From positions 13,943-77,942 of the forward strand of contig CAWCBX010000054.1 in assembly GCA_963793595.1 (NCBI GenBank): a stretch of DNA of 64,000 nt. The letters are read 5' to 3'. The first letter of the stretch is position 1, and each line of letters opens with the position of its first letter. Source of the stretch: an uncultured Gammaproteobacteria bacterium. Lineage in GTDB: Bacteria; Pseudomonadota; Gammaproteobacteria; GCA-001735895. The position numbers and the translations under genes are program-made. The notes under the pieces are model-generated. The model was not told the origin of the DNA and did no database searches. It was given only the letters and a program-made list of their open reading frames with translations. Positions 1-64,000 of the stretch are shown here, piece after piece.

Positions 1-617
1 TCATTTTGATGATAGATATCACCATAAGTCATAACCCCCTGCGGTCCCCTGCTCCATACCAGGTCGAAAATACTGTCCACACCCTGCAAATACATCGCCA
101 GACGTTCAATGCCGTAAGTAATTTCACCCGATACCGGTCTGCATTCGAGACCACCGACCTGCTGGAAGTAGGTAAACTGGGTCACCTCCATGCCATTCAA
201 CCAGACTTCCCAGCCCAGGCCCCAGGCGCCGAGCGTTGGCGATTCCCAATCGTCTTCGACGAAACGGATATCATGCACCAGCGTATCCAGCCCGAGCGCT
301 TCAAGGGAGGCTAGATACATTTCCTGGAAATTATCGGGTGAAGGCTTGAGCAATACCTGGAACTGGAAATAATGCTGTAGACGATTGGGGTTTTCGCCAT
401 AGCGCCCGTCGGCAGGCCGCCGGCTCGATTGCACGTAAGCCGCGCGCCAGGGCTCGGGGCCAATGGCTCGAATAAAGGTTGCCGGGTGAAAAGTACCGGC
501 ACCGACTTCCATATCCAGCGGCTGCATAATCACGCAGCCCTGTTCAGACCAGTAATTCTGCAGGCTCTGGATCAGACCCTGGAAGCTACTCAAATCGGTC
601 GCTGGTGATTCGCTCAT
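1..617 (-). CDS. glyQ: glycine--tRNA ligase alpha subunit, N-terminal ~205 aa (3' end runs off the window)
   Basis: Absent from the ORF track because it is open to the window edge. My minus-strand translation from the ATG at 617-615 gives [48 protein letters not shown]...[17 protein letters not shown]...[25 protein letters not shown], the conserved GlyQ N-terminus. Confidence 0.9.
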
Positions 618-710
618 TTAATTCACTGGTCAAAAGCCCGGCATTATAACCAACTGGCGTTTTTTACTCATTCATTTTCCCGCCTTATTGTGTTGTGTTT
701 TTAACCCGCT

Positions 711-1241
711 ATGATGTCGCACATGCAAGATATCATCGGCCAATGGCTGCTTAGCCTCAAGCAATATATATTAATGTGCCTGCTGCTATCGAGCCCGGAA
801 CGCCTGCCCTACGGTGCCCATAGTATCGCGCTTACCGTTTTCAGTTATCTTCTGATCGGCTTGCTGCTAGTCGATGAGCAACGCAGCTACGCCATGGTTT
901 GTGCTCAGATCGCCCTGGAACTGGGAATGCTGGGACTGATCGCCTACGTCGGGCTACGCTGGAAGAAATTGCTGGCCAGGTTCCAGCAAACATTTTCAGC
1001 CCTGCTCGGGATCAACATGATCATCACCGCGGCCACGATACCGGTGTATCGCAGCGCGGTCAGTCACACAGACGGTACGGAGAATCTGTTAATCTACGTG
1101 ACCCTCGTTATCCTGATCTGGAATCTCGCGGTACTGTCGCTAATTTTTAAGCGTTCTTTCGAAATATCAACGCATCTTTCAGCTATGATATCGTTCAATT
1201 ATTTCGTGGTTTATCAATTCATCGTTATCTGGTTTTTCTAG
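711..1241 (+). CDS. hypothetical inner-membrane protein (no family recognised)
   Basis: 176 aa ORF with several hydrophobic helices (LTVFSYLLIGLLLV, IALELGMLGLIAYVGL, LIYVTLVILIWNLAVLSLIF). Its stop abuts the mpl GTG start. Confidence 0.55.
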   Translation: MMSHMQDIIGQWLLSLKQYILMCLLLSSPERLPYGAHSIALTVFSYLLIGLLLVDEQRSYAMVCAQIALELGMLGLIAYVGLRWKKLLARFQQTFSALLGINMIITAATIPVYRSAVSHTDGTENLLIYVTLVILIWNLAVLSLIFKRSFEISTHLSAMISFNYFVVYQFIVIWFF

Positions 1242-2575
1242 TGAAAGTCTACATTCTCGGAATCTGCGGCACCTTCATGGCCGGCATAGCTCAACTTGCC
1301 CGTGAACTCGGCTGCGAGGTAGCCGGTTCGGATGCCAATGTTTATCCACCCATGAGTACCCAGCTCGAGCAGGCTGGTATAGAGCTACATCATGGATATG
1401 AGGCCGCAGCGCTACCCGAAGATTGCGATGTATTTATTATCGGCAACGCCATAACGCGCGGCAATCCCCAGTTTGAAGCCATCCTTGAACGTGGCTTGCG
1501 TTATACCTCGGGCCCCCAGTGGTTGTACGAAGAAGTTCTGCAACGGCGTTGGGTACTTGCCGTCGCCGGCACTCATGGCAAAACCACCGCCAGCAGCATG
1601 CTCGCCTGGATACTGGATTATGCCGGCCTCGATCCCGGCTACCTGATTGGTGGTATGAGCCAGAATTTCTCCCGGTCAGCGAAGCTCGGTAGTGATCCCT
1701 TCTTCGTTATCGAAGCCGATGAATACGACTCTGCACTATTCGATAAGCGCTCCAAGTTTGTCCATTACCACCCGCGTACGCTGATACTGAACAACCTCGA
1801 ATTTGACCATGCCGATATCTTCGATGACCTGGCCGCGATCAAGCGTCAGTTTCATCACCTGGTACGCACGCTGCCGGCGAGCGCCCTGGTTATAGTCAAC
1901 CATGATGACGAGGCATTGCGGGAAGTCATGCAAATGGGTTGCTGGAGCGAGCAACAGGAATTCTCCGCCAGCAATCCCCAGGCCGACTTTTTTCTACAGC
2001 AAAACCTGCTGCATCATGGCGCTTCAAGCTACTCGCTTGAGCTGTCACAACAGGGGCAGTTCAATGCGTTAAACGCAAGCGCTGCGATCATCGCCGCACG
2101 CCATGCCGGGGTTGCGATAGAAATATCGCTTGAAGCATTGCGTAATTTCAATGGCGTCAAGCGACGCCAGGAAGTCATCGCGGAAATCAACGGCGTGAAA
2201 ATCATCGATGATTTCGCGCATCATCCCACCGCGATAGCGTTAACCCTGCAGGCGTTGAAAGAAAATTGTGCTGGCCGCCTGATCGCGGTGCTGGATATTC
2301 GCTCCAACACGATGAAATCGGGAGCACACGGTGCCCAGCTTGGTCAATCTATCGCTGCCGCCGATCTGGTTTTAGTTTGCGAAACCCCCAATCTGCAGTG
2401 GGATATCAAGCAATTGGCAGAATCTGCGCCTACAATAGTAGAAATAAAAACTGATACACAGCAGGTAATCGATTACCTGTTGCGCAATTGTCAGCAAGGG
2501 GATGAAATCGTCATCATGAGCAATGGTGGCTTTGATAATATTCATCAACGTCTAATACAAGCGATGCAAAACTAG
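1241..2575 (+). CDS. mpl: UDP-N-acetylmuramate:L-alanyl-gamma-D-glutamyl-meso-diaminopimelate ligase (murein peptide ligase)
   Basis: 444 aa, GTG start. N-terminus MKVYILGICGTFMAGIAQLA, Mur-ligase P-loop GTHGKTTASSMLAWIL, EADEYDSALFDKRSKF. Confidence 0.9.
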   Translation: MKVYILGICGTFMAGIAQLARELGCEVAGSDANVYPPMSTQLEQAGIELHHGYEAAALPEDCDVFIIGNAITRGNPQFEAILERGLRYTSGPQWLYEEVLQRRWVLAVAGTHGKTTASSMLAWILDYAGLDPGYLIGGMSQNFSRSAKLGSDPFFVIEADEYDSALFDKRSKFVHYHPRTLILNNLEFDHADIFDDLAAIKRQFHHLVRTLPASALVIVNHDDEALREVMQMGCWSEQQEFSASNPQADFFLQQNLLHHGASSYSLELSQQGQFNALNASAAIIAARHAGVAIEISLEALRNFNGVKRRQEVIAEINGVKIIDDFAHHPTAIALTLQALKENCAGRLIAVLDIRSNTMKSGAHGAQLGQSIAAADLVLVCETPNLQWDIKQLAESAPTIVEIKTDTQQVIDYLLRNCQQGDEIVIMSNGGFDNIHQRLIQAMQN

Positions 2576-2584
2576 AATTCAGGT

Positions 2585-3895
2585 ATGTCTGAGAAATCAC
2601 AAAGACCTACAAAAATAGCCAAATATGAAATAAAACGTCGCATCGGACGCGGCGCTATGGGCGTTGTTTACGAGGCTTTCGATCCTTTCGTGCAGCGTAC
2701 CGTGGCTATCAAGGTTGCGCATTCAGCCAGTGACATGGATGACGCTACCAAACAAAAGCTGCGCGAGGGTTTTTTTGCCGAAGTCTATAGCGCAGGACGC
2801 ATGCATCACCCTTCGGTGGTAAGTGTTTACGACGCTGGACAGGAAGATGATCTCAATTACATCGTAATGGAATTCGTCGATGGGCAGACGCTGCAGGAAT
2901 ACGTCAGCGGAAATAGATCGCTCACCCCGAACCAGGTTGTCGATGTCATTTATCAGTGCGCCAAGGGTCTCGACTACGTGCACCGGGAAGGCATTATTCA
3001 TCGCGACCTGAAGCCGGGCAATATAATGCTCAGCAATGACGGCGAAGTAAAAATAATGGATTTCAGCATCGCCCATGTAGACGTAGGATTTGAAGGCCAT
3101 GATACCGAGGTACAGGGATCACCGATGTATATGCCGCCGGAACAATTGTCCGAGGAAAAACGCCTCGTCGCACAATCCGACATTTATTCGCTGGGCGCAG
3201 TGATGTACTCGTTACTGGCGAAAAAAACCCCTTACAAGGCGGGTAGTCTCGAGTCGCTGATTTACAAAATTACCAACCTCGAGCCCGATCCGATTATGGA
3301 AGTCAATCCCGAGGTGCCTCAACACATCGCCGAAATCGCTGAAAAAGCGATGCAAAAAATCATTTATGACCGCTACGATTCGGCTTACCTGTTAGCCAGG
3401 GACTTAAGTAATGCCTTTGGTCGGTTGCGTGGCGTGGGCGAACGTATTGACATGCAGGAGAAATGGAAGACACTGCGCTTTCTCGCCTTTTTCAAAGACT
3501 TCAGTGACGATCAGATTACCGAGGTTGTCAATGCCAGCGAGTGGAAGGAATTCAGCAAGGGCGAAGTCATTGTTACCGAGGGTGAGCAGGAAACCGCGTT
3601 CTACATCATTGCCAAGGGTGGCGTAGAGGTTAAAAAGAATGAAAAGGTTGTTGGTATTATGAAACAGGGCGACTGCTTTGGCGAAATCGCTTTCCTGACA
3701 CGCCAACCACGCAACGCGACCATTGTCGCGCGCACCGACGTTTCATTAATGAGTGTGAGCAACTCCCTGATGGAGCAGGCTTCCACTGAAACCCAGTTAC
3801 GCTATTATCGTATCTTTCTCGAAAACCTGATTGCACGACTCTCGCAAGCCACTGACAAACTGGTAGAAGCCGATAAAGAAATCACCGTCCTATGA
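2585..3895 (+). CDS. Hanks-type Ser/Thr protein kinase fused to a C-terminal cyclic-nucleotide-binding domain
   Basis: Kinase motifs are GRGAMGVVYEA (G-loop), VAIKV, HRDLKPGNIML (catalytic loop), DFSIA (DFG variant) and SPMYMPPEQ. The C-terminal cNMP phosphate-binding cassette is FGEIAFLTRQPRNATIVA. The stop overlaps the ubiX ATG (ATGA at 3892-3895). Confidence 0.85.
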   Translation: MSEKSQRPTKIAKYEIKRRIGRGAMGVVYEAFDPFVQRTVAIKVAHSASDMDDATKQKLREGFFAEVYSAGRMHHPSVVSVYDAGQEDDLNYIVMEFVDGQTLQEYVSGNRSLTPNQVVDVIYQCAKGLDYVHREGIIHRDLKPGNIMLSNDGEVKIMDFSIAHVDVGFEGHDTEVQGSPMYMPPEQLSEEKRLVAQSDIYSLGAVMYSLLAKKTPYKAGSLESLIYKITNLEPDPIMEVNPEVPQHIAEIAEKAMQKIIYDRYDSAYLLARDLSNAFGRLRGVGERIDMQEKWKTLRFLAFFKDFSDDQITEVVNASEWKEFSKGEVIVTEGEQETAFYIIAKGGVEVKKNEKVVGIMKQGDCFGEIAFLTRQPRNATIVARTDVSLMSVSNSLMEQASTETQLRYYRIFLENLIARLSQATDKLVEADKEITVL

Positions 3896-4497
3896 CTCCA
3901 AAAACAGTTACTCTGGCGATGACTGGAGCTTCCGGCGCTGAATATACCCTGCGCCTGTTCGAGTGTTGCCTGCAAAATAACATCCGCGTACAGTTTATTA
4001 CTTCGCAACCGGGCCAGATCGTGGCCGGAATGGAAACCGAGTTAAAGCTCACTGGATCTCCACAGAAAATGAAGCAGCAACTGGTCAGTTATTTCGATGC
4101 CGATCCAGCCTTAATCAGCGTTTACTCCAAGGATCAATGGACGGCACCACCGGCAAGTGGTTCCTCCGTGGCCGACGCCATGGTGGTTTGTCCCTGCAGC
4201 ATGGGCAGCCTTGCCTCAATCGCGGTCGGGAGCAGCGACAACCTGATCCACCGGGCTGCCGATGTGGCGATCAAGGAACGCAAGACCTTGATCCTGGTAC
4301 CGAGGGAAACCCCTTTCTCCAGCATTCACCTCGAGAACATGCTCAAGCTATCTCGCCTTGGTGCCGTGATACTGCCGCCTAATCCCGGGTTCTACCATGG
4401 AGTCAGCCAGGTTTCCGAACTGGTTGATTTCATCGTCGCGCGAATTCTGGATCAGCTCGACATCGACAACGACCTGTCGCCACGCTGGGGGCTATAA
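3892..4497 (+). CDS. ubiX: flavin prenyltransferase UbiX
   Basis: 201 aa with MTGASGAEYTLRL, VVCPCSMGSLASIAVGSSDNLIHRAADVAIKERKTLILVPRETPFS and LPPNPGFYH. Confidence 0.9.
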   Translation: MTPKTVTLAMTGASGAEYTLRLFECCLQNNIRVQFITSQPGQIVAGMETELKLTGSPQKMKQQLVSYFDADPALISVYSKDQWTAPPASGSSVADAMVVCPCSMGSLASIAVGSSDNLIHRAADVAIKERKTLILVPRETPFSSIHLENMLKLSRLGAVILPPNPGFYHGVSQVSELVDFIVARILDQLDIDNDLSPRWGL

Positions 4498-4522
4498 AAG
4501 GTTAATGCAGCAATGATAGTCC

Positions 4523-5122
4523 ATGGCTGAAATCCCACTTTTCCCGTTGAAAACGGTATTACTACCCGGTAACACGCTGGGGCTCAAGATTTTCGAGCCA
4601 CGCTATGTCGACATGATCGCCAACTGCATGCGCGAGAGCAACCTGTTCGGTGTGGTACTGATTCACAAGGGGGAAGAGTCATTCGTCGATGCCGATATAC
4701 ACTCGATCGGGACGACAGCCATGATCAATGACTGGGAACACCGCGCCGATGGGCTGCTCGGAATTACCGCACTCGGGGTTGAGCGTTTCGAAATTCTATC
4801 GACTCACACGCAAAGTGATGGGCTGACTTTTGCCGATATCAAAATTCTCGACGAAGTCGGTGCGCCCGAGATTCCAGAACAGTTTCAATATATGCTTGAG
4901 CTTCTCGACCATATAAGCGCCCAGGAAGGACGGATTCGTGCCGACAACCAGGGCTTTTGTGAAATCCTCTACCAGCTCATATACCTCTTGCCGCTGGAAA
5001 CAACCCTGAAACAGCGCCTGCTCGAAATTCCCGAATGCAACGACCGCGCGTTAATTCTGCATGCCGAGCTGATCCGGCTGGGAGTTATTCAATACATCAA
5101 ACCCGAAGCGCCCGGGAAATAA
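4523..5122 (+). CDS. LON peptidase N-terminal (substrate-binding) domain protein
   Basis: 199 aa. The start IPLFPLKTVLLPGNTLGLKIFEPRYVDMI is typical of stand-alone Lon N-domain proteins. Confidence 0.75.
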   Translation: MAEIPLFPLKTVLLPGNTLGLKIFEPRYVDMIANCMRESNLFGVVLIHKGEESFVDADIHSIGTTAMINDWEHRADGLLGITALGVERFEILSTHTQSDGLTFADIKILDEVGAPEIPEQFQYMLELLDHISAQEGRIRADNQGFCEILYQLIYLLPLETTLKQRLLEIPECNDRALILHAELIRLGVIQYIKPEAPGK

Positions 5123-5204
5123 CCACAGGCCAGCCGGGCGGGGTTCCAATTCTCGTATACGCGGCATAAACTTGGCCGCAGGCAACTGCGAAGGGATAGC
5201 AGCG

Positions 5205-5771
5205 ATGAACAGAGTACTGCTTGCAACCTGTTTTTACTGGTTTAGTGCGCTAACCGCCGCAGCCGAACTTTCAGGAGTATTCATAGACGATGACATCAGG
5301 CTCGAAGGTGGCCCTTCGCTGGTGCTTAACGGAATCGGCCTGCGCGAAAAACTCTGGGTAGACGTGTACGTCGGCTCGTTATACCTGCCCGGTAAATCTG
5401 CAGATGTCGCCGAAATTCTATCCAGGCCGGGACCCTGGCGGGTGCAGCTTGATTTTATTTACAAAGAAGTTGCCAGCGAAAAATTACTCGATTCCTGGCG
5501 CGAAGGATTTGAAGAAAATCAAAGCCCCGCAACCATGAAAAAATTACAGCGCCGCATCGATCAGTTCTACGCTTACTTTCAAACCAGTGCAATTGCCAAA
5601 GATCAGTACCGCTTTGACTACATCCCCGGCAAGGGCGTCACTATCAGCAAAAACCAGCAACATCTCGGGCAGATTGCTGGCGATGATTTCAAAACCGCGC
5701 TGCTTGAAATCTGGCTCGGCAATCACCCGGTGGACAAGAAGTTGAAAAAAGGCATGCTCGGCATGCAGTGA
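5205..5771 (+). CDS. chalcone isomerase-like family periplasmic protein
   Basis: I prefer the ATG at 5205 (MNRVLLATCFYWFSALTAAAE signal peptide) over the track's TTG at 5172. LVLNGIGLREKLWVDVYVGSLYLP is characteristic of bacterial CHI-like proteins. Confidence 0.7.
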   Translation: MNRVLLATCFYWFSALTAAAELSGVFIDDDIRLEGGPSLVLNGIGLREKLWVDVYVGSLYLPGKSADVAEILSRPGPWRVQLDFIYKEVASEKLLDSWREGFEENQSPATMKKLQRRIDQFYAYFQTSAIAKDQYRFDYIPGKGVTISKNQQHLGQIAGDDFKTALLEIWLGNHPVDKKLKKGMLGMQ

Positions 5772-5775
5772 GCAC

Positions 5776-7056
5776 TTACATTTCCGCAAAAGTTGCCGCG
5801 GCAGCTTCAATCGTCTGCTCAATTTCAGCAGCACCATGCATCGCGCTGACAAATCCCGCTTCATAAGCTGACGGGGCAAGGTTAATACCACGCTTGAGCA
5901 TGCCGTGGAAGAATTGCTTGAAAGCCTCGACGTCGCAGGCGCTCACCTGACTGAAACTGTTAACCTCCGGCTGACCAGTAAAAAACAGGCCGAACATCGC
6001 ACCCACCTGGTTGGCACGCAGCTCAATATTGTTAGCTTCAGCTGCGGCGAGAATACCATTCACGAGTTGCCCGGTTCTCTGCGTCAAATCTTCAAAAAAT
6101 CCGGGGCGCGAAATAATTTCCAGGGTTTTCAGTCCGGCCGCCATCGCCACTGGATTACCGGACAGAGTTCCTGCCTGGTACACGGGTCCAAGCGGCGCCA
6201 GATGGTGCATGATTTCCTGTTTGCCGCCAAAGGCGCCGACCGGCATACCACCACCGATAACTTTGCCAAGCGTGGTTAAATCGGGAACGATATCGTATCT
6301 TTCCTGGGCTCCACCAAGACCGACCCGAAACCCGGTCATGACTTCATCAAAAATCAACAGGCTGGCGGATGCATCGCAGCATTCGCGCAGGGTTTGCAAA
6401 AATCCGGGGACCGGGGGTACGCAATTCATATTACCTGCCACCGGTTCGACGATGACGCAGGCAACTTCGCTACCAAGCTCGGCAAATACCTGCTTTACCT
6501 GTTCGCTATTGTTGTACTCGAGTGTGATCGTATGATCGGCAAGCACGGCGGGAACTCCGGGTGAACTCGGTACACCCAGGGTCAAGGCACCAGAACCGGC
6601 CTTGATCAGCAATGAATCGGCATGCCCGTGGTAGCAGCCTTCGAACTTGATGATTTTGTCGCGCCCGGTGAATCCACGCGCGAGCCGGATAGCACTCATG
6701 GTCGCTTCGGTACCCGAACAGGTCATGCGCACCAGATCGATACTCGGCATCAGGTCACAAATAAGTTGTGCCAGCTCAACCTCGAGCGGCGAAGGCGCGC
6801 CAAAGCTCAATCCTTTTTGCACCACCTCGGTAACCGCGGCGATGATCTCGGGATGGGCGTGACCACAAATCATCGGCCCCCAGGAGCCGACATAGTCGAT
6901 ATAACGATTGCCATCGACATCGATCAGGTAAGCGCCCTCGGCACGATCGATAAACGGAGGAGTACCACCTACCGCGTTGAATGCGCGTACCGGTGAATTA
7001 ACCCCGCCCGGAATTACCAGGCAGGCCTGTTCGAATAATTTTTCAGAGTTAGTCAT
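5776..7056 (-). CDS. hemL: glutamate-1-semialdehyde 2,1-aminomutase
   Basis: 426 aa with [42 protein letters not shown] and FDEVMTGFR. Confidence 0.95.
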
Positions 7057-7105
7057 CGCGTTTCAGAGGAGTCGTTTTCGTGCGCACACTATACAATAAA
7101 ATCCA

Positions 7106-8662
7106 TTACGAAGATTGATTGCGAATTTCGAATCGCTTCGCCACAACCAAAATCAGAACCAGCACCGGTAAGCCGAGAAGCGCGGTAAACAGGAAGAAAC
7201 TCGGGTAACCGATCGCGTCAACCATCGATCCCGAGTAACCACCCAGCACCTTTGGAATCAAGGTCATCATTGAGCTGAAAATTGCGTACTGCATTGCAGT
7301 GAACGATACATTGGTCAGGCTCGACAGGAAGGCAACAAACGCGGCGCTGGCGATTCCTGCCGCCAGATTATCAGCCGATATCACAACGTAGAGCCAGACA
7401 ATGTCGTAGCCGATGCCAGCCAGTAACATGAACAATAAATTGGTCGCCGCAGAGAGTACTGCACCCAACAGTAATATACGCATGACCCCGAAACGCAGCG
7501 CGAGCAAACCACCGATAAAACCGCCGGCGATGGTCATCAACAAGCCGAAGGTTTTGGCGACGCTCGCGATCTCGGATTTGCTGAAACCCATATCCTGGTA
7601 AAACAGGTTCGCAATTACCCCCAGTACAATATCGGAAATACGGTAAAGTCCGATCAGTGCGAGCAGTATCCAGGCCAGCGACCAGCCATAGCGGCTGAAA
7701 AAATCGCGTATCGGCACCAGATAGGTATTCTCGACCATTGCGTAACGTACCAATCCCGCTTTCACCAACAAAATAGACATGACCCAGGCAGCCAACAATG
7801 CCATTGATAGTCGCACCGACTCCACGAAAAATGCGGACAAAAAACGATTGGCGACAAGATCGGTAAGCTGAGCCTTCGATACAGCTGCTAGCTCACCTGA
7901 GAAATAATATGTTCCGACCAATCCGCCCACCACAAAAGCGAATAGCAGGACAAACCTCAGGTAGTCCTGATTACTTTCGAGGTAATTTGTATAGTTCGGA
8001 TTTTCTGGCTCGTTGATCACCAGGGTTGTAACCACACCAACCAGCATCGCGGCTGCCATCAGACAATAGGTCCATTGCCAGGCCTGATAGTTATAGGTGC
8101 CCATGCTAGTACCAAACCAGTCGGCCAGGTAGAGCGAGCCCGCTCCGGCTACCAACCAACCGATTCGGTAGCCGGCGATGTAAGTCGCCGACATCATCGC
8201 CTGTAACTCGATTTCAGCTGACTCGATGCGGTATGCATCGATAACAATGTCCTGTGTCGCCGATGAAAATCCCAGCATGACAGCGGCCAGCGCCATCATC
8301 GTCAGGCCAGAGCCACCCGCCTGTGGATCGATCGAAGCCATCAGCAGGATGGCACAGGCAATCGCGATTTGTGCCAATAGCATCCAGGCACGGCGCCTGC
8401 CCAGTAGTCGGGTTAACCACGGCAGCGGTAGTTGATCGACCAGCGGAGCCCAGACAAATTTAAACGAGTAGCCTAATCCGGCCAGGGCAAAAAAAGTAAC
8501 TACTGACTTTTCAAACTCGGCTTCTCGTAGCCATATACCTAACGAACCAAAGATAAGCAGGTAAGGGAGCCCGGCAGAAAACCCGAGAAACAGCATCGTC
8601 ACCACCCGTCGGTGGAAAAACATTTTCAGCATGGTGGACCAGCTGCCGGTATCAGTCTGCAC
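7106..8662 (-). CDS. ampG: AmpG-family muropeptide MFS permease
   Basis: 518 aa polytopic MFS protein with LFLGFSAGLPYLLIFGSLGIWLRE near the N-terminus. The start is uncertain: GTG at 8662 or ATG at 8632. Confidence 0.85.
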   Translation of the reverse strand: MQTDTGSWSTMLKMFFHRRVVTMLFLGFSAGLPYLLIFGSLGIWLREAEFEKSVVTFFALAGLGYSFKFVWAPLVDQLPLPWLTRLLGRRRAWMLLAQIAIACAILLMASIDPQAGGSGLTMMALAAVMLGFSSATQDIVIDAYRIESAEIELQAMMSATYIAGYRIGWLVAGAGSLYLADWFGTSMGTYNYQAWQWTYCLMAAAMLVGVVTTLVINEPENPNYTNYLESNQDYLRFVLLFAFVVGGLVGTYYFSGELAAVSKAQLTDLVANRFLSAFFVESVRLSMALLAAWVMSILLVKAGLVRYAMVENTYLVPIRDFFSRYGWSLAWILLALIGLYRISDIVLGVIANLFYQDMGFSKSEIASVAKTFGLLMTIAGGFIGGLLALRFGVMRILLLGAVLSAATNLLFMLLAGIGYDIVWLYVVISADNLAAGIASAAFVAFLSSLTNVSFTAMQYAIFSSMMTLIPKVLGGYSGSMVDAIGYPSFFLFTALLGLPVLVLILVVAKRFEIRNQSS

Positions 8663-9441
8663 TAGCGCGCGAGCTCCAGGTCATAGTCCATGATTAACGG
8701 CGCATGATCGGAAAAACGCTGATCGCGAAATATGCGCGCCTTCTGCACCTTGTCTCTCAGACCCGGGGTGACGATCTGGTAATCGATACGCCAACCGACA
8801 TTCTTGTCCCAGGACTGGCCCCGGTTTGACCACCAGGTGTATTGCTCCTCGCGTTGATCGACGACGCGAAATGCATCGACAAAGCCGACACGATCGAACA
8901 GATCGCTCAACCAGGCGCGTTCCTCGGGCAGAAAGCCGGAGTTTTTCTGGTTCGAGCGCCAGTTTTTCAAATCAATATTCTGATGCGCAATATTCCAGTC
9001 ACCACAAATAATGAATTCGCGGCGTTTGCGCCGCAGCGCCTGCAAATGCAACAGGAAACTATCCATAAAGCGCCACTTGGATTCCTGGCGATGGTCGCCC
9101 GAAGATCCGGACGGCGCATACAGTGAAATAACCGACAGGTTCTTGTAGCGATACTCCAGATAACGCCCTTCATTATCAAACTCTGATTCGCCGTAACCAT
9201 GGATCACCTGCAACGGCTGCTCCCTGCTGTAAATCGCGGTACCCGAATACCCCTTTTTCAACGCATCGAAATAGCTGCAGAAATAATTCTTCGGGTGAAA
9301 CAGCGGCTGGTCCAGTTGGTCAACCTGGGCCTTGGTTTCCTGTACACAGATGAAATCCGCACGTTGGCGAGGTAGCCAGTCGAAAAAACCCTTGCGCGCC
9401 GCAGCACGGATACCGTTGGTGTTAATTGAGATCACGCGCAT
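8662..9441 (-). CDS. xthA: exodeoxyribonuclease III
   Basis: 259 aa with [32 protein letters not shown] and [10 protein letters not shown]. Confidence 0.9.
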
Positions 9442-9516
9442 CTTAAACTGCTACCAATATTGAAATCAGGCGATATGATACATGACTTGAGATGTCCGAC
9501 TAATAACGAATCATTT

Positions 9517-10155
9517 ATGCATAGCTACCAATCCCGCTTCGTCGACTATTGCCTGCAGCGCGGCGCGCTCAAGTTTGGCGAATTCACGCTTAAATCCGGT
9601 CGCGTCAGCCCTTACTTTTTCAACGCAGGAATTTTCAACCGCGGTGCTGACCTCGCCGCACTGGCCGAATTCTATGCCAATGCGATTCAGCAGTCCCAAA
9701 TCGAATTCGACCTGCTGTTCGGCCCCGCTTACAAGGGCATCCCACTGGCCGCGATTACGGCAAGTGCATTGTTTCAGCAATATCAGCGTGACATTCCGTA
9801 TGCTTTTAACCGCAAGGAAGCCAAAGACCATGGCGAAGGTGGCAATACTGTTGGCGCCGAAATCACGGGTCGCGTCATGATTATCGACGACGTGATTACC
9901 GCCGGTACCGCAATTCGTGAAGCGATCGAGTTGATCGATGCGCTTGGCGCCGAAACCTGTGCAGTCACCATTGCGCTTGATCGCCAGGAAAAGGGGCTGG
10001 GAGAACGCTCTGCAATTCAGGAACTCGAACAGCAGGGCTTGCGCGTTATCTCGATAATCAAACTCGACCATATTCTCGAATACCTGCAATCCAGCGGCCA
10101 AAACCAGCATCGTAATGCGATAGAAACCTATCGTGCCGAATACGGTATCGACTAA
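9517..10155 (+). CDS. pyrE: orotate phosphoribosyltransferase
   Basis: I prefer the ATG at 9517 ([36 protein letters not shown]), giving 212 aa. PRPP motif [16 protein letters not shown]. Confidence 0.9.
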
Positions 10156-10324
10156 AGGGCATCTCTAAAAATAGTAATTTATTCGTGAGTGCAAGCGGTC
10201 CGGCGTCCCGGAAGCACGGCGCTGAAGCCGCAATCGCGGATAAAGTGCATTTTTAAAAATGCCCTGAACTCAGCCCGATAAAGACAGTCTATGTAGACTA
10301 TCGCAATATAAAAACAGGTGCGCC

Positions 10325-11086
10325 ATGCTTCGGATCCTGGTACTTGCCAGTTTGTTTTCATTGCCTGCTTTCGCCGCTGCTCCCATCGTGGTCAGCAGCG
10401 CTGACAAGCAGACTGCAGTGGTCGAACTCTATACCTCGGAAGGGTGCAGCAGCTGCCCGTCGGCTGATCGCTGGTTATCGCGTCTGATCGAGGCGCCTAA
10501 AGATGAACTCGACCTACTCGCGCTCGCTTTCCATGTTGATTACTGGGACTATCTCGGCTGGAAGGATCGTTTTTCAAGTGCGGCTTACACCCATCGTCAA
10601 CGCGAGTTGGCCGCCAACAATCTGCAACAGACAATTTATACGCCTGAGTTCTTCGTCAACGGCATGGAAACGCGCGGTGCCAGTAATATTCTGGATAAAA
10701 TCAGGCAGGCGAACCAGCAACCGTCACCGCTTGATCTTAAGCTCACCGTATCCCGCGACAAAACCAGCCTGGTGCTGGAGCTGCAGTCCCCTGGAGACCG
10801 CGACATTACCGGGCAAATCCATCACCGCTACCTGGTCTATGAAAATAATTTGTCGACTGATGTCAAAAGAGGCGAAAATTCGGGAGAAATACTCAAGCAT
10901 GAACAGGTTGTGCGTTATATGAGTAAAGCAAAAAGCCTGCGTGAACAAAACCAGTATCGCATCGCTATCGATCCCGACTGGCAAGCCGAAAATATCGGCG
11001 TCGCCGTGCTGGTTACGTCACCCGGTGACAGGCACTATCTGCAGGCATTGCATACTCCGGTAGCAAGTTTACTGACTGAGCAATAA
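10325..11086 (+). CDS. DUF1223 family secreted thioredoxin-fold protein
   Basis: Signal peptide MLRILVLASLFSLPAFAAAP, then ELYTSEGCSSCPSAD and FHVDYWDYLGWKDRF. Confidence 0.75.
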   Translation: MLRILVLASLFSLPAFAAAPIVVSSADKQTAVVELYTSEGCSSCPSADRWLSRLIEAPKDELDLLALAFHVDYWDYLGWKDRFSSAAYTHRQRELAANNLQQTIYTPEFFVNGMETRGASNILDKIRQANQQPSPLDLKLTVSRDKTSLVLELQSPGDRDITGQIHHRYLVYENNLSTDVKRGENSGEILKHEQVVRYMSKAKSLREQNQYRIAIDPDWQAENIGVAVLVTSPGDRHYLQALHTPVASLLTEQ

Positions 11087-11175
11087 TGCGTAAATTTATG
11101 AAAAATCGCGATAAGTAAACTATTATGCCTGTTAAGATTTATATCAACCTGTACGGTTAAGGACGAAAAGATACT

Positions 11176-12746
<1,571 letters not shown>

Positions 12747-13952
12747 TTAACGGTGGGCGCAAGTATAGCGCTCGATAATTAAATCGATAAGCTGTTTCGC
12801 GATTTCAGTTTTACTCGCATGCTCGATACTTTGTCGCCCTCCAGGCCAAAAAACCTCGAGCTGGTTAAAATCGATTTCAAATCCACTGCTGCTATCGCCA
12901 ACCTGATTGGCCGCAATCATATCGAGGTTTTTCTGCTTCAGTTTGCCCAGCGCATATTTTTCCAGTTGCCGGGTCTCCGCAGCAAAACCAACACAGAACG
13001 GGCGCTGCTCGAGCGCACTAACCGCAGCCAGGATATCGACGTTGGGGACCAGTTGCAGCGACATCGAGTCTGCCGATTTTTTGATTTTATGGTCTGCAGT
13101 CTGATCCACCCGGTAATCTGCAACCGCGGCGCAGGCAATAAAAATATCGCTCAGTATTGCCTGCCGCATCACCGCGTCATACATTTGCTGCGCCGACTCA
13201 ACCGCTACCAGTTGCACACCTTGTGGTGCTGCTAAAGCTACCGGGCCACTGACCAGGGTTACGCTTGCGCCCTCTTTCAGCGCGGCCTCGGCGAGGGCAT
13301 AGCCCATCTTGCCCGAACTGCGATTGCTAATATAACGCACCGGGTCAATGGCTTCCCGCGTCGGACCCGCGGTCAGCAATAATGCGACCCCATCGAGTTT
13401 TCCGGGCATAAAATGCTGCGCAACCTTATTTACCAGTTGCCCGGGTTCAAGCATGCGTCCCGGACCGACATCTCCACAGGCCTGCTCACCATCGGCCGGC
13501 CCCCACACCAGCACATTGCGGGCGCCAAGTTGATTTATATTGTCCCGGGTCGCCGCATTAGCGAACATTTGCTGATTCATCGCGGGTGCTACCGCAACCG
13601 ACTGCTTGCTCGCGAGGCACAATGTCAGCAGCAGGTTATCGGCATAGCCAGCATTCAATTTACCGAGAAAATTTGCCGACGCCGGCGCTACCAGCAACAG
13701 GTCACACCAGCGCGCGAGTTCAATGTGATCCATCGCCGAGTCGGCTTCGGCATCGAACAGGTCGCTGTAAACCCGATGACCACTAAGCGCCTGGTAGGTC
13801 AGGGGCTGCACAAATTCCTGCGCCGACGGCGTCATCACCACGCGCACCTCGGCACCCGCCTTGATCAACAGGCGCAGCAGCTCGGCGGCCTTGTAGGCGG
13901 CGATACCGCCGGTAACCCCGAGTAAAATTTTCTTGTTGATGAGTGTTTGCAT
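12747..13952 (-). CDS. coaBC: bifunctional phosphopantothenoylcysteine decarboxylase / phosphopantothenate-cysteine ligase
   Basis: I prefer the ATG at 13952 (MQTLINKKILLGVTGGIAAYKAAELLRLL). Also PAMNQQMF and SSGKMGYALAEAA. Confidence 0.9.
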   Translation of the reverse strand: MQTLINKKILLGVTGGIAAYKAAELLRLLIKAGAEVRVVMTPSAQEFVQPLTYQALSGHRVYSDLFDAEADSAMDHIELARWCDLLLVAPASANFLGKLNAGYADNLLLTLCLASKQSVAVAPAMNQQMFANAATRDNINQLGARNVLVWGPADGEQACGDVGPGRMLEPGQLVNKVAQHFMPGKLDGVALLLTAGPTREAIDPVRYISNRSSGKMGYALAEAALKEGASVTLVSGPVALAAPQGVQLVAVESAQQMYDAVMRQAILSDIFIACAAVADYRVDQTADHKIKKSADSMSLQLVPNVDILAAVSALEQRPFCVGFAAETRQLEKYALGKLKQKNLDMIAANQVGDSSSGFEIDFNQLEVFWPGGRQSIEHASKTEIAKQLIDLIIERYTCAHR

Positions 13953-13996
13953 TTGTTCTATTTTAGCGCTTGAGAACAACAGGTAAAGGAATACCC

Positions 13997-14668
13997 ATGG
14001 CAATCTCAGATTGGCCCAGTGCCGAAAGACCCCGTGAAAAACTCATTAATCGAGGCGCAAAGGCGCTCTCGGATGCCGAACTATTGTCGATTTTTCTGCG
14101 TACCGGTGTAGCCGGTAGCTCCGCAGTCGACCTCGCGCGGCAACTTTTGCTCGACTATGGCTCGTTACGCAAAATCTTCGCTGCCGACATAAAAAGTTTC
14201 TGCGCAGGTAAAGGCCTGGGGCTGGCCAAATTCGTGCAGTTACAGGCGGCACTCGAAATCGCGGGGCGACATTTTGCGGAAAACCTCGAACACGAGGATT
14301 GCCTGACCAATCCGACAAAAACCACGGATTATCTGCGTGCACGTCTGCGCGACTATGACTACGAAGTATTCGCCTGCCTGATGCTAGATAATCGTAATCG
14401 CGTGATTGCGTTCCGGGAATTATTTCGCGGCACCATTGACGGTGCCAGCGTCTATCCACGTGAAGTGGTAAAACAGGCACTGGCCGACAATGCCGCTGCA
14501 GTCATTCTGGCACATAACCACCCGTCGGGCGTCTGCGAAGCAAGCCAGGCCGACATCCGCATCACTGAGCGTCTACGAAAAGCACTCGGACTGGTTGATA
14601 TTCGCGTACTCGATCACGTCATCGTGGGCGATGGAATTACCTGCCTTTCTGAACAAGGTCTGGTCTGA
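13997..14668 (+). CDS. radC: RadC-family JAB/MPN domain protein
   Basis: I prefer the ATG at 13997 ([16 protein letters not shown]...[14 protein letters not shown]). JAMM motif [21 protein letters not shown]. Confidence 0.9.
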
Positions 14669-16859
14669 CGGAGGTTTCGAACCAGCTAGCGACCTGCTCG
14701 ACCTCTAGCGGGCGGCTAATGTAGTAACCCTGCACGTGGTCGCAATTCATTTCAGCGAGCAAATCGAAAACCGCAAGCGTTTCGACGCCTTCGGCAACGA
14801 CTTTCAAATCAAGGGTATGCGCGAGCTCGATGGTCGCCCTGACGATCAACTGATCATCCGGATTGCTGACGATATCGCGTACGAACGACTGGTCGATCTT
14901 GAGCTTTTCGACAGGTAACTCTTTCAGGTATGTCAGCGAGGCCTGGCCGGTTCCGAAATCATCTATCGACAATGACAGACCCATCACGCCGAGATGCGAG
15001 AGAACTTCGATCACTTCGCCGGGTTCCTGCATAATCTGCCCCTCGGTGATCTCGATAACGATCTGCGCGGGTTTGATCTGGTACTGCTTTAAACAAGTTT
15101 CGATACGTTCAGGCAGACGACGGTCATGCAAATCAATCATCGACAAATTGATGCCGACCGCTATGTCACCCAGGTCAGATTGGCTAATAAATTGACAGGC
15201 TGATTCGAAAATCCAGTTGGTTAGCGGTTTAATCAACTGATTTTGTTCGGCCAGACGAATGGTTTGATCGATCGAGACATCGTGCTTGTCCGGGTCCTTC
15301 CAGCGCAACAGGGCTTCGAGGTAAACGGTGGCATAGCTCTGCAGATCGACCACCGGCTGAAAAACAAGCTTGAGTTCATCGTGGTCGATCGCGCGACGCA
15401 GCTCCTGAATCATCGTAAATCCGGACGTGTCAGCTGTCTCATCGGCATCGCGGAAGAACTGGATGGGCCAATCGCTGCTCTTCGCCCCAACCAGGGCGCT
15501 ACTGGCATTCTGGTACAGGCCAGCGGCGTCAACCGCATGATCAGGATAAAGCGCAATACCGAAAAAGGCGCTTAACACAAACTCACGCCCGTGGATCTGG
15601 TAGTGCCGCGTAATCGCCAGGTAAATTTTTTCGACCAGTGTATTGAGTTGATCCCGCTGCTGCACTTCCAGCAATATCGCAAACAGGTTTCTTTCAAAAC
15701 GGGCGACTTGATCACTCTCGCGTAAAGATTCACGCAGGCCTTCGCCAACCTGCCTGAGCAGTGCATCTACAATGTACTGACCGCGTTGCTGCACGAAATC
15801 ATCCAGACCGTGAATATCTATCATGATCAGCGCATATTTCCGTCCATTGCGCTTGCCTTCGAGTATCGCCTGCGACAGCCGGTCTTCAAAAATGACCCGA
15901 TTGTTAAGACCGGTCACCGGATCACGCTTGGCCATTTTTTGCAGCACCTTGAAGTACTCGCCCATTACTTTCAACCCAGGCCTTATTTCACTGGCAGTAC
16001 CGGTATCGCTGTCCTGTTGGCTTTTCGCGGCACGCCGCATTTTCTCCGCCAGTTCCTGCAACGGCCTGATCAGATTCAGGTGTAATAACGCCAGTACCAG
16101 GACTGCAGCACATAGCAGTATCAACAACACGACCGAAGCCTGCCGTTCGAAAAGTTCCCAGAAAGATATCGGGTTCAGTTCCAGATGCAGTTCACCAGCC
16201 ACGGCATCTGTTTCCCCGACCGGGATAATTATCTGCTTGCCACGATTACCGCTAGCACTGAATTCCTGGTACTGAATGCCTTGCTGGGTATCGGCGGCAT
16301 GCTGCAGCCTGCGCCCGGACAGGAATGAAAACTCATTGAGAAAATCGAAATAGTCCATGCTCACTAGCAGCACTGCCGCGTTGTCGTCGGTCGTAACGGG
16401 CCCCGCAATTTCGAGTAAGGCTTTATCGTCGATACGGCAACTCGATATCCGTGGCACCAGGTAATCATCGAAATCCTGCCGAAGCATCTGCCCAGGCTGC
16501 AGGCAACCGGGTTTTTTCGACCTGGAAACTGGCTGACCCTGTTGATCGAATTGCACCAGGTTGACCGCCCAGATGCTTGGATTACGCTGGTAGTAATCCC
16601 AGAGAAAAGACTGGAAATTGTGCTTGCCGGCAGGCGATTTCGCCAGCGTGTTGAGCAGGTAATACTGCGACTGCAGCCATAGTTGCTGCTTTTGTTGAAG
16701 CTGCAGGATCTGAGCATGCAGATTCTGCTGCACGGTTACCGCAGTTTGCTGGTTCTGCCGATCGACCAGAACCATTAGCGACAGGCTCCACAGAATGAAC
16801 ATCAGCAGACTTAGACCCGTTACCAGGATCACGCTGAAATTCGAGATATTGAGTTTCAT
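14637..16859 (-). CDS. membrane sensor protein with a degenerate GGDEF domain and an intact EAL phosphodiesterase domain
   Basis: 740 aa with an N-terminal TM, a periplasmic region and a second TM. The GGDEF position reads [12 protein letters not shown] (GGDEF replaced by ERNLF). EAL motifs are intact: [47 protein letters not shown]. Confidence 0.85.
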
Positions 16860-16873
16860 AAGCCAGGCTCGCG

Positions 16874-17788
16874 TTACTCGATGTTCTGCACCTGTTCGCG
16901 CATTTGTTCGATCAATACCTTGAGATCAACCGCGAGCTGGGTGGTCAGGCTATCCTGAGATTTTGATCCCAGCGTGTTGGCTTCACGGTTGAGTTCCTGC
17001 ATCAGGAAGTCGAGCCTGCGGCCAACCGCTTCATTGCGATCGAGTACGTTTAGAACCTCCGCCACATGAGTATCGAGCCGGTCGAGCTCCTCTTCAACAT
17101 CCAGTTTTTGCGCCAGCATAACCAGTTCCTGCTCGAGACGATTTTCGTTCGCTGTTTCACGCCACTGCTTCAGTTTTTCATCGAGACTGGATTCCCATTT
17201 TTCACGCAGGGCCGCGACAATTTCCGGACGGTGCTTGCGCACTTCACCAACAATATCGCTGACCTGTGCACAACGACTGCGGATCAATTCCTCGAGCGCC
17301 TTACCCTCGGCTTCGCGACCCTGCTGTAACTGTTTGAGTGCTGCCTTGAGGCAGACTATCGCGAGCTCATCGAGCGCAGACAAATCACGCTCGACGTCGC
17401 TGATCACACCGGGCCAGGCAAGGATATCGGAGACCGACAACTTGCTGCCTTCATGCACTATATCAAGTACCTGCTGCTCTACCTTGCGCAGGCTTATCAC
17501 GATTTCCGGATTCAGGGCTATGTCGGCCTGCGGTTGCTGATCAAGCTTATAGCGCAGACCCAGGTCGACTTTGCCACGTGTCAGGTATTTCGCCACCAGC
17601 TTGCGTACCTCGGGCTCGAGTTGCCTGAAGTCTTCCGGCAGTTTGATGCCAGTCTCCAGGTAACGATGATTAACCGAGCGTAGCTCCCAGATTACTGATC
17701 CTGCATCATTGCTTTCCTGTACCCGGGCAAAGCCGGTCATGCTTCGTATCACAGCGTCATTCTCGAAAGTAGTTTCAAGCGGCATCAT
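16874..17788 (-). CDS. yicC: YicC-family stress-induced protein
   Basis: IRSMTGFARV near the N-terminus. The real start may be the GTG 12 codons downstream of the track start. C-terminus LMQELNREANTLGSKS. Confidence 0.85.
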   Translation of the reverse strand: MMPLETTFENDAVIRSMTGFARVQESNDAGSVIWELRSVNHRYLETGIKLPEDFRQLEPEVRKLVAKYLTRGKVDLGLRYKLDQQPQADIALNPEIVISLRKVEQQVLDIVHEGSKLSVSDILAWPGVISDVERDLSALDELAIVCLKAALKQLQQGREAEGKALEELIRSRCAQVSDIVGEVRKHRPEIVAALREKWESSLDEKLKQWRETANENRLEQELVMLAQKLDVEEELDRLDTHVAEVLNVLDRNEAVGRRLDFLMQELNREANTLGSKSQDSLTTQLAVDLKVLIEQMREQVQNIE

Positions 17789-17901
17789 AGCCTATTTTGC
17801 GCATTCGCTTAAGCAGCGTCTGGCATCATGCATCAATTCTTGGGGACGGCCTTCTTTCTGACGAGTATACTTGCCGCTCATTTTTATGGAGACAACCAAT
17901 A

Positions 17902-18609
17902 ATGCGACCCAGTGCTCGTGCAGTGGATGAGTTAAGACCAGTCAAGATTACGCGTAACTACATCAAGCACGCCGACGGCTCGGTGTTGATCGAGTTCGGC
18001 GATACCCGCGTCATTTGCACCGCTTCGATTGAAAATTCGGTGCCCGGCTTTTTACGCGGCAAGGGTAGCGGCTGGGTGACCGCGGAGTACGGCATGCTGC
18101 CGCGTTCCACCGGCAAACGCATGCGCCGCGAAGCCAGCAGTGGACGCCAGGGAGGACGCACCATGGAAATCCAGCGCCTGATCGGTAGAGCGCTGCGTGC
18201 CAGTATCAATACTGGAAAACTGGGCGAGCGCACTATTACCGTGGATTGCGATGTCATCCAGGCCGATGGCGGCACCCGCACCGCATCAATTTCAGGCGCC
18301 TGGGTGGCGCTGTCCGATGCGGTCCAGGGATTGATCGATGCCGGTGATCTCGAGCAGAACCCGATCGAATGCCAGGTAGCAGCTGTATCAGTGGGCATTT
18401 ACCGGGGCGAACCGGTTCTCGATCTCGACTATGCCGAAGATTCCACCGCGGACACCGACATGAATGTAGTGATGAACAATCGGGGCGGCTTTATCGAAGT
18501 CCAGGGAACTGCCGAAGCCGAGGCTTTTACAGACCATGAGTTGAATAGCATGCTGGCACTGGCGCGCACTGGCATAACACGTATTTTCGACTTCCAGACA
18601 AACGCATGA
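17902..18609 (+). CDS. rph: ribonuclease PH
   Basis: I prefer the ATG at 17902 ([42 protein letters not shown]). Also [11 protein letters not shown]. Confidence 0.95.
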
Positions 18610-19205
18610 AACAACTGGTGCTGGCATCGGGAAACCCTGGCAAATTGCGCGAGTTATCGGCAATCCTCGGCGAACTCGGCTACCAGTTGCATGCCCAGTC
18701 TGAATTCGATGTGGACGAGGTCGCCGAGACCGGCACTACTTTCGTCGAAAACGCGATCATCAAGGCCCGTCACGCCGCCGCGCTTACCGGTTTACCGGCG
18801 CTGGCCGACGATTCCGGTATCGAGGTCGACGCGCTCGACGGGGCACCGGGGGTATACAGCGCTCGTTTTTCCGGCGCCGATGCTGATGATGCTGCCAACA
18901 ATGCCTTACTGGTGGAAAAATTACGCGATGTCCCACCGGCACAGCGCACTGCACGGTATCGCGCGGTAATTGTATTGATGCGCCATGCCGCAGACCCATC
19001 ACCATTGATCTGTGAGGGCAGCTGGGAAGGCATGATCCAGCTGGAACCGGCCGGAGATGGAGGTTTCGGCTACGATCCTTACTTCTTTCTGCCCGACCGG
19101 GGATGCACCAGCGCGCAACTGAGTGCCAGTGAAAAGAACCGGCTCAGCCATCGTGGAGCGGCGCTGGCGGAGTTGAAACGTAAACTGAACGAGCAGAATG
19201 TTTAG
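18606..19205 (+). CDS. rdgB: dITP/XTP pyrophosphatase (RdgB/HAM1)
   Basis: [46 protein letters not shown] overlap with the rph stop. Confidence 0.9.
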
Positions 19206-20403
19206 CAGCAACCCTCCGCTCGGTCTTTACATCCATCTGCCCTGGTGCGAACAAAAATGTCCCTACTGCGATTTTAATTCCCACCAGGCCGACTCAATTC
19301 CTGAACAGGCCTATATCGAGGCATTGCTCGAAGATCTCGAACAGGATTTGCCACTGATATGGGGTCGCGGCATCGATTCTATATTCATTGGTGGCGGTAC
19401 ACCTTCGCTATTCTCGGCTGCCGCCATCGAGCAGCTGTTTTCGGGACTGCGTTCATTGCTGAATATCGCTCCTGCAATCGAAATAACGATGGAATCAAAT
19501 CCGGGCAGCGCCGATGCAGAAAATTACCAGGGCTACCGTGAAGCCGGCGTCAATCGACTGTCGATCGGGGTGCAGAGTTTCAACGATCAACACCTGAAAA
19601 CGCTCGGTCGCGTGCACAACGGCGAGCAAGCCGCGCGTGCATTTGCAATCGCGCGCAGGGCCGGGTTCGATAATATCAACCTCGATCTGATGTTCGGCCT
19701 GCCGGCGCAAAGCCTGGCCGACGCGAGTAACGATCTGGAGCAGGCGATAGCGCTCGGGCCGGAACACATATCACTCTATCAATTGACGCTCGAACCCAAC
19801 ACGCTGTTTCATCACCACCCGCCAGCGAGTATGCCGGACGATGATCTATGCTGGGAGCAACAGAACGACTGCCAGGTGCTGCTGGCCAGGCATGGTTATG
19901 ATCAATACGAAGTTTCAGCCTATGGCCTGGATAAACGTGAATGCAAACACAATTTAAACTACTGGCACTTCGGTGATTACCTCGGCATCGGCGCGGGGGC
20001 ACATGGCAAGATTACCCTTGGCGGCGAAAACCGGGTGCTACGCCGGGTACGCCAGCGTCAACCGCGCGCCTACCTCGAACGGCCTGGCAGTGACCGCATC
20101 TCAAGTGAAACTGTACTGGATGAAGATGACCTGGTGTTTGAATTCATGCTCAATGCGTTGCGGCTCAAACATGGATTCGATACCAGCCTGTTCCGCGACA
20201 ATACCGGTTTATCATTAAATTCGCTGTTACCCGGGCTGGAACAGGCACGTGATAAGGGTTTGATCGACTTCGATGGCGTAAAAATAGTCCCCACAGAGCT
20301 TGGGTTTTGTCATTTAAACGACTTGCAGGCGCTTTTTTTACAACTGCACGATGCAAAAAGAAGGCCATTTTTTGAATCTTCCGGGAAAATTACTCACAAC
20401 TGA
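19198..20403 (+). CDS. hemW: radical SAM heme chaperone HemW (HemN-like, oxygen-independent coproporphyrinogen oxidase family)
   Basis: [19 protein letters not shown] (CxxxCxxC cluster), [19 protein letters not shown]. Confidence 0.85.
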
Positions 20404-20563
20404 ATTATCGGCGCCAAAAATGTCAAGCGCTTTCTGATTTTTTTTACGGTCAAAAACCGGGTTTCCTAAGTCATTGATTATTATATCTTTTTAAGTTGGT
20501 CAAAAAGTGACTAATCTAACAGAAACCCAGCGTTTTACAGGCTTTGCGTAATTCCTACTTAAG

Positions 20564-20598
20564 TTATACACAAAGTTATCCACAGTTTTTGTGGATAA
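20564..20598. promoter_or_regulatory. cluster of three DnaA-box 9-mers (two direct, one inverted)
   Basis: TTATACACA (20564-20572), TTATCCACA (20576-20584) and TGTGGATAA (20590-20598). The last two form the perfect palindrome TTATCCACA-GTTTT-TGTGGATAA. All match the TTWTNCACA consensus. Confidence 0.6.
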
Positions 20599-20773
20599 AA
20601 TTGGCGCTCACAATAGGCTCAAGGCATTATGAGATTTTGGTTATAAAATACTTTAAGTTTGATTCCTAAATGAGCTCTCGAAATGACTAAAATCAACTAA
20701 AAAACACTTGCACTTTGCCCTCTAAAAGGTGAAAATTCGCGCCCTTTAGCGCTCGACCCATAGAAGTGGCACC

Positions 20774-21016
20774 ATGAAACAAGACATTCATCCCGATTAT
20801 AGAGACGTCGTATTCCAGGATATCTCGTCAGATTTTTCGATCCTGACGAAGTCCACCGTACCCACCAGGGAAACCATCACCTGGGAAGACGGCAACGAAT
20901 ATCCATTGCTAAAGCTTGAGATTTCGAGCCAGTCGCACCCCTTCTATACCGGTAAGCAACACATCCTGCAAACCGCAAAACAGGTCGACAAGTTCCGTCA
21001 GCGCTACGGTAAGTAA
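20774..21016 (+). CDS. rpmE2: 50S ribosomal protein L31 type B (non-zinc paralog)
   Basis: 80 aa with [16 protein letters not shown]...SHPFYTGKQ and no CxxC zinc ribbon, which indicates type B. Confidence 0.9.
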
Positions 21017-21033
21017 TTTTTAGCAGTATCCAG

Positions 21034-21060
21034 AAAGGGTGCCAGGGCACCCTTTTTTTT
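21034..21060 (+). terminator. rho-independent terminator of rpmE2
   Basis: Stem AAAGGGTGC / GCACCCTTT with loop CAGG, followed by a T-run to 21060, about 18 nt after the stop codon. Confidence 0.8.
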
Positions 21061-21098
21061 GCCTTGAATAAAGCATTGCATCACCCAATAATCAACCC

Positions 21099-22544
21099 AT
21101 GAAGTTCGCCAGCACCCTGTTTCTCATACTGAGTCTCACACTCAGCGCCTGTGCGACCAACCCGGTGACCGGTAAAAGTGATTTCACGCTCGTCTCGGAA
21201 AACGAGGAAATCAGGCAGGGGCGCAGCTTCCACCAACAAATTATTACCGCCTATGGCGTCTATGATGACCCCGAATTACAACAATATGTGAATGGTATCG
21301 GTCAGGAGCTGGCTAGCAGGAGCCATCGCGCGCACCTCAATTTTACCTTCACGGTGCTGGACTCTCCCGATATCAACGCATTTGCCTTACCGGGTGGTTA
21401 TGTCTACATCACGCGCGGTATCATGGCCTACCTCGACTCAAGGGCCGAACTTGCCGGTGTGCTGGGACATGAAATCGGACATGTTACCGCGCGCCACTCG
21501 GTACGCCAGCAATCCGGCCAGATGGCGTCGACCCTGCTTAGCGTGTTGATTACCGCCACCACCGGCCAGTCCGGACTGGGGGATCTCAGTAACCAGCTTG
21601 GGACCGGGATGATACGCGGTTACGGCCGCGAGCATGAACTTGAAGCCGATCGCCTCGGTGCCGAATATCTGCACCTGAGCGGTTACGACCCCGAAATCAT
21701 GCTTGAAGTCATTGGCGTCCTCAAAGACCAGGAGGTTTACGAACAGGCGCTGGCAAAAAAAGAAAATCGAGACCCCAATATTTATCACGGCGTATATTCT
21801 ACCCACCCGCGTAACGATGACCGTCTCAAGACCGTGGTACGCGCCGCCAGGAATCTTTCCGTACAGACCTATCGCGATAGTGACCAGTCAGGTTATTTCG
21901 GCAAGATCGACGGTATGATGTGGGGGCCCAGCATCAAGCAGGGAATACTCGCCAATAATCTGTTCACTCATCCCGAACTCGCCTTTTCCCTGCAGCTACC
22001 CGAAACCTGGGAAGCCAACAACTACCCCGAATTTCTGCAGGCCAAAAATCCGCAAGGCGGCGCAATAGTTCAGATCGGAGTGACCAGCCTGGAAAAAGAC
22101 GAGTCACTGGAAGGCCTGCTAAAGCGAATGAGTAACAATAAAGAGCTCGAGGTCAGCAAGAATAAAAACGGGGTTAGCGCCAACATCATGGCTAAACCAC
22201 GCGATGGTGACGAGCAACCGGCCCGGATTGGCGCGATCGCACTCGATAATTCTCTGGCCCTAACCCTGCTGGGTACCTCGGCAGCAGATAAGTTCGCCGA
22301 AACCGAAAAGGCTTTGCTTGGCATCAATCAGAGTTTCCGTCGGCTCAGCCAGGCGCAAATCGACGCCATCGAGGTGCCTCGACTGCAGATCGTCAGCAGC
22401 AAATTCCAGAGCTTTGAAACCCTGGCAGAGCAAAGTGCGATCGAATACGAGGCGGTAAATATCTTGCGTTTGCTCAATCGAGCCTACCCCAACGGCGACA
22501 TAAGCAAAATTAAAAACCTCAAAACAGTAACCTATGATGACTAG
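21099..22544 (+). CDS. M48-family zinc metalloprotease lipoprotein
   Basis: Lipobox LSLTLSAC, zinc motif LGHEIGHVTARH and a downstream EADRLG. Confidence 0.85.
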   Translation: MKFASTLFLILSLTLSACATNPVTGKSDFTLVSENEEIRQGRSFHQQIITAYGVYDDPELQQYVNGIGQELASRSHRAHLNFTFTVLDSPDINAFALPGGYVYITRGIMAYLDSRAELAGVLGHEIGHVTARHSVRQQSGQMASTLLSVLITATTGQSGLGDLSNQLGTGMIRGYGREHELEADRLGAEYLHLSGYDPEIMLEVIGVLKDQEVYEQALAKKENRDPNIYHGVYSTHPRNDDRLKTVVRAARNLSVQTYRDSDQSGYFGKIDGMMWGPSIKQGILANNLFTHPELAFSLQLPETWEANNYPEFLQAKNPQGGAIVQIGVTSLEKDESLEGLLKRMSNNKELEVSKNKNGVSANIMAKPRDGDEQPARIGAIALDNSLALTLLGTSAADKFAETEKALLGINQSFRRLSQAQIDAIEVPRLQIVSSKFQSFETLAEQSAIEYEAVNILRLLNRAYPNGDISKIKNLKTVTYDD

Positions 22545-23370
22545 CCTGCGCCTCGGTATATTGCTCGGAGCTGTCCTGTTTAGCTGTCTCGTGACCGCGT
22601 CTGAATCAGCAGATTCTGCCTGCCGAAAAATCTCCGGCAAACTCGCAAGCGTCGATTACCAGGAATGTTCAGATCTCGGCATGACGCCGAGCGGCCATAC
22701 CTCGGTTGACGGCTTCCCGTTGCTAATCAAGGAATACCCACCGCTCAACAATCGCGAGCCACAGGGACGTATTCTTCTCGTCGGTGGTACGCACGGAGAC
22801 GAACTCTCATCGATCAGCATCGTATTCAAATGGATGCATACTCTCGAGAAACACCATTCAGGGTTGTTTCACTGGCGCATTAATCCGTTGATGAATCCTG
22901 ACGGCGCACTGCGCCCCGAACAACGCCGTACTAATGCAAATGGGGTCGACCTGAACCGTAACTTTGCGACGCCCGACAGCCATAATGGGGCGGCGCTCGA
23001 TTACTGGAGAGAGAAAACCTATGAAAACCTGCGTCGCTACCCGGGACCCTACCCGCTCAGCGAACCCGAAACTAACTGGTTGTCCGAGGAAATCGACAAC
23101 TTCAAACCTGATGTCGTAATCGCAGTGCATGCGCCTTATTCACTGGTAGACTACGATGCACCTGACCGCAACAACGCACCCAGACGCATCGGCTATTTGC
23201 ATAAAAACCTGATGGGTACCTACCCGGGATCGCTTGGCAACTATGCCGGGATTTATCTCGGTGTCCCGGTAGTGACCCTGGAGTTACCACACGCCGGGAT
23301 CATGCCGACCAATCAGCAAATCCGCCACCTGTGGACAGACCTGGTTCGCTGGCTGGTGCGCAATGTGTAA
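22534..23370 (+). CDS. M14-family zinc carboxypeptidase / murein peptide amidase-like protein
   Basis: Signal peptide, then LLVGGTHGDELSS, NPLMNPDG and RTNANGVDLNRNF. An MpaA-like function is inference only. Confidence 0.75.
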   Translation: MMTSLRLGILLGAVLFSCLVTASESADSACRKISGKLASVDYQECSDLGMTPSGHTSVDGFPLLIKEYPPLNNREPQGRILLVGGTHGDELSSISIVFKWMHTLEKHHSGLFHWRINPLMNPDGALRPEQRRTNANGVDLNRNFATPDSHNGAALDYWREKTYENLRRYPGPYPLSEPETNWLSEEIDNFKPDVVIAVHAPYSLVDYDAPDRNNAPRRIGYLHKNLMGTYPGSLGNYAGIYLGVPVVTLELPHAGIMPTNQQIRHLWTDLVRWLVRNV

Positions 23371-23457
23371 TTTACCGTTTTGAACTATCGCATCATTATG
23401 CCCCCTGCCGCCACCTGTCCCCTTGACGCGATTTGTGCGATATTTGGCGTAATCTAA

Positions 23458-24470
<1,013 letters not shown>

Positions 24471-24471
<1 letters not shown>

Positions 24472-25307
24472 TGGCCCCGGCCGACCAGGTCGATCGCTAT
24501 GCCGTGGTTGGTAATCCGGTTGCACACAGCCTGTCACCCCGAATTCACGCCAGCTTCGCCGCGCAAACCGCGCAAAAAATCAGTTATGACGCCATCGAGA
24601 TTCCAGTCGACTCGTTTGCAAACGGAATTCGTGATCTACAGCAAAAGGGGTTTAGCGGTGTAAATGTCACGGTTCCTTTCAAGCGCGAAGCCTGGGAGCT
24701 TTGCGATCACTTGAGCACGCGGGCACAGGATGCCGGCGCCGTTAATACGCTGAGTTTCCTGGCTGATGGCAGTGTCGCTGGCGACAATACCGATGGTGTG
24801 GGCCTGACACGTGACCTGGTGGACAATTTAGGCGTCACCATCGAGCGGCAGAAAATTCTGCTACTCGGTGCCGGTGGCGCGGTGCGTGGAGTACTCGGCC
24901 CAATCCTGGCGCTGTCACCGGATCGACTCACGATTGCCAACCGGACCCCGCAAAAAGCAGTCGCCCTGGCCCAGGATTTCAAAAAACTTGGTGAAATCCA
25001 TGCTCTAGCATATGAAACCCTCGGGTCGGCAAGCTACGACCTGATTATCAACGGTACTGCCGCAGGCCTGAGCAACCAGGTCCCACCGATTGCAGACAGC
25101 GTGTTGAGCGAAAATTCGGTTTGTTATGACATGATGTACAACATCAGCAGGGCAACCGCGTTCGTCGACTGGGCGCATGCTCGCGGGGTCAAACAGGCCT
25201 TCGATGGTCGGGGCATGCTGGTGGAGCAGGCCGCTGCGGCATTTCACGCCTGGCGCGGCATTTATCCCCGAACCGCGGAAGTTATAAAATCGTTAGGACA
25301 ATCATAA
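24471..25307 (+). CDS. aroE: shikimate dehydrogenase
   Basis: YAVVGNPVAHSLSPRIH, GVNVTVPFKREA, NTDGVGL, LLGAGGAVRG. TAATG overlap with hemB. Confidence 0.9.
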
Positions 25308-25412
25308 ATCAGCTGGTTATCGATTTTACGGTCGATGATTTCGCCACCGGTCGGTAACTTTTACACAGTTCTCCGATCAGGGCAGGCCGACCCGGAATAC
25401 TAATCCGCCAGG

Positions 25413-26876
25413 CTAAACCCCGGATCGCTCGAACAACACCATTTCTTTTTCATCGTTTGCACGAACTCCCAGGTCCTCCATGATCGCGTAAGTTGCGGGC
25501 AAAACCAGCAACAACAACAGGGTCGACGAAATCATGCCAAACACCACGCTCGCTACCAGCGGTATCAATACCTGGGCCTGCAAACTGGTTTCCGCAAGCA
25601 ATGGCAGCATGCCGGCTATGGTCGTAATCGAGGTCAGAAAAATAGCGCGAAAGCGATCGCGTACCGCCTGCCCGGCAGCATCGTGTAACACCATGCCCTC
25701 CAGGCAGCGCCGTTTGACAAATTCCACCAGCAGGATCGAATCGTTGACGACAACTCCGGCCAGCGATACAAACCCGATCATACTCGGCATGGTGATATCC
25801 AGCCCCATAAATTTATGGCCCCAGACCACGCCGATCAGCGCCAGTGGAATATTCATCAGCACGACCAGCGGCTCGCGATAGTTCCTGAACTGGAAACTGA
25901 GCAGGAAATAGACCCCACAGATACCGAGCATGAATCCCGTCAATACTGAAGTATTGGTTTCCTGGCTATTTTTAACCTCGCCTTCCAGGCTGACATACAT
26001 CCCGGGATAGCGTTGCTGCAAACCTTGAAGAAATCGTTCCCGAGTATCACCGATGATTTCATTGGTGTTTGCGATATCGGCATCGATATCGCCTGAAATG
26101 GTAACGGTGCGCTGATGATCGATACGAGTGATGCGCGAGAATTCCCGTTTCTCTTCGATACTGGCGATCGCGTTTAACGGTATATCGACTCCCTGGTTGT
26201 TAAACAGGCTGAGCTGTTCGAAATCGCGCAGCGCATTTTCACGATCGGTATCAAGCCTGACGTTGATTTCATAGGCTTCCCGACCACGGTAAATATCATC
26301 TACCTTTACGCCCTGGTAGGCGGCCCGCAACTGTTGCGCCAGTTGCCGCGCGTTGAGTCCGGAAACCAGCGAGCCTGGCCGCAGGCTGACCGTGAACTGG
26401 GGCTTGCCCTGGCGCAAATCGTCCATCACGTTGGAAACCCCGGGATAACCATTCAGCCAGGTCTGTAATTCCCAGGAGGCGCTGGACAATAGTTGCAAAT
26501 CGTCGTGCTGCAGGCGTATCGAAATCGCCTGCCCCGCCGGACCCAACCTGGGTTCCTTGAACTGCACTGATACCACATCGGCGATCGGCCCGGTGGTTTC
26601 CAGCCATAGCCGTCGCAGCTCGTTGAGCGAGGTATTGCGCTTCTCCGAATCGAGCAAGTCCAGACTGATGGTCGCGAGATGCGCGCCTTCTTCCCCGGCA
26701 TCGGCATTGTTACTGTAGAAAACCTGGATATGCCTGATCAATTCGCCTGCTGTTTCGGGCGGTAGCTGCTCGCTCGCCTGTCGCAAGCTGGCAATCAACT
26801 TCGCCACCACGGCCTCGGTCCCATCGCCGCGCGCCGCGCGGCGGCGGCGGCGGCGGCCGCTCATCGCATCAATCAA
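25413..26876 (-). CDS. RND (AcrB/HAE-type) efflux permease, C-terminal half only; 5'-truncated at the junction
   Basis: Second periplasmic loop plus the C-terminal TM bundle (FMLGICGVYFLLSFQFRNYREPLVVLMNIPLALIG...VVVNDSILLVEF...IFLTSITTIAGMLPL). Full-length RND pumps are about 1,030 aa and only ~470 native-looking residues are present. The apparent N-terminus MIDAMSGRRRRRRAAR is encoded by the GGC/CGG repeat and is not a real start. Confidence 0.85.
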   Translation of the reverse strand: MIDAMSGRRRRRRAARGDGTEAVVAKLIASLRQASEQLPPETAGELIRHIQVFYSNNADAGEEGAHLATISLDLLDSEKRNTSLNELRRLWLETTGPIADVVSVQFKEPRLGPAGQAISIRLQHDDLQLLSSASWELQTWLNGYPGVSNVMDDLRQGKPQFTVSLRPGSLVSGLNARQLAQQLRAAYQGVKVDDIYRGREAYEINVRLDTDRENALRDFEQLSLFNNQGVDIPLNAIASIEEKREFSRITRIDHQRTVTISGDIDADIANTNEIIGDTRERFLQGLQQRYPGMYVSLEGEVKNSQETNTSVLTGFMLGICGVYFLLSFQFRNYREPLVVLMNIPLALIGVVWGHKFMGLDITMPSMIGFVSLAGVVVNDSILLVEFVKRRCLEGMVLHDAAGQAVRDRFRAIFLTSITTIAGMLPLLAETSLQAQVLIPLVASVVFGMISSTLLLLLVLPATYAIMEDLGVRANDEKEMVLFERSGV

Positions 26877-27146
26877 GCAAGGGACTAGTTGGATCGTCGA
26901 TCAAGGCAGTCGATCGAGTCATCATCGGGCATGGTCCAGATGCCATGCCCCATGCCCAGAGACAGACCCCCGCTTGATACGTACTTCTAGTACTCTAGTA
27001 GAACGAGGCTCATACTCTCTAGAGTAGGCAAACATCAAAGAAACGACAACAATCTCACCGACGAGCCCTCTAGATTGCGGCCAACTCGACTCTAGCTCTT
27101 TGAAGACAAAGCTACTCTAGACTAGTAAGTCAAGTACCCACCTCCA

Positions 27147-28147
27147 ATGGAGCGGGCTGCTCTCCGGTTAAGACGCGGGCGGAAGCGTGACGAATCATCA
27201 TCATCTGCTGATCGGGCGTCGAGTGATGGTGATGACACCACCACCGGCAGCAGCAGCACGATGGATCTCCGAGAGATGGTCGACCTATTCGAGCACGGTG
27301 TACCCGTCAAGGATCGAAAGTGGCATGCTCGTACCTACCCCAAGTGCTTTGTTGGGACGGAAGCTGTATCCTTCATGGTAAAGGCTGGGATGGCAACATC
27401 GCGGGAAGCTGCAGTCAAACTTGGTCTTAGACTTTGCAATGAGTACAACCTGTTCGAGCACGTCTGCCGAGAGCACGAATTCAAGGACGGGTATCTTTTC
27501 TATCGCTTCGTTGGGAAACGCAAGCGCTTTGTACCGATGATTGACGAATGTGCGGCTACGCTAGTCCTGAACGAGGCATTGATGGGTATGGACGACGACG
27601 ATGACGATGACCGGTCAAGTACATCAACAACAAGCACGTCAGGTGATGAAATGTATGGTCTAAGAGAAGTCTCAAAGGCCTTGGAGAGCGGTTTGGAAGT
27701 AAAAGACCGCAAGTGGCATTTGAGAACTTATGCGGACTGCTTCATTGGGACCGATGCCGTTGATTTTCTAATCATCAACGGTTACGCACGGACTAGAGCA
27801 GATGCAGTCAAGTTAGGACGGAAAGTGGCCTCCTCTCTCAATCTATTCCATCATGTCACGGGAGACCACCTGCTCGAGGATGATCTCCTTTACTACCGAT
27901 TTAGTAGCGAAAAGGACAGGATCAAGTGGAAGGCATCACAAAAAGAAATGTCTCTCGAACAAAAGGCCAAAGCATTTGAGAGCGGGGTTACAGTAGAAAC
28001 AAATCGATATCACTTGCAGTCGTACCCCAATACTTTTGTAGGGTGCAAAGCTGTAGACTTTATGGTCAAGAGCGGCCTAGCGGATTCCCGAATTGCTGCC
28101 GTTGAACTTGGACGGGATTTCGTAAAGCACGCGAATTTGTTCCATCA
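27147..28147 (+). CDS. multi-DEP-domain protein, exon 1
   Basis: DEP repeats 1-3, e.g. VKDRKWHARTYPKCFVGTEAVSFMV...LFEHVCREHEFKDGYLFYRF. The exon ends at CA|GTGAGT. Removing 28148-28259 restores LFHHVTGDHEFRDDWLFYRF, which matches the preceding repeat LFHHVTGDHLLEDDLLYYRF. Confidence 0.85.
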
Positions 28148-28259
28148 GTGAGTAAATGCAAGCTATTGTTTCCGTTGAGAGTTTCTTTTTAGTATGGCTC
28201 ATTCACAATACATCTTGTTTTTAACATCACTTTTTGAATTCTATCCGTGCCGAGCGCAG

Positions 28260-31200
28260 CGTTACCGGAGACCACGAATTCCGCGACGATTGGTTGTTTT
28301 ATAGATTTGCAGACGAGAATGACCGTGTATGTATATCTCCAGATATAATGTCATTGCGACTGAGCGGCTCCTCTTCTGATGCTGCCGGTATATCTCTAGA
28401 GACAATTGGTGAAATTATTCGCAACGGAATAATGGTAAAAGATATTCAGCGCGGAAAGAAAGTTTACAGGAATTGCTTTGTTGCGGCCGATGCTGTCTCC
28501 TTTATGGTAGATTCATCTCTCGCTGAAACAAGGAGAGAAGCAGTGGTGCTTGGTAGGACATTGGAAAATACGCTCAACTTGTTCGAGTACGTGAGCACCA
28601 CAAAAGGATCTGGACATGGCAATAAGAGACCATTCTCTGACGACCGACTTGTGTTTCGATTCAGCGAGAAGAACGTCTCCGCAACAAAATTTTCATCGTT
28701 TAGAGAGAGTCAAAGTGAGCAGTTGTCGTCTCATTCGTCTGCCTTGTCTGAGGATGATACGTTGCAGCTTGCGGATATTGCCGAAACTTTCCGTGAAAAT
28801 ATCATTGTCAAGGATAGAAGGTGGAATTTCAAGACATACAGACAATGTTTTGTCGGAAAGCATGCGGTTGATTTCCTTGTAATGTCAAAGCTTGCCACAT
28901 CAAGAGAGGATGCAGTGAGAATAGGCCGTGATTTGATGCATTCCTTTGACTTATTTCGTCATGTTGGTAACAGGCATCAAGAATTTCAAGACCAATATCT
29001 GTACTACCGATTCAACGGATACGGCCCCATCCGACGTAAGAGATCCCAAAGCAGTGTGTTGCTGTGGAACCAAGCGGAATTGAAAACAATCGCCAAAGCA
29101 TTCGAGCAAGGAGTCAAAGTCAAGGACAACCGTTCTAATCTGCGCTTGTATAGGGGGACCTTTACTGGAAAGGACGCTGTGACATGTTTGATAGAATCAG
29201 GCATTGCATCGACGAGAGATGATGCGCTTGACATCGGGCGATCTCTGGCGACAGAGTTTAATTTGTTTCACAATGTGTCATCTGTGTGCTCCTTCACAGC
29301 GATTGAGCAAGGTTCTGAATGCAGACTACACGACAACGAACAGCGCATATATCGATTCACGAAAGTCAAAGACCGATGGTACTGGGTTGATGATTTCAAA
29401 GCCGACGATGCGCTTGAATCCCCTGTATTGGATCTTGGCGTTTCATCGAATGATGACAAATGGGCCGAGAGAGTCAGAGCATTCGAGAGAAACAAGCTTC
29501 TTAGTGTCTACTCACCTTCACGAGCATCCCTCATCGGCTCCGGTCACCACTCATCGCGAAGCATAAGATGGGCGTCGGAGTTCTATAGAAGTGATCCCAG
29601 ATACCAAATCTTCGATTTTTTCGCCGATGTAGCTCAGCTCGCAGCCATGGATGTGGAACGATTCCACATAAATATTGAGTCGATACGCCCACTGCTGCGA
29701 TATTTGTACCGCGGTTCAGTCTTCACGGTATGGCGACCGACATCTCGTATCGCCATTCGTCGGATGATGATGGGAGAAGCTGTCGGAAAGGGCTTAGACA
29801 TTAAGGGAAAATCTGCTCGACGAGGTAAATTATCAGGGTTTGTGCCGTTCCTCCAAATTAGTGAGAATGCTCACAAGAAAAAGATTCGCCCGCTTCCAAA
29901 GAATGGCGCAGTACGACTCTTTTTTCCTGGCGGAGATGGAGTCATGGCGCGAGACTCAGTCTCGACTAAGTTGGAAAGTGTCGCCAAAGATATGCTTGAT
30001 ATTGTCAAAGAAGCACGACGAACGCTCAATGACGCTCGAGCGGATTCGAGTGCTCGCAAGGATGCAGTCGAGAGCATGATGCTTGATATGGTAGATCCTT
30101 CAATTGTTTACATTGACGATTACGCCCCTACCTCATACGGACTTGAAATTCCCGTCCGTTTGTTTTGGGAGGCATTTGTTATCCAACAAAATGTTGACAG
30201 ACATCCAGGATCACAATATGACGCTGGTAGACCGAGCCAAGCTGCGTTTCAGGATATGAATATTGGTTCGTTACAGGCTCCCCGTACGGATGGTAAGCCC
30301 ACCCCAGTACTGATACAGAATGATAGAGATCTCGATCCCTTTAATCCGTTTGAGCTTCTAATGGCATACGAGGAGAATGGTAGAGTCTTGCCTGTTTGCA
30401 GTGACTTCGACAGCTTTTTAGTTGGGACTCGAGGAGTAGCATACACCTCGCCTTTGCCACCAGAACAAATTGAAATACTCAAGAATTCCTTAAATTGCAT
30501 CGAAGCAATACTCGACAGTCCTCCTCGACCTGAGGGGTGGACTAGCCGTTGGATCGAAGTGCTGAAGAAACAGACCGAAGCGGGATACCACCCTGTGACA
30601 CCGCGGTTTGGATTTGGATGCCCCAAGAGCATTGGTATTGTGCAGAATGCCGCAGAGAGACTAGCTATGACTGGTGCGGTCCGTCATGGAAGTGAATGCT
30701 TCAACTACTACTTTCCTCAACAGCTTGACGAAGAATTTCTAGTCATTTTCGATGGTCCTCGAGACAACCGCCTCAAATGGAAGTATGTCGATGTCAACGG
30801 CCTTCAGCAGATCTTGAAAGACAAAATTGATGATGGATTCTGTTTTCCTCTTAATCCCAAATGGATTTTATGTGACCCAGGGTGGTACTGCATATATGAA
30901 AAGCTACTCGGCAGCAAGCGAAGGAATGTGCAAGAGTCGCTTAACGTGTGGTTCCCTCCCGAGTCAAGTGTACGGGAACAAATCGAGCAAATTCATTTGA
31001 ATCATCCAGATGGATTCCAACGGAGGAGGGATCTCGACGATGTGAAGGAAAGCCTGTTCCATAAGCACTCGACAAGAGGCGCCGTAGATTTGGCCATTCA
31101 CAATCTCATTCCAGACTCAAAGGGCGAAGGTGATCAATTTGACAATTCTAGCTACACTGATGAAGCAGATATGCAGAAAAGGGTAGGTAGTGTACTTTGA
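28260..31200 (+). CDS. multi-DEP-domain protein, exon 2 (DEP repeats 3 (C-terminal part)-6 plus a ~650 aa C-terminal region of unknown function)
   Basis: The acceptor ...GCGCAG|C at 28259/28260 keeps the frame (1001 + 2941 nt = 1313 codons plus stop). There are six DEP-like units in total. No family was recognised for the C-terminal half. Confidence 0.8.
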
Positions 31201-31457
31201 GGCGCGACCGGCCAGCTGGCGGCGGCGTCTTTTTGTTAGGATTCCGCTCCGGTTGGTCCCGCCGTACGACCAACCGGACTAAAATCAGGGCACTCTTTTG
31301 CGATACCTCTTTGTAGACTTAATAATAGGTAGCAAACAAACTGAAGTGATGGATCTAAAGTATGTACACTGACAGATAAATATGTAAAAAACCACGAAAG
31401 TGATGGAGTTCCTATCTAAACTGCCCTCCTTTCTCGGAACTATCTGCGACCAGGACG

Positions 31458-33255
31458 CTATTCCCTCACTGGGGCACTATAATCATGCACCACTACGGTG
31501 TTATCAGCTCCATCTGTCACGAGCCGAAGTCCCTTCTCATCAACGCAGATCGACGACAACCACACTTTGTAGCCGGCCAGCTGATACAATATGACGGGAT
31601 GAATGTCCACATGTGGCGGATCGTCCGATCCTGCATCATACTCTGTCGCGTATTGTTCACTACTTTCGTCATCACCTTCAGCAGAAATATCATAACAAAA
31701 GTCATAAACTCTCAATGTGCCATCTTGTGAACCCGATACTAAGAGACCATTCTGGCGGCAACCCGTTAACGATACCACCATGCCACTATGAGGGGGAACG
31801 ACCAAAGGTAGTTTGGTATTATCAAACGGCTCATCGGGATCAACAATGGCAGTATCGCAGTCGGTCTGTAGCCATCTCATGCGCATAGAGCCATTGGCTC
31901 CTCCAGCAATAACAGCACCAGTTCTTGTTGCTGCCCTCTTCTTCATCGGACGCCTTACCTGCCTGAAATATCTCCACTGCTCGAATATGCGTATCGGAAT
32001 TGGTAACAGCATTGACCTTCCATGAGTCGATGTGCATTCCTTTTTCCATGGATATGAGCTCAACGGTACCACCCGTCGTACCACATGCAACCAATGCCGT
32101 TTCGTCTGAAACAGCCATATTAAGAACGCCGCTTGGAAGCTTGACATGTAGAGGAGTTTGCTCTGAAAGCGGAGCCGGATCAAATAAATCGTACCGATAG
32201 ACTGATCCCTCGAACGTTCCATCATAAACGCCAGCCCAAAGCCTGCCTTCTGCATCAATGGAAAGAGCAGTGACCTGCTTCCCACCCAATTCAGCCACCT
32301 CTCCAAGGGCAACAAGCTCGCCCTTGTCGGCATCCAAACGCCATGCCTTGGCACCGCCTTCTCTACCAGCCGAGATCACCGAATCGCCCTTGATGGCAAC
32401 GGCGGTAGTACCACCGCCGTCGAATTCACCGTACAGATATGCATTGGCATTGGGATTACCGCCAATGGGAGAGTGGGCATCATCAACTCGGGCAACAACC
32501 TCACCCCGCTCCAAATCGGCAACAAGGACGGAACCTTTGGCCGAACCGAGGGCGACGGTTGGCCAACGCTTCAAATCCAAGCGACGGACCCAGTCATTCA
32601 TGGCAAGACGCACTGAAGACTGGCACTTCGCCGATACCCAGCGCTCGCGACGGAGGGTGGATTCCGACTTGAGCTCTTCACGACGTGCCTTCAGGGCGGC
32701 TAGTATGTCAGACGATTGATCGTCACCGCCCTCAGCTACCTCACCGCCTAGCCATAAATCGTCCTCCACAATGTACGAGGCAGAGGAGTCATTGGCAGGC
32801 CCACCATTGCTCTCTGCTGCCCAGGAGGATACTGCTCTATTCAGACGAGCCTCCAATAGAGCCCGATGGATCCAATCAGTGCCCTTGTTCGTATAGAATC
32901 CACCAAGCCGAGCCTCTAAAAGAGCGCGATGTATCCAATCAGAATTCTTCCTCGTACCGGTATGGAACCCACCGAGCCGAGCCTCCAACAACGCCCTATG
33001 GACCAGTTCGCGGTCCTGATCATCCGGTTCCTTGTAGTACAGCGTGGTGCTACCGGTTGAACGATGCCGACCAACGTTGCTGCTGGGTCTGATCGGAATT
33101 CTGTTGTTCGTGATGGCACCACCTGTCGTCGATGCAGAATTTTTGGCGGGAGCTTGAAAGGCCGATACCATTGCCGATACCGAAAAGAACACGACCGCAA
33201 TCGCTACCGCCGATTCGGCGAGGCTGCAACATGATGCACGGCTTATGTTCTTCAT
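31458..33255 (-). CDS. WD40/beta-propeller-like protein with an N-terminal signal peptide; reading frame changes near 31,900-31,960
   Basis: Two overlapping minus ORFs (31840-33255 and 31458-32354) together read as one protein. The N-terminus is ...AVVFFSVSAMVSAFQAP. (W)IHRALLEARLGGF occurs three times. WD-like strands include AVIAGGANGSMRMRWL and LLVSGSQDGTLRVYDF. Confidence 0.7.
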
Positions 33256-33971
33256 TGTTGATATATATTATTATGCGATATTGTCGACGGAAGGGTAAAT
33301 GTTGACGACCAATGCGATCAGCAAAGGAGCGAACTTTCAAGCGTCAGCAGAAAGTTCTGCAGTTCTGAGAAAATCTCTCTCTAAACAGCCAAATCTGCAA
33401 ATCAGGGCGCGCGGCGAGGGGCACCCGGAGTCTGAGAGCAAGTAGTACGGGCCGCCGCGCCGTGAGCGAGCCCATGCCTACTCGTACTACCGGTAGCACT
33501 CTCTTCTAGATCTTCTATTAGACATGACGCCATGCACCGGTGCTGTCAACATGCTTAGCCACTGGCTGTTGTAAAGAAAGAATTGACTTTCCGTGGGCAA
33601 GCGGCATATGTATGTGCTCCTAAGAGCATGGAGAGTACGATATGACCAGCTTTGGTCACCATCGCTGCTCTGTGGGCGAGCGGGAGGAGCCCGAAGTGAC
33701 CCCATGGTGGAGGGTTTTGGGGCTTGATAACCCGGAGAGGGAGGGACGGTCGCGCTATAACCCCAACCTGTAACGTGCGTCGTAGATACACGTCCAGGAT
33801 CAGTACTATCAGTGGTTGGTTGTTGTAATTGTGAGGTACTCGCCAGGAGTCCTAACACTGGCTGTCACACGCAGTGATAGCGGCAGCCGTACCTCAGCTG
33901 ACTCCTTGTCAGCATCACTTCTTGCTCTGCGACCAATGGTATGCGCGGCAATACCATGCACTCTCGTTACA

Positions 33972-33984
33972 TCCCCCTTTCTTT
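33972..33984 (-). other. candidate polypurine tract of the gypsy element (AAAGAAAGGGGGA on the minus strand)
   Basis: A purine run lies immediately 5' (element sense) of TGTAACGAGAGTGCA. The same 15/16-mer recurs at the 5' break of Pol (39231-39246). There is no second LTR to confirm boundaries. Confidence 0.3.
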
Positions 33985-34771
33985 AAGTGGCTAACTGTAA
34001 AGGGTAGGAGTATCCTTCGGTGACCAGCAAAGGGTAACACAGGACCCCTCAAACCTTGGCCATGTCAGGTGTCTCCTCAGAGGATGACGATTCAGGTCCC
34101 CTATTGCTTCAGCGTTGCTCAGTGTAAAAGTAGCGGTAACTAAGCCCTGTTTCCCTTTCAGCCCGTGGAATCAAACCTGTGGCTTACTTGATTACGTGGC
34201 TACTTAGTTCCATACTAAATTTTCTTTAGCGCGGCGTTCACGATAGCTTCTCAACGTACATCTACAACAACCCTGTAGGTTCAAGGCGGTGAGCCAGGGT
34301 GATCAGTCCCGACCCGTGTCCTTCTAGTCCAAACAGTCCGCACCCCCGTACGTTACGAGGTTGCCTGTAGAAATAAATACTTAAAACAAAATAAAAGTAT
34401 ATAAAAGGACTTAATATTTAAACATGTTGTTAGATGACTTGAGCAAACAATACTTGAACTGGTGCATAAATTGGAGGCGTGCGTCGTATTCGTATTCGTA
34501 TGTAATGAAGTTCAAATTTCTCTAAAAGAAATGAGAATCGGCTGGTAGGATTCTACCGTGCGTGCAAGGGATAACCTGATTAATCGTAGTACGGTCTATT
34601 CCCTGTTCGTCTAAGATGATCTCTAACTGTCTCCAGATGTCATTGTCGATGAGATTATTGCGCGTAGTAGCTCTCGTGGATGTAGTACTTGTACGTGTGC
34701 TTGCTGGCACGCGCTGAATGGAGAAGTTAAACGGTCCTAGTAATCTATCGTCGGCGATGTTGATGTCTTCT

Positions 34772-37700
34772 TCACGCCAGACGAAGAGTCCTTGGTTTTG
34801 CTGGAGAAATCGGAGTGTTCGTATCTGGAGAGACGGCCTGGCGCTTGTCGAGCGCGCCGGCATTTGTGACTTTGCGAATCTCGGGCCAATAGCGACAGTT
34901 GCGCGTAGGATGATCTTCGGCTTCGCGCAAGTGCTTGTCCCAAAATCTACATCTGTACACGCCGTAGTCGCGCATAGCGACACCGTAGGATCTTGTAGGT
35001 TCGGCTTGTACTAAACGCCATGTCTCAGTAGCAGCGTCGTTCTCTTTGTAACGGATGAAGAATAATCGGTCGGATGACTCGTCGATAGCTCGACTAAGAT
35101 TCTGTAGCGCTTTCTTCTGTAGACGGGAGACTTGCTTAGGGGGGTAATTAGCGGCTTCCAGCTCGGCAAGTTCTTCAAGAGTAAGAGGGTCATCTAGCGT
35201 GGAGGCTTGCTCTTCGCCCTGTTCTCCGTCTCTAGTTTCTACGTCGCGAAACCATGCGCTTTGCGGTAGCTCTCTTAGCGTAGTTTCTAAAGTAGATTCG
35301 TCCTGGTCGTCTAGAGTATCGTCTTGATCTTCCTCATTCTCGCTGTCTTCATCGCTTGATGGTTCTTCTACTTCGTCGTCCCAGATGGAGGCTACTTTTT
35401 CAAAGGCGTAGTTTTCATCTTGGTCGGCCTTGACGTACTTGCCGCGTTCAGTAACGCGTATCCAGCGCTCTAGAGGGTTGCTTACGAGTGGACCGTTCAT
35501 GGAGGCGAATCTCGTGTCGGCTCCGTCGACTAACTTAGGGAAGACTACAACTGAGGGTATCCTTTCCATGCGTGCGGCCTTCTCTTTCACTCGACGACCT
35601 GGTCGGCCTAAGCCTCTAGTAAACGGTATACGTTGAATAATGTACGATGAAGGAGAATCGGCTTGCTCAAGGACGCGATACGGGCCTCGGGCTCTGAAGA
35701 CTAATTTGGCGCTAATGCCGTCTTTGGTGCTAGATTGCACTCGCTTGCGAACTAAGACTATGTCTCCGGGGGAGAATACTCTGGCGCGCTTGCCTTCATT
35801 CTTGTATTCTCGGTGGCGTCGTCTTCTCTCGGTGACAAGAGTAGAGAATATCTCTCGTTGCTTTAACATAAAGGGGAAAGTAGAGTTCATATACTCTAGG
35901 AGTTGTTGGCCTCCTACAGTACTTTGCTCTGCAGAAGTAAGCGGTTTAATGTCGATGGGGAAGGGAAATTCTCTGCCGAAAGCTGGTATACATCTAGGGA
36001 TGTCAGTACCGTCGACGGCGTCGGCGTTCCATGCGTAGATAGCGAAGAATACGCCTTGTACCCACTTATGGAGTGAACCGGTATCGGCAGTGTTAATAGT
36101 TTCTACCTTATTAAGGTATCGGTGGAAACGTTCGTTACGCACAGCCTTATGATTCTCTCTGGATACTGCTACTACAGGTATGAGCATCTGTGTAAACACT
36201 TGCTTGAAGAATCCGGCGAACTTGTTGTCGGCATCTACATAGATTACATGAGGTATTCCTACTTGAAGGAAGACTTGAAAAGCTGCTTGTAGGAGTCTTT
36301 GGGTAGTTATACCCTTACCTAAGAATTGAGGTATGCAGGCTCCGGTGAGCTCGTCGCAGTAAGTAAGTAGTTTTTGATCTCCTTTAGTGCAGTCGGGGAT
36401 ATCGCCTGGATCCCAGAAGTCTAAGAATACTGCGTCCCATGGATTAGTAGACTCTAGTTCGTGTAGGATTTCCATAGTTTCGTGGGAAGTGTTATTCCCG
36501 AATCTGCAATAGAGGCATGCTCGTACTAGGTTCTCGATGTCACGACGGACAGACGGCCACCAGAATCTAGCAATGACTCTGTGTGTAGTTCGTTGAATAC
36601 CACTATGGCCGGCAAATGGAGACGTATGACATGCAGCCATAACTACGTGTTGGAGTTTCTTGGGGACTACTTTAACCTTTAACTGTCTGGTTCTAGAAGA
36701 GTAAGGTAGGTCAAAGTGGTACAAGATACCATTTTCGTACGACAGTCGGTCCTTGTCATATGCATCGGCGTAGCGGCGGTCGTGAAGTTCTCCTACAGGA
36801 ATTTTATCGCTTTTAGCCTGTAAGTGGCGGATAAGAACTTGACAATCGTGGTCTAAGGCGACGGCTTCCTTCCATTCGTTCTCGGTAGGTAGAGGGAGTG
36901 TGATAGCTGGGTTAACTTCGCCTAGATAAGTATTAATCATGGCTTTGTCAACGTTATTGATAGCGTTTACCTCTGCCGTATAAAGGGCGAATGAGATTGC
37001 TTCGAAGGCTTGGCGTCCTGGAAGAGTTCTAACTCGGGGGAGCCAGGTTTCGCGTTCAGTATTAAGTAGCGCGACGGCGCGATTTGGTCCTATGCCTAGG
37101 CCTCGTAGTAACTCGTGGTCTCGAATTGGTCGGCAACAAGCCGGTCCGGGTGTTTTATTCCCGATCCAAATTCCGAACGTGCCGTGGAACAATGGTGAGT
37201 CTGGCTTGACGTCTTGAAGCGCCGGTCCAGGGTGCTTAGAAGAATAAGCAGGCTCGCCTCGTTGACTAGAAGGGGCAAGTCGTGGAGAGACAAAACGTAC
37301 TACTTCGGCTCCGTTGGTATGCATAACTGCTTTGTCGACTGGTGTAGCTAGCGGCATAGTTGCTTGAAGGTCTTTCATAAGAAGGGCGTCTGATACATCA
37401 TAGACCGTATCCATGACCTCGAGCAATTGCGGTGTCCACTCGGTAGAGGGTGTACTAGGGAATGTGAACTTGCTAGTAACAATAGATGGCAGTAGCGTGA
37501 ACACTTGGTGCTTGGAGTCTATCCATCCTCCATGACTGGCGTTGCTAATGGAGCTAGAGATGAGCTTCCAATCGGATGTCATGAAACTAAGCTGGGTTAA
37601 GCGCTTGGAGACGATAGGTCTAAACTCCGGGCACATAAGTACAACGGCTTGAAGATCGCAAGTCTTCACAGCGAACTCGGCGATGCTAGCTACCTTGGCT

Positions 37701-39245
37701 AGCCAATCTTGTAGCTGTTTACTCGGTGATCCTATATTTAACGGTTTTGAGTAAGGGTAGACTGCAATCATCCAGTCTAGTAGGAGAGGAGGCGTTGGGT
37801 TATCGCTAACGTGCTGCATCCAATCGCTTGGTAGTACGGAAGGGAAATCCGCATTGAGTTCCTCTGCTAAACCTTTACGCTCATGCTCCAACCGTATGAT
37901 GTTGGTAGCGGCTAAACCAACGGCGTTGAAGGCTTCTGAAATGGGTGCGCCTAATGCATCTACTAGCAGTAGACTTCGTTGCTTGCATGCAATGTACTCC
38001 GGTGTTCTACGTGCATTCTTGGTAGTAGCTTCGCCGACGAAGCATACTGGCGGTAATACTTGAAGCGGAAAAGTAGGCTTAAGAGATGTGTCTTCCTCTA
38101 TCTTTAACATTTGAAGGTTAATAGTAGACAGTGGAACGACGCTCTCCATAGGCTTGTTGTTCCAGGGAGGTATACGGGACATGTGGTTGCGCTGGCTAAA
38201 CCAGGCGGGAGCGTTAGAGATACCTCGGTGCGAGCTAGGTTCACTTGACACTAACGGGGTACCAATGACCGCGCTTCTGGTTTCGGCTTGCGCTTGAAAG
38301 AAATCAGACTCGTCGTAACCAGTCATGTCGCGCCAAGAGTACAGGTAGTCAACTTCGGTACTGCTGTTTGTAGGGCTAATTAGACCTAAATTAACTGGTA
38401 CTATCGATGTACTTGGTGGTGGTAGAGGAATGGCTGTGGCGGTAGTAGCTGCAGCTAGCTCGTTGGCGTTCGGAAATTGTTGCTGTTCGTGTCCGTACAG
38501 GCGTGTGTACTCTTCCCACTGTCGGTTGTATCTGGAGAGAGCGTCGCATTCCGTCATCATTCTGGCGGGTCTATGTTCGAAACGGAAGTTGTAACATAGT
38601 AGCTCGGCTCTCCATCTACTAAGTTGGTGGTTAGGTGAAATCTCGTCGCCTGGTTGGGGGTCGAAAAACTTGCTTAGTCCTGAGCAGTCGCCTAAAAGTA
38701 AGAACTCGGTGCCCATCAGGTACCGGTGACATTTACGAATCGCCCAGCGAACGGTGGCGGCTTCACCTACATAGCTATGGGCTGACGTTTCGGCCTTAGT
38801 AGTGCAACGCCTACTACCGAACATAACTGGTCGAAGTCTTAGGCCATTAATAGTTCTATCGAAGTTGCTCTTAGGTAGCTTAGTATGCAAAGTACCGTCT
38901 TGCGATATCTTGGCGATGCGCTGCTCTTCGGCGATGCTTTCTGGAGAAGAGTCCGGTTGACATAGAGCGAAACCCATACCTAATCGGCACCAATCCGTTT
39001 TTAACACGAAGAGACGGTTAGGGTCCGGTCTAGCTAACGGCGGTCCTGAAAGAATAAACTGCTTGAGGCTATCGAAGAGTTCTTGCTCTTTGGACGTCCA
39101 GAGCTCTTTCATACGTTTAACCTCTTCTTCCAGAGTACATTCTCCTGGGGCAGGTTGCTTGGCTAGGACTTCACGCCACGGGATGATTTGCATCTCATAA
39201 CTCGGTATATGTTTTGAGTAGAAACCGAGGTGCACTCTCGTTACA
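34772..39245 (-). mobile_element. Ty3/gypsy-type LTR retrotransposon Pol, 5'-truncated (RT connection/RNase H, ~340 aa extra domain, integrase); no gag, protease or RT palm
   Basis: 1487 aa ORF. It begins YSKHIPSYEMQIIPW...LARPDPNRLFVLKTDWCRLGMGFALCQ (RT thumb/RNase H). The integrase HHCC finger is HTSPFAGHSGIQRTTHRVIARFWWPSVRRDIENLVRACLYC. The D,D35E core is FLDFWD...YVDADNKF...NERFH. The order RNase H then IN indicates gypsy-type. An overlapping frame (34522-34983) may extend the C-terminus. Confidence 0.85.
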
Positions 39246-39560
39246 TTTCTTCAAAATATCTGCCCTGGCTTTTGCTACTCGGCGACAGACTTCAATTTCT
39301 TGAAGAGTCGTGAACGTTTGGTTGCCAACTTTTGCCTCGCGTGCCTTTTCGGATTTGATCAGATATTTGGCACGCATATTGGTATACATGGAAATAACAG
39401 CCTCGTATATCTTCTGACTCGTTTCTTCCTCACATGATATATCATACATACAGGGACGAAACAACTCTTCATACAGTTCTTTGCTTTCAACCAGGGTGCG
39501 CTCGATTACCTTGAAGAGGTCACCGCCGTATCGGGCAAAGCCTCGCTGGTTGCCGTGCTT
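39246..39560 (-). mobile_element. fragment of a second, divergent copy of the transposase C-terminal region carried by the 40.3-46.3 kb transposon
   Basis: Minus-frame translation ...ESKELYEELFRPCMYDISCEEETSQKIYEAVISMYTNMRAKYLIKSEKAREAKVGNQTFTTLQEI aligns by eye with ...TDGALYKQFLGCDKTTTVPEATRKEMYFRLCEHAVHARFRENVKTYSEQ...SNLTFRAQLAE of ORF 44272-45138. There is no ATG, and it ends exactly where the gypsy sequence begins. Confidence 0.4.
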
Positions 39561-40297
39561 TCGGAAGACGCACTCTGACGTTCTTCAGGTTGCGTTGAGG
39601 CGAACAGACGGCCGCCCAGTAGGGCTGCCATTGATTCATTGGTATTATCATGGTGACCAATGCATGTGCAAAGGGAGAATGTGGAGTTCGCACATGAAAT
39701 TAGAGGCGACTTTCATGCTAAGCCGTTTCAGATTTGAACACTTTGTACTAGAATTACGTAGAAATCTACTGCAGCGGAACAGAGAGAGAATGCATACCCT
39801 GGTTGCAATACATCCACATAGGGGACAGGCCTTTCAACCTTCACGCCCATTTAGCCCTTGAGGTGACGGCTGGTGGCTGCATGCCTTCTTGGGGGAGACC
39901 CCGGCGTGCGCCCTTACTGCGGCGGAAGCATGTAATGTGGGGGCCGCGGCGGTGCGCGGCGTGTGTGTGAGTGAGTGCGCGCGTCGGCCGGTCGTGTAAC
40001 GCAATTACAAGTGGGACAAATCAATATTCATCTTCGGGACATAGAAAAAAACATTCCTTCTGCTGGGCCGTTTTTTTAGTCTTCGACCTTCAGGCTTGTA
40101 CACTTTTCTGTTGAAGGGTAATCTCTGACAGAGAGCCGGCCTGGATAAATTTTTCAAGAATAACGAATAAAAGTGAATGCAGTCTTTACTATCACTTATT
40201 ACCCCTGTACCAAGTGGGACGGGAATCGAAGAATCAATCACATCAATCGAACAGTCACGAAGTCAACTCCGGGTGCCTCAATTCAGAGGGGCGCGGG

Positions 40298-40325
40298 TAG
40301 GGGGATAAAGAAAAGATGGGGTGGA
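40298..40325 (+). repeat. left TIR TAGGGGGATAAAGAAAAGATGGGGTGGA
   Basis: Exact reverse complement of 46252-46279. The imperfect match continues inward to ~43 bp ((T/C)AAC, G5 versus C5, GAAACA). Confidence 0.9.
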
Positions 40326-41415
40326 TAACGGGGGGAAACAATTTCTTCGTGTCTTAGAAAATCTTATGTTCCCCGCGTCAAACCATCCTCGGCAAAGAAT
40401 GTTGTCCGCACCAGGATCTGCGCACCTTTTACCTCGGTTTTGCAATGAGAACCTGTTGGCCGGATGACGCGCGCGCCCAAAATCGAAGCCGAGCCAGAGC
40501 CAGAGCAAGCGCACGCGAACACGATCGATTGGTGCATCGTCTTGAACTCTCGACGGTATCCGAGTGGATCCGATGCTAGTACCAATAATAGAGCAACACC
40601 TATTCACTACAAAACAACAGCTTCTTTATACATACATTATGGCTCCCAAGTGTCCCTGCTCCTGGGGACCATTGTGTGCCAGATACGAACACATGCTAGC
40701 AAAAGAGGGCGGTGACAAGAGATACCGACCGCGGCGCAGCAGGGAGAATTCGCGTGAAACACAATCCGAACTCTTACAAAAACATTGCTCTTCGTGAAGC
40801 CATTCACCACCACTTGTGCGTTCCACCAAACATACAAGCGGAAAACAGAGAATACTTCATTGCCCGACACCACTTCCATCCTGGCCTCCTGGACCATCTC
40901 CTCGACGAGAAACAATTTCGCCTCGAAAATGTACCTGACGACGCCACTGCGAGGCCGACATTGCATCCCGCTTTGGAATACGAAGGAAAGCTGAACATGT
41001 ATCCAGTCCAACCATCAAATCCTCCGCCCACTGGATGGATGCGTGTCAAGGACAATTCGAAATTCATCCCGGTCCCAAATTATGGTAAGCTGAAGGTGAA
41101 GGAAATGGTTGAGCAGGTCCAATCATCTAGAAACACCAGAAATGATGATTGCGGCTGCACGGTACCTGCCTTCAACCGATACTACCACCGGAGACAACTC
41201 GTTCGTAGTCAACTCGAAGGGAGTTGCTGATAGCAGTGGCACCGAGTCCGACGAAAGCACGGAGTGCTGCCGTGTCAGAAGGCACCGATGACCCGTTGAC
41301 CAGAGCACTACAGCAATCTGAAAAGGAATTGGTAGCAACAGTGAAAAGGCAGTATGCAGAGATTAGCAGATAGAAATATCAGCGATGAGATGAGCAAGCA
41401 CAATATCTGTACTGT

Positions 41416-43413
41416 ATGCCTTACCAGAAGCCAAGAAGCCAATTGAAATGCCGGACGGACGTGGATCAGTACCATGCCCGGGCTTCGTCATCAACTGCTG
41501 GCAAGCAACAGATGCGCATGAAGGCAAATAGTCCTTCTATCGCTACAGACAAGAATCACACTGTAGCAAGTGCGCCCAACCGGCGATACCGCAACAGAAA
41601 GCATGAGAAATCTAGAGCTGACAATGGAAACAAAAGAATCGAACCAAGCAGCCACGCCAATTGGACCAAGCTCAGCCCAAGCAGCGTCGCCAAAAGAGCT
41701 GCCCGTCTCCACAAGCAAAACACCGCCCTCAATGCGAAGCTAAAACGCCTCCAGCACAGACTGTCCGAAGGCAGGGTAACGATATCCATAAACACTGCCG
41801 ACAAGGGCAATAAAGAGCTCACCGACATGCTTGGCAAGGCATCAGCATATGCCAAAAGCAAGGCCACGGCTACCAAGAAATCTGTCGTTGCTGCTATAAT
41901 TGAATCTGAAGTAGGCTACGCCAACGATGAGATCCGCGCGAAGGTGGAAGAGGCGGCTTCTTTTGTAGTAGAGGAGATGGTAAACATGGGAAAGAAGATA
42001 AAAGGGCACGAGAAGCAAGTTAGAATAAATCCTCAGATTATGCGTAGCTGCTTAGTAAGTTGGGCTACTGGAAAGGCAGGATACAAAGAGTTTCAGGCGA
42101 GCAGCATTTGGACTTACCCGTCACCATCAAGGCTGAAGAAGCTTGCTGGCTTGATGACGGTAAATGAAGGCAGCTGTCTCAAGATATACTCGTGGATAGC
42201 AGACGAGTTGGCCAAAGCCGTGGAGCATGAGACTACTGGCACCGGGCTCAAAGGAGCCACGAAAGGAGCCGCAAATGAGACCAGAGGATGGATACCTGTG
42301 CAGTTGCTGTGCGATGAAATGAGTCTAATAGACGGGGTGATCCAGAACCCTCTGACCAATCGCGTAGTGGGATTCGTTGTTCACGACGAGACCTTTAGTC
42401 TCACCAAGGAGATGATTGAGCTCCTCAGGGACGATATGCCTGCTTTGAGGAAAGCAGAATGTAGAGGGGAAGGAGACAATCTGGCAAAGAAGGTGAATCA
42501 ATTCGCTATTCGGTCGGTTTACGGCGAGTCAAGACGTATTGAGTTCCACTACAATTCAGGAGGACTTACCGGTGACGAAATATTGTACCAGGCCCTCCAC
42601 TGTCTCACTGCGCTCGCATACATCAAGGTCAGTCCGATGCAATGGCTTCAAGATGCCGGTGGGAACAATGCTAGAGCATTCCGACTGTTGCGCGGGGGCA
42701 AAAAGCTTACCGATGATGCTTGGGTCGATGCCGCCGACCTCACCTTTCGTAATCCAGCCCACCCGTGTCTTCAGAAGTGTTCGGTATCCCACTGCATGGT
42801 GCACAATGGCAAGGGCGTCAACAATGCCTTTACCGACAGCAGGCCGGACGGGAAGAGAAGCCTGCAAGACGAGGACGGCACTGATATCTCACACATCACC
42901 GCTGAAACCCAGTTCGGTAGGGAACAAGACCGAGAGGAGGCAGGCACCATACGAAAGACTGATCTCACAAGGTCGGCCGTGATATCGGACCTATACAACA
43001 GGCTTGGAGTAAAGGAGATGAAGTGCGGGTACAGCAGGAAGACTCTTGGCGAGCAGCATGTATTCGTAGGCAAGCAGCTAGGATGTCTCGACGAGATGGT
43101 TTTGCCACCAGAGATGGCAGCTCCTGGCGACTCGGAACACTATGCTAAGCTCACGCGGCAGCTGCACATGAGGCGCATTCGCATTCTAAAAGCAAAGGCG
43201 AGGGAGACGGGAGTATCAATGGAGCTGAAGAGTGAAGTCGCTGCTCTTGAATTCCGCGCATACGTAGCCTGCATCTTCAACGAATTCTTCCTGCATTCAA
43301 AAGTAGCATTCACAAAGGACAACATTGATGAGTACGAGGAAGAAATGAAAACATATCTTGGATACTTTGAGAGATGCCGAAAAGCAGCAAAGCGAGAGGA
43401 AAGAAACAAATGA
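41416..43413 (+). CDS. P-element/THAP9-like transposase, main ORF
   Basis: 665 aa. QLLCDEMSLIDGVIQNPLTNRVVGFV corresponds to the DEMxI...G motif. AKKVNQFAIRSVYGESRRIEFHYNSGGLTGDEILYQALHCLTALAYIKVSPMQWLQDAGGNNARAFRLL corresponds to the CDxGxxN region. FRNPAHPCLQKCSVSHCMVHNGKGVNNAF is also present. Downstream frames (43358-43766) continue with ...NQSLLEGGFS / RYMRAHGFDTP, resembling QDxLExFFSxxRxxGG. Confidence 0.7.
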   Translation: MPYQKPRSQLKCRTDVDQYHARASSSTAGKQQMRMKANSPSIATDKNHTVASAPNRRYRNRKHEKSRADNGNKRIEPSSHANWTKLSPSSVAKRAARLHKQNTALNAKLKRLQHRLSEGRVTISINTADKGNKELTDMLGKASAYAKSKATATKKSVVAAIIESEVGYANDEIRAKVEEAASFVVEEMVNMGKKIKGHEKQVRINPQIMRSCLVSWATGKAGYKEFQASSIWTYPSPSRLKKLAGLMTVNEGSCLKIYSWIADELAKAVEHETTGTGLKGATKGAANETRGWIPVQLLCDEMSLIDGVIQNPLTNRVVGFVVHDETFSLTKEMIELLRDDMPALRKAECRGEGDNLAKKVNQFAIRSVYGESRRIEFHYNSGGLTGDEILYQALHCLTALAYIKVSPMQWLQDAGGNNARAFRLLRGGKKLTDDAWVDAADLTFRNPAHPCLQKCSVSHCMVHNGKGVNNAFTDSRPDGKRSLQDEDGTDISHITAETQFGREQDREEAGTIRKTDLTRSAVISDLYNRLGVKEMKCGYSRKTLGEQHVFVGKQLGCLDEMVLPPEMAAPGDSEHYAKLTRQLHMRRIRILKAKARETGVSMELKSEVAALEFRAYVACIFNEFFLHSKVAFTKDNIDEYEEEMKTYLGYFERCRKAAKREERNK

Positions 43414-44271
43414 GAAGTGGCATTTGACTGCACTCGACAAGAAAACTTACGACTTCCTCCGAATGAGTGTTGCCGGCGCATTTCTCTACGCTCGAACTGT
43501 GCTCAATCTTAAAGACCCACCCAAGTTTGTACCGGTACTTTACTCCAATCAATCTCTCCTTGAAGGAGGCTTCTCGTTACATGAGAGCCCATGGATTCGA
43601 CACCCCGCAAAAGTATCAATTCGGAGTCGCCGTCGCTGATTTTGCCAAGCAGTTCGACCACCTCGACAACAACAAGTGCTACGACGCCCAAGACGAGACT
43701 GGCAGCAGCATGCGATCGCTGGAAAGAGTAACAGGACGGCAAGACAGCGCCGTGAACGCATCTTGATCGGATGGCAAAGGAAGATGGATGCGAAGGTTGA
43801 GGCTCGTCGCAATGGAGATGTCAACTTGGGCATTGCCATAGTAGCTTCAGCAGTAGTGGCACAACCAATTGAAGGAGATCGTCGGGATGGAATGGCCCGT
43901 CTCATAGCTCCCTTGCTCCAGAGAGAAACTGAAAGGGCACTTTTCCGACTGCATAGCGAGCAGAGAGGAGTTTCAACAGTGGGCCAAGTTAGCTGCAGAT
44001 CAGTGGGTGAAGCCATGGTATGACGCATTTTACAACATGACAGAGAAAGAAGAACGCACCTTTGACAGCGTCTGCCAAGTCATCATGGGGAGGCTATTTC
44101 TGCGCTTTGAGCTCGTGGCGCCAAGGATGGGGACGAATTCGAGTAGCGTCAAGGCATCGTACTGGCTCCAAGTGTACCAGTACTTGTCGAGCGCGGAATT
44201 CAACAGAGATATTTTTCCACTGCCCGTGCTGTTACGGAAGAGGACCGCCATCGTATCCCTGGTGATGGTGC

Positions 44272-45138
44272 ATGACGGATATTCTGGAAGACTGGGTCAA
44301 GTCAGCAGCAGCTGCTGCCCGCAATCGCCGTCCGACCTTGGCGCCGCCACGGTACTTCCATCAGACGATATCCGAGTCGTTGTCTGTTGATGAACAGAAT
44401 GAAGAAGTCAATGTAATGGTTGGATATGCCGTATTCAAGATTAGAGGTCATTATTACAAAAACGAAATCAAAAGTAGTTCCTGTCAAGAACAAGCGGCAA
44501 TAAACACTTACGTCGACAGAATGAGGACATTACATGGGGCGGCAATGGCTGACGCAGAGTATCTCGAGAACTGCTACTCTATATCTGACAGGATGAGGAA
44601 TTTGTCGGGCTATACGTTGGTGTCAAAGCAATATTTTGTTTTTGGTCGGCATCTAATGTGTAAAATACGATCGTTGGTAAGCAAAGACGTAATGGAAGAA
44701 GAGCGCAACAAAGTTCAGTCAGAAGCACTACAGAAGATTAGGACTGACGGCGCACTGTACAAGCAGTTTCTCGGATGCGACAAGACAACAACAGTGCCGG
44801 AGGCAACAAGAAAAGAAATGTATTTCCGCCTTTGCGAACATGCTGTGCATGCTAGATTTCGGGAAAATGTCAAAACATACAGCGAGCAATACACCAGTAG
44901 GTACTCCGTCTCAGCATCAAACCTTACCTTTCGAGCTCAACTCGCCGAGAGATCAAAGAAATTTGCCACAAAGCGATCAGAGCAGATGGACGAAAGACTC
45001 GAGCTTCAGAGACAGCAAAAGAGGAGGAAAACAAATAATGAGCGAAATCGTAGAAACATAATACATACAAAAGTACAGTATAACACATTTATTGAAATGA
45101 GGGCATTGCAGCAGAGCAGAGGCTTACCATGGTACTAA
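44272..45138 (+). CDS. C-terminal ORF of the transposon (function unknown; probably part of the transposase or a second element ORF)
   Basis: 288 aa ORF inside the TIR-bounded element, with a diverged paralogous fragment at 39246-39560. Confidence 0.45.
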   Translation: MTDILEDWVKSAAAAARNRRPTLAPPRYFHQTISESLSVDEQNEEVNVMVGYAVFKIRGHYYKNEIKSSSCQEQAAINTYVDRMRTLHGAAMADAEYLENCYSISDRMRNLSGYTLVSKQYFVFGRHLMCKIRSLVSKDVMEEERNKVQSEALQKIRTDGALYKQFLGCDKTTTVPEATRKEMYFRLCEHAVHARFRENVKTYSEQYTSRYSVSASNLTFRAQLAERSKKFATKRSEQMDERLELQRQQKRRKTNNERNRRNIIHTKVQYNTFIEMRALQQSRGLPWY

Positions 45139-46251
45139 TAGATTGTTGAGCTTGATTTCTGCTGCATGTACTCCGGCTCGTCGCTGTGGCATTGAGAATG
45201 GTTACGCCGCTACTAGTAAGATATGACCTACTGCGCTTGAATACTAGTAGTAGGTATGCCGGAAGGTGGGGAGGATGGCAACACCTGTGATGCCTACCTT
45301 GCACCGCTGTCATACGTGATAGGACTAGCGATAGGACTAGCGGTAAAAAGATGCAGGCTCGATGACGGCAAATGAAGGCAGCGGCGTCAAGATGTACTGC
45401 AGGATTAGCCGGCGGCTGCAGGATTAGCCGGCAGCGGCGGCATTTGGTGATAGCGGCGGTAGCTGATGGCGACGATGACGATGATGATGTCAGGCAGCGG
45501 CAAAGACCAAAGGCCGACGGCAGACGGCATTGAAGACTAGCGAGTAGCGAGGCTGCCGGCTGGTGTCCAGTACGAGTAGATTACACAGGGAAGAGGACGG
45601 CGGCAGCGACGTAGGCCTAGTATGGCAATGGCAGGCCGTGGTGATGGCAGCAACGACCAGACGACGACGACCGAGACGAACTGTGTATTTGAGGATGAAT
45701 AGACGTTATGCAAGGTAAGGAAAGGAAGATAGCATCAGATAAACATGTCAGAGGAGCGAAACAACACGCAATGTACAAGCGGCGACGAATAATGTTGACG
45801 ACATCCATTAGACACGCATCGCCAGTATCTGTCATGAATCCCCAATGTACTGTTGAATGCAGGTACGTGTCCAAGATTGGCCGATGAGGGTCAGTACACA
45901 AATCCAGGCCATCTAAATCCGACAACCGGAAGAAGATTTGTCGGGCGGTATCCATCGAGATAGCCGCTGCTACATCGCCCTCGTCCTCCTCGAGATCAGC
46001 CGATACAACGCGAGAAATGAACTCCGATGCTACTCACCTTATCGATCTGTCGATAGCATACCCTAAGTAAGGAACGATACCGCCACGACAAGAATGGTAG
46101 CGACCGCCATGGCGGTGCCGATTATTCCCATGGTTGGCCTCTTGCTTCTGTGAACACGAGCCTGCCGATAGGTGCGCAGAATCTTTTTTCCCACTTCTTC
46201 GGGAAGTGCGAAAGCATGTCGCTATTTTAGTCGAGGATGTTTCGGGGGTTG

Positions 46252-46279
46252 TCCACCCCATCTTTTCTTTATCCCCCTA
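46252..46279 (-). repeat. right TIR (reverse complement of the left TIR)
   Basis: TCCACCCCATCTTTTCTTTATCCCCCTA on the plus strand. Confidence 0.9.
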
Positions 46280-47745
46280 GGCGCGATGGCGCGATGCTAT
46301 CCCCCTCATCGGGTACTGACCCCCTAAGTAAATCCCCGCTAAAAATAGAGTCCGAAACATCAAAATACAGACCAAAATCGCTATAAACGCTCCTATAATA
46401 ACAGTTTCGAACTCGAACCTTTGTCCGAAGCTCTACTGATGGGAATAGTGTCCCAGCTTGCCCCTTTGGGGTATCCCCCAGCTTCATACGTGGTCACGGT
46501 GCTTGACAACTCGGGCAAGCTGGGGCAATAAACTCGTCGAGATACACGCCCCGTCGACTCCAGCCCATCGTTCGACCCGTCCGTCGACCATCTTCGCCGT
46601 ATTGCCGCCGATCAAATGGCCACCAACGCGCCACCCGACCATCGATACTTCGAGTACTACGCATGGGTGAGCATCTGTGTGAAGGAGCGGCGAAGATACG
46701 TCCATTGAGGCCGTCGATTCGGCCACACCCGTCCTCCAACTTCGGCCGAAAAACACCACAAATCACACATATTGAGTGGCGGCTACCGGGGCCGTATCGT
46801 CGCATTCCGGCCCGGCCGACCACCCCACTACCTTCATACAACAATCAACCGATAGTCCATCGTCGATACAGGTAAGGATATTGCAGAAGGGGAGGATAAT
46901 GGACGACGGTATCCGATGGGTGTTTTGCTGTTTTCGAATAAGAGGACGACGGACGGACGATGCCCTTTTCTGTATTGAAAAATCCCGCGGTCCGTGCTCC
47001 GTCCGGTTCCGGTCCCTACCCGTATCATCACATCGGGCCGTGGTTGACCAGCAAAAATGGCATTCCGTCCTAGCCCACCACCCTCATTCTCTTCCCCACC
47101 TCGGGTGCGATGAAATATGCGGAAGCGGCGTGATGGCTTGGTCGTGGGGCCGAGCATTTCCATGCCAGGCATGAAGGTATCCTCTGTTTCTGATTTTTTG
47201 TACTTGATGGGGGGTACCTGGGCTGGTCCTGACGAGCCAGGATATGCACCATATTGGTAATATAGAGCGCCATTATACTCTCAATATGTATTAGGAGGCA
47301 GGGTGTAATCCTGGTCAATAATTTCTACTGTTTAGTGCTGTTTTGGGTATCATTTCATTATCACTTGAAATCACTAACAAAACACGTGGACCAGGAAAAC
47401 CATGGTCATAATAGAGGACGAATATAACGATAAAATAATCATAGCTACATCCAACTACACCTAACAATACCTTCCCAACACATAGATCAATAGTATGCTG
47501 CAATCAAAGGTGGGGGGTTGAAAAAAAGTTGTTACTGTCTTACAAGGCGGACTGAGGGTAATAGCTGCGTGCATTGGCGTGTGTCGTTAGTTCCAGTCCC
47601 GTGTACCGTCGTCATGTGCCGTCATGCCCTCGTCCTCGTTGCCTCGGCCTCGTTGCGATTCTCCTTATTACTATTCCTTACTTACTGTCGCAGATACGCC
47701 TAGTAGAACCGACAAGGACGATGACAGTTCCTTGAGTTGGAGAGA

Positions 47746-49137
47746 ATGGGATTGCTCAGCTGGTCAGTGTCTCTCATTCTCAACACATCATGCATCGCAT
47801 CATGGGCCAGCTTTCCTCCTGCCTTTACTTTTACTAGTAGCTCTACCGGTACGACATGTACGAGTACTAGTAGAAGTACTTGGCTGCTTCTGCAGCAGAC
47901 TTCACGCCATCGCCATACTGGTAGCCAAAGGGTAGTGCATGTATTGTACAATGATCCGTCATCCAGTCCCGAGAAAGTGTCGTCGAAGAGCCTTCCAACC
48001 TTATCAATAAGACCAAAGCAGGTTAGAGAAAAGCCAAAGGCGCGTCGCCCACGAGGCTACTGGTCGGATAGAGACAATCTAAGACAAGAAATCGAATTGT
48101 TCTGGCATGATGTTGGAGTAACAACAGCATCCCCTTCCACCCTATCACCGATACCAAACGAGGCGCTGCTCAATCATTTCGGTCGCAATGACTTACGTTG
48201 GGCGATCGCCCGACACGGTGGGCGGGAGGCGGTATCAGAATGGATGGGTGGTGCGCCACTCGTGCCGGGGAAATGGGCCGAGGCTGTAGCGACCTGTTCT
48301 GAAGTACAGCAGCTATTGGATCCATCCAATGTTGCTGGAAGGAAACTGTCTGCCGATATTCCGCCCAAATCTCCACAGACAAAGAATAGAAATATTACTA
48401 GAAATTCTAGTACAAGTACAAAGCCTCGATGGAAGCACAGACCGGGACGAAAACCGAAGGGATATTGGACTGAAGAACGAGTATTGGTAGAGTTCTTGAA
48501 ATATCTATATGACTGCAAGCCGGAAATGAACAGACCATCAGTTTGGATGCCGAGGCCAAGCGAATTACCACAAGATCTTAAGGGGGCAGTCGCCAGATTT
48601 GGAGGCAAGAAGAAGATATGTGAACAGTTACAACTCATACCGTTCAACGAATGGAATTACTTTGAAATGCAGTTCCAGCTTATATTGGAGCTGCAAAAGT
48701 ATTTGGAGGCAAAATCTGGTCCCGGTAGTCCGGCAGAGTATTGCTTTCCGCACATGTCAGACGTATTTGATGATGATGAGTACAAGACTCTGTATGATCT
48801 GGTGCAATACTTTGGTGGACGCAAGTTTGTAGCCAGTAGGCTCGGTCTGGAGCTGTGTGGAGATGCAAACAGCAATAGAAGGGCTTGGGAAACAAGCTAT
48901 CAACGTACCGACCTTACACAAATTTCTTTTGGCCGATTCAATTTAGATTTTGCAGTAAGATTACTTGGCTTCATACGCAATGATTTGATGGAGAAGAGGC
49001 CGCCATTAAAGCCCGCTACTATTCAAATGCCCAGAAAAGAACTACTTCTGGCGCGGGGAGAGACTCGTCTTGCGGAAGAAATTGAAATGTACGGCGGATA
49101 CGAAAATGTTGCTCGTCGATTAGGCCTTGATTTTTAG
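47746..49137 (+). CDS. hypothetical protein with four ~90-aa repeat modules (GYW...GG...LGL)
   Basis: First ATG at 47746 (MGLLSWSVSLILNTSCIASWASFPPAF, signal-peptide-like). The modules are RGYWSDRDNL...IARHGGREAVSEWMG, KGYWTEERVL...VARFGGKKKICEQLQL, ...LVQYFGGRKFVASRLGL and ...IEMYGGYENVARRLGL. Confidence 0.6.
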   Translation: MGLLSWSVSLILNTSCIASWASFPPAFTFTSSSTGTTCTSTSRSTWLLLQQTSRHRHTGSQRVVHVLYNDPSSSPEKVSSKSLPTLSIRPKQVREKPKARRPRGYWSDRDNLRQEIELFWHDVGVTTASPSTLSPIPNEALLNHFGRNDLRWAIARHGGREAVSEWMGGAPLVPGKWAEAVATCSEVQQLLDPSNVAGRKLSADIPPKSPQTKNRNITRNSSTSTKPRWKHRPGRKPKGYWTEERVLVEFLKYLYDCKPEMNRPSVWMPRPSELPQDLKGAVARFGGKKKICEQLQLIPFNEWNYFEMQFQLILELQKYLEAKSGPGSPAEYCFPHMSDVFDDDEYKTLYDLVQYFGGRKFVASRLGLELCGDANSNRRAWETSYQRTDLTQISFGRFNLDFAVRLLGFIRNDLMEKRPPLKPATIQMPRKELLLARGETRLAEEIEMYGGYENVARRLGLDF

Positions 49138-49223
49138 CTACGTAGCAGTACGGTATCGAAAAGGTCAAAGTTATGCTGATGATTAGTTCATTGCTCCACA
49201 GCGCCTATCTAATCCAATAAAAA

Positions 49224-51029
49224 TCATTCAGCTGCCTGCATTTGCAAAAATGCTTGCTTCATGTCATCCATCTGTTCTTCAAGATATTGAACCCTGCTCC
49301 TCAGCATAGATATATAGTACGCCATTGCTACGACGACGAGAGATATGATAATTACATCGTAATGCAGAAACGGCGTTCTAGCTGGGGTGGAGACAGCTTC
49401 AGTGGCTGCCAACGAGGTGTTCTTTTCCTCTACTGAGGCGGCTTCAGCTGACTCGGCCTTTTTCTCGCCTAAAGCGGACGCAACCATGTCCAAGTATTTG
49501 GTGTACATTGTGGTGTACTCTTGCTTTGTGTTGGAGTCAATCAGTTTCTTGAGCATTGTACTCTTCGAGTAGTGCACCTGGAAAAGGACCGTCATTGTTA
49601 CACCGCCAGAATCACTGGGTTCAATCATCCACATATCCTCAACATGGAAAGCATCTGCGGCAGGAAATCCCTTCCCATACGTGCATGACTTCAGAAGCAG
49701 ACCATGTCCTCGTATAAAATGACAGAATTGATGCTTCTCCATGGCTGCCGACGATGGTCCGAGCTTATGCTTGAGAGGATGACGAAACTTTATAACTCTC
49801 TTGTCGCCACTGTATTCTCCGCATTCAGCCCAGCTTTCAACTTCTAGCTCAAAGTCGCCGATTCGTGATGTTTGGAACTTGCCAAATGCAAAGGGTGCAT
49901 CATCTTTGAGGAATTTGTCGTGAAATGAATCCAGATTGCACGATAGATGAACGTTATCTAACGCAGTCTCCTTGAGCTTCTTTTCAGTAAGGGTCGACCA
50001 AAGCTGCGCTGGAGCTTCTGCTGCAAGAGGTGCTTCGATCATGTCATCTAGATGGTGTTGCTCCTCTTCAGACAGCATCTCATGATCCGATGAGGCTGAT
50101 TCTGACTCTGCCGTATCAAATTCACTCATACTAATTCTATCGAAAGTATCTACGGATTTAGACCGGAGACGTCTGTGATTCTTCTTTCTACGTTTGCTGT
50201 TCCGTCTCGTCTTGGGCCACTTCATCGATTGTGATGCATCGCTTAAAGTTGAGAAGGATTTGAGCCGGTCAGTCACGCTCGTGCCACCGCGTGATGCTAT
50301 GGCACCGCTTTCGTCGGAATAAGATTTTCGAAGGGCATCGGCATCGGCCAGAGCCAGGCCGACAAACGTTGCCGCCTGCGCAGAAGGAGCCATGGCACCG
50401 GCACCAAAAGCACCAAAGGAGGAGCTTGCCGGTGTAGATCTACTATCCGACCTCGATGCACTCGTATTGTTGTTGCTAGAACCCGCACGTGCGGAATGTA
50501 ATCGACCAATGATATCATACACTACATCTCGATCATTGAACGATCGAAAGTTGTGATCCAAGCCAGCGCTGTCCTTGACGCAAATGCCGCTGTTCTTGAT
50601 TTTCGACACACGCGTAATTTCCGTCAATCGAAGGATGTACTTGCTTTCTGATCCGAATAGATTGGAATAGAAACATATGGCATTATTTGCGAGGTACAGC
50701 CGACCGCTGTTGCGCTTGTAGCTGCACGAGTAGTCCCCTACGACTGATCCGATGGCTGGACCGAAGAGGGCTCGAACGATTTCTGTAGTGTATAGTGATG
50801 CCGATGCCGCCGAATTTGCCTTATTCCTGCCGCTGATTGGTTTGGCGGCATCATCATCGCTGATCGTGCATGATGGATCGTTGTCAGCACGAGAACTGGA
50901 AAGGGCCAAATTATTTTCCTTCTCTCCATCGGATGTGCCAGTGCCGCCGAATACATCTTGTGACCACGAAACGTTGAGGCCAGCGGCTTCCTGCCTGGTG
51001 TCGCCGCTGGAAAAGGCTCTGGCTCTCAT
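49224..51029 (-). CDS. GRAM + VASt domain lipid-transfer protein (Lam/Ltc/GRAMD1-Aster-like) with a C-terminal TM anchor
   Basis: ATG at 51029. GRAM region LYLANNAICFYSNLFGSESKYILRLTEITRVSK. VASt-like region FHDKFLKDDAPFAFGKF...RVIKFRHPLKHKLGPSSAAMEKHQF...VTMTVLFQVHYSKSTMLKKLIDSNTKQE. TM segment VIIISLVVVAMAYYISML. Confidence 0.8.
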   Translation of the reverse strand: MRARAFSSGDTRQEAAGLNVSWSQDVFGGTGTSDGEKENNLALSSSRADNDPSCTISDDDAAKPISGRNKANSAASASLYTTEIVRALFGPAIGSVVGDYSCSYKRNSGRLYLANNAICFYSNLFGSESKYILRLTEITRVSKIKNSGICVKDSAGLDHNFRSFNDRDVVYDIIGRLHSARAGSSNNNTSASRSDSRSTPASSSFGAFGAGAMAPSAQAATFVGLALADADALRKSYSDESGAIASRGGTSVTDRLKSFSTLSDASQSMKWPKTRRNSKRRKKNHRRLRSKSVDTFDRISMSEFDTAESESASSDHEMLSEEEQHHLDDMIEAPLAAEAPAQLWSTLTEKKLKETALDNVHLSCNLDSFHDKFLKDDAPFAFGKFQTSRIGDFELEVESWAECGEYSGDKRVIKFRHPLKHKLGPSSAAMEKHQFCHFIRGHGLLLKSCTYGKGFPAADAFHVEDMWMIEPSDSGGVTMTVLFQVHYSKSTMLKKLIDSNTKQEYTTMYTKYLDMVASALGEKKAESAEAASVEEKNTSLAATEAVSTPARTPFLHYDVIIISLVVVAMAYYISMLRSRVQYLEEQMDDMKQAFLQMQAAE

Positions 51030-52530
51030 GGTGGCGATACTGTAAAGAGCGAGTGCTTGCTCTGCTACTAGTACGGTATGTAGAGAGAGTAGATCTACTC
51101 GGACCAAGGTGCCGCCGCTCAGAGGAGGTCAGGGTGCACGTAATGTAAACAAGCAGACGGTGCGCAGGCGCTAGGCGGCGGCTGTGGCTTCGCTTCATGC
51201 TTCGCCGCTCGTTCGGCTTTTTCCCGACCTCAAAAAATCGATCGCACACACGGCACGGCGGCGGCGGGCGCGCGCGCGGCGCGGCGCGGCGCGGGCGAGG
51301 GAGGGTAATCTCGGTATTTGACACGGCGCGCTCGCGAAACTGCCAAGAAAAGGAAACACATGCAACACGCTAATCGTGCTAAGAGCTATTAACAAGGTTG
51401 TCTACCTGAGACCTTCGTACCTGTTAATCGCTATAACTTAATAGCTCGGGTTACGCAGTATGTACTAGGAGACTTTGACTGAGAGCAAGACAGTTTCGCT
51501 CCCCTAATTGCGTTTCTCCGCTGCTTTGAGCTGCGTCATCTACTACACCTAGTAATACGCCTCATATTCGACATCTCAGTCGGGGTTGCGCGTGCCGCGG
51601 GAGTGCGCTGGATGCCGAAAGCCAGGCAGAGCGAATGGCCGTGGGGCGCCCGTCAGTATCTCAGAGCTGTACTACGCAGACAATTCCTCTGACTGCTAAT
51701 ACTAGAAGGTGCACCAGATTCTGGATCTAGCTATGCTGCGTAGCGTCGCAGTATCGTCAGCGATACTACCGTCGTAGTTGGATTGACGCTACTGAAGTAC
51801 GACGGGCTGCTGCTTCTCTTGGCACCTGCGTGGCTAGCCGTCGACGGGAGCGTCTGGTGACCTGGTTTCCGCTCACCCTTGTGGCACGCCGTAACCACTA
51901 GAGTAGGCGAATGAATCGAATCTGAGTAATGTCATCATCAAAAGAACGCAAGCCGGCCAGATCTACTCAAATCCCCTGCTTTGACTACCTACCTTGGTCG
52001 CAATCTCGAATATCTTTGCGGTGACAGCAAGTCAAGTGATGGGTGACAGCGCGGTGCGGTGACGAACGCGAACGAAGACGACCGCCACCATCGAGAGCCG
52101 AGCGCGAGAGCCACCCTGAGACAACCTTCCCGACCTTCCACCTTCTGAAGTAAAGCAAAAGTGAAACTTGTAAGTGGGCACGAAGCGTCTATGTCGTGAG
52201 GCTTGGTAAAACGCTGTTGTTTGTTCGTTGGGATCAGCGGGTGTCAATGAGATATGATTTCTCTCTCTAGAGAGACGCATCTTGTGTGTTTTGGCGCAAA
52301 TAGGAAAAGTAAATGATTGGTTGATGTTTGTTTTTGATGGACCTTCTGCCATCCTGGCATAGCAGCTTGCGTGGATTTATGTGGACCGGTGATGGTTCAA
52401 CGTTGGCGGGGGGGGGGCTTATCGAACACCTCCTCGTCGCACCGCTGGCCTTGTGGTACAACCGAGGAAATCCGTCTTTTCCCATTTTTTTGGATTTTGT
52501 GTCCTCGCATTCTTATTTTATACGTGTAAC

Positions 52531-53541
52531 ATGAATCGTAAGGACAACAAAACTAACTCTATCCTCGCCATTTCTACTGCCACCGCTATTTGCTATTTAA
52601 TTCATTCATACCTCTATCCTAAAAGAAAGAACGACAAAATGGAGGGACTTACCAAGCAAGTTGAGGGAATTACCAAGCAGGTAAAGGGTGCTCTGCACCT
52701 TTCCAGGCCCGCCGGTTCGTCCACAGGCAACCCACCCAAGGAAGGCGAGCGCAAATACCTCATCGGTGGTAACTGGAAGTGCAACGGTACCGTCGCCTCC
52801 CTCACCGAGCTTATCGACACCTTCAACAAGGCCGGTCCCATCCCCGCCAACGTTGAGGTTGCCGTCTGCGCTCCCTTCATCCACATCCCCCTTTGTCTCT
52901 CGAAGCTCCGTGACGACATTGCCGTCGGTGCTCAGAACTGCGGCGTCAACGAGAAGGAGGGTGCCTACACCGGCGAGATCTGCGCCTCGCAGCTCAAGGA
53001 CATCGGCGTCGAGTGGGTCTGCATTGGCCACTCCGAGCGCAGGGAGGGCTTCGGCATGGCCGGTGAGGACAGCGACCTTGTTGCCAAGAAGGTCAAGGTC
53101 GCCCTCGATGCCGGCCTCAAGGTCATGTTCGCCATCGGTGAGAAGAAGGAGGAGCGTGAGAACGGCACCACCAACGACGTGTGCGCTCCGCAGCTTGCCC
53201 CTGCCGCCAAGCTTCTTGAGGAGAAGGACTGGGAGAACGTCGCCATCGCCTACGAGCCTGTTTGGGCCATCGGTACTGGTCTGACCGCCACCCCTGAGAT
53301 GGCTCAGGAGACCCATGCCTTCATCCGTAAGTGGATGAGCGAGAATGTCAGTGAGGCTGTTGCCAAGGCTATCCGCATCCAGTACGGAGGCAGCATGAAG
53401 GGCGCCAACGCCAAGGACTTGCTTGCCCAGCCTGATATTGACGGCGGTCTTATTGGTGGAGCCTCTCTCAAGGCTGACTTCTTCAATGTCGTCAACGGGC
53501 TCCCTAAGAGGAGTAACTTCATCTTATCTTTGGTAAGTTAA
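52531..53541 (+). CDS. TPI: triosephosphate isomerase with a ~75-aa N-terminal extension
   Basis: The core runs from KYLIGGNWKCNGT with CAPFIHIP, VCIGHSERR, IAYEPVWAIGTG, IQYGGS and LIGGASLK. There is strong GC3 codon bias. The first in-frame ATG is at 52531 and an alternative is at 52639. Confidence 0.9.
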   Translation: MNRKDNKTNSILAISTATAICYLIHSYLYPKRKNDKMEGLTKQVEGITKQVKGALHLSRPAGSSTGNPPKEGERKYLIGGNWKCNGTVASLTELIDTFNKAGPIPANVEVAVCAPFIHIPLCLSKLRDDIAVGAQNCGVNEKEGAYTGEICASQLKDIGVEWVCIGHSERREGFGMAGEDSDLVAKKVKVALDAGLKVMFAIGEKKEERENGTTNDVCAPQLAPAAKLLEEKDWENVAIAYEPVWAIGTGLTATPEMAQETHAFIRKWMSENVSEAVAKAIRIQYGGSMKGANAKDLLAQPDIDGGLIGGASLKADFFNVVNGLPKRSNFILSLVS

Positions 53542-53793
53542 ACAATTGTAGCTATCAGTAATAGATGGTCGTTAGAGAAGGGAGGTAAGGCTACTGGTTC
53601 AGTGAAGGAGACTATGCTGTATGCACTGTCGCGAAAAAACAAATACGAATGCAGCAAGTGCTTTTTTTGCACGTAGTATTCGAACATGGCTCGTAGAAGG
53701 ATCAATAGATATTATTAGCTCTAGATTATAGATAGTGACACATTTGATTCCTTAGATGGTATCGCAAACGAGTGCCTTAGTTTTATCGATACC

Positions 53794-55827
53794 TCATCTC
53801 TTAAATATTGCAACGGTTTCGACGTGATTGCTACCTGGAAATAAGACGTATCCCGTTGCACATTCAAGCTTCCATCCCGCGCACCGACAGCAAGCGATCA
53901 GAATCTCTCGCCAAGGCATCAAATCCACAGCTAACGTATATCAATTTGCGCACATCGTTTGCCCAGTTGACGGTGTGTCGAGGGGCAGTGAGGTACGTTG
54001 GATCCTCGGTATATTCTTGGTTAGGATTGGGGGGTTTACAGAGCTGGATCAATACTTCGTCTTCCAGACCCTTTCTTGGCGGGTCAACAATTAGTACATC
54101 AGCACCCAAAGCCTGGCCCTTATGAAGAGCTTCAGCGGCCGAGGCAACAAGATAACTGACCTTGCCATTCGCTGATGGTTCAGTATCAGTATCCGATCCT
54201 TGGTTCTCGGCTTGTTCCATTTGTGCCATTAGTTCCTGTAGGGTCATGCCCTCTTCGCCAGATATTTCCATCTTTTGACTGCCCGTATCCACGTGCGGCC
54301 TCTACCTCTGCCCTTTGCGAACCTTGATGGCCTGCCAGTCGCCTCTATTGGCATACTTCCAACTGATCGGTTGAAACAACGCGGATTGTTTGGATTCTCG
54401 TCGGAACATCTAAGCCAAACCAATGGTTCCTTCTTTTCATCTCCTTCGTCTCCAAACCATTCGCTCTCTTGTTGGGCTGCTTCAGCTTCTCTCGACCGAA
54501 GGCTTAGTGCCGTCAAGCCCAATACTCCTACTCCCGCGTACAGTTCAGAAACTTTGCTTCCGCCTGGAACTTCCTTCGCAACATGCCGAGCAATATTTTC
54601 GAACCCATCCAAATTACCCTGACGGAAAGCCTGCGGAGTGAAGTATAGCATCCCTCACGTTTCTCTGGATCGGTTCCTGGTATCAACTCCCTGATGAATT
54701 CCGGCCCATCGACTCGGGTGCCACCGACTAGGTCCACGAGCAAAGATTGCATTACCAGCACTGTCGTTACAGTGACACCAAATGGAATGAAATAGGCGTG
54801 GCTCAATCTTCTTCGCCTCCTTGACAAGTCGGCTCAGAGCTGGCTGAGTATCCTTTAGCTTCTCCGCATTCCATACCAGGGTGAGGCATATCTTCCCCGT
54901 ACTTCGCTCCACTTGGCATTGAACGTAGCGAAGTCCACCCTCACCAGTCTTTTCATTGTAAGCTGCAGTTCCAACGCGTTCTGTTGCCCGAGTCAAGGCT
55001 TCTATTGCTCGATTGATGGAGGGATGATGAACGACGCAGTGAGGTATGGGCATTACATCATGCGTACCTCGTTCGTACAGTCCGAAAATACATCCATCTC
55101 GTCCCCAAGACGACTTGGGAGCGACTGCAAGTTTGGCCTGAGTACGCCATTGCGTCAATTGAGAAGGTACAACGACACGATAAAACCCATCATCGTTCAC
55201 GGATTCTTCAGAATCATATTGAGAACCATGATTCTCGCCATATCTATCTCCTGCTTCTCCCCTAACGTTTATGTGGAACCGATGCTTACGAACAAAGGGG
55301 CTAGAGAAGTAACGCCTAGCCGACTTGACAATTTCTGTATCTGCAACTCTGGAATCAACGACGCATCCTGGACATTTGCCAAAGTGCTCGCAATCCAGCG
55401 ACCCCGAAAGACGATCGGCATTGATTTTCCTGGGAATGACAATGTCGTTCGATCCATCGGCTCGGACATTGGCATCGTGCCTATTATTGAAGCTAGTGCG
55501 TCTTGATTCCTGGCCACGGTCGTCTCCGAACCTCTTGAACGTGTCATCTCTGTCACGGTATCCTCTTCCGACACCTCTTCCACCACGACCACGTCCTCCA
55601 CCACTGCGTCCGCCGCGTCCACCACCTCGTCCGCTTCGTTGATTCGATCGGGCCGAGCGACGACGCTCTGCCGAGACTGCTAGGCTAGTTAGTGAAGGAG
55701 CCGGTTGATTGGAGGGTGCAAAGGCAGCTACCGTTGAAGCATGATCATTGTTTGGAAACACAAAATGGAACAACCAGAGTAGAAATGCAGCAATCTGCTT
55801 TGGCCGATGCCTTCGTTCCGTTGACAT
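53794..55827 (-). pseudogene. TrmA/RumA-family RNA (uracil-5)-methyltransferase, reading frame broken at >=4 places
   Basis: Homologous motifs are spread over five frames. These are CEHFGKCPGC and ...NDSAGNAIFAR, LVGGTRVDGPEFIRELIPG, MLYFTPQAFRQGNL...VSELYAGVGVLGL, LIVDPPRKGL...LIYVSCGFDALARD, and GWKLECATGYVLFPGSNHVETVAIFKR*. Confidence 0.75.
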
Positions 55828-56008
55828 GACTACTAGTACTCACTTCTTTGCTTCGGTGATGAACTGTACCGGTACTCAGTAGGCCTAGGACGAAAAGCAC
55901 GCCGAGAGAAGGCCAAGCTCAATTCAAGCGGATGCCGATAAATAAATGGGCGGTCGCGATGGCGTCCGTACGTCGACCGTCTGCACCCTGACTTCGCCTG
56001 AGTGCGCA

Positions 56009-56269
56009 GTCGAGGAGTCGAGTCGAGTGAGTCAGTCGAGTCGAGTCAGTCGTCGCGTCGTGCAGTCGGTCGAGGAGTCGTGAGTCGAGTCGAGTGAGTC
56101 GAGTCGAGTCGAGTCGAGTGAGTCAGGAGTCAGTCGAGTCGTCGTCGAGTCGAGTCGAGTCGAGTCGAGTGAGTCGAGTCCAGTCAGTCGAGTCGAGTCG
56201 AGTCGTCGAGTGAGTCGAGTCGTCGAGAGTCGAGGAGTCGAGTGAGTCGTCGAGGTCAGTCAGTCGAGT
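56009..56269. repeat. imperfect pentanucleotide microsatellite (GAGTC)n, ~260 bp
   Basis: Runs of gagtcgagtcgagtc with interspersed gagtgagtc and gtcgtc variants, lying between the divergent methyltransferase and DJ-1 genes. Confidence 0.9.
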
Positions 56270-56715
56270 AGATCTACATTACATGTAGTCGTCGCCGAGA
56301 GACGTGTGTGCCGAGAGGACGAGGACATGCATCATCGGCGTTCGGCGCAGTTGATCTCTCTAGACAAACTAACCGGCCAGTACGCGGAACCATGAAGGTA
56401 AGAGCGCCGCCGTATCTGTTGTCGTCTGTTGCCGTACGAAGCGGGGCGTGCCCCAGTACCAGGTAGAGGGGGCGTAATACATGTAGTGTTGGTTGCATTA
56501 TTGAATGAATGAAATGTCTTCGCGTCGAGTTCTAGAGTCGTCGAGTCGAGTCGAGTCTATCTAGATCTAGTCTGCAGCATCGCATACATGTCTGTATGTA
56601 ATGCCCATATGTTCAATGTACGAGCTCGTAGGTATCTTTCGCCCCGGGCTTTTCTGTTCCTCCGATAATCAATTTCTCACATGACATATCCATCCCATGC
56701 CCTTTACGTAAGCAG

Positions 56716-57387
56716 ATTATTATTGTTTCCACCTCTGCTCCAGAGCTTGCTGGCCACAAGACCGGGTTGTGGCTCGAAGAATGTGCCGCTCCTTACTACA
56801 AATTCAAGGAGGCGGGATATGACGTTGAGATTGCGTCTCCATCCGGCGGGCCCGTCCCCCTTGATTCTGCTTCGCTAGGGGAAGCGTTCCTCACCGACGC
56901 GTGCAAGAAGTTCTTGTTCGATCCTGAGGCGATGGGTATGCTAAGTCATACTAGCAAACTTTCTACTGTAGACTTGGCTGCTGTCGATTCGATCTTTTTC
57001 TGCGGTGGTCACGGCACCTGTGTTGACTTCAGTGACGATGCCTCGATCAAGAATGCCATCGAGACTTTGTATGGTGGAGACAAGGTCGTTGCAGCCGTCT
57101 GTCACGGCCCGACGTGCCTACCACAGTGCGTCAAGCCGGGCAGTACCGATCCTCTTGTCAAGGGCCTTACCGTCACTGGTTTCACTGATACGGAGGAGGC
57201 GGCGGTTCAGCTGACGGAGAAGGTGCCCTACCTGTTGGAGAAGAAGCTCAGGGAGCAGGGGTGTAATTTTGAGCGTGCCGACGATTGGCATCCCAAGGTA
57301 TGCGTTGATGGTAAGCTCGTCACTGGGCAGAATCCTCAGAGCTCTGAGTCATGCGCTGAAGCTGTCATCAAGATCCTGACGGCCTAG
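56716..57387 (+). CDS. DJ-1/PfpI (class I glutamine amidotransferase-like) family protein; 5' exon not resolved
   Basis: IIIVSTSAPELAGHKTGLWLEECAAPYYKFKEAGYDVEIASPSGG...FFCGGHGTCVDF...AVCHGP...VTGFTDTEE...VTGQNPQSS. The conserved frame is open upstream to 56716 without an ATG. A speculative model has exon 1 at 56601-56627 (MPICSMYEL) and an 88-nt GT..AG intron at 56628-56715. Confidence 0.8.
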   Translation: MIIVSTSAPELAGHKTGLWLEECAAPYYKFKEAGYDVEIASPSGGPVPLDSASLGEAFLTDACKKFLFDPEAMGMLSHTSKLSTVDLAAVDSIFFCGGHGTCVDFSDDASIKNAIETLYGGDKVVAAVCHGPTCLPQCVKPGSTDPLVKGLTVTGFTDTEEAAVQLTEKVPYLLEKKLREQGCNFERADDWHPKVCVDGKLVTGQNPQSSESCAEAVIKILTA

Positions 57388-57722
57388 ATTGATACTCGTG
57401 TCGACTGATTGAAACTAATGTGAACATCAATACGTACATGTAGGCCTAGTCAGCTAGGTATGTAAGCGATGCCATTAGATGTTGCGGTACCATATACATT
57501 TACTTGTTATCAGTTATTTCTTTTCTACTCGCCGAGTGTGACTTCGAAACGCGCAACGCTTTCGCATGCATCCGAACTTACTCGGCTCCAAGACGACAGA
57601 TTAGTTGATGAGAATGCGCTGTGCGCTACGAGATGTCGGTCGGACGGTATTATCTTTGCTGCTTTTGAGTGATTAATGACATAAAATGAATGAACTATGA
57701 TCGTAGAATGTCGTCGATCAGA

Positions 57723-58955
57723 TCACTGCACGGAAACGTTCGTGTTCTCGTCGTTGAACGACTGAATTCCCTTGGATGCGGGAGGAGCAAAGGCGGTCTT
57801 GGACGTCTTACCCTTATCCTGCTTGCCAATCGACGCAGTCTTGAGAATACCAGCGGGTTGGAGCGTGATAACGTTGCCGTTGCCGATGTTGGACTTGTTG
57901 GCAAAGGGAGTGCGCCTGGTATCGCCGCAATTCGTCTTGGGCATCATGGGCTGCTCAGTGATTTTGGCCGTAGTGGCTTCCTCCGCCGTCTTCACTTCCG
58001 TGACAGACTTGGGGCTAGGATCAGTGGGTTCGGCAGCGTTGGCTGACGCCTTGATAGTTGGGTGGACATTCTCGTTGATACGAGTAGTAGTTGGAGCGCC
58101 TGCATATACAGCCGTTGCTGTCTCTTCGGGAGCAGGCCTCGTAGACTGGACCGCGTGTGTCTGGAAGTTGTACCATAGCCTGTTGCCAGTGCGGTAATCG
58201 ATAACTTCCTTCCAGCCTAGAGGTTGAGGAGGGGCGGGTTTGCATCCTGCAAAGAGGGAGCGGACAAGATTACTGTGGTTGCTATTGATACTCGATGCCG
58301 AGCAATGGAACAGGCCACGGATATGCTTGACGTGACGGCAACGTTGAGTATGAAGAGCTGCATCAAGAAAGGCCATCACTAGCCTGTCCTGGCCCGAGAA
58401 CACGCGATTGTTGCGAAAGCAACCACTTGGATAGGTAGATAAAAAGGCAACCTTCTCTTCTCTCGTAACGCAGCCTGGTTGGTTGAGAAGAACGGCATCG
58501 ACGGGGAAGTAGGCAAACGACTCGATGGTCTTCTTCCTCATAGCGAACGCTGATTCCGTAGTCATGCCCAAAGCTTTGACAGCAGTTGCCGTCATGCCTT
58601 TGCCCTCGGCGACAGTAAGTAGAAACGAAAGCGTGAGAGTCTCGCTGAATTCCTCGTTGCTGTCTTCAGAGGTACCAGTAGGGAAGAGGAGGGCCTTCAA
58701 CCAACCGCTCTCTTGCGTTTCGTTGTGCGAGAAAAGGGTGGAAAGGGGCTCCGGTTTGTACGTAAGCTCGGGAGACCACCAACGGGCACGTACAATCATA
58801 TCGATGGCATCGTCTCTTGTGGGAAGGTCGGTATCACACTGAGAAGATGATGCAGTGGTTGGGGCGATACCCTGAGCGAGCACTCCGTTTCCTGTTGTTG
58901 CGCCACTCTCGGTGGCCTGCGAGAAGATCTTGTTAGCTGCAGATGATAGATTCAT
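57723..58955 (-). CDS. WW-domain-containing protein (otherwise unknown)
   Basis: 410 aa, ATG at 58955. WW motif PLGWKEVIDYRTGNRLWYNFQTHAVQSTRP. No family was recognised for the rest. Confidence 0.7.
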   Translation of the reverse strand: MNLSSAANKIFSQATESGATTGNGVLAQGIAPTTASSSQCDTDLPTRDDAIDMIVRARWWSPELTYKPEPLSTLFSHNETQESGWLKALLFPTGTSEDSNEEFSETLTLSFLLTVAEGKGMTATAVKALGMTTESAFAMRKKTIESFAYFPVDAVLLNQPGCVTREEKVAFLSTYPSGCFRNNRVFSGQDRLVMAFLDAALHTQRCRHVKHIRGLFHCSASSINSNHSNLVRSLFAGCKPAPPQPLGWKEVIDYRTGNRLWYNFQTHAVQSTRPAPEETATAVYAGAPTTTRINENVHPTIKASANAAEPTDPSPKSVTEVKTAEEATTAKITEQPMMPKTNCGDTRRTPFANKSNIGNGNVITLQPAGILKTASIGKQDKGKTSKTAFAPPASKGIQSFNDENTNVSVQ

Positions 58956-59124
58956 TGTTGGATATTCTTGAGTTTATTTGATTTGGTACGACTGTAAGGG
59001 TTGCAGGGTGGGAAGAGACAAAAATTATGAGCTTGTAGAACGTTGCAATGCAAATGAAAAAATGGACGTGCGCGACATTTCAGCATATTGAACAGACTTT
59101 GGTTCACAAAAATCCTTGTCAAGG

Positions 59125-59280
59125 GTGTGTGCCGATGCTTGAAGTAGCCAAGCACATACAAAACCGAGAGATCATGGTGTGTGCCGATGCTTGAAGTAGC
59201 CAAGCACATACAAAACCGAGAGATCATGGTGTGTGCCGATGCTTGAAGAAGCCAAGCACATACAAAACCGAAAGATCATG
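59125..59280. repeat. 52-bp tandem repeat, 3 copies
   Basis: The unit GTGTGTGCCGATGCTTGAAGTAGCCAAGCACATACAAAACCGAGAGATCATG occurs at 59125-59176, 59177-59228 and 59229-59280. Copies 1 and 2 are identical and copy 3 has 2 substitutions. Confidence 0.95.
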
Positions 59281-59673
59281 TTGTACACAACAGGTACATG
59301 TACCATGGTACAGCTGTAGTCAAAAGTTATTTTTCCGTCTCCCTCTTTCAGCAGCGCCCACGCACTGGTACTTCTCTAGCTACTCGTAGGTACTGTACCG
59401 TTTTATAATAGTAGAATTTCTACATAATAAAATGCTCGTCGAGTCGAGTCGAGTCAAAGTTGGTCGAGTGGTCTTTTGTGTACCGGTACCTACTAGGTAT
59501 TGTCTTATCTTTTTCTACCTAGGTGCATACTCGTAGTTATCGTAGAGCAAACGTCAGAACCAGATGGTGCCATGGTTACAATCGGTACGGCTTTTAAAAA
59601 TAAACAAATTTCATGTCACATAAAATCGATACATGCTCGAATACAGCAAAGAGCAAGATCTGTCGAATAAGAT

Positions 59674-60606
59674 CTAAACAGCACCAGGGTCCTCGATATC
59701 GTTCATTTCAATGAACGCTTCAGACTTGGTGTCGTCTCCTGATTCGTCAGAAAGACAAGCAATGCAGCGACGGCGATTATGAAAGAGTCCAGCTGCCACG
59801 CCAAGCAGAACAACACCTACAGCGCTGTAGGTAACAGCCTGGTTACCATTCGAATAATCAGCCTCGTCGCAATCCGATAGGGTCGTCTTGAGCGTGATTG
59901 GAAGGTTGAAGACGGAGTCTAAGTCAGAAGGCATGGTGACGCTGAAGTCCATTTGATAGGTTCCTGCATCGCCGCAAGCTGCACCGCGATCGGCGTAGTT
60001 GTAGATCTGGCAGATGTCGGTAACCAGAGTTGTGTTTTGGGTGTAGCAATACAAGGTCAATAAGCCTTGCGTGCCCACAGTAATGCACGGCGTGACATAA
60101 ACATTAGGGAAGCTTTCGATGCCGCGATCATCTTCGATTGTAACTGCAAGAGTATGTGTGTATCAGAGAACGGAGAGGAAGAGAATGGGGTATGTTTTAA
60201 CTTAGTGTTGAGATGGTGCACTACATACATAGCTACTACTTGCTTTGAGGTGAAACATGAAAACGTGTGTTACTTACTGTCACCCGTCACCTTGATGGTA
60301 TCGCCCACACCGCATGAGTTCGAGGACGAATCGTCCTCATCTTTGTCATCTTCACTTCCACGTTCACCTTCACACTCGTCTCCCTCGCAGTTTTCGTCTT
60401 CACAACCTTCACCTTCGCAATAAGTCAGCGTATTCAGTACTAGTATCACCGCTGGCGAGGCAATAACTGACGATGTTGTCCGTGGTGATGGTGGTACCAT
60501 CGCACGACGTCGTGGATGGAAAAATGACATCAACATTAGCGGCGACAGAAGATGGCATCGTCATCAAGACGGCTACCGACGCGAAGAAAGCGGATGTGAA
60601 CTTCAT
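59674..60606 (-). CDS. type I membrane protein, paralog A (2 exons; 1-nt frame defect in exon 1)
   Basis: Exon 1 is 60278-60606 (MKFTSAFFASVAVLMTMPSSVAA signal peptide ... GDTIKVTGD). The intron is 60144-60277 (GTAAGT...TTGCAG). Exon 2 is 59674-60143 (ITIEDDRG...AVTYSAVGVVLLGVAAGLF-HNRRR, acidic tail). Exon 1 needs a frame change near 60,420-60,440, and the total of 799 nt is not a multiple of 3. Confidence 0.65.
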
Positions 60607-60745
60607 TGTTGTTTAAAACTTTGGTTGGGTGTCGCTTGTGGAGGATGATGAATGAACAAAAATGAGGATCAGCAGAGAGAAACAAATGAGAAAGTGAAAG
60701 CTTAGGTGAAAGCTGATCGAAGAGGTCGGAATCTGTCCTATCGCA

Positions 60746-60985
60746 TATGGTATTCATGTCCGATAATACGTGTTTGTACAATGGTCCGTTGGGGACGATT
60801 ATTCCTGGGTTGGGAGTTTGGGCTGGGCCGTTGAATGGACATCTACCGGTGCTGTCCTGGTCGGACATATAATGTATGGTATTCATGTCCATTAATATGT
60901 GTTTGTACATATCGAGCCGGGCCGCCAAATGGGTCGGTTGAGACACGTCCGGGGCAGGGAAATTTGGGCCGTTGAATGCACATCT
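60746..60985. repeat. imperfect ~100-110 bp direct duplication upstream of paralog A
   Basis: TATGGTATTCATGTCC(G/A)(A/T)TAATA(C/T)GTGTTTGTACA...GGGCCGTTGAATG(G/C)ACATCT occurs at 60746-60844 and again at 60875-60985. Confidence 0.7.
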
Positions 60986-61685
60986 TTATTCAATCTGCTA
61001 TTTGTGGCTGCGCAGTAAATGCGTTGAGGTTTGAGGGACATTGTCATTTCACATTATTTCTAAGATTTGTGCGCATGTCCTACCAATCCCTGCGTTGAGC
61101 ATTTTACGGCACGAGGTACGATCGTATCCTGACGCACTAGGTATGAGTACGTAGATGTGTTGATATTTATTTTTTAAACATCATGTTTCTAAGCAGAAAT
61201 AGCAAGAAGGAAAATAATTATATATAATTACATGTGTGCAAAGTGCTTGCTTGGTACCATACGGTAGCATATAAGGAAGGTATCGCAAAGGAGTAAATCA
61301 GTAAGATAGGTACCCACATACTTACGAGCTCGTAGAGTACTGAATGAAAAGGGGAAGTCTCTTGCTGGATTATGTGCATGCCCTTTGATGCAAGGACTTC
61401 TTCTTCGAGAAAGGCGAGAGAGAGAGTCATGCATTTTTGTTATTATACCAATAATGCAGTCGAGAGACGTGTAGTACAGCCGTAGTCATCACTCATTTCT
61501 GGTTATCAGCTTTCTATCTAGATAGATCTAGAGGAATGATCCTGAATATGCCACCCACCTCTTCACCAAACGATCTTTTCTATTCTTATTAATAACAGCA
61601 GCGCAGCTAATTATTATTTTAATACTATTAATATTTTTTTAATGGTTCTCTGCCTTCCTTCCAACAACAACAACATTCAATATCT

Positions 61686-62606
61686 CTAAACTTCCGGTTC
61701 AGTGTTATCCGTCATTTCTACAAAATCTTCAGATTGATCTTCGTGATCCTTATCCGACGTAGTCCCGAGTCGTCGGCGGCGACGGCGTACGATTCCTACT
61801 GCTGCACCAAGGAGTAAAACTCCAACAGCGCTATATGTAACGGCATTGTCGCCAGAATCTGCTGCACACGCTCCAGATAAATTGACTTGTATCATAACGT
61901 CAATAGGTAGGCCCCAGTTATCAAAGTCTATGTCATCAACTTCGGTTGGAATTGTAATGGAAAAATCCATTTGATAATTGCCCTCCTGTCCGCAAACAGC
62001 CCCCCGCTTTTCGTAGTTGTACCAGTCACACAAGTAGCCTGCCATTTGCTTGTGATCTTCAAAGCATTTGAAGGAGAAACCCATTCCCAACGGAATGTTC
62101 AAATATAAGCAAGGAGTGAGGTATGCGGCTGGGTTATCGTCAGCGTCAAATCCAGGACTTCTTATTGACACTTCGTGTTTGGGGCGCAGAGAGTATCATA
62201 TATTATATGCATGAGAGGAAAGGAGGAGAAATGAGGAGGCGTAAGTGAAGTACATGTACTAGTACTGGCCGTTCGCTCGACGACGCCTGCAGAAAGCTAT
62301 AGTCACATAAATCAATCATCTTTACGACGACTCCTCCGCGAAATGCCTGCAGCACTTACGATCGCCGGTAACCTGGATTGTATCGCCTGCACTACAACCA
62401 TCGTCGCCGTCATCGGTGTCCGTGGTGTTATGGTCAGTTATGTTGCAGATACCGAAAACATTCTTGGTCACTACGCGGCCACCGTCGCATGTCCTGGTGT
62501 TCGGAACATCGATGTAAACGTTATAGGCCGAGACGGACGATGGCGTCGTGGCCATGATGGCCGACACGAAGAAGGAAGTAAGATGATGGTATTTTCCGAG
62601 CTTCAT
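61686..62606 (-). CDS. type I membrane protein, paralog B (2 exons, intact)
   Basis: Exon 1 is 62360-62606 (MKLGKYHHLTSFFVSAIMATTPSSVSA...GDTIQVTGD). The intron is 62171-62359 (GTAAGT...GAAG). Exon 2 is 61686-62170 (...AVTYSAVGVLLLGAAVGIV-RRRRRR, acidic tail). 247 + 485 nt gives 243 aa. The phase-1 intron sits at the same position as in paralog A. Confidence 0.7.
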
Positions 62607-62743
62607 TTTGTCTCCGTCGTCGGAATGAAGTATGGTAGGGCTGCTGCTAATGTGCGAATGGGCACTGAGTTGAGTGGAAGCACACGGCAAGGGGAGATAG
62701 GCTATTACTAGGCTAGGAAGTAGGAATAGGCTAGAGCATCATA

Positions 62744-62787
62744 CTCTCTCTCTCTCTGCTGCTCTCTCTCTCTCTCTCTCTCTCTCT
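62744..62787. repeat. (CT)n dinucleotide microsatellite
   Basis: ctctctctctctct gctg ctctctctctctctctctctctct. Confidence 0.9.
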
Positions 62788-63402
62788 AGGCTCTCTCGAA
62801 CTCTAGCTCTTAGCCTCTACTAGCTACTCTAGAGAGGCTACTACGTCTCGGTACGAAACGGCTGTCGTGTCGCTGATCGATCGCTGAAGGTGAATGCTCT
62901 TTATTCAGTGCAGTGACTAACATTTACACGTGACCCATTTGCGTGACCTGCCAAATGCAGGCCTTTCTGAAGGTCGTCATGGGCATCTCAGTCAGAGCAT
63001 CTCTGTCTCAGTGGCATAATTGATAGTCGTACTGTAGTCCCGCAATCCCTCCCCTTCAGTCAGAATTAGAAGCCACTTCTGCTCTTGTTTGCTTCCTTTT
63101 CTCTGACCACTTCTTATGGTGCTCGTTGCGACCCTGACCCTCCTTCAATGGTCTGCAGCGACGGGTCGGTCCGCCCCCCAGCACCAACGCAGAAAACGGT
63201 TCCTCCAGCACAGGTCCGGAACACTGGCTAGGAATTTACCCTGCCTGGTACAGCTGTAGAGAGACGTTGCGCGGTGCGCCAAAGAGGTGCTTCCCCGTCG
63301 CAATAACCTCTCATTCTCGGGATTATTCGCGTCATCTTTACGCTCTAGAGAGAGAGTAGTTATTGTCACCAGATTCATCATCGTCAACAAAAAACAACCA
63401 CC

Positions 63403-64000
63403 ATGCCCAAGAAGTCCAAGGCGGAGCAAGTCCTAGAGGACAACCCCGACGCGATGCATGATCTGATGCAGAAGATCCGCTCCGATCCGAATTACATCAC
63501 GCAGCTCTACAAGGACTGTCCCGGCATGCGTCGGGTGCTTGATGAGCATCCGGATCTCAAGAAGATATTCGAGAATCCGGACATTATGAAGCAGAGCTTC
63601 GAGGCCGTTTACGTGAAGAATGGTGGCGAACCGGAACCTCAGCCTGAAGGGGATGATTCCGATTGTAAGTTATGAGTATGGCGTCGGCGGCGTACTCTGC
63701 GGGGTCTTGTGCGTCTCGTGAATGTATGTTGCGCAAGACATATATATATGAGAGAATTGGTATATCTCCTCTCGTGACTCGGTACACTTAATGCGTATGC
63801 CTTCCAGTGCCATGCAAACTGTCCTAACCTTCTTTCTGCCCTTCTGCCTGTCACACAGACGAATCTGATACCGATGAAGACGACTACGAGAGCAGCTACG
63901 GTGGTAGCAACCGCGGCAAGTCCTCGTACAACGACGGCAAATCGCTTGCCACCGAAGACTTTGACGATGATGACACTCTGGCTCGACAGAAGAAGGCTCT
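63403..64000 (+). CDS. hypothetical acidic protein, 2 exons, 3' end beyond the window
   Basis: Exon 1 is 63403-63664 (MPKKSKAEQVLEDNPDAMHDLMQKIRSDPNYITQLYKDCPGMRRVLDEHPDLKKIFENPDIMKQSF..., loosely STI1-like NP-repeat spacing). The intron is 63665-63858 (GTAAGT...CACAG). Exon 2 from 63859 continues in frame (YESDTDEDDYESSYGGSNRGK...). Confidence 0.6.

Follow-up and report, generated by a model that had tools for sequence, protein, structure and literature searches.

Large and recent insertions of bacterial DNA into nuclear genomes are known from insects and nematodes, which carry segments of Wolbachia. Donors of the Wolbachia type are intracellular symbionts that are inherited through the germline, and their insertions, which have host DNA on either side, were confirmed by PCR, FISH or spanning reads. 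In diatoms, genes acquired by horizontal gene transfer (HGT) are spread genome-wide without clustering by location, they acquire introns with time, and their GC content lies within 2 points of that of native genes (Vancaester et al., bioRxiv 10.1101/2020.01.24.918219). The same authors also found Sphingomonadales contamination in the assembly of the diatom Synedra acus (bioRxiv 10.1101/2020.01.24.918219). From the case of the tardigrade Hypsibius dujardini it is known that the adjacency of eukaryotic and bacterial sequences is often artefactual, and there the question was settled by read-level evidence (bioRxiv 10.1101/033464; PMC4824900).

The window, i.e., the whole stretch of 64,000 nt from contig CAWCBX010000054.1 (assembly GCA_963793595.1) that was analysed here, switches abruptly from bacterial to diatom sequence at 26.8-27.0 kb (Table 1). 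The tetranucleotide profiles of its two sides correlate with r = 0.30, and the bacterial block shows an r of 0.87-0.95 to the left-side profile and of 0.2-0.39 to the right-side profile. When the sides were compared in this way, as had been proposed along with a first reading of the DNA from its letters (hereafter the sequence-only reading), the profile stayed bacterial up to the break and the correlation then flipped within ~1 kb. The sequence-only reading had claimed a bacterial-to-eukaryotic junction between two genomes, and both parts of this claim were borne out: on the left, the window matches conspecific gammaproteobacterial contigs at 99.1-99.5% identity, and on the right it carries diatom genes and is collinear with a 582-kb diatom contig. 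Thus, composition and homology strongly support the view that the two sides of the window derive from different organisms. There is one junction within the window, and the bacterial sequence extends to position 1.

Table 1. Positions of the features on both sides of the junction, numbered from the first nucleotide of the window.
Feature	Position	Strand	Evidence or remark
Gammaproteobacterial chromosome piece, unrearranged	1..26821	.	Gapless matches to L033-L042; gene profiles; tetranucleotides
Truncated RND (AcrB/HAE1-type) permease gene	25413..26821	-	Pfam ACR_tran; conspecific comparison
Breakpoint	26820..26824	.	Window CATCG versus native GGTCG; alignment with six conspecific contigs
GC-only tract, 36 nt, CGCCGCGCGCCGCGCGGCGGCGGCGGCGGCGGCCGC	26825..26860	.	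Includes (GCG)6.7 at 26838-26857
CTAG-rich non-coding region upstream of the DEP gene	26861..27146	+	CTAG count; 5'UTR homology
Diatom gene with six DEP domains and a conserved C-terminal region	27147..31200	+	One GT-AG intron, 28148-28259
Diatom chromosomal segment (GRAM/VASt, TPI, DJ-1-like and other genes)	48936..64000	.	Collinear with L032
Second GC-only tract, 42 nt, CGGCGGCGGCGGGCGCGCGCGCGGCGCGG...	51256..51297	.	Between the GRAM/VASt and TPI genes

The bacterial block consists of a partial glyQ gene at the start of the window, 25-26 complete genes, and the 3' half of an RND pump gene. NCBIfam and Pfam profiles identified mpl, a Ser/Thr kinase gene with a cNMP-binding domain, ubiX, hemL, ampG, xth, pyrE, a DUF1223 gene, a DUF4124 gene, argB, coaBC, radC, a gene for a GGDEF-EAL protein, yicC, rph, rdgB, hemW, rpmE2 (L31), genes for an M48 and an M14 peptidase, hemB, and aroE. 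For the genes identified by NCBIfam, the profile matches are full-length or nearly so, and the coding density of the block is ~95%. The gaps between genes are small; the largest one contains rpmE2, and a terminator-like hairpin is found 3' of this gene at 21032-21057. The block thus agrees with the sequence-only reading as regards tightly packed, intact bacterial genes, a core gene set and a putative rho-independent terminator. Searches of the full window for Rfam families and tRNAs gave zero matches, and a literature search for the accession of a relative, L003 (PVMK01 / GCA_003359175), was likewise negative. The block is core housekeeping chromosome and not a plasmid, ICE or other mobile element.

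An exact-sequence look-up with the 80-aa L31 protein of the window led to six contigs (L033-L038) from five ENA assemblies and one JGI metagenome, whereby the ENA contigs carry MEGAHIT-style 'k141' names. They align to the window from position 12224 or 14505 up to 26821 with 99.13-99.31% identity and zero gaps. The same type of look-up with a 199-aa protein (encoded at 4523-5122) yielded four more contigs (L039-L042), which match positions 1-14514 with 99.5% identity, likewise with zero gaps, and reach 5.5 kb to the left of window position 1 into glyQS. Altogether there are ten conspecific contigs, which come from metagenome assemblies (six ENA assemblies and one JGI metagenome) and are gapless at 99.1-99.5% identity. 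Past the break, the RND gene (1038 aa) is completed in all six contigs of the first group, and a 454-aa MFP gene and a DAO/GCV_T gene follow. In the conspecific contigs, the native bacterial genome therefore continues beyond both ends of the bacterial block of the window. When GTDB genomes were scanned with the RND fragment, 22 loci from MAGs of uncultured Gammaproteobacteria were obtained, which have the same local gene order and 74-81% nucleotide identity to the window, and two closer metagenome loci are ~86% identical to it. In every one of these related loci, the RND gene runs at least 1.1 kb past the point that matches window positions 26819-26842. Since ten independent contigs match without gaps and show the genome continuing both ways, the donor is an environmental gammaproteobacterium that many metagenome samples have yielded by itself. 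That the bacterium is an associate of this diatom, with the diatom as its host, is unproven.

The gene that is interrupted at the junction was analyzed in detail. The six-frame ORF list contains a minus-strand ORF at 25413-26876, the translation of which, read backwards towards the 5' end, is a good RND permease up to ...VVAETGDGRAARRRRRRGS and matches positions 673-1020 of the 1021 positions of the Pfam ACR_tran profile. The frame then enters Arg codons supplied by the trinucleotide repeat of the GC-only tract, which agrees with the earlier description of a frame that dissolves into a poly-Arg repeat. Likewise, the claim that the RND gene is cut down to ~470 C-terminal amino acids holds: the retained part comprises the C-terminal 469 codons, starting at the onset of the second periplasmic loop, versus 1038 aa in the conspecific contigs. 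About 570 N-terminal codons and the upstream MFP gene are absent from the window, and tblastn did not find the N-terminal half of the RND protein anywhere in it. Compared with an RND/HAE1 (AcrB-type) operon of MFP and RND genes, the 469 codons are 87-91% identical to the C-terminal halves of the permeases from related MAGs and nearly identical to the conspecific gene. The difference is that the N-terminal half and the MFP partner are missing, so that the window, which holds no intact RND/HAE1 permease gene (~1030 aa, full ACR_tran domain, MFP neighbour), cannot encode a pump as written. An interruption in mid-gene on the bacterial side is what would be expected if, conversely, at least 37 kb of diatom DNA had been inserted into a bacterial chromosome and had broken the RND gene. 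However, the RND locus is intact in all six conspecific contigs that reach it, such a transfer has no precedent, and bacterial sequence does not reappear up to the last position of the window, over at least 37 kb of intron-containing, retrotransposon-bearing eukaryotic DNA. We consider the chance of such a reverse transfer to be negligible.

The conspecific contigs made it possible to place the break at base level. Around 26.8 kb, the window reads ...CACGGCCTCGGTCC CATCG CCGCGCGCCGCGCGGCGGCGGCGGCGGCGGCCGC TCATCGCATCAATCAAGC..., and both the megablast end-points and the base-level alignment show that identity to the contigs L033-L038 stops at 26821 in six out of six cases. The breakpoint thus lies between positions 26821 and 26822, with base 26821 as the last one shared with the native bacterial genome. 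In the base-level alignment, the native contigs read ...GGCCTCGGTCC up to this point and continue with GGTCGAACGGGGTGCCCTGCGGCATGATAATACGCGC..., whereas the window, after the same ...GGCCTCGGTCC, continues with CATCGCCGCGCGCCGCGCGGCGGCGG... The conspecific native gene runs across the break as GGTCC followed by GGTCGAACGGGGTGCCCTGCGGCATGATAAT and contains no (GGC)n. The break is located 3 nt to the left of the GC-only run (26825-26860) and 16 nt to the left of the trinucleotide repeat. Hence, the sequence-only reading was mistaken in letting the junction cut the gene inside a (GGC)n tract, as identity ends before the GC-only run begins. A weak bacterial homology that seemed to extend into the tract up to ~26842 in blastn comparisons with distant MAGs could be ruled out, since the conspecific identity ends at 26821. 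A scan of the junction for adapter, linker, vector, telomere, Hi-C ligation and N-run sequences gave none above background. The NotI, SpeI and XbaI sites near the junction are mere by-products of the GC tract and of the CTAG-rich diatom sequence.

With regard to the origin of the tract itself, GC-only runs of at least 14 nt number four on the diatom side and zero in the 26.8-kb bacterial part of the window. The native RND gene of the six conspecific and more than 20 related loci lacks the tract. The second tract between the GRAM/VASt and TPI genes (Table 1) shows that tracts of this kind are native to the diatom side. To the right of the junction tract, there are 8 CTAG motifs in 285 nt versus 0.63 per kb on the bacterial side; the observed/expected ratio of CTAG is 0.07-0.26 on the left, where the motif is strongly avoided, and 0.4-1.3 on the right. 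The region also contains an inverted repeat at 27018-27027 and 27112-27121, and its part from ~27033 to 27146 is homologous to the 5'UTR of a relative's transcript (L004), this homology being credible from ~27033. A 17-nt match to the L004 5'UTR at 26861-26877 was rejected, because it scored below a control alignment against bacterial sequence. As GC-only runs are restricted to the diatom side and the sequence is rich in CTAG, the tract and everything to the right of it are most simply regarded as diatom intergenic DNA, whereby the ~200 nt between 26822 and 27033 are assigned to the diatom by composition only.

The first gene on the diatom side is represented by two exons, corresponding to the ORFs 27147-28151 and 28234-31200, each of which encodes three Pfam DEP domains. 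Homologues of this DEP gene come from diatoms and include one from Seminavis robusta (41%) and a Cylindrotheca entry. The best match is the 1307-aa product of L004, a 4.1-kb JGI transcript contig with ~91% nucleotide identity to the window. This transcript lacks window positions 28148-28259, which start with GTGAGT and end with CAG, and their removal leaves one open frame. The transcript comparison thus proves that the segment is a 112-nt GT-AG intron. A gap relative to L004 at 31155-31317, which had at first been taken for another intron, lacks a GT donor and coincides with the stop codon; it was therefore classified as an indel. Of the GT-AG introns that had been claimed for the right side, one is accordingly demonstrated by the 91%-identical transcript of a relative, and the LTR-retroelement pol and the microsatellites that had been described there were both found. 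The pol ORF, which contains RNase H and integrase domains, lies to the right of the DEP gene, as do the GRAM/VASt gene and the triosephosphate isomerase (TPI) gene. The 582-kb diatom contig L032 (ENA ERZ25068762) comes from an independent assembly and showed collinear blocks with 70-88% nucleotide identity in blastn comparisons. Judging from these homologies, the window from ~27033 onwards is pennate-diatom nuclear DNA. A metagenome scan with DEP exon 1 yielded relatives at 35% identity only, with no empty site and no independent junction among them. Exact-protein look-ups with aroE, DEP exon 1, and the ORFs 41416-43413 and 57723-58955 gave no match in the collections searched, and hence no contig of this diatom.

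In order to see if the bacterial block bears signs of residence in a nucleus, we analyzed its substitutions relative to the conspecific contigs. There are 134 substitutions private to the window over 26.8 kb, which divide into 86 synonymous, 37 non-synonymous and 11 intergenic ones. The pN/pS of the private substitutions is 0.13, and the block is free of indels and internal stops. Of the private substitutions, 14 fall into the truncated RND fragment, where all of them are synonymous; the dN/dS relative to more distant relatives is 0.03-0.19, the RND fragment included. As all 14 substitutions in it are synonymous, the fragment has evolved within a functional gene until now. Neither diatom repeats nor introns or transposons were found inside the bacterial block, and there is no sequence common to both sides of the window. 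Given this and the small gaps between the genes, no diatom transposon has landed in the block. More generally, none of the signs of nuclear residence that were looked for (pseudogenisation, relaxed selection, composition shifted towards the host, host transposons, introns) was seen in the block. Host DNA flanks the block on one side only in the window; on the other side the sequence is bacterial to position 1, and in the conspecific contigs it is bacterial for a further 5.5 kb. Altogether, the block looks like a fragment of the genome of a living bacterium and unlike DNA after measurable neutral evolution in a nucleus.

These data bear on the suggestion that the junction is real and reflects an extremely recent integration by end joining of at least 27 kb of a sediment-type gammaproteobacterial chromosome into the diatom nucleus, before any decay. 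The integration site would then be located 325 bp upstream of the DEP start codon, beside the GC-only tract. Non-homologous end joining in a living nucleus would likewise give rise to a blunt junction. It speaks for an integration that the junction is clean, without adapter or Ns, and that a repeat common to both genomes, by which a misassembly could be explained, is absent. On the diatom side, the junction is flanked by normal intergenic or promoter sequence, after which comes an intact, spliced gene, and bacterial genes obtained through HGT are known from diatoms (bioRxiv 10.1101/2020.01.24.918219). However, the 26.8-kb block is undecayed in all the respects given above, which would leave practically zero time for its residence in the nucleus, and it contains no second junction, compositional shift, intron or transposon insertion. 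Furthermore, the donor would be a free-living environmental species and not an intracellular symbiont, and the content of the block is a random piece of housekeeping chromosome. In diatoms there is no documented multi-gene bacterial block of this size, and the known HGT genes are unclustered (bioRxiv 10.1101/2020.01.24.918219). Thus, we consider a real integration to be very unlikely.

The explanation that fits the data best is that the join is an artefact, either a chimeric library molecule or read, or a dead-end join made by the assembler or by a merging step. We assign a probability of about 85% to this reading, which draws on the sequence comparisons described above. DNA of a free-living gammaproteobacterium and of a pennate diatom from one sample would have been fused in vitro or in silico. 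In vitro, this could have occurred through a chimeric library molecule or read, or through an amplification chimera; in silico, an assembler or contig-merging step could have joined two dead ends. The bacterial block would then be a normal chromosome fragment and the RND pump would be halved only on paper, and the GC-only tract would be diatom intergenic DNA upstream of the DEP gene and a place where a diatom contig tends to end. That a native genome continues differently past the break is seen for the bacterial side, in six conspecific contigs. The sequence-only reading had also preferred a chimera, and this preference agrees with the lack of decay, of a composition shift and of a second junction, and with the independent donor. 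The cause it had proposed, a false join seeded by a low-complexity repeat, is by contrast unsupported, because the repeat is not common to both genomes, the native gene is free of (GGC)n, and the break lies just outside the tract. What argues against an artefact is that there is no repeat common to both genomes at the join and no adapter, linker, vector, Ns or telomere. As a shared repeat is absent, an artefact would need a chimeric template or a tip-joining error. We infer that the fusion is non-biological, and likewise the step that would have produced it. Overall, the junction is real in the sequence but ordinary.

It might also be that the two sequences were fused after assembly, either by scaffolding or gap-closing without Ns, by redundancy-merging of contig ends, or by concatenation of records. 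In such a case, one would expect ends like those observed here, as the bacterial part ends in mid-gene and the diatom part starts at a GC-only tract, which are both typical places for contigs to end. The native bacterial continuation and the tract are alike in 13 of 24 columns, and a permissive merger of end overlaps could accept this weak GC-rich resemblance. However, the resemblance is unremarkable, being no better than expected for two GC-rich strings, and neither Ns nor linkers are present. Moreover, a fusion of this type is really a sub-case of the artefactual join described above, from which it is indistinguishable at the sequence level. As a separate explanation, we regard it as very unlikely.

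In the most likely case of an artefact, it would be advisable to split the contig between 26821 and 26822 and to exclude the 26.8-kb block from diatom gene sets and HGT counts. If it were left unsplit, ~27 bacterial genes in apparent physical linkage with diatom genes would pass as strong evidence for HGT. An artefact would also mean that a chimera can arise without a repeat common to both genomes, and chimera filters based on repeats would miss such joins. A real join, on the other hand, would represent the first observed case of a large, multi-gene insertion of bacterial DNA in a diatom. Its donor would be non-symbiotic and its age zero, so that the earliest steps of gene transfer from a bacterium to an alga would be directly observable.

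In comparison with the known systems, the window shares with the Wolbachia insertions a multi-gene, collinear bacterial block that meets host sequence at a blunt junction and shows little or no decay. It differs from them in its free-living donor and in having a eukaryotic flank on one side only. With documented diatom HGT it has in common that sequence of bacterial origin stands beside diatom genes. Here, however, there is a block of 26 complete genes with truncated genes at both ends, which has retained its native bacterial composition and putative gene overlaps. The contamination cases of Hypsibius dujardini and Synedra acus differ in that the window presents the two genomes on one N-free sequence, with no shared repeat that would explain the join. 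Furthermore, the case of Hypsibius dujardini was settled by reads, whereas the join in the window, in this regard also unlike the Wolbachia insertions, is known and judged from sequence alone. In all other respects compared, the window resembles these contamination cases: pristine, dense, intron-free bacterial housekeeping genes stand beside genuine host genes, the composition changes sharply between them, and the donor is an environmental bacterium of the same sample type with no adaptation to the host.

On the bacterial side, we compared the window with conspecific environmental contigs. Directly after radC there is a strain-variable spot (window 14505-14520), as seen in comparison with contigs L039-L041 at ~20050-20600 and with contigs L033 and L035 upstream of the GGDEF-EAL gene. 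In several of the conspecific contigs, the gene that follows next after radC encodes a phage-type integrase (Arm-DNA-bind, Phage_integrase), and in these contigs the identity to the window ends at 14514/14505. The GGDEF-EAL gene follows radC with nothing in between both in the window and in the conspecific contig L034. The spot after radC looks like a genomic-island integration site of this bacterial species. The kinase/CRP-like fusion gene, which has mpl on one side and ubiX on the other, is kept in the conspecific contigs.

Features located in the window
Feature	Position	Strand	Remarks
Ser/Thr protein kinase with a cyclic-nucleotide-binding (CRP-like) domain fused at the C-terminus	2585-3895	+	bacterial
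Perfect 10-nt inverted repeat TCTAGAGTAG / CTACTCTAGA	27018-27027 + 27112-27121		upstream of DEP gene
LTR-retroelement pol ORF	34772-39235	-	1487 codons without interruption; RNase H and integrase zinc-binding domains
GC-only tract	51251-51297		42-47 nt; (CGG)4, then GCGCG/CGGCG units
Triosephosphate isomerase (TPI) ORF	52453-53541	+	
(GAGTC) microsatellite	56000-56270		pentanucleotide; long, degenerate, ~55 copies; diatom intergenic DNA
Tandem repeat	59124-59284		52-nt unit, 3.1 copies, 97% identity; diatom intergenic DNA
(CT)21	62744-62787		

On the diatom side, the LTR-retroelement would appear to be young and possibly active, as is suggested by its uninterrupted pol ORF. The second GC-only tract is located in the divergent intergenic region between a GRAM/VASt gene (-) and the TPI gene (+) and resembles in style the junction tract, the GC-only run next to the breakpoint between bacterial and diatom DNA. 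In the syntenic relative, an independent diatom contig (ERZ25068762), no GC-only run of this length is present at that place. The nearest relatives of the TPI ORF are environmental sequences with 90-92% amino acid identity. Its TIM domain comprises residues 103-347, and the extension of ~100 codons upstream of it may encode an organelle-targeting presequence.

Upstream of the DEP gene, the stretch 26880-27125 is very rich in CTAG (8 within 285 nt), whereby the CTAG-bearing motifs include CTCTAGAGTAG and CTACTCTAGACTAGT. This stretch, in which the inverted repeat lies, may constitute a promoter or 5'UTR element. The gene itself (27147-31200, +) encodes six DEP domains as well as a conserved C-terminal region of ~600 amino acids. 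Our own Pfam scan of the protein (E ≤ 0.001) reported DEP alone. In homologues, the C-terminal ~600 amino acids have a precomputed Pfam match to PF03497 (Anthrax_toxA), a family of anthrax toxin subunits, and the homologue from Seminavis carries the name "Rac exchanger 2 protein".

Follow-up and report, generated by a model that had tools for sequence, protein, structure and literature searches.

A C5 DNA methyltransferase-type domain without canonical catalytic residues in the Pol of a diatom Ty3/gypsy element

The Pol frame of the retrotransposon described here raises a simple question: what lies between its RNase H and its integrase zinc finger, where Pfam matches nothing from aa 220 to aa 862? 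An earlier note, made from the sequence alone, had put this distance at about 650 aa and had read into positions 36971-37984 (Pol aa 423-760) the motif strings of a C5 DNA cytosine methyltransferase (DNMT) lacking PC and ENV, and had proposed on this basis a C5-DNMT fold that is either inactive or strongly diverged. The distance held (~640 aa between the Pfam bounds), as did the segment, which is now one C-terminal helix longer (aa ~417-778). The window denotes the whole 64,000-nucleotide stretch of DNA analysed, and the features considered below are as follows.

34772..39250, minus strand: Pol frame, open from stop to stop, 1492 aa, of a 5'-deleted Ty3/gypsy element (Pfam matches)
39231..39246, minus strand: LTR start (15-16 nt), A/TGTAACGAGAGTGCA, directly abutting the end of the RT coding sequence
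38591..39100, minus strand: RNase H domain, Pol aa 51-220 (PF17919, E 2.7e-15; PF17917, E 6.6e-11)
38003..38590, minus strand: linker rich in Ser, Thr, Pro and Asn, Pol aa 221-416, not conserved and without Pfam match
36917..38002, minus strand: domain of DNMT fold without catalytic residues, Pol aa ~417-778 (homologues and structure model)
37748..37777, minus strand: motif IV equivalent, DWMIAVYPYS, after beta4, Pol aa 492-501
37622..37648, minus strand: motif VI equivalent, AVVLMCPEF, with beta5 as AVVLMCP, Pol aa 535-543
37499..37543, minus strand: motif VIII equivalent, NASHGGWIDSKHQVF, a hairpin, Pol aa 570-584
37142..37486, minus strand: equivalent of the target-recognition domain, small lobe, Pol aa 589-703
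37091..37135, minus strand: motif IX equivalent, CRPIRDHELLRGLGI, Pol aa 706-720
36668..36868, minus strand: N-terminal extension of the integrase, Pol aa ~795-861, kept in all relatives
36503..36667, minus strand: integrase H2C2 zinc finger, Pol aa 862-916 (PF17921, E 3.5e-17)
34522..35137, minus strand: conserved C-terminal module after the integrase, frameshifted in the window copy
33957..33984, minus strand: polypurine tract AAAGAAAGGGGG, then the start of the 3' LTR, ATGTAACGAGAGTGCA

The Pol frame and its surroundings

The Pol frame holds, in order, the end of the RT, RNase H, the linker, the DNMT-like domain, the integrase and the C-terminal module, and Pfam recognizes in it RT_RNaseH_2, RT_RNaseH and Integrase_H2C2, plus a weak SH3_Tf2-1. 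RNase H followed by integrase is the Ty3/gypsy order, and relatives carry RVT_1, RT_RNaseH and Integrase_H2C2 in order. Of the LTR features, the window retains only two: the polypurine tract, followed by the beginning of the 3' LTR, and 15 nt left over from the 5' LTR. The LTR-start string of the remnant recurs after the polypurine tract at 33957-33972, and no RT was found upstream of the junction in this copy; the junction at 39231..39246 is the 5' break, at which gag, protease and most of the RT have been lost. A frameshift lies near 34.8 kb, and the part containing ...LLGPFNF... runs on in another frame to 34522. The window copy is thus dead, through its 5' deletion and one frameshift near the 3' end. 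The contig also carries a triosephosphate isomerase gene with 74-82% identity to proteins of Triceratium, Odontella and Epithemia; this places the copy in diatom DNA and bears out the stramenopile host proposed earlier.

Beyond the DNMT-like domain, the gap consists of the linker (aa ~221-416) plus the N-terminal extension of the integrase (aa ~795-861). Alignments of homologues to Pol begin no earlier than aa ~383-423, past the linker. A profile that includes the extension matches the N-terminus of PFV integrase and residues 1008-1150 of Ty3 Gag-Pol. The C-terminal module after the integrase gave no Pfam match and no significant Foldseek match (its AlphaFold2 model reached a pLDDT of only 60.8).

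Predicted fold and missing catalytic residues

The fold was predicted with AlphaFold2 (AF2) from a 42-sequence alignment (A3), giving a 376-aa model with a mean pLDDT of 88.8 and a pTM of 0.87; the fold evidence depends entirely on this one model from one alignment. Foldseek searches of the PDB retrieved M.HhaI with E values of 4e-11 to 5e-09 and a probability of 1.00, with TM scores (target) of 0.61-0.69 over 354-372 columns, covering ~365 of the 376 residues, target-recognition lobe included. There were 152 PDB matches at E<=0.001, the top 50 being C5-MTases without exception, and M.HhaI was followed by M.MpeI, Dnmt2, MET1, DIM2, DNMT1, DNMT5 and M.HaeIII. Nearly all the named matches in the top 50 from BFVD were also cytosine methyltransferases, including those of giant viruses and phages. 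The model displays the two-lobed architecture of C5-MTases, with a class I Rossmann catalytic lobe that is interrupted, between motifs VIII and IX, by a target-recognition lobe. The domain is real and, as predicted by the model, has the C5 DNA cytosine methyltransferase fold: it descends from such an enzyme, or at least shares the full two-lobed fold. Dissimilarity to C5-MTases, or similarity to another fold, would have refuted the earlier claim at this point; in both libraries the matches were almost all to C5 cytosine methyltransferases, which supports it instead.

A Dam-type adenine methyltransferase was considered separately and rejected, there being no Pfam match (MethyltransfD12) and no (D/N/S)PP(Y/F/W) after beta4. 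Dam-type structures were not found among the top 50 Foldseek matches of either the PDB or BFVD.

Profile searches gave far less. With matches up to E<=10 allowed, the C5 methylase profile PF00145 still did not hit the window copy, and a six-frame search of the whole assembly with it returned nothing. The best score in the family was that of the domain of P0062, one of the related Pols described below (17.2 bits, E 0.0036, below the gathering score of 22 bits); its residues 121-310 are colinear with PF00145 positions 119-299, which is weak support, and PF00145 is the sole sub-threshold Pfam match within the family. When compared to a DNMT alignment by hhalign, the single window sequence reached a probability of 0.1%, and no comparison, family alignment included, exceeded 1.8%, although the family alignment placed motif IX on motif IX (weak but colinear). 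Sequence profiles alone would have missed the fold, because the hhalign probability was only 0.1%.

In the model and the family alignment the motifs follow the order I-II-IV-VI-VIII-TRD-IX-X, and all of the strings put forward earlier are present, each on the expected secondary-structure element of the AF2 model. The motif I equivalent is the beta1/loop/helix A unit, whose loop reads G/D-A-x-(G/A/T)-x-P with no GxG, so that FxGxG is missing. The acidic residue ending beta2 (motif II), the SAM-ribose ligand of class I methyltransferases, is kept in 18/21 members; with this residue retained and a post-beta1 loop of small residues, SAM binding remains possible and cannot be excluded.

At motif IV, the window copy carries Tyr at the position of the catalytic Cys (Pro-Tyr), with D-W-x-x-A-V-Y-(P/T)-x as the consensus of the family. 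None of the 20 members that cover the catalytic column has Cys there; G, Q, A, R, Y and others are found instead, and two stray PC dipeptides among members sit at non-homologous loop positions. ENV, whose glutamate contacts the target cytosine in motif VI, is replaced by x-Pro-x (Pro in 22/24), and neither EN nor ENV occurs at motif VI in any member examined. The QxRxR of motif VIII is likewise retained by no member examined, (E/D)-(T/S)-x-H-x taking its place within the family motif N-x-x-H-G-G-x-I-(E/D)-(T/S)-x-H (in 376-aa model numbering, H159 in 18/24, G160 in 22/23, I163 in 22/24, E/D164 in 21/24 and H167 in 21/24).

The target-recognition lobe contains the conserved strings G-x-P-x-Y-x-x-x-P-x-P and F-F-x-x-x-F-G-I-W, and hhalign sets YSSKHPGPAL on the DNMT 'WD.PSPTL' block, if weakly. 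Motif IX is conserved as C-R-P-I-R-x-x-E-x-x-x-x-L-G (C in 25/31, R in 23/31, E in 25/29 and G in 25/29), which hhalign aligns to the DNMT R-x-L-x-x-x-E-x-x-x-L-x-G-F-P; the string quoted earlier for this motif, CRPIRDHELLRGLG, sits at the motif IX position in the AF2 model. The motif X equivalent is the long last helix, with P-G in place of G-N.

The canonical catalytic residues have thus been lost, each replaced by a family-conserved motif. The loss of PC and ENV first read in the window copy is confirmed family-wide, and no copy retaining either was found among the 20-odd members covering those motifs. Family-based structure prediction and Foldseek show that the motif resemblance is not due to chance.

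Relatives of the domain and selection

A phmmer search against 1.84 billion protein representatives identified 66 homologues of the domain (best E 2.7e-42). It occupies the same position in four long Ty3/gypsy Pols, two of which include the RT. In P0005, P0041 and P0062, RNase H precedes it and the integrase zinc finger follows; P0047, a 5'-cut record, has it upstream of the integrase and keeps only a C-terminal remnant of RNase H. Members are only 17-35% identical to each other, yet the replacement residues are conserved.

The domain is also carried by a complete 9165-bp element, L012, with an open Pol of 1933 aa. Its LTRs, of 244 nt, are 100% identical to each other, and it satisfies the criteria of a Ty3/gypsy LTR element, namely TG...CA ends, a primer-binding site (TGG), a polypurine tract and a target-site duplication (GCAA). 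With its identical LTRs, L012 is an intact, recently active relative.

Comparisons of copies gave pN values of 0.09-0.17 versus pS values of 0.50-0.69, with omega ranging from 0.07 to 0.23 (three pairwise comparisons, C-terminal half), and the domain is under purifying selection. The CpG observed/expected ratio is ~1.0 in the elements, showing no trace of self-methylation, which is weak evidence. The replacement residues are conserved and selection is purifying; the domain is therefore a maintained pseudo-methyltransferase and not a decaying relic, and the label 'degenerate' given to it in the earlier note fails insofar as it implied decay.

Proposed role, alternatives and known systems

The reading that we favour, with moderate confidence, is that of a maintained pseudo-methyltransferase with a non-catalytic role in DNA binding or targeting alongside the integrase. 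A C5-DNMT-type domain is built into the Pol of a Ty3/gypsy lineage, in the slot between RNase H and integrase, and throughout this lineage the Pro-Cys nucleophile, the glutamate of ENV, the arginines of QxRxR and the FxGxG loop, all needed for C5 methylation, have given way to conserved residues of its own. Cytosine methylation would have been lost, an inference that rests solely on the missing canonical residues, without biochemical evidence. The DNA-binding cleft of the DNMT may then be used non-catalytically, which is likewise inferred. The domain would most likely serve as a nucleic-acid-binding or target-selection module, operating in the pre-integration complex together with the neighbouring integrase, a putative role analogous to that of the chromodomain of chromoviruses. 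Variable linkers flank the domain on both sides, and protease processing may leave it on either the RT-RH product or the integrase. A pseudo-enzyme of this kind has not been reported in retrotransposons, and ordinary domain searches miss such domains.

One alternative is that the domain is still an enzyme, which binds SAM and methylates nucleic acid, or modifies it in some other way, by a chemistry that dispenses with the canonical Cys and ENV; the family-invariant His159, Glu164, His167, Cys292, Arg293, Asp78 and Tyr84 would then perform catalysis. In its favour are the motif II acidic residue (18/21), the post-beta1 loop, built of small residues (G/A/T) ahead of a conserved Pro, the near-invariant new polar residues where real DNMTs form their active site, the strong purifying selection, and the existence of active retrotransposon DNMTs and DAMs (PMC5890265; 10.64898/2026.05.21.726589). 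Against it, every known C5-MTase, tRNA-methylating Dnmt2 included, needs the motif IV cysteine; moreover, the amino-methyltransferase (D/N/S)PP(Y/F/W) is missing after beta4, as is the FxGxG loop, and CpG is not depleted in the elements. We consider this reading unlikely.

The domain could also act as a DNMT3L-like decoy or regulator that binds host DNMTs or their DNA substrates and blunts methylation-based silencing of the element. Diatom transposons are silenced by DNMT5-dependent CG methylation (PMC9998398), the fold is kept without catalytic residues, and catalytically dead DNMT paralogues such as DNMT3L do serve as regulators. However, Pol products are scarce and mostly confined to particles, a poor fit for a stoichiometric inhibitor, a full target-recognition lobe is present, unlike in DNMT3L, and the nearest structures are monomeric bacterial-type enzymes rather than DNMT3. 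This role, too, appears improbable.

A third possibility, that of a functionless relic of a captured active DNMT, a mere polyprotein spacer of which the window copy is simply a degenerate example, is largely refuted and very hard to sustain. The deletion and frameshift of the window copy and the loss of every canonical catalytic motif speak for it, but replacement residues are conserved among such divergent members at low omega, co-variation sufficed for an AF2 model of high pLDDT, and an intact element whose LTRs are identical carries the domain. The adjoining true linker (aa 221-416), wholly unconserved, indicates what a spacer looks like here.

Finally, an unrelated Rossmann-fold domain (for example Dam-like, as in DIRS/DAM-LTR) or a chance resemblance can be practically ruled out: the lack of any member reaching the PF00145 cut-off, the empty six-frame search, hhalign probabilities below 2% and the report of an ochrophyte LTR element whose DAM sits between RT and integrase (10.64898/2026.05.21.726589) are outweighed by Foldseek alignments spanning nearly the whole model, target-recognition lobe included, at a probability of 1.00, by the C5 identity of the top 50 PDB matches and nearly all named BFVD matches, by a motif order that fits C5 enzymes and not Dam, and by PF00145 itself being the only sub-threshold match, and a colinear one.

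The favoured pseudo-methyltransferase can be compared with several known systems. It shares with M.HhaI and other bacterial or viral C5 DNA methyltransferases (PF00145) the two-lobed fold, the motif order and a recognisable motif IX (R..E...LG), but is only 12-13% identical to M.HhaI-type enzymes and has no catalytic cysteine, ENV, motif VIII arginines or glycine-rich SAM loop; those enzymes belong to restriction-modification systems or stand alone, whereas the domain here is part of a retroelement polyprotein. Like mammalian DNMT3L and plant DRM3, it would be a DNMT-derived fold kept by selection after loss of the catalytic motifs, its non-enzymatic role being inferred. DNMT3L and DRM3, however, are host regulators derived from DNMT3/DRM, have no large target-recognition lobe and work through binding to active paralogues, whereas this domain is encoded by a transposon and is not DNMT3-like.

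Chromoviruses, with a chromodomain fused to the integrase, and DAM-LTR elements are likewise Ty3/gypsy elements whose Pol gained a chromatin- or DNA-related module near the integrase, and the DAM-LTR methyltransferase occupies the same slot between RT and integrase. The module here is of DNMT fold, unlike a chromodomain or a Dam-type adenine methyltransferase, and its targeting role is only inferred. The GyDi elements, diatom Ty3/gypsy retrotransposons such as GyDi1 and GyDi2 of Thalassiosira pseudonana (Maumus et al. 2009, PMC2806351), share the type of host and the PR-RT-RH-IN order; no extra domain is described in that paper.

The closest parallels are the retrotransposon DNMTs, namely SymbioLINE-Dnmt and SymbioDIRS-Dnmt3 of Symbiodinium and KnitGypsy-Dnmt3 of Klebsormidium nitens (de Mendoza et al. 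2018, PMC5890265), together with the 'EpiLTRs' with a DNMT4-like domain in Cymbomonas and Euglena (2026 bioRxiv preprint, 10.64898/2026.05.21.726589), which were missing from the earlier note's list of such lineages, dinoflagellates and a charophyte. As in these, the C5-DNMT fold is an in-frame part of a retrotransposon ORF and is found again in other copies; KnitGypsy and the EpiLTRs, too, are of Ty3/gypsy type, and purifying selection is common to both (Ka/Ks < 0.2 in the known retrotransposon DNMTs, omega 0.07-0.23 here). The known examples came to light through the PF00145 HMM, have their key catalytic residues intact and have been shown to methylate CG in yeast, whereas the diatom-element family stays below the PF00145 cut-off and lacks PC, ENV, QxRxR and FxGxG in all members examined. 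The diatom-element domain also has a large target-recognition lobe, with nearest structures of M.HhaI/M.MpeI type and not DNMT3, resides in the RNase H/integrase slot, and occurs in a diatom, a lineage unreported for retrotransposon-borne DNMTs. It thus extends the known retrotransposon-borne DNMTs to what is, judging from the missing residues, a catalytically disabled form.

Element copy and limits of the unassigned domain

The window carries a single long stop-to-stop ORF on the minus strand (34772-39250, 1492 aa), which we refer to as the window Pol. Its Pfam-recognised domains, and the gene used below to place the contig, are as follows.

Annotated features of the window Pol and of the same contig
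Pol aa 51-220, minus strand: RNase H (RT_RNaseH_2/RT_RNaseH; Pfam)
Pol aa 862-916, minus strand: integrase H2C2 zinc finger (Pfam)
52393-53541, plus strand: triosephosphate isomerase (Pfam E 1.6e-82), on the same contig as the element

The approximately 640 residues between RNase H and the H2C2 zinc finger had no Pfam match. An earlier note had proposed a degenerate C5-DNA-methyltransferase-like domain at 36971-37984, which corresponds to aa 423-760 of the window Pol frame.

Of the LTR, only the opening 15-16 nt (A/TGTAACGAGAGTGCA, 39246-39231, element strand) are present at the 5' end of the copy, fused directly to the last RT motif (…LGFYSKHIP…), and the same string recurs after the polypurine tract AAAGAAAGGGGG at 33984-33957, i.e. 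at the 3' LTR. Upstream of 39250 no RT, protease or gag was found, only other transposon debris. This arrangement suggests a deletion or an aberrant strand transfer in which most of the 5' LTR and of RT was lost, together with gag and protease. Near its 3' end, within a module that follows the integrase, the copy carries a frameshift, and the conserved …LLGPFNF… part continues in another frame to 34522. A tblastn search of the 3.8-Mb assembly with the whole Pol as query matched only the window copy.

Triosephosphate isomerase, which has an N-terminal extension of ~120 aa, finds its best named relatives in diatoms, namely Triceratium (MMETSP1175; 82% identity), Odontella aurita (79%) and Epithemia (74%), and the element sits in diatom DNA. 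Three metagenome proteins are 90-92% identical to this isomerase, so that close relatives of this diatom exist in public assemblies. Ordinary eukaryotic host genes near the element encode a GRAM and VASt lipid-transfer protein (49224-51128, minus strand) and a DJ-1/PfpI family protein (56632-57387, plus strand).

When Pol aa 256-855 was run exhaustively with phmmer against 1.84 billion representative proteins, 66 homologues were found (best E 2.7e-42; 14 below 1e-10), all of them drawn from metagenome assemblies of ENA, JGI and Logan, with hosts that are not established. All alignments begin near Pol aa 383-423, so that the ~130-160 query residues ahead of this point are a lineage-specific Ser/Thr/Pro-rich linker, and the conserved domain spans about 340 positions. 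Four homologues are long Ty3/gypsy Pols (P0005, 1862 aa; P0041, 1933 aa; P0047; P0062), and in all four the domain lies just before the zinc finger of the integrase; where the record extends far enough, in three of the four, RNase H precedes the domain. Between domain and zinc finger, Pol aa ~795-861 form an integrase N-terminal extension; a profile containing this extension matches the N-terminus of PFV integrase as well as residues 1008-1150 of Ty3 Gag-Pol. A word-indexed homologue search with the window protein recovered only the protein itself, and with the family alignment one additional fragment; a scan of metagenome contigs yielded no confirmed relatives.

Predicted fold and methyltransferase motifs

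The domain sequences of 41 homologues were aligned behind window Pol aa 415-790 and modelled with AlphaFold2, which gave a mean pLDDT of 88.8 and a pTM of 0.87, with values of at least 90 in 251 of 376 residues. When the model was compared to the PDB with Foldseek, 152 matches were obtained at E<=0.001, and the top 50 were all C5 cytosine methyltransferases. The reference bacterial enzyme M.HhaI, in many crystal forms, matched with E values of 4e-11 to 5e-09, probability 1.00 and target-normalised TM scores of 0.61-0.69, over 354-372 of 376 columns; further PDB matches included M.MpeI, a prophage methyltransferase, a C5-carboxymethyltransferase, Dnmt2, MET1, DIM2, DNMT1, DNMT5, M.HaeIII and ZMET2. 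In the viral database BFVD, matches were almost exclusively cytosine methyltransferases, from giant viruses, phages and ranid herpesviruses, and the named ones were nearly all such enzymes. DNMT3 structures, which do not possess a large target-recognition lobe, were absent from the PDB top 50. Dam-type adenine methyltransferases were not present in the top 50 of either PDB or BFVD, and this identity was rejected on the basis of fold, motif order and Foldseek ranking. The domain is thus very likely a conserved, non-canonical DNMT fold, as predicted from one AlphaFold2 model and one alignment throughout. The earlier note would have been refuted by a lack of significant HHpred or Foldseek similarity to C5 methyltransferases or by a confident match to an unrelated fold, and the presence of these enzymes throughout the PDB top 50 goes in its favour.

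Motifs were assigned from the secondary structure of the model, the column counts of the alignment and the motif order of M.HhaI, which is well established.

C5 methyltransferase motifs as found in the family
Motif I: beta1 (SLLLVDA) and loop; G/D-A-x-(G/A/T)-x-P, without GxG; Pro in 16/19
Motif II: end of beta2; acidic residue (E or D) in 18/21
Motif IV: beta4; D-W-x-x-A-V-Y-(P/T)-x, then a conserved G-(K/S)-x-D
Motif VI: beta5; x-Pro-x in place of ENV; Pro in 22/24, EN nowhere
Motif VIII: hairpin; N-x-x-H-G-G-x-I-(E/D)-(T/S)-x-H in place of N-A-x-x-Y-G-x-P-Q-x-R-x-R
Target-recognition domain (TRD): about 115 residues, ending in G-x-P-x-Y-x-x-x-P-x-P and F-F-x-x-x-F-G-I-W
Motif IX: C-R-P-I-R-x-x-E-x-x-x-x-L-G
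Motif X: where the last helix begins; P-G in place of G-N

All seven motifs that had been assigned by eye held when examined against the model and the alignment columns. At motif IV the window copy reads Pro-Tyr, versus Pro-Cys in M.HhaI, and Cys occupies that column in none of 20 members. No family member covering these motifs retains PC or ENV, and the domain has none of the residues that C5 methylation is known to depend on. The near-invariant residues of the family are D78, W79, Y84, G93, P127, N156, H159, E164, H167, C292, R293, R296 and E299 in the numbering of the 376-aa model (Pol numbering is 414 higher).

Sequence identity between the domain and real DNMTs is only about 10-13%, and direct sequence searches were largely silent. 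The window segment matched no Pfam family even at E<=10, a phmmer search of PDB sequences with the segment returned only noise, and hmmsearch of PDB sequences with the family profile gave a single 34-residue noise match. In a six-frame PF00145 search, 8 of 41 related genomes and 9 of 14 controls proved to encode DNMTs, while the whole assembly gave no match. Comparison of the single window sequence to an alignment of seven bacterial DNMTs with hhalign gave a probability of 0.1%, and global hhalign yielded no useful signal. Two weak signals agree with the fold assignment. The P0062 domain matches PF00145 with E 0.0036 and 17.2 bits (cut-off 22), residues 121-310 lying colinearly on profile positions 119-299; and hhalign of the family with the DNMT alignment gave one sole match, also colinear (family 252-306 on DNMT 261-309; P 0.027, probability 1.8%). 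The latter pairs family 'Y-D-x-x-x-P-A-P-S-I … C-R-P-I-R-x-x-E-x-x-x-x-L-G' with DNMT 'W-D-x-P-S-P-T-L … R-x-L-S-x-x-E-x-x-x-L-x-G-F-P', i.e. motif IX. Had there been no family alignment or structure prediction, these sequence-only results would have led to a wrong rejection of the DNMT-like finding.

Conservation of the domain and structure of related elements

The residues that replace the catalytic motifs are conserved between members sharing only 17-35% identity, while the adjacent linker shows no conservation at all, and the window copy retains almost all family-conserved residues of the domain. Selection was evaluated on three copies from metagenome contigs (L013, L014 and L015), for the C-terminal half of the domain only. 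Comparisons gave pN of 0.09-0.17 versus pS of 0.50-0.69, with omega of 0.07-0.23; because of partial saturation at synonymous sites, these values would err on the high side, if at all. L013 and L014, which come from one sample (JGI metagenome 3300059803), are decayed copies with several same-strand ORFs split by frameshifts. Despite this decay, their DNMT-like domains differ mainly at synonymous sites. Residue conservation and omega led us to reject the reading of a decaying relic, and the evidence points to a maintained domain.

A second module, of ~140 aa, follows the integrase and is conserved in all five long Pols (window 34522-35137, minus strand, and the C-termini of P0005, P0041, P0047 and P0062), with the consensus …S-x-D-K-L-F-F-I-R-x…W-R-L-V-Q-V…G-x-Y-T-V-R-F…C-R-Y-W-P-E-I…G-P-F-D-F. 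It had no Pfam match, its AlphaFold2 model reached a pLDDT of only 60.8, and Foldseek found nothing below E 0.2; it may be a second accessory or targeting module.

A complete relative of 9165 bp is found on an ENA contig (L012; ERZ21939226 ctg1179l, 5119-14283). Its LTRs of 244 nt are 100% identical (TGTAAC…GTTACA, a terminus shared with the window copy), and it carries a TGG primer-binding site, the polypurine tract AGAGGAAGAGGGGA, a GCAA target duplication, a gag-like ORF of ~890 aa and an open 1933-aa Pol (P0041) that contains the domain at aa ~736-1065. The element is structurally complete and young, and, judged from structure and identical LTRs without expression data, the family looks recently active. 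Both flanks are present only for L012; another member, L017, stops within its 3' LTR, and no LTR pair was found in L013, L014, L016 or L018. The first ORF is unusually long (865-893 aa) in three elements.

Gag-like first ORFs
L012, 5292-7973
L016, 1335-3932
L018, 394-3030

These ORFs have no Pfam domain, zinc knuckle included, and Pfam did not recognise a protease domain in the Pol N-terminus. The LTRs of L017 (7084-7309, 15937-16162) are ~90-98% identical, and about 3.5 kb upstream of this member lie Helitron-like (Helitron_like_N) and PIF1 helicase ORFs (L017 1-3602). Adjoining the L016 element, DUF6748 genes contain a tandem array of ~300-bp repeats (12300-13450; units 83-95% identical).

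Proposed role, rival readings and known systems

To our knowledge no C5 enzyme is able to do without the motif IV cysteine, and we therefore infer that the domain does not methylate cytosine. What would remain of a DNMT deprived of its chemistry is a cleft between two lobes that embrace DNA, one of them serving target recognition; since only this would be left, nucleic-acid binding in the pre-integration complex is the most economical role in a Pol. The domain lies directly upstream of the integrase N-terminal extension. It may take part in target-site choice or tethering, as does the chromodomain of chromoviruses, or may bind the element's own cDNA. A DNA-binding or targeting role is inferred, in the absence of binding or activity data, and could as easily prove wrong as right.

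A bolder and more tentative reading is that a Ty3/gypsy lineage, presumably of diatoms and marine protists, turned a captured cytosine methyltransferase into a dead 'reader' fused to the integration machinery. The base-flipping and target-recognition cleft would then pick integration sites by DNA sequence or CpG methylation state or, alternatively, would shield element DNA from the host's DNMT5-based silencing. In either case a pseudo-DNMT encoded by a transposon would be without precedent, and mobile elements would have a previously unknown means of engaging host methylation.

Four rival explanations were considered. A still-active enzyme with altered chemistry would accommodate the retained motif II acid and the new invariant His/His/Glu/Cys set, but it is unlikely; both elements have an observed-to-expected CpG ratio of about 1.0 and thus no self-methylation footprint, although this is only weak evidence because the copies are young. 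It is also unlikely that the domain acts like DNMT3L, as a decoy for or a regulator of host methylation, a possibility supported by the silencing of transposons via DNMT5 in diatoms (PMC9998398). A functionless relic is very improbable and largely refuted by the conservation and omega values. That the domain is not a DNMT at all is all but excluded by the fold search.

The significance of the domain lies in a recent and still small part of transposon-host epigenetic conflict, that of retrotransposons carrying DNA methyltransferases. The predicted fold indicates that at least one whole DNMT-fold family escapes profile-based screens, and that a transposon can retain the fold once all catalytic hallmarks are lost, implying that it is put to a non-enzymatic use. 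Such elements are present in diatoms, whose main mark for silencing transposons is CG methylation by DNMT5 (PMC9998398). Because an intact relative with identical LTRs exists, steering of integration or interference with silencing by a pseudo-DNMT is testable, and structure-based search of unannotated Pol 'gaps' can reveal hidden modules.

No LTR element with a catalytically inactive DNMT-like domain came up in the full-text literature searched, and such a domain is not described in the diatom DNMT survey (PMC9998398) or in the paper defining the GyDi diatom retrotransposons (PMC2806351). Retrotransposon DNMTs are already known, namely SymbioLINE-Dnmt, SymbioDIRS-Dnmt3 and KnitGypsy-Dnmt3 (PMC5890265); these came from a PF00145 screen, keep their catalytic residues and were active where tested. 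A DNMT4-like domain in the 'EpiLTRs' of Cymbomonas and Euglena has been reported as a bona fide DNMT domain in a 2026 preprint (10.64898/2026.05.21.726589). Known hosts are dinoflagellates, a charophyte, a prasinophyte and Euglena; the domains in all of them were detected by sequence profiles and look catalytically competent. Neither study mentions retrotransposon cytosine methyltransferases in diatoms or stramenopiles. Some LTR elements, one from an ochrophyte included, carry adenine methyltransferases (DAM) between RT and integrase (10.64898/2026.05.21.726589), which indicates that the slot is permissive; the position is similar to that of the window domain, but the fold is different. With respect to C5 methyltransferases the window domain is fold-level kin that satisfies neither the sequence nor the catalytic criteria of the family, and with respect to the accessory chromatin modules of transposons it is a proposed functional analogue.
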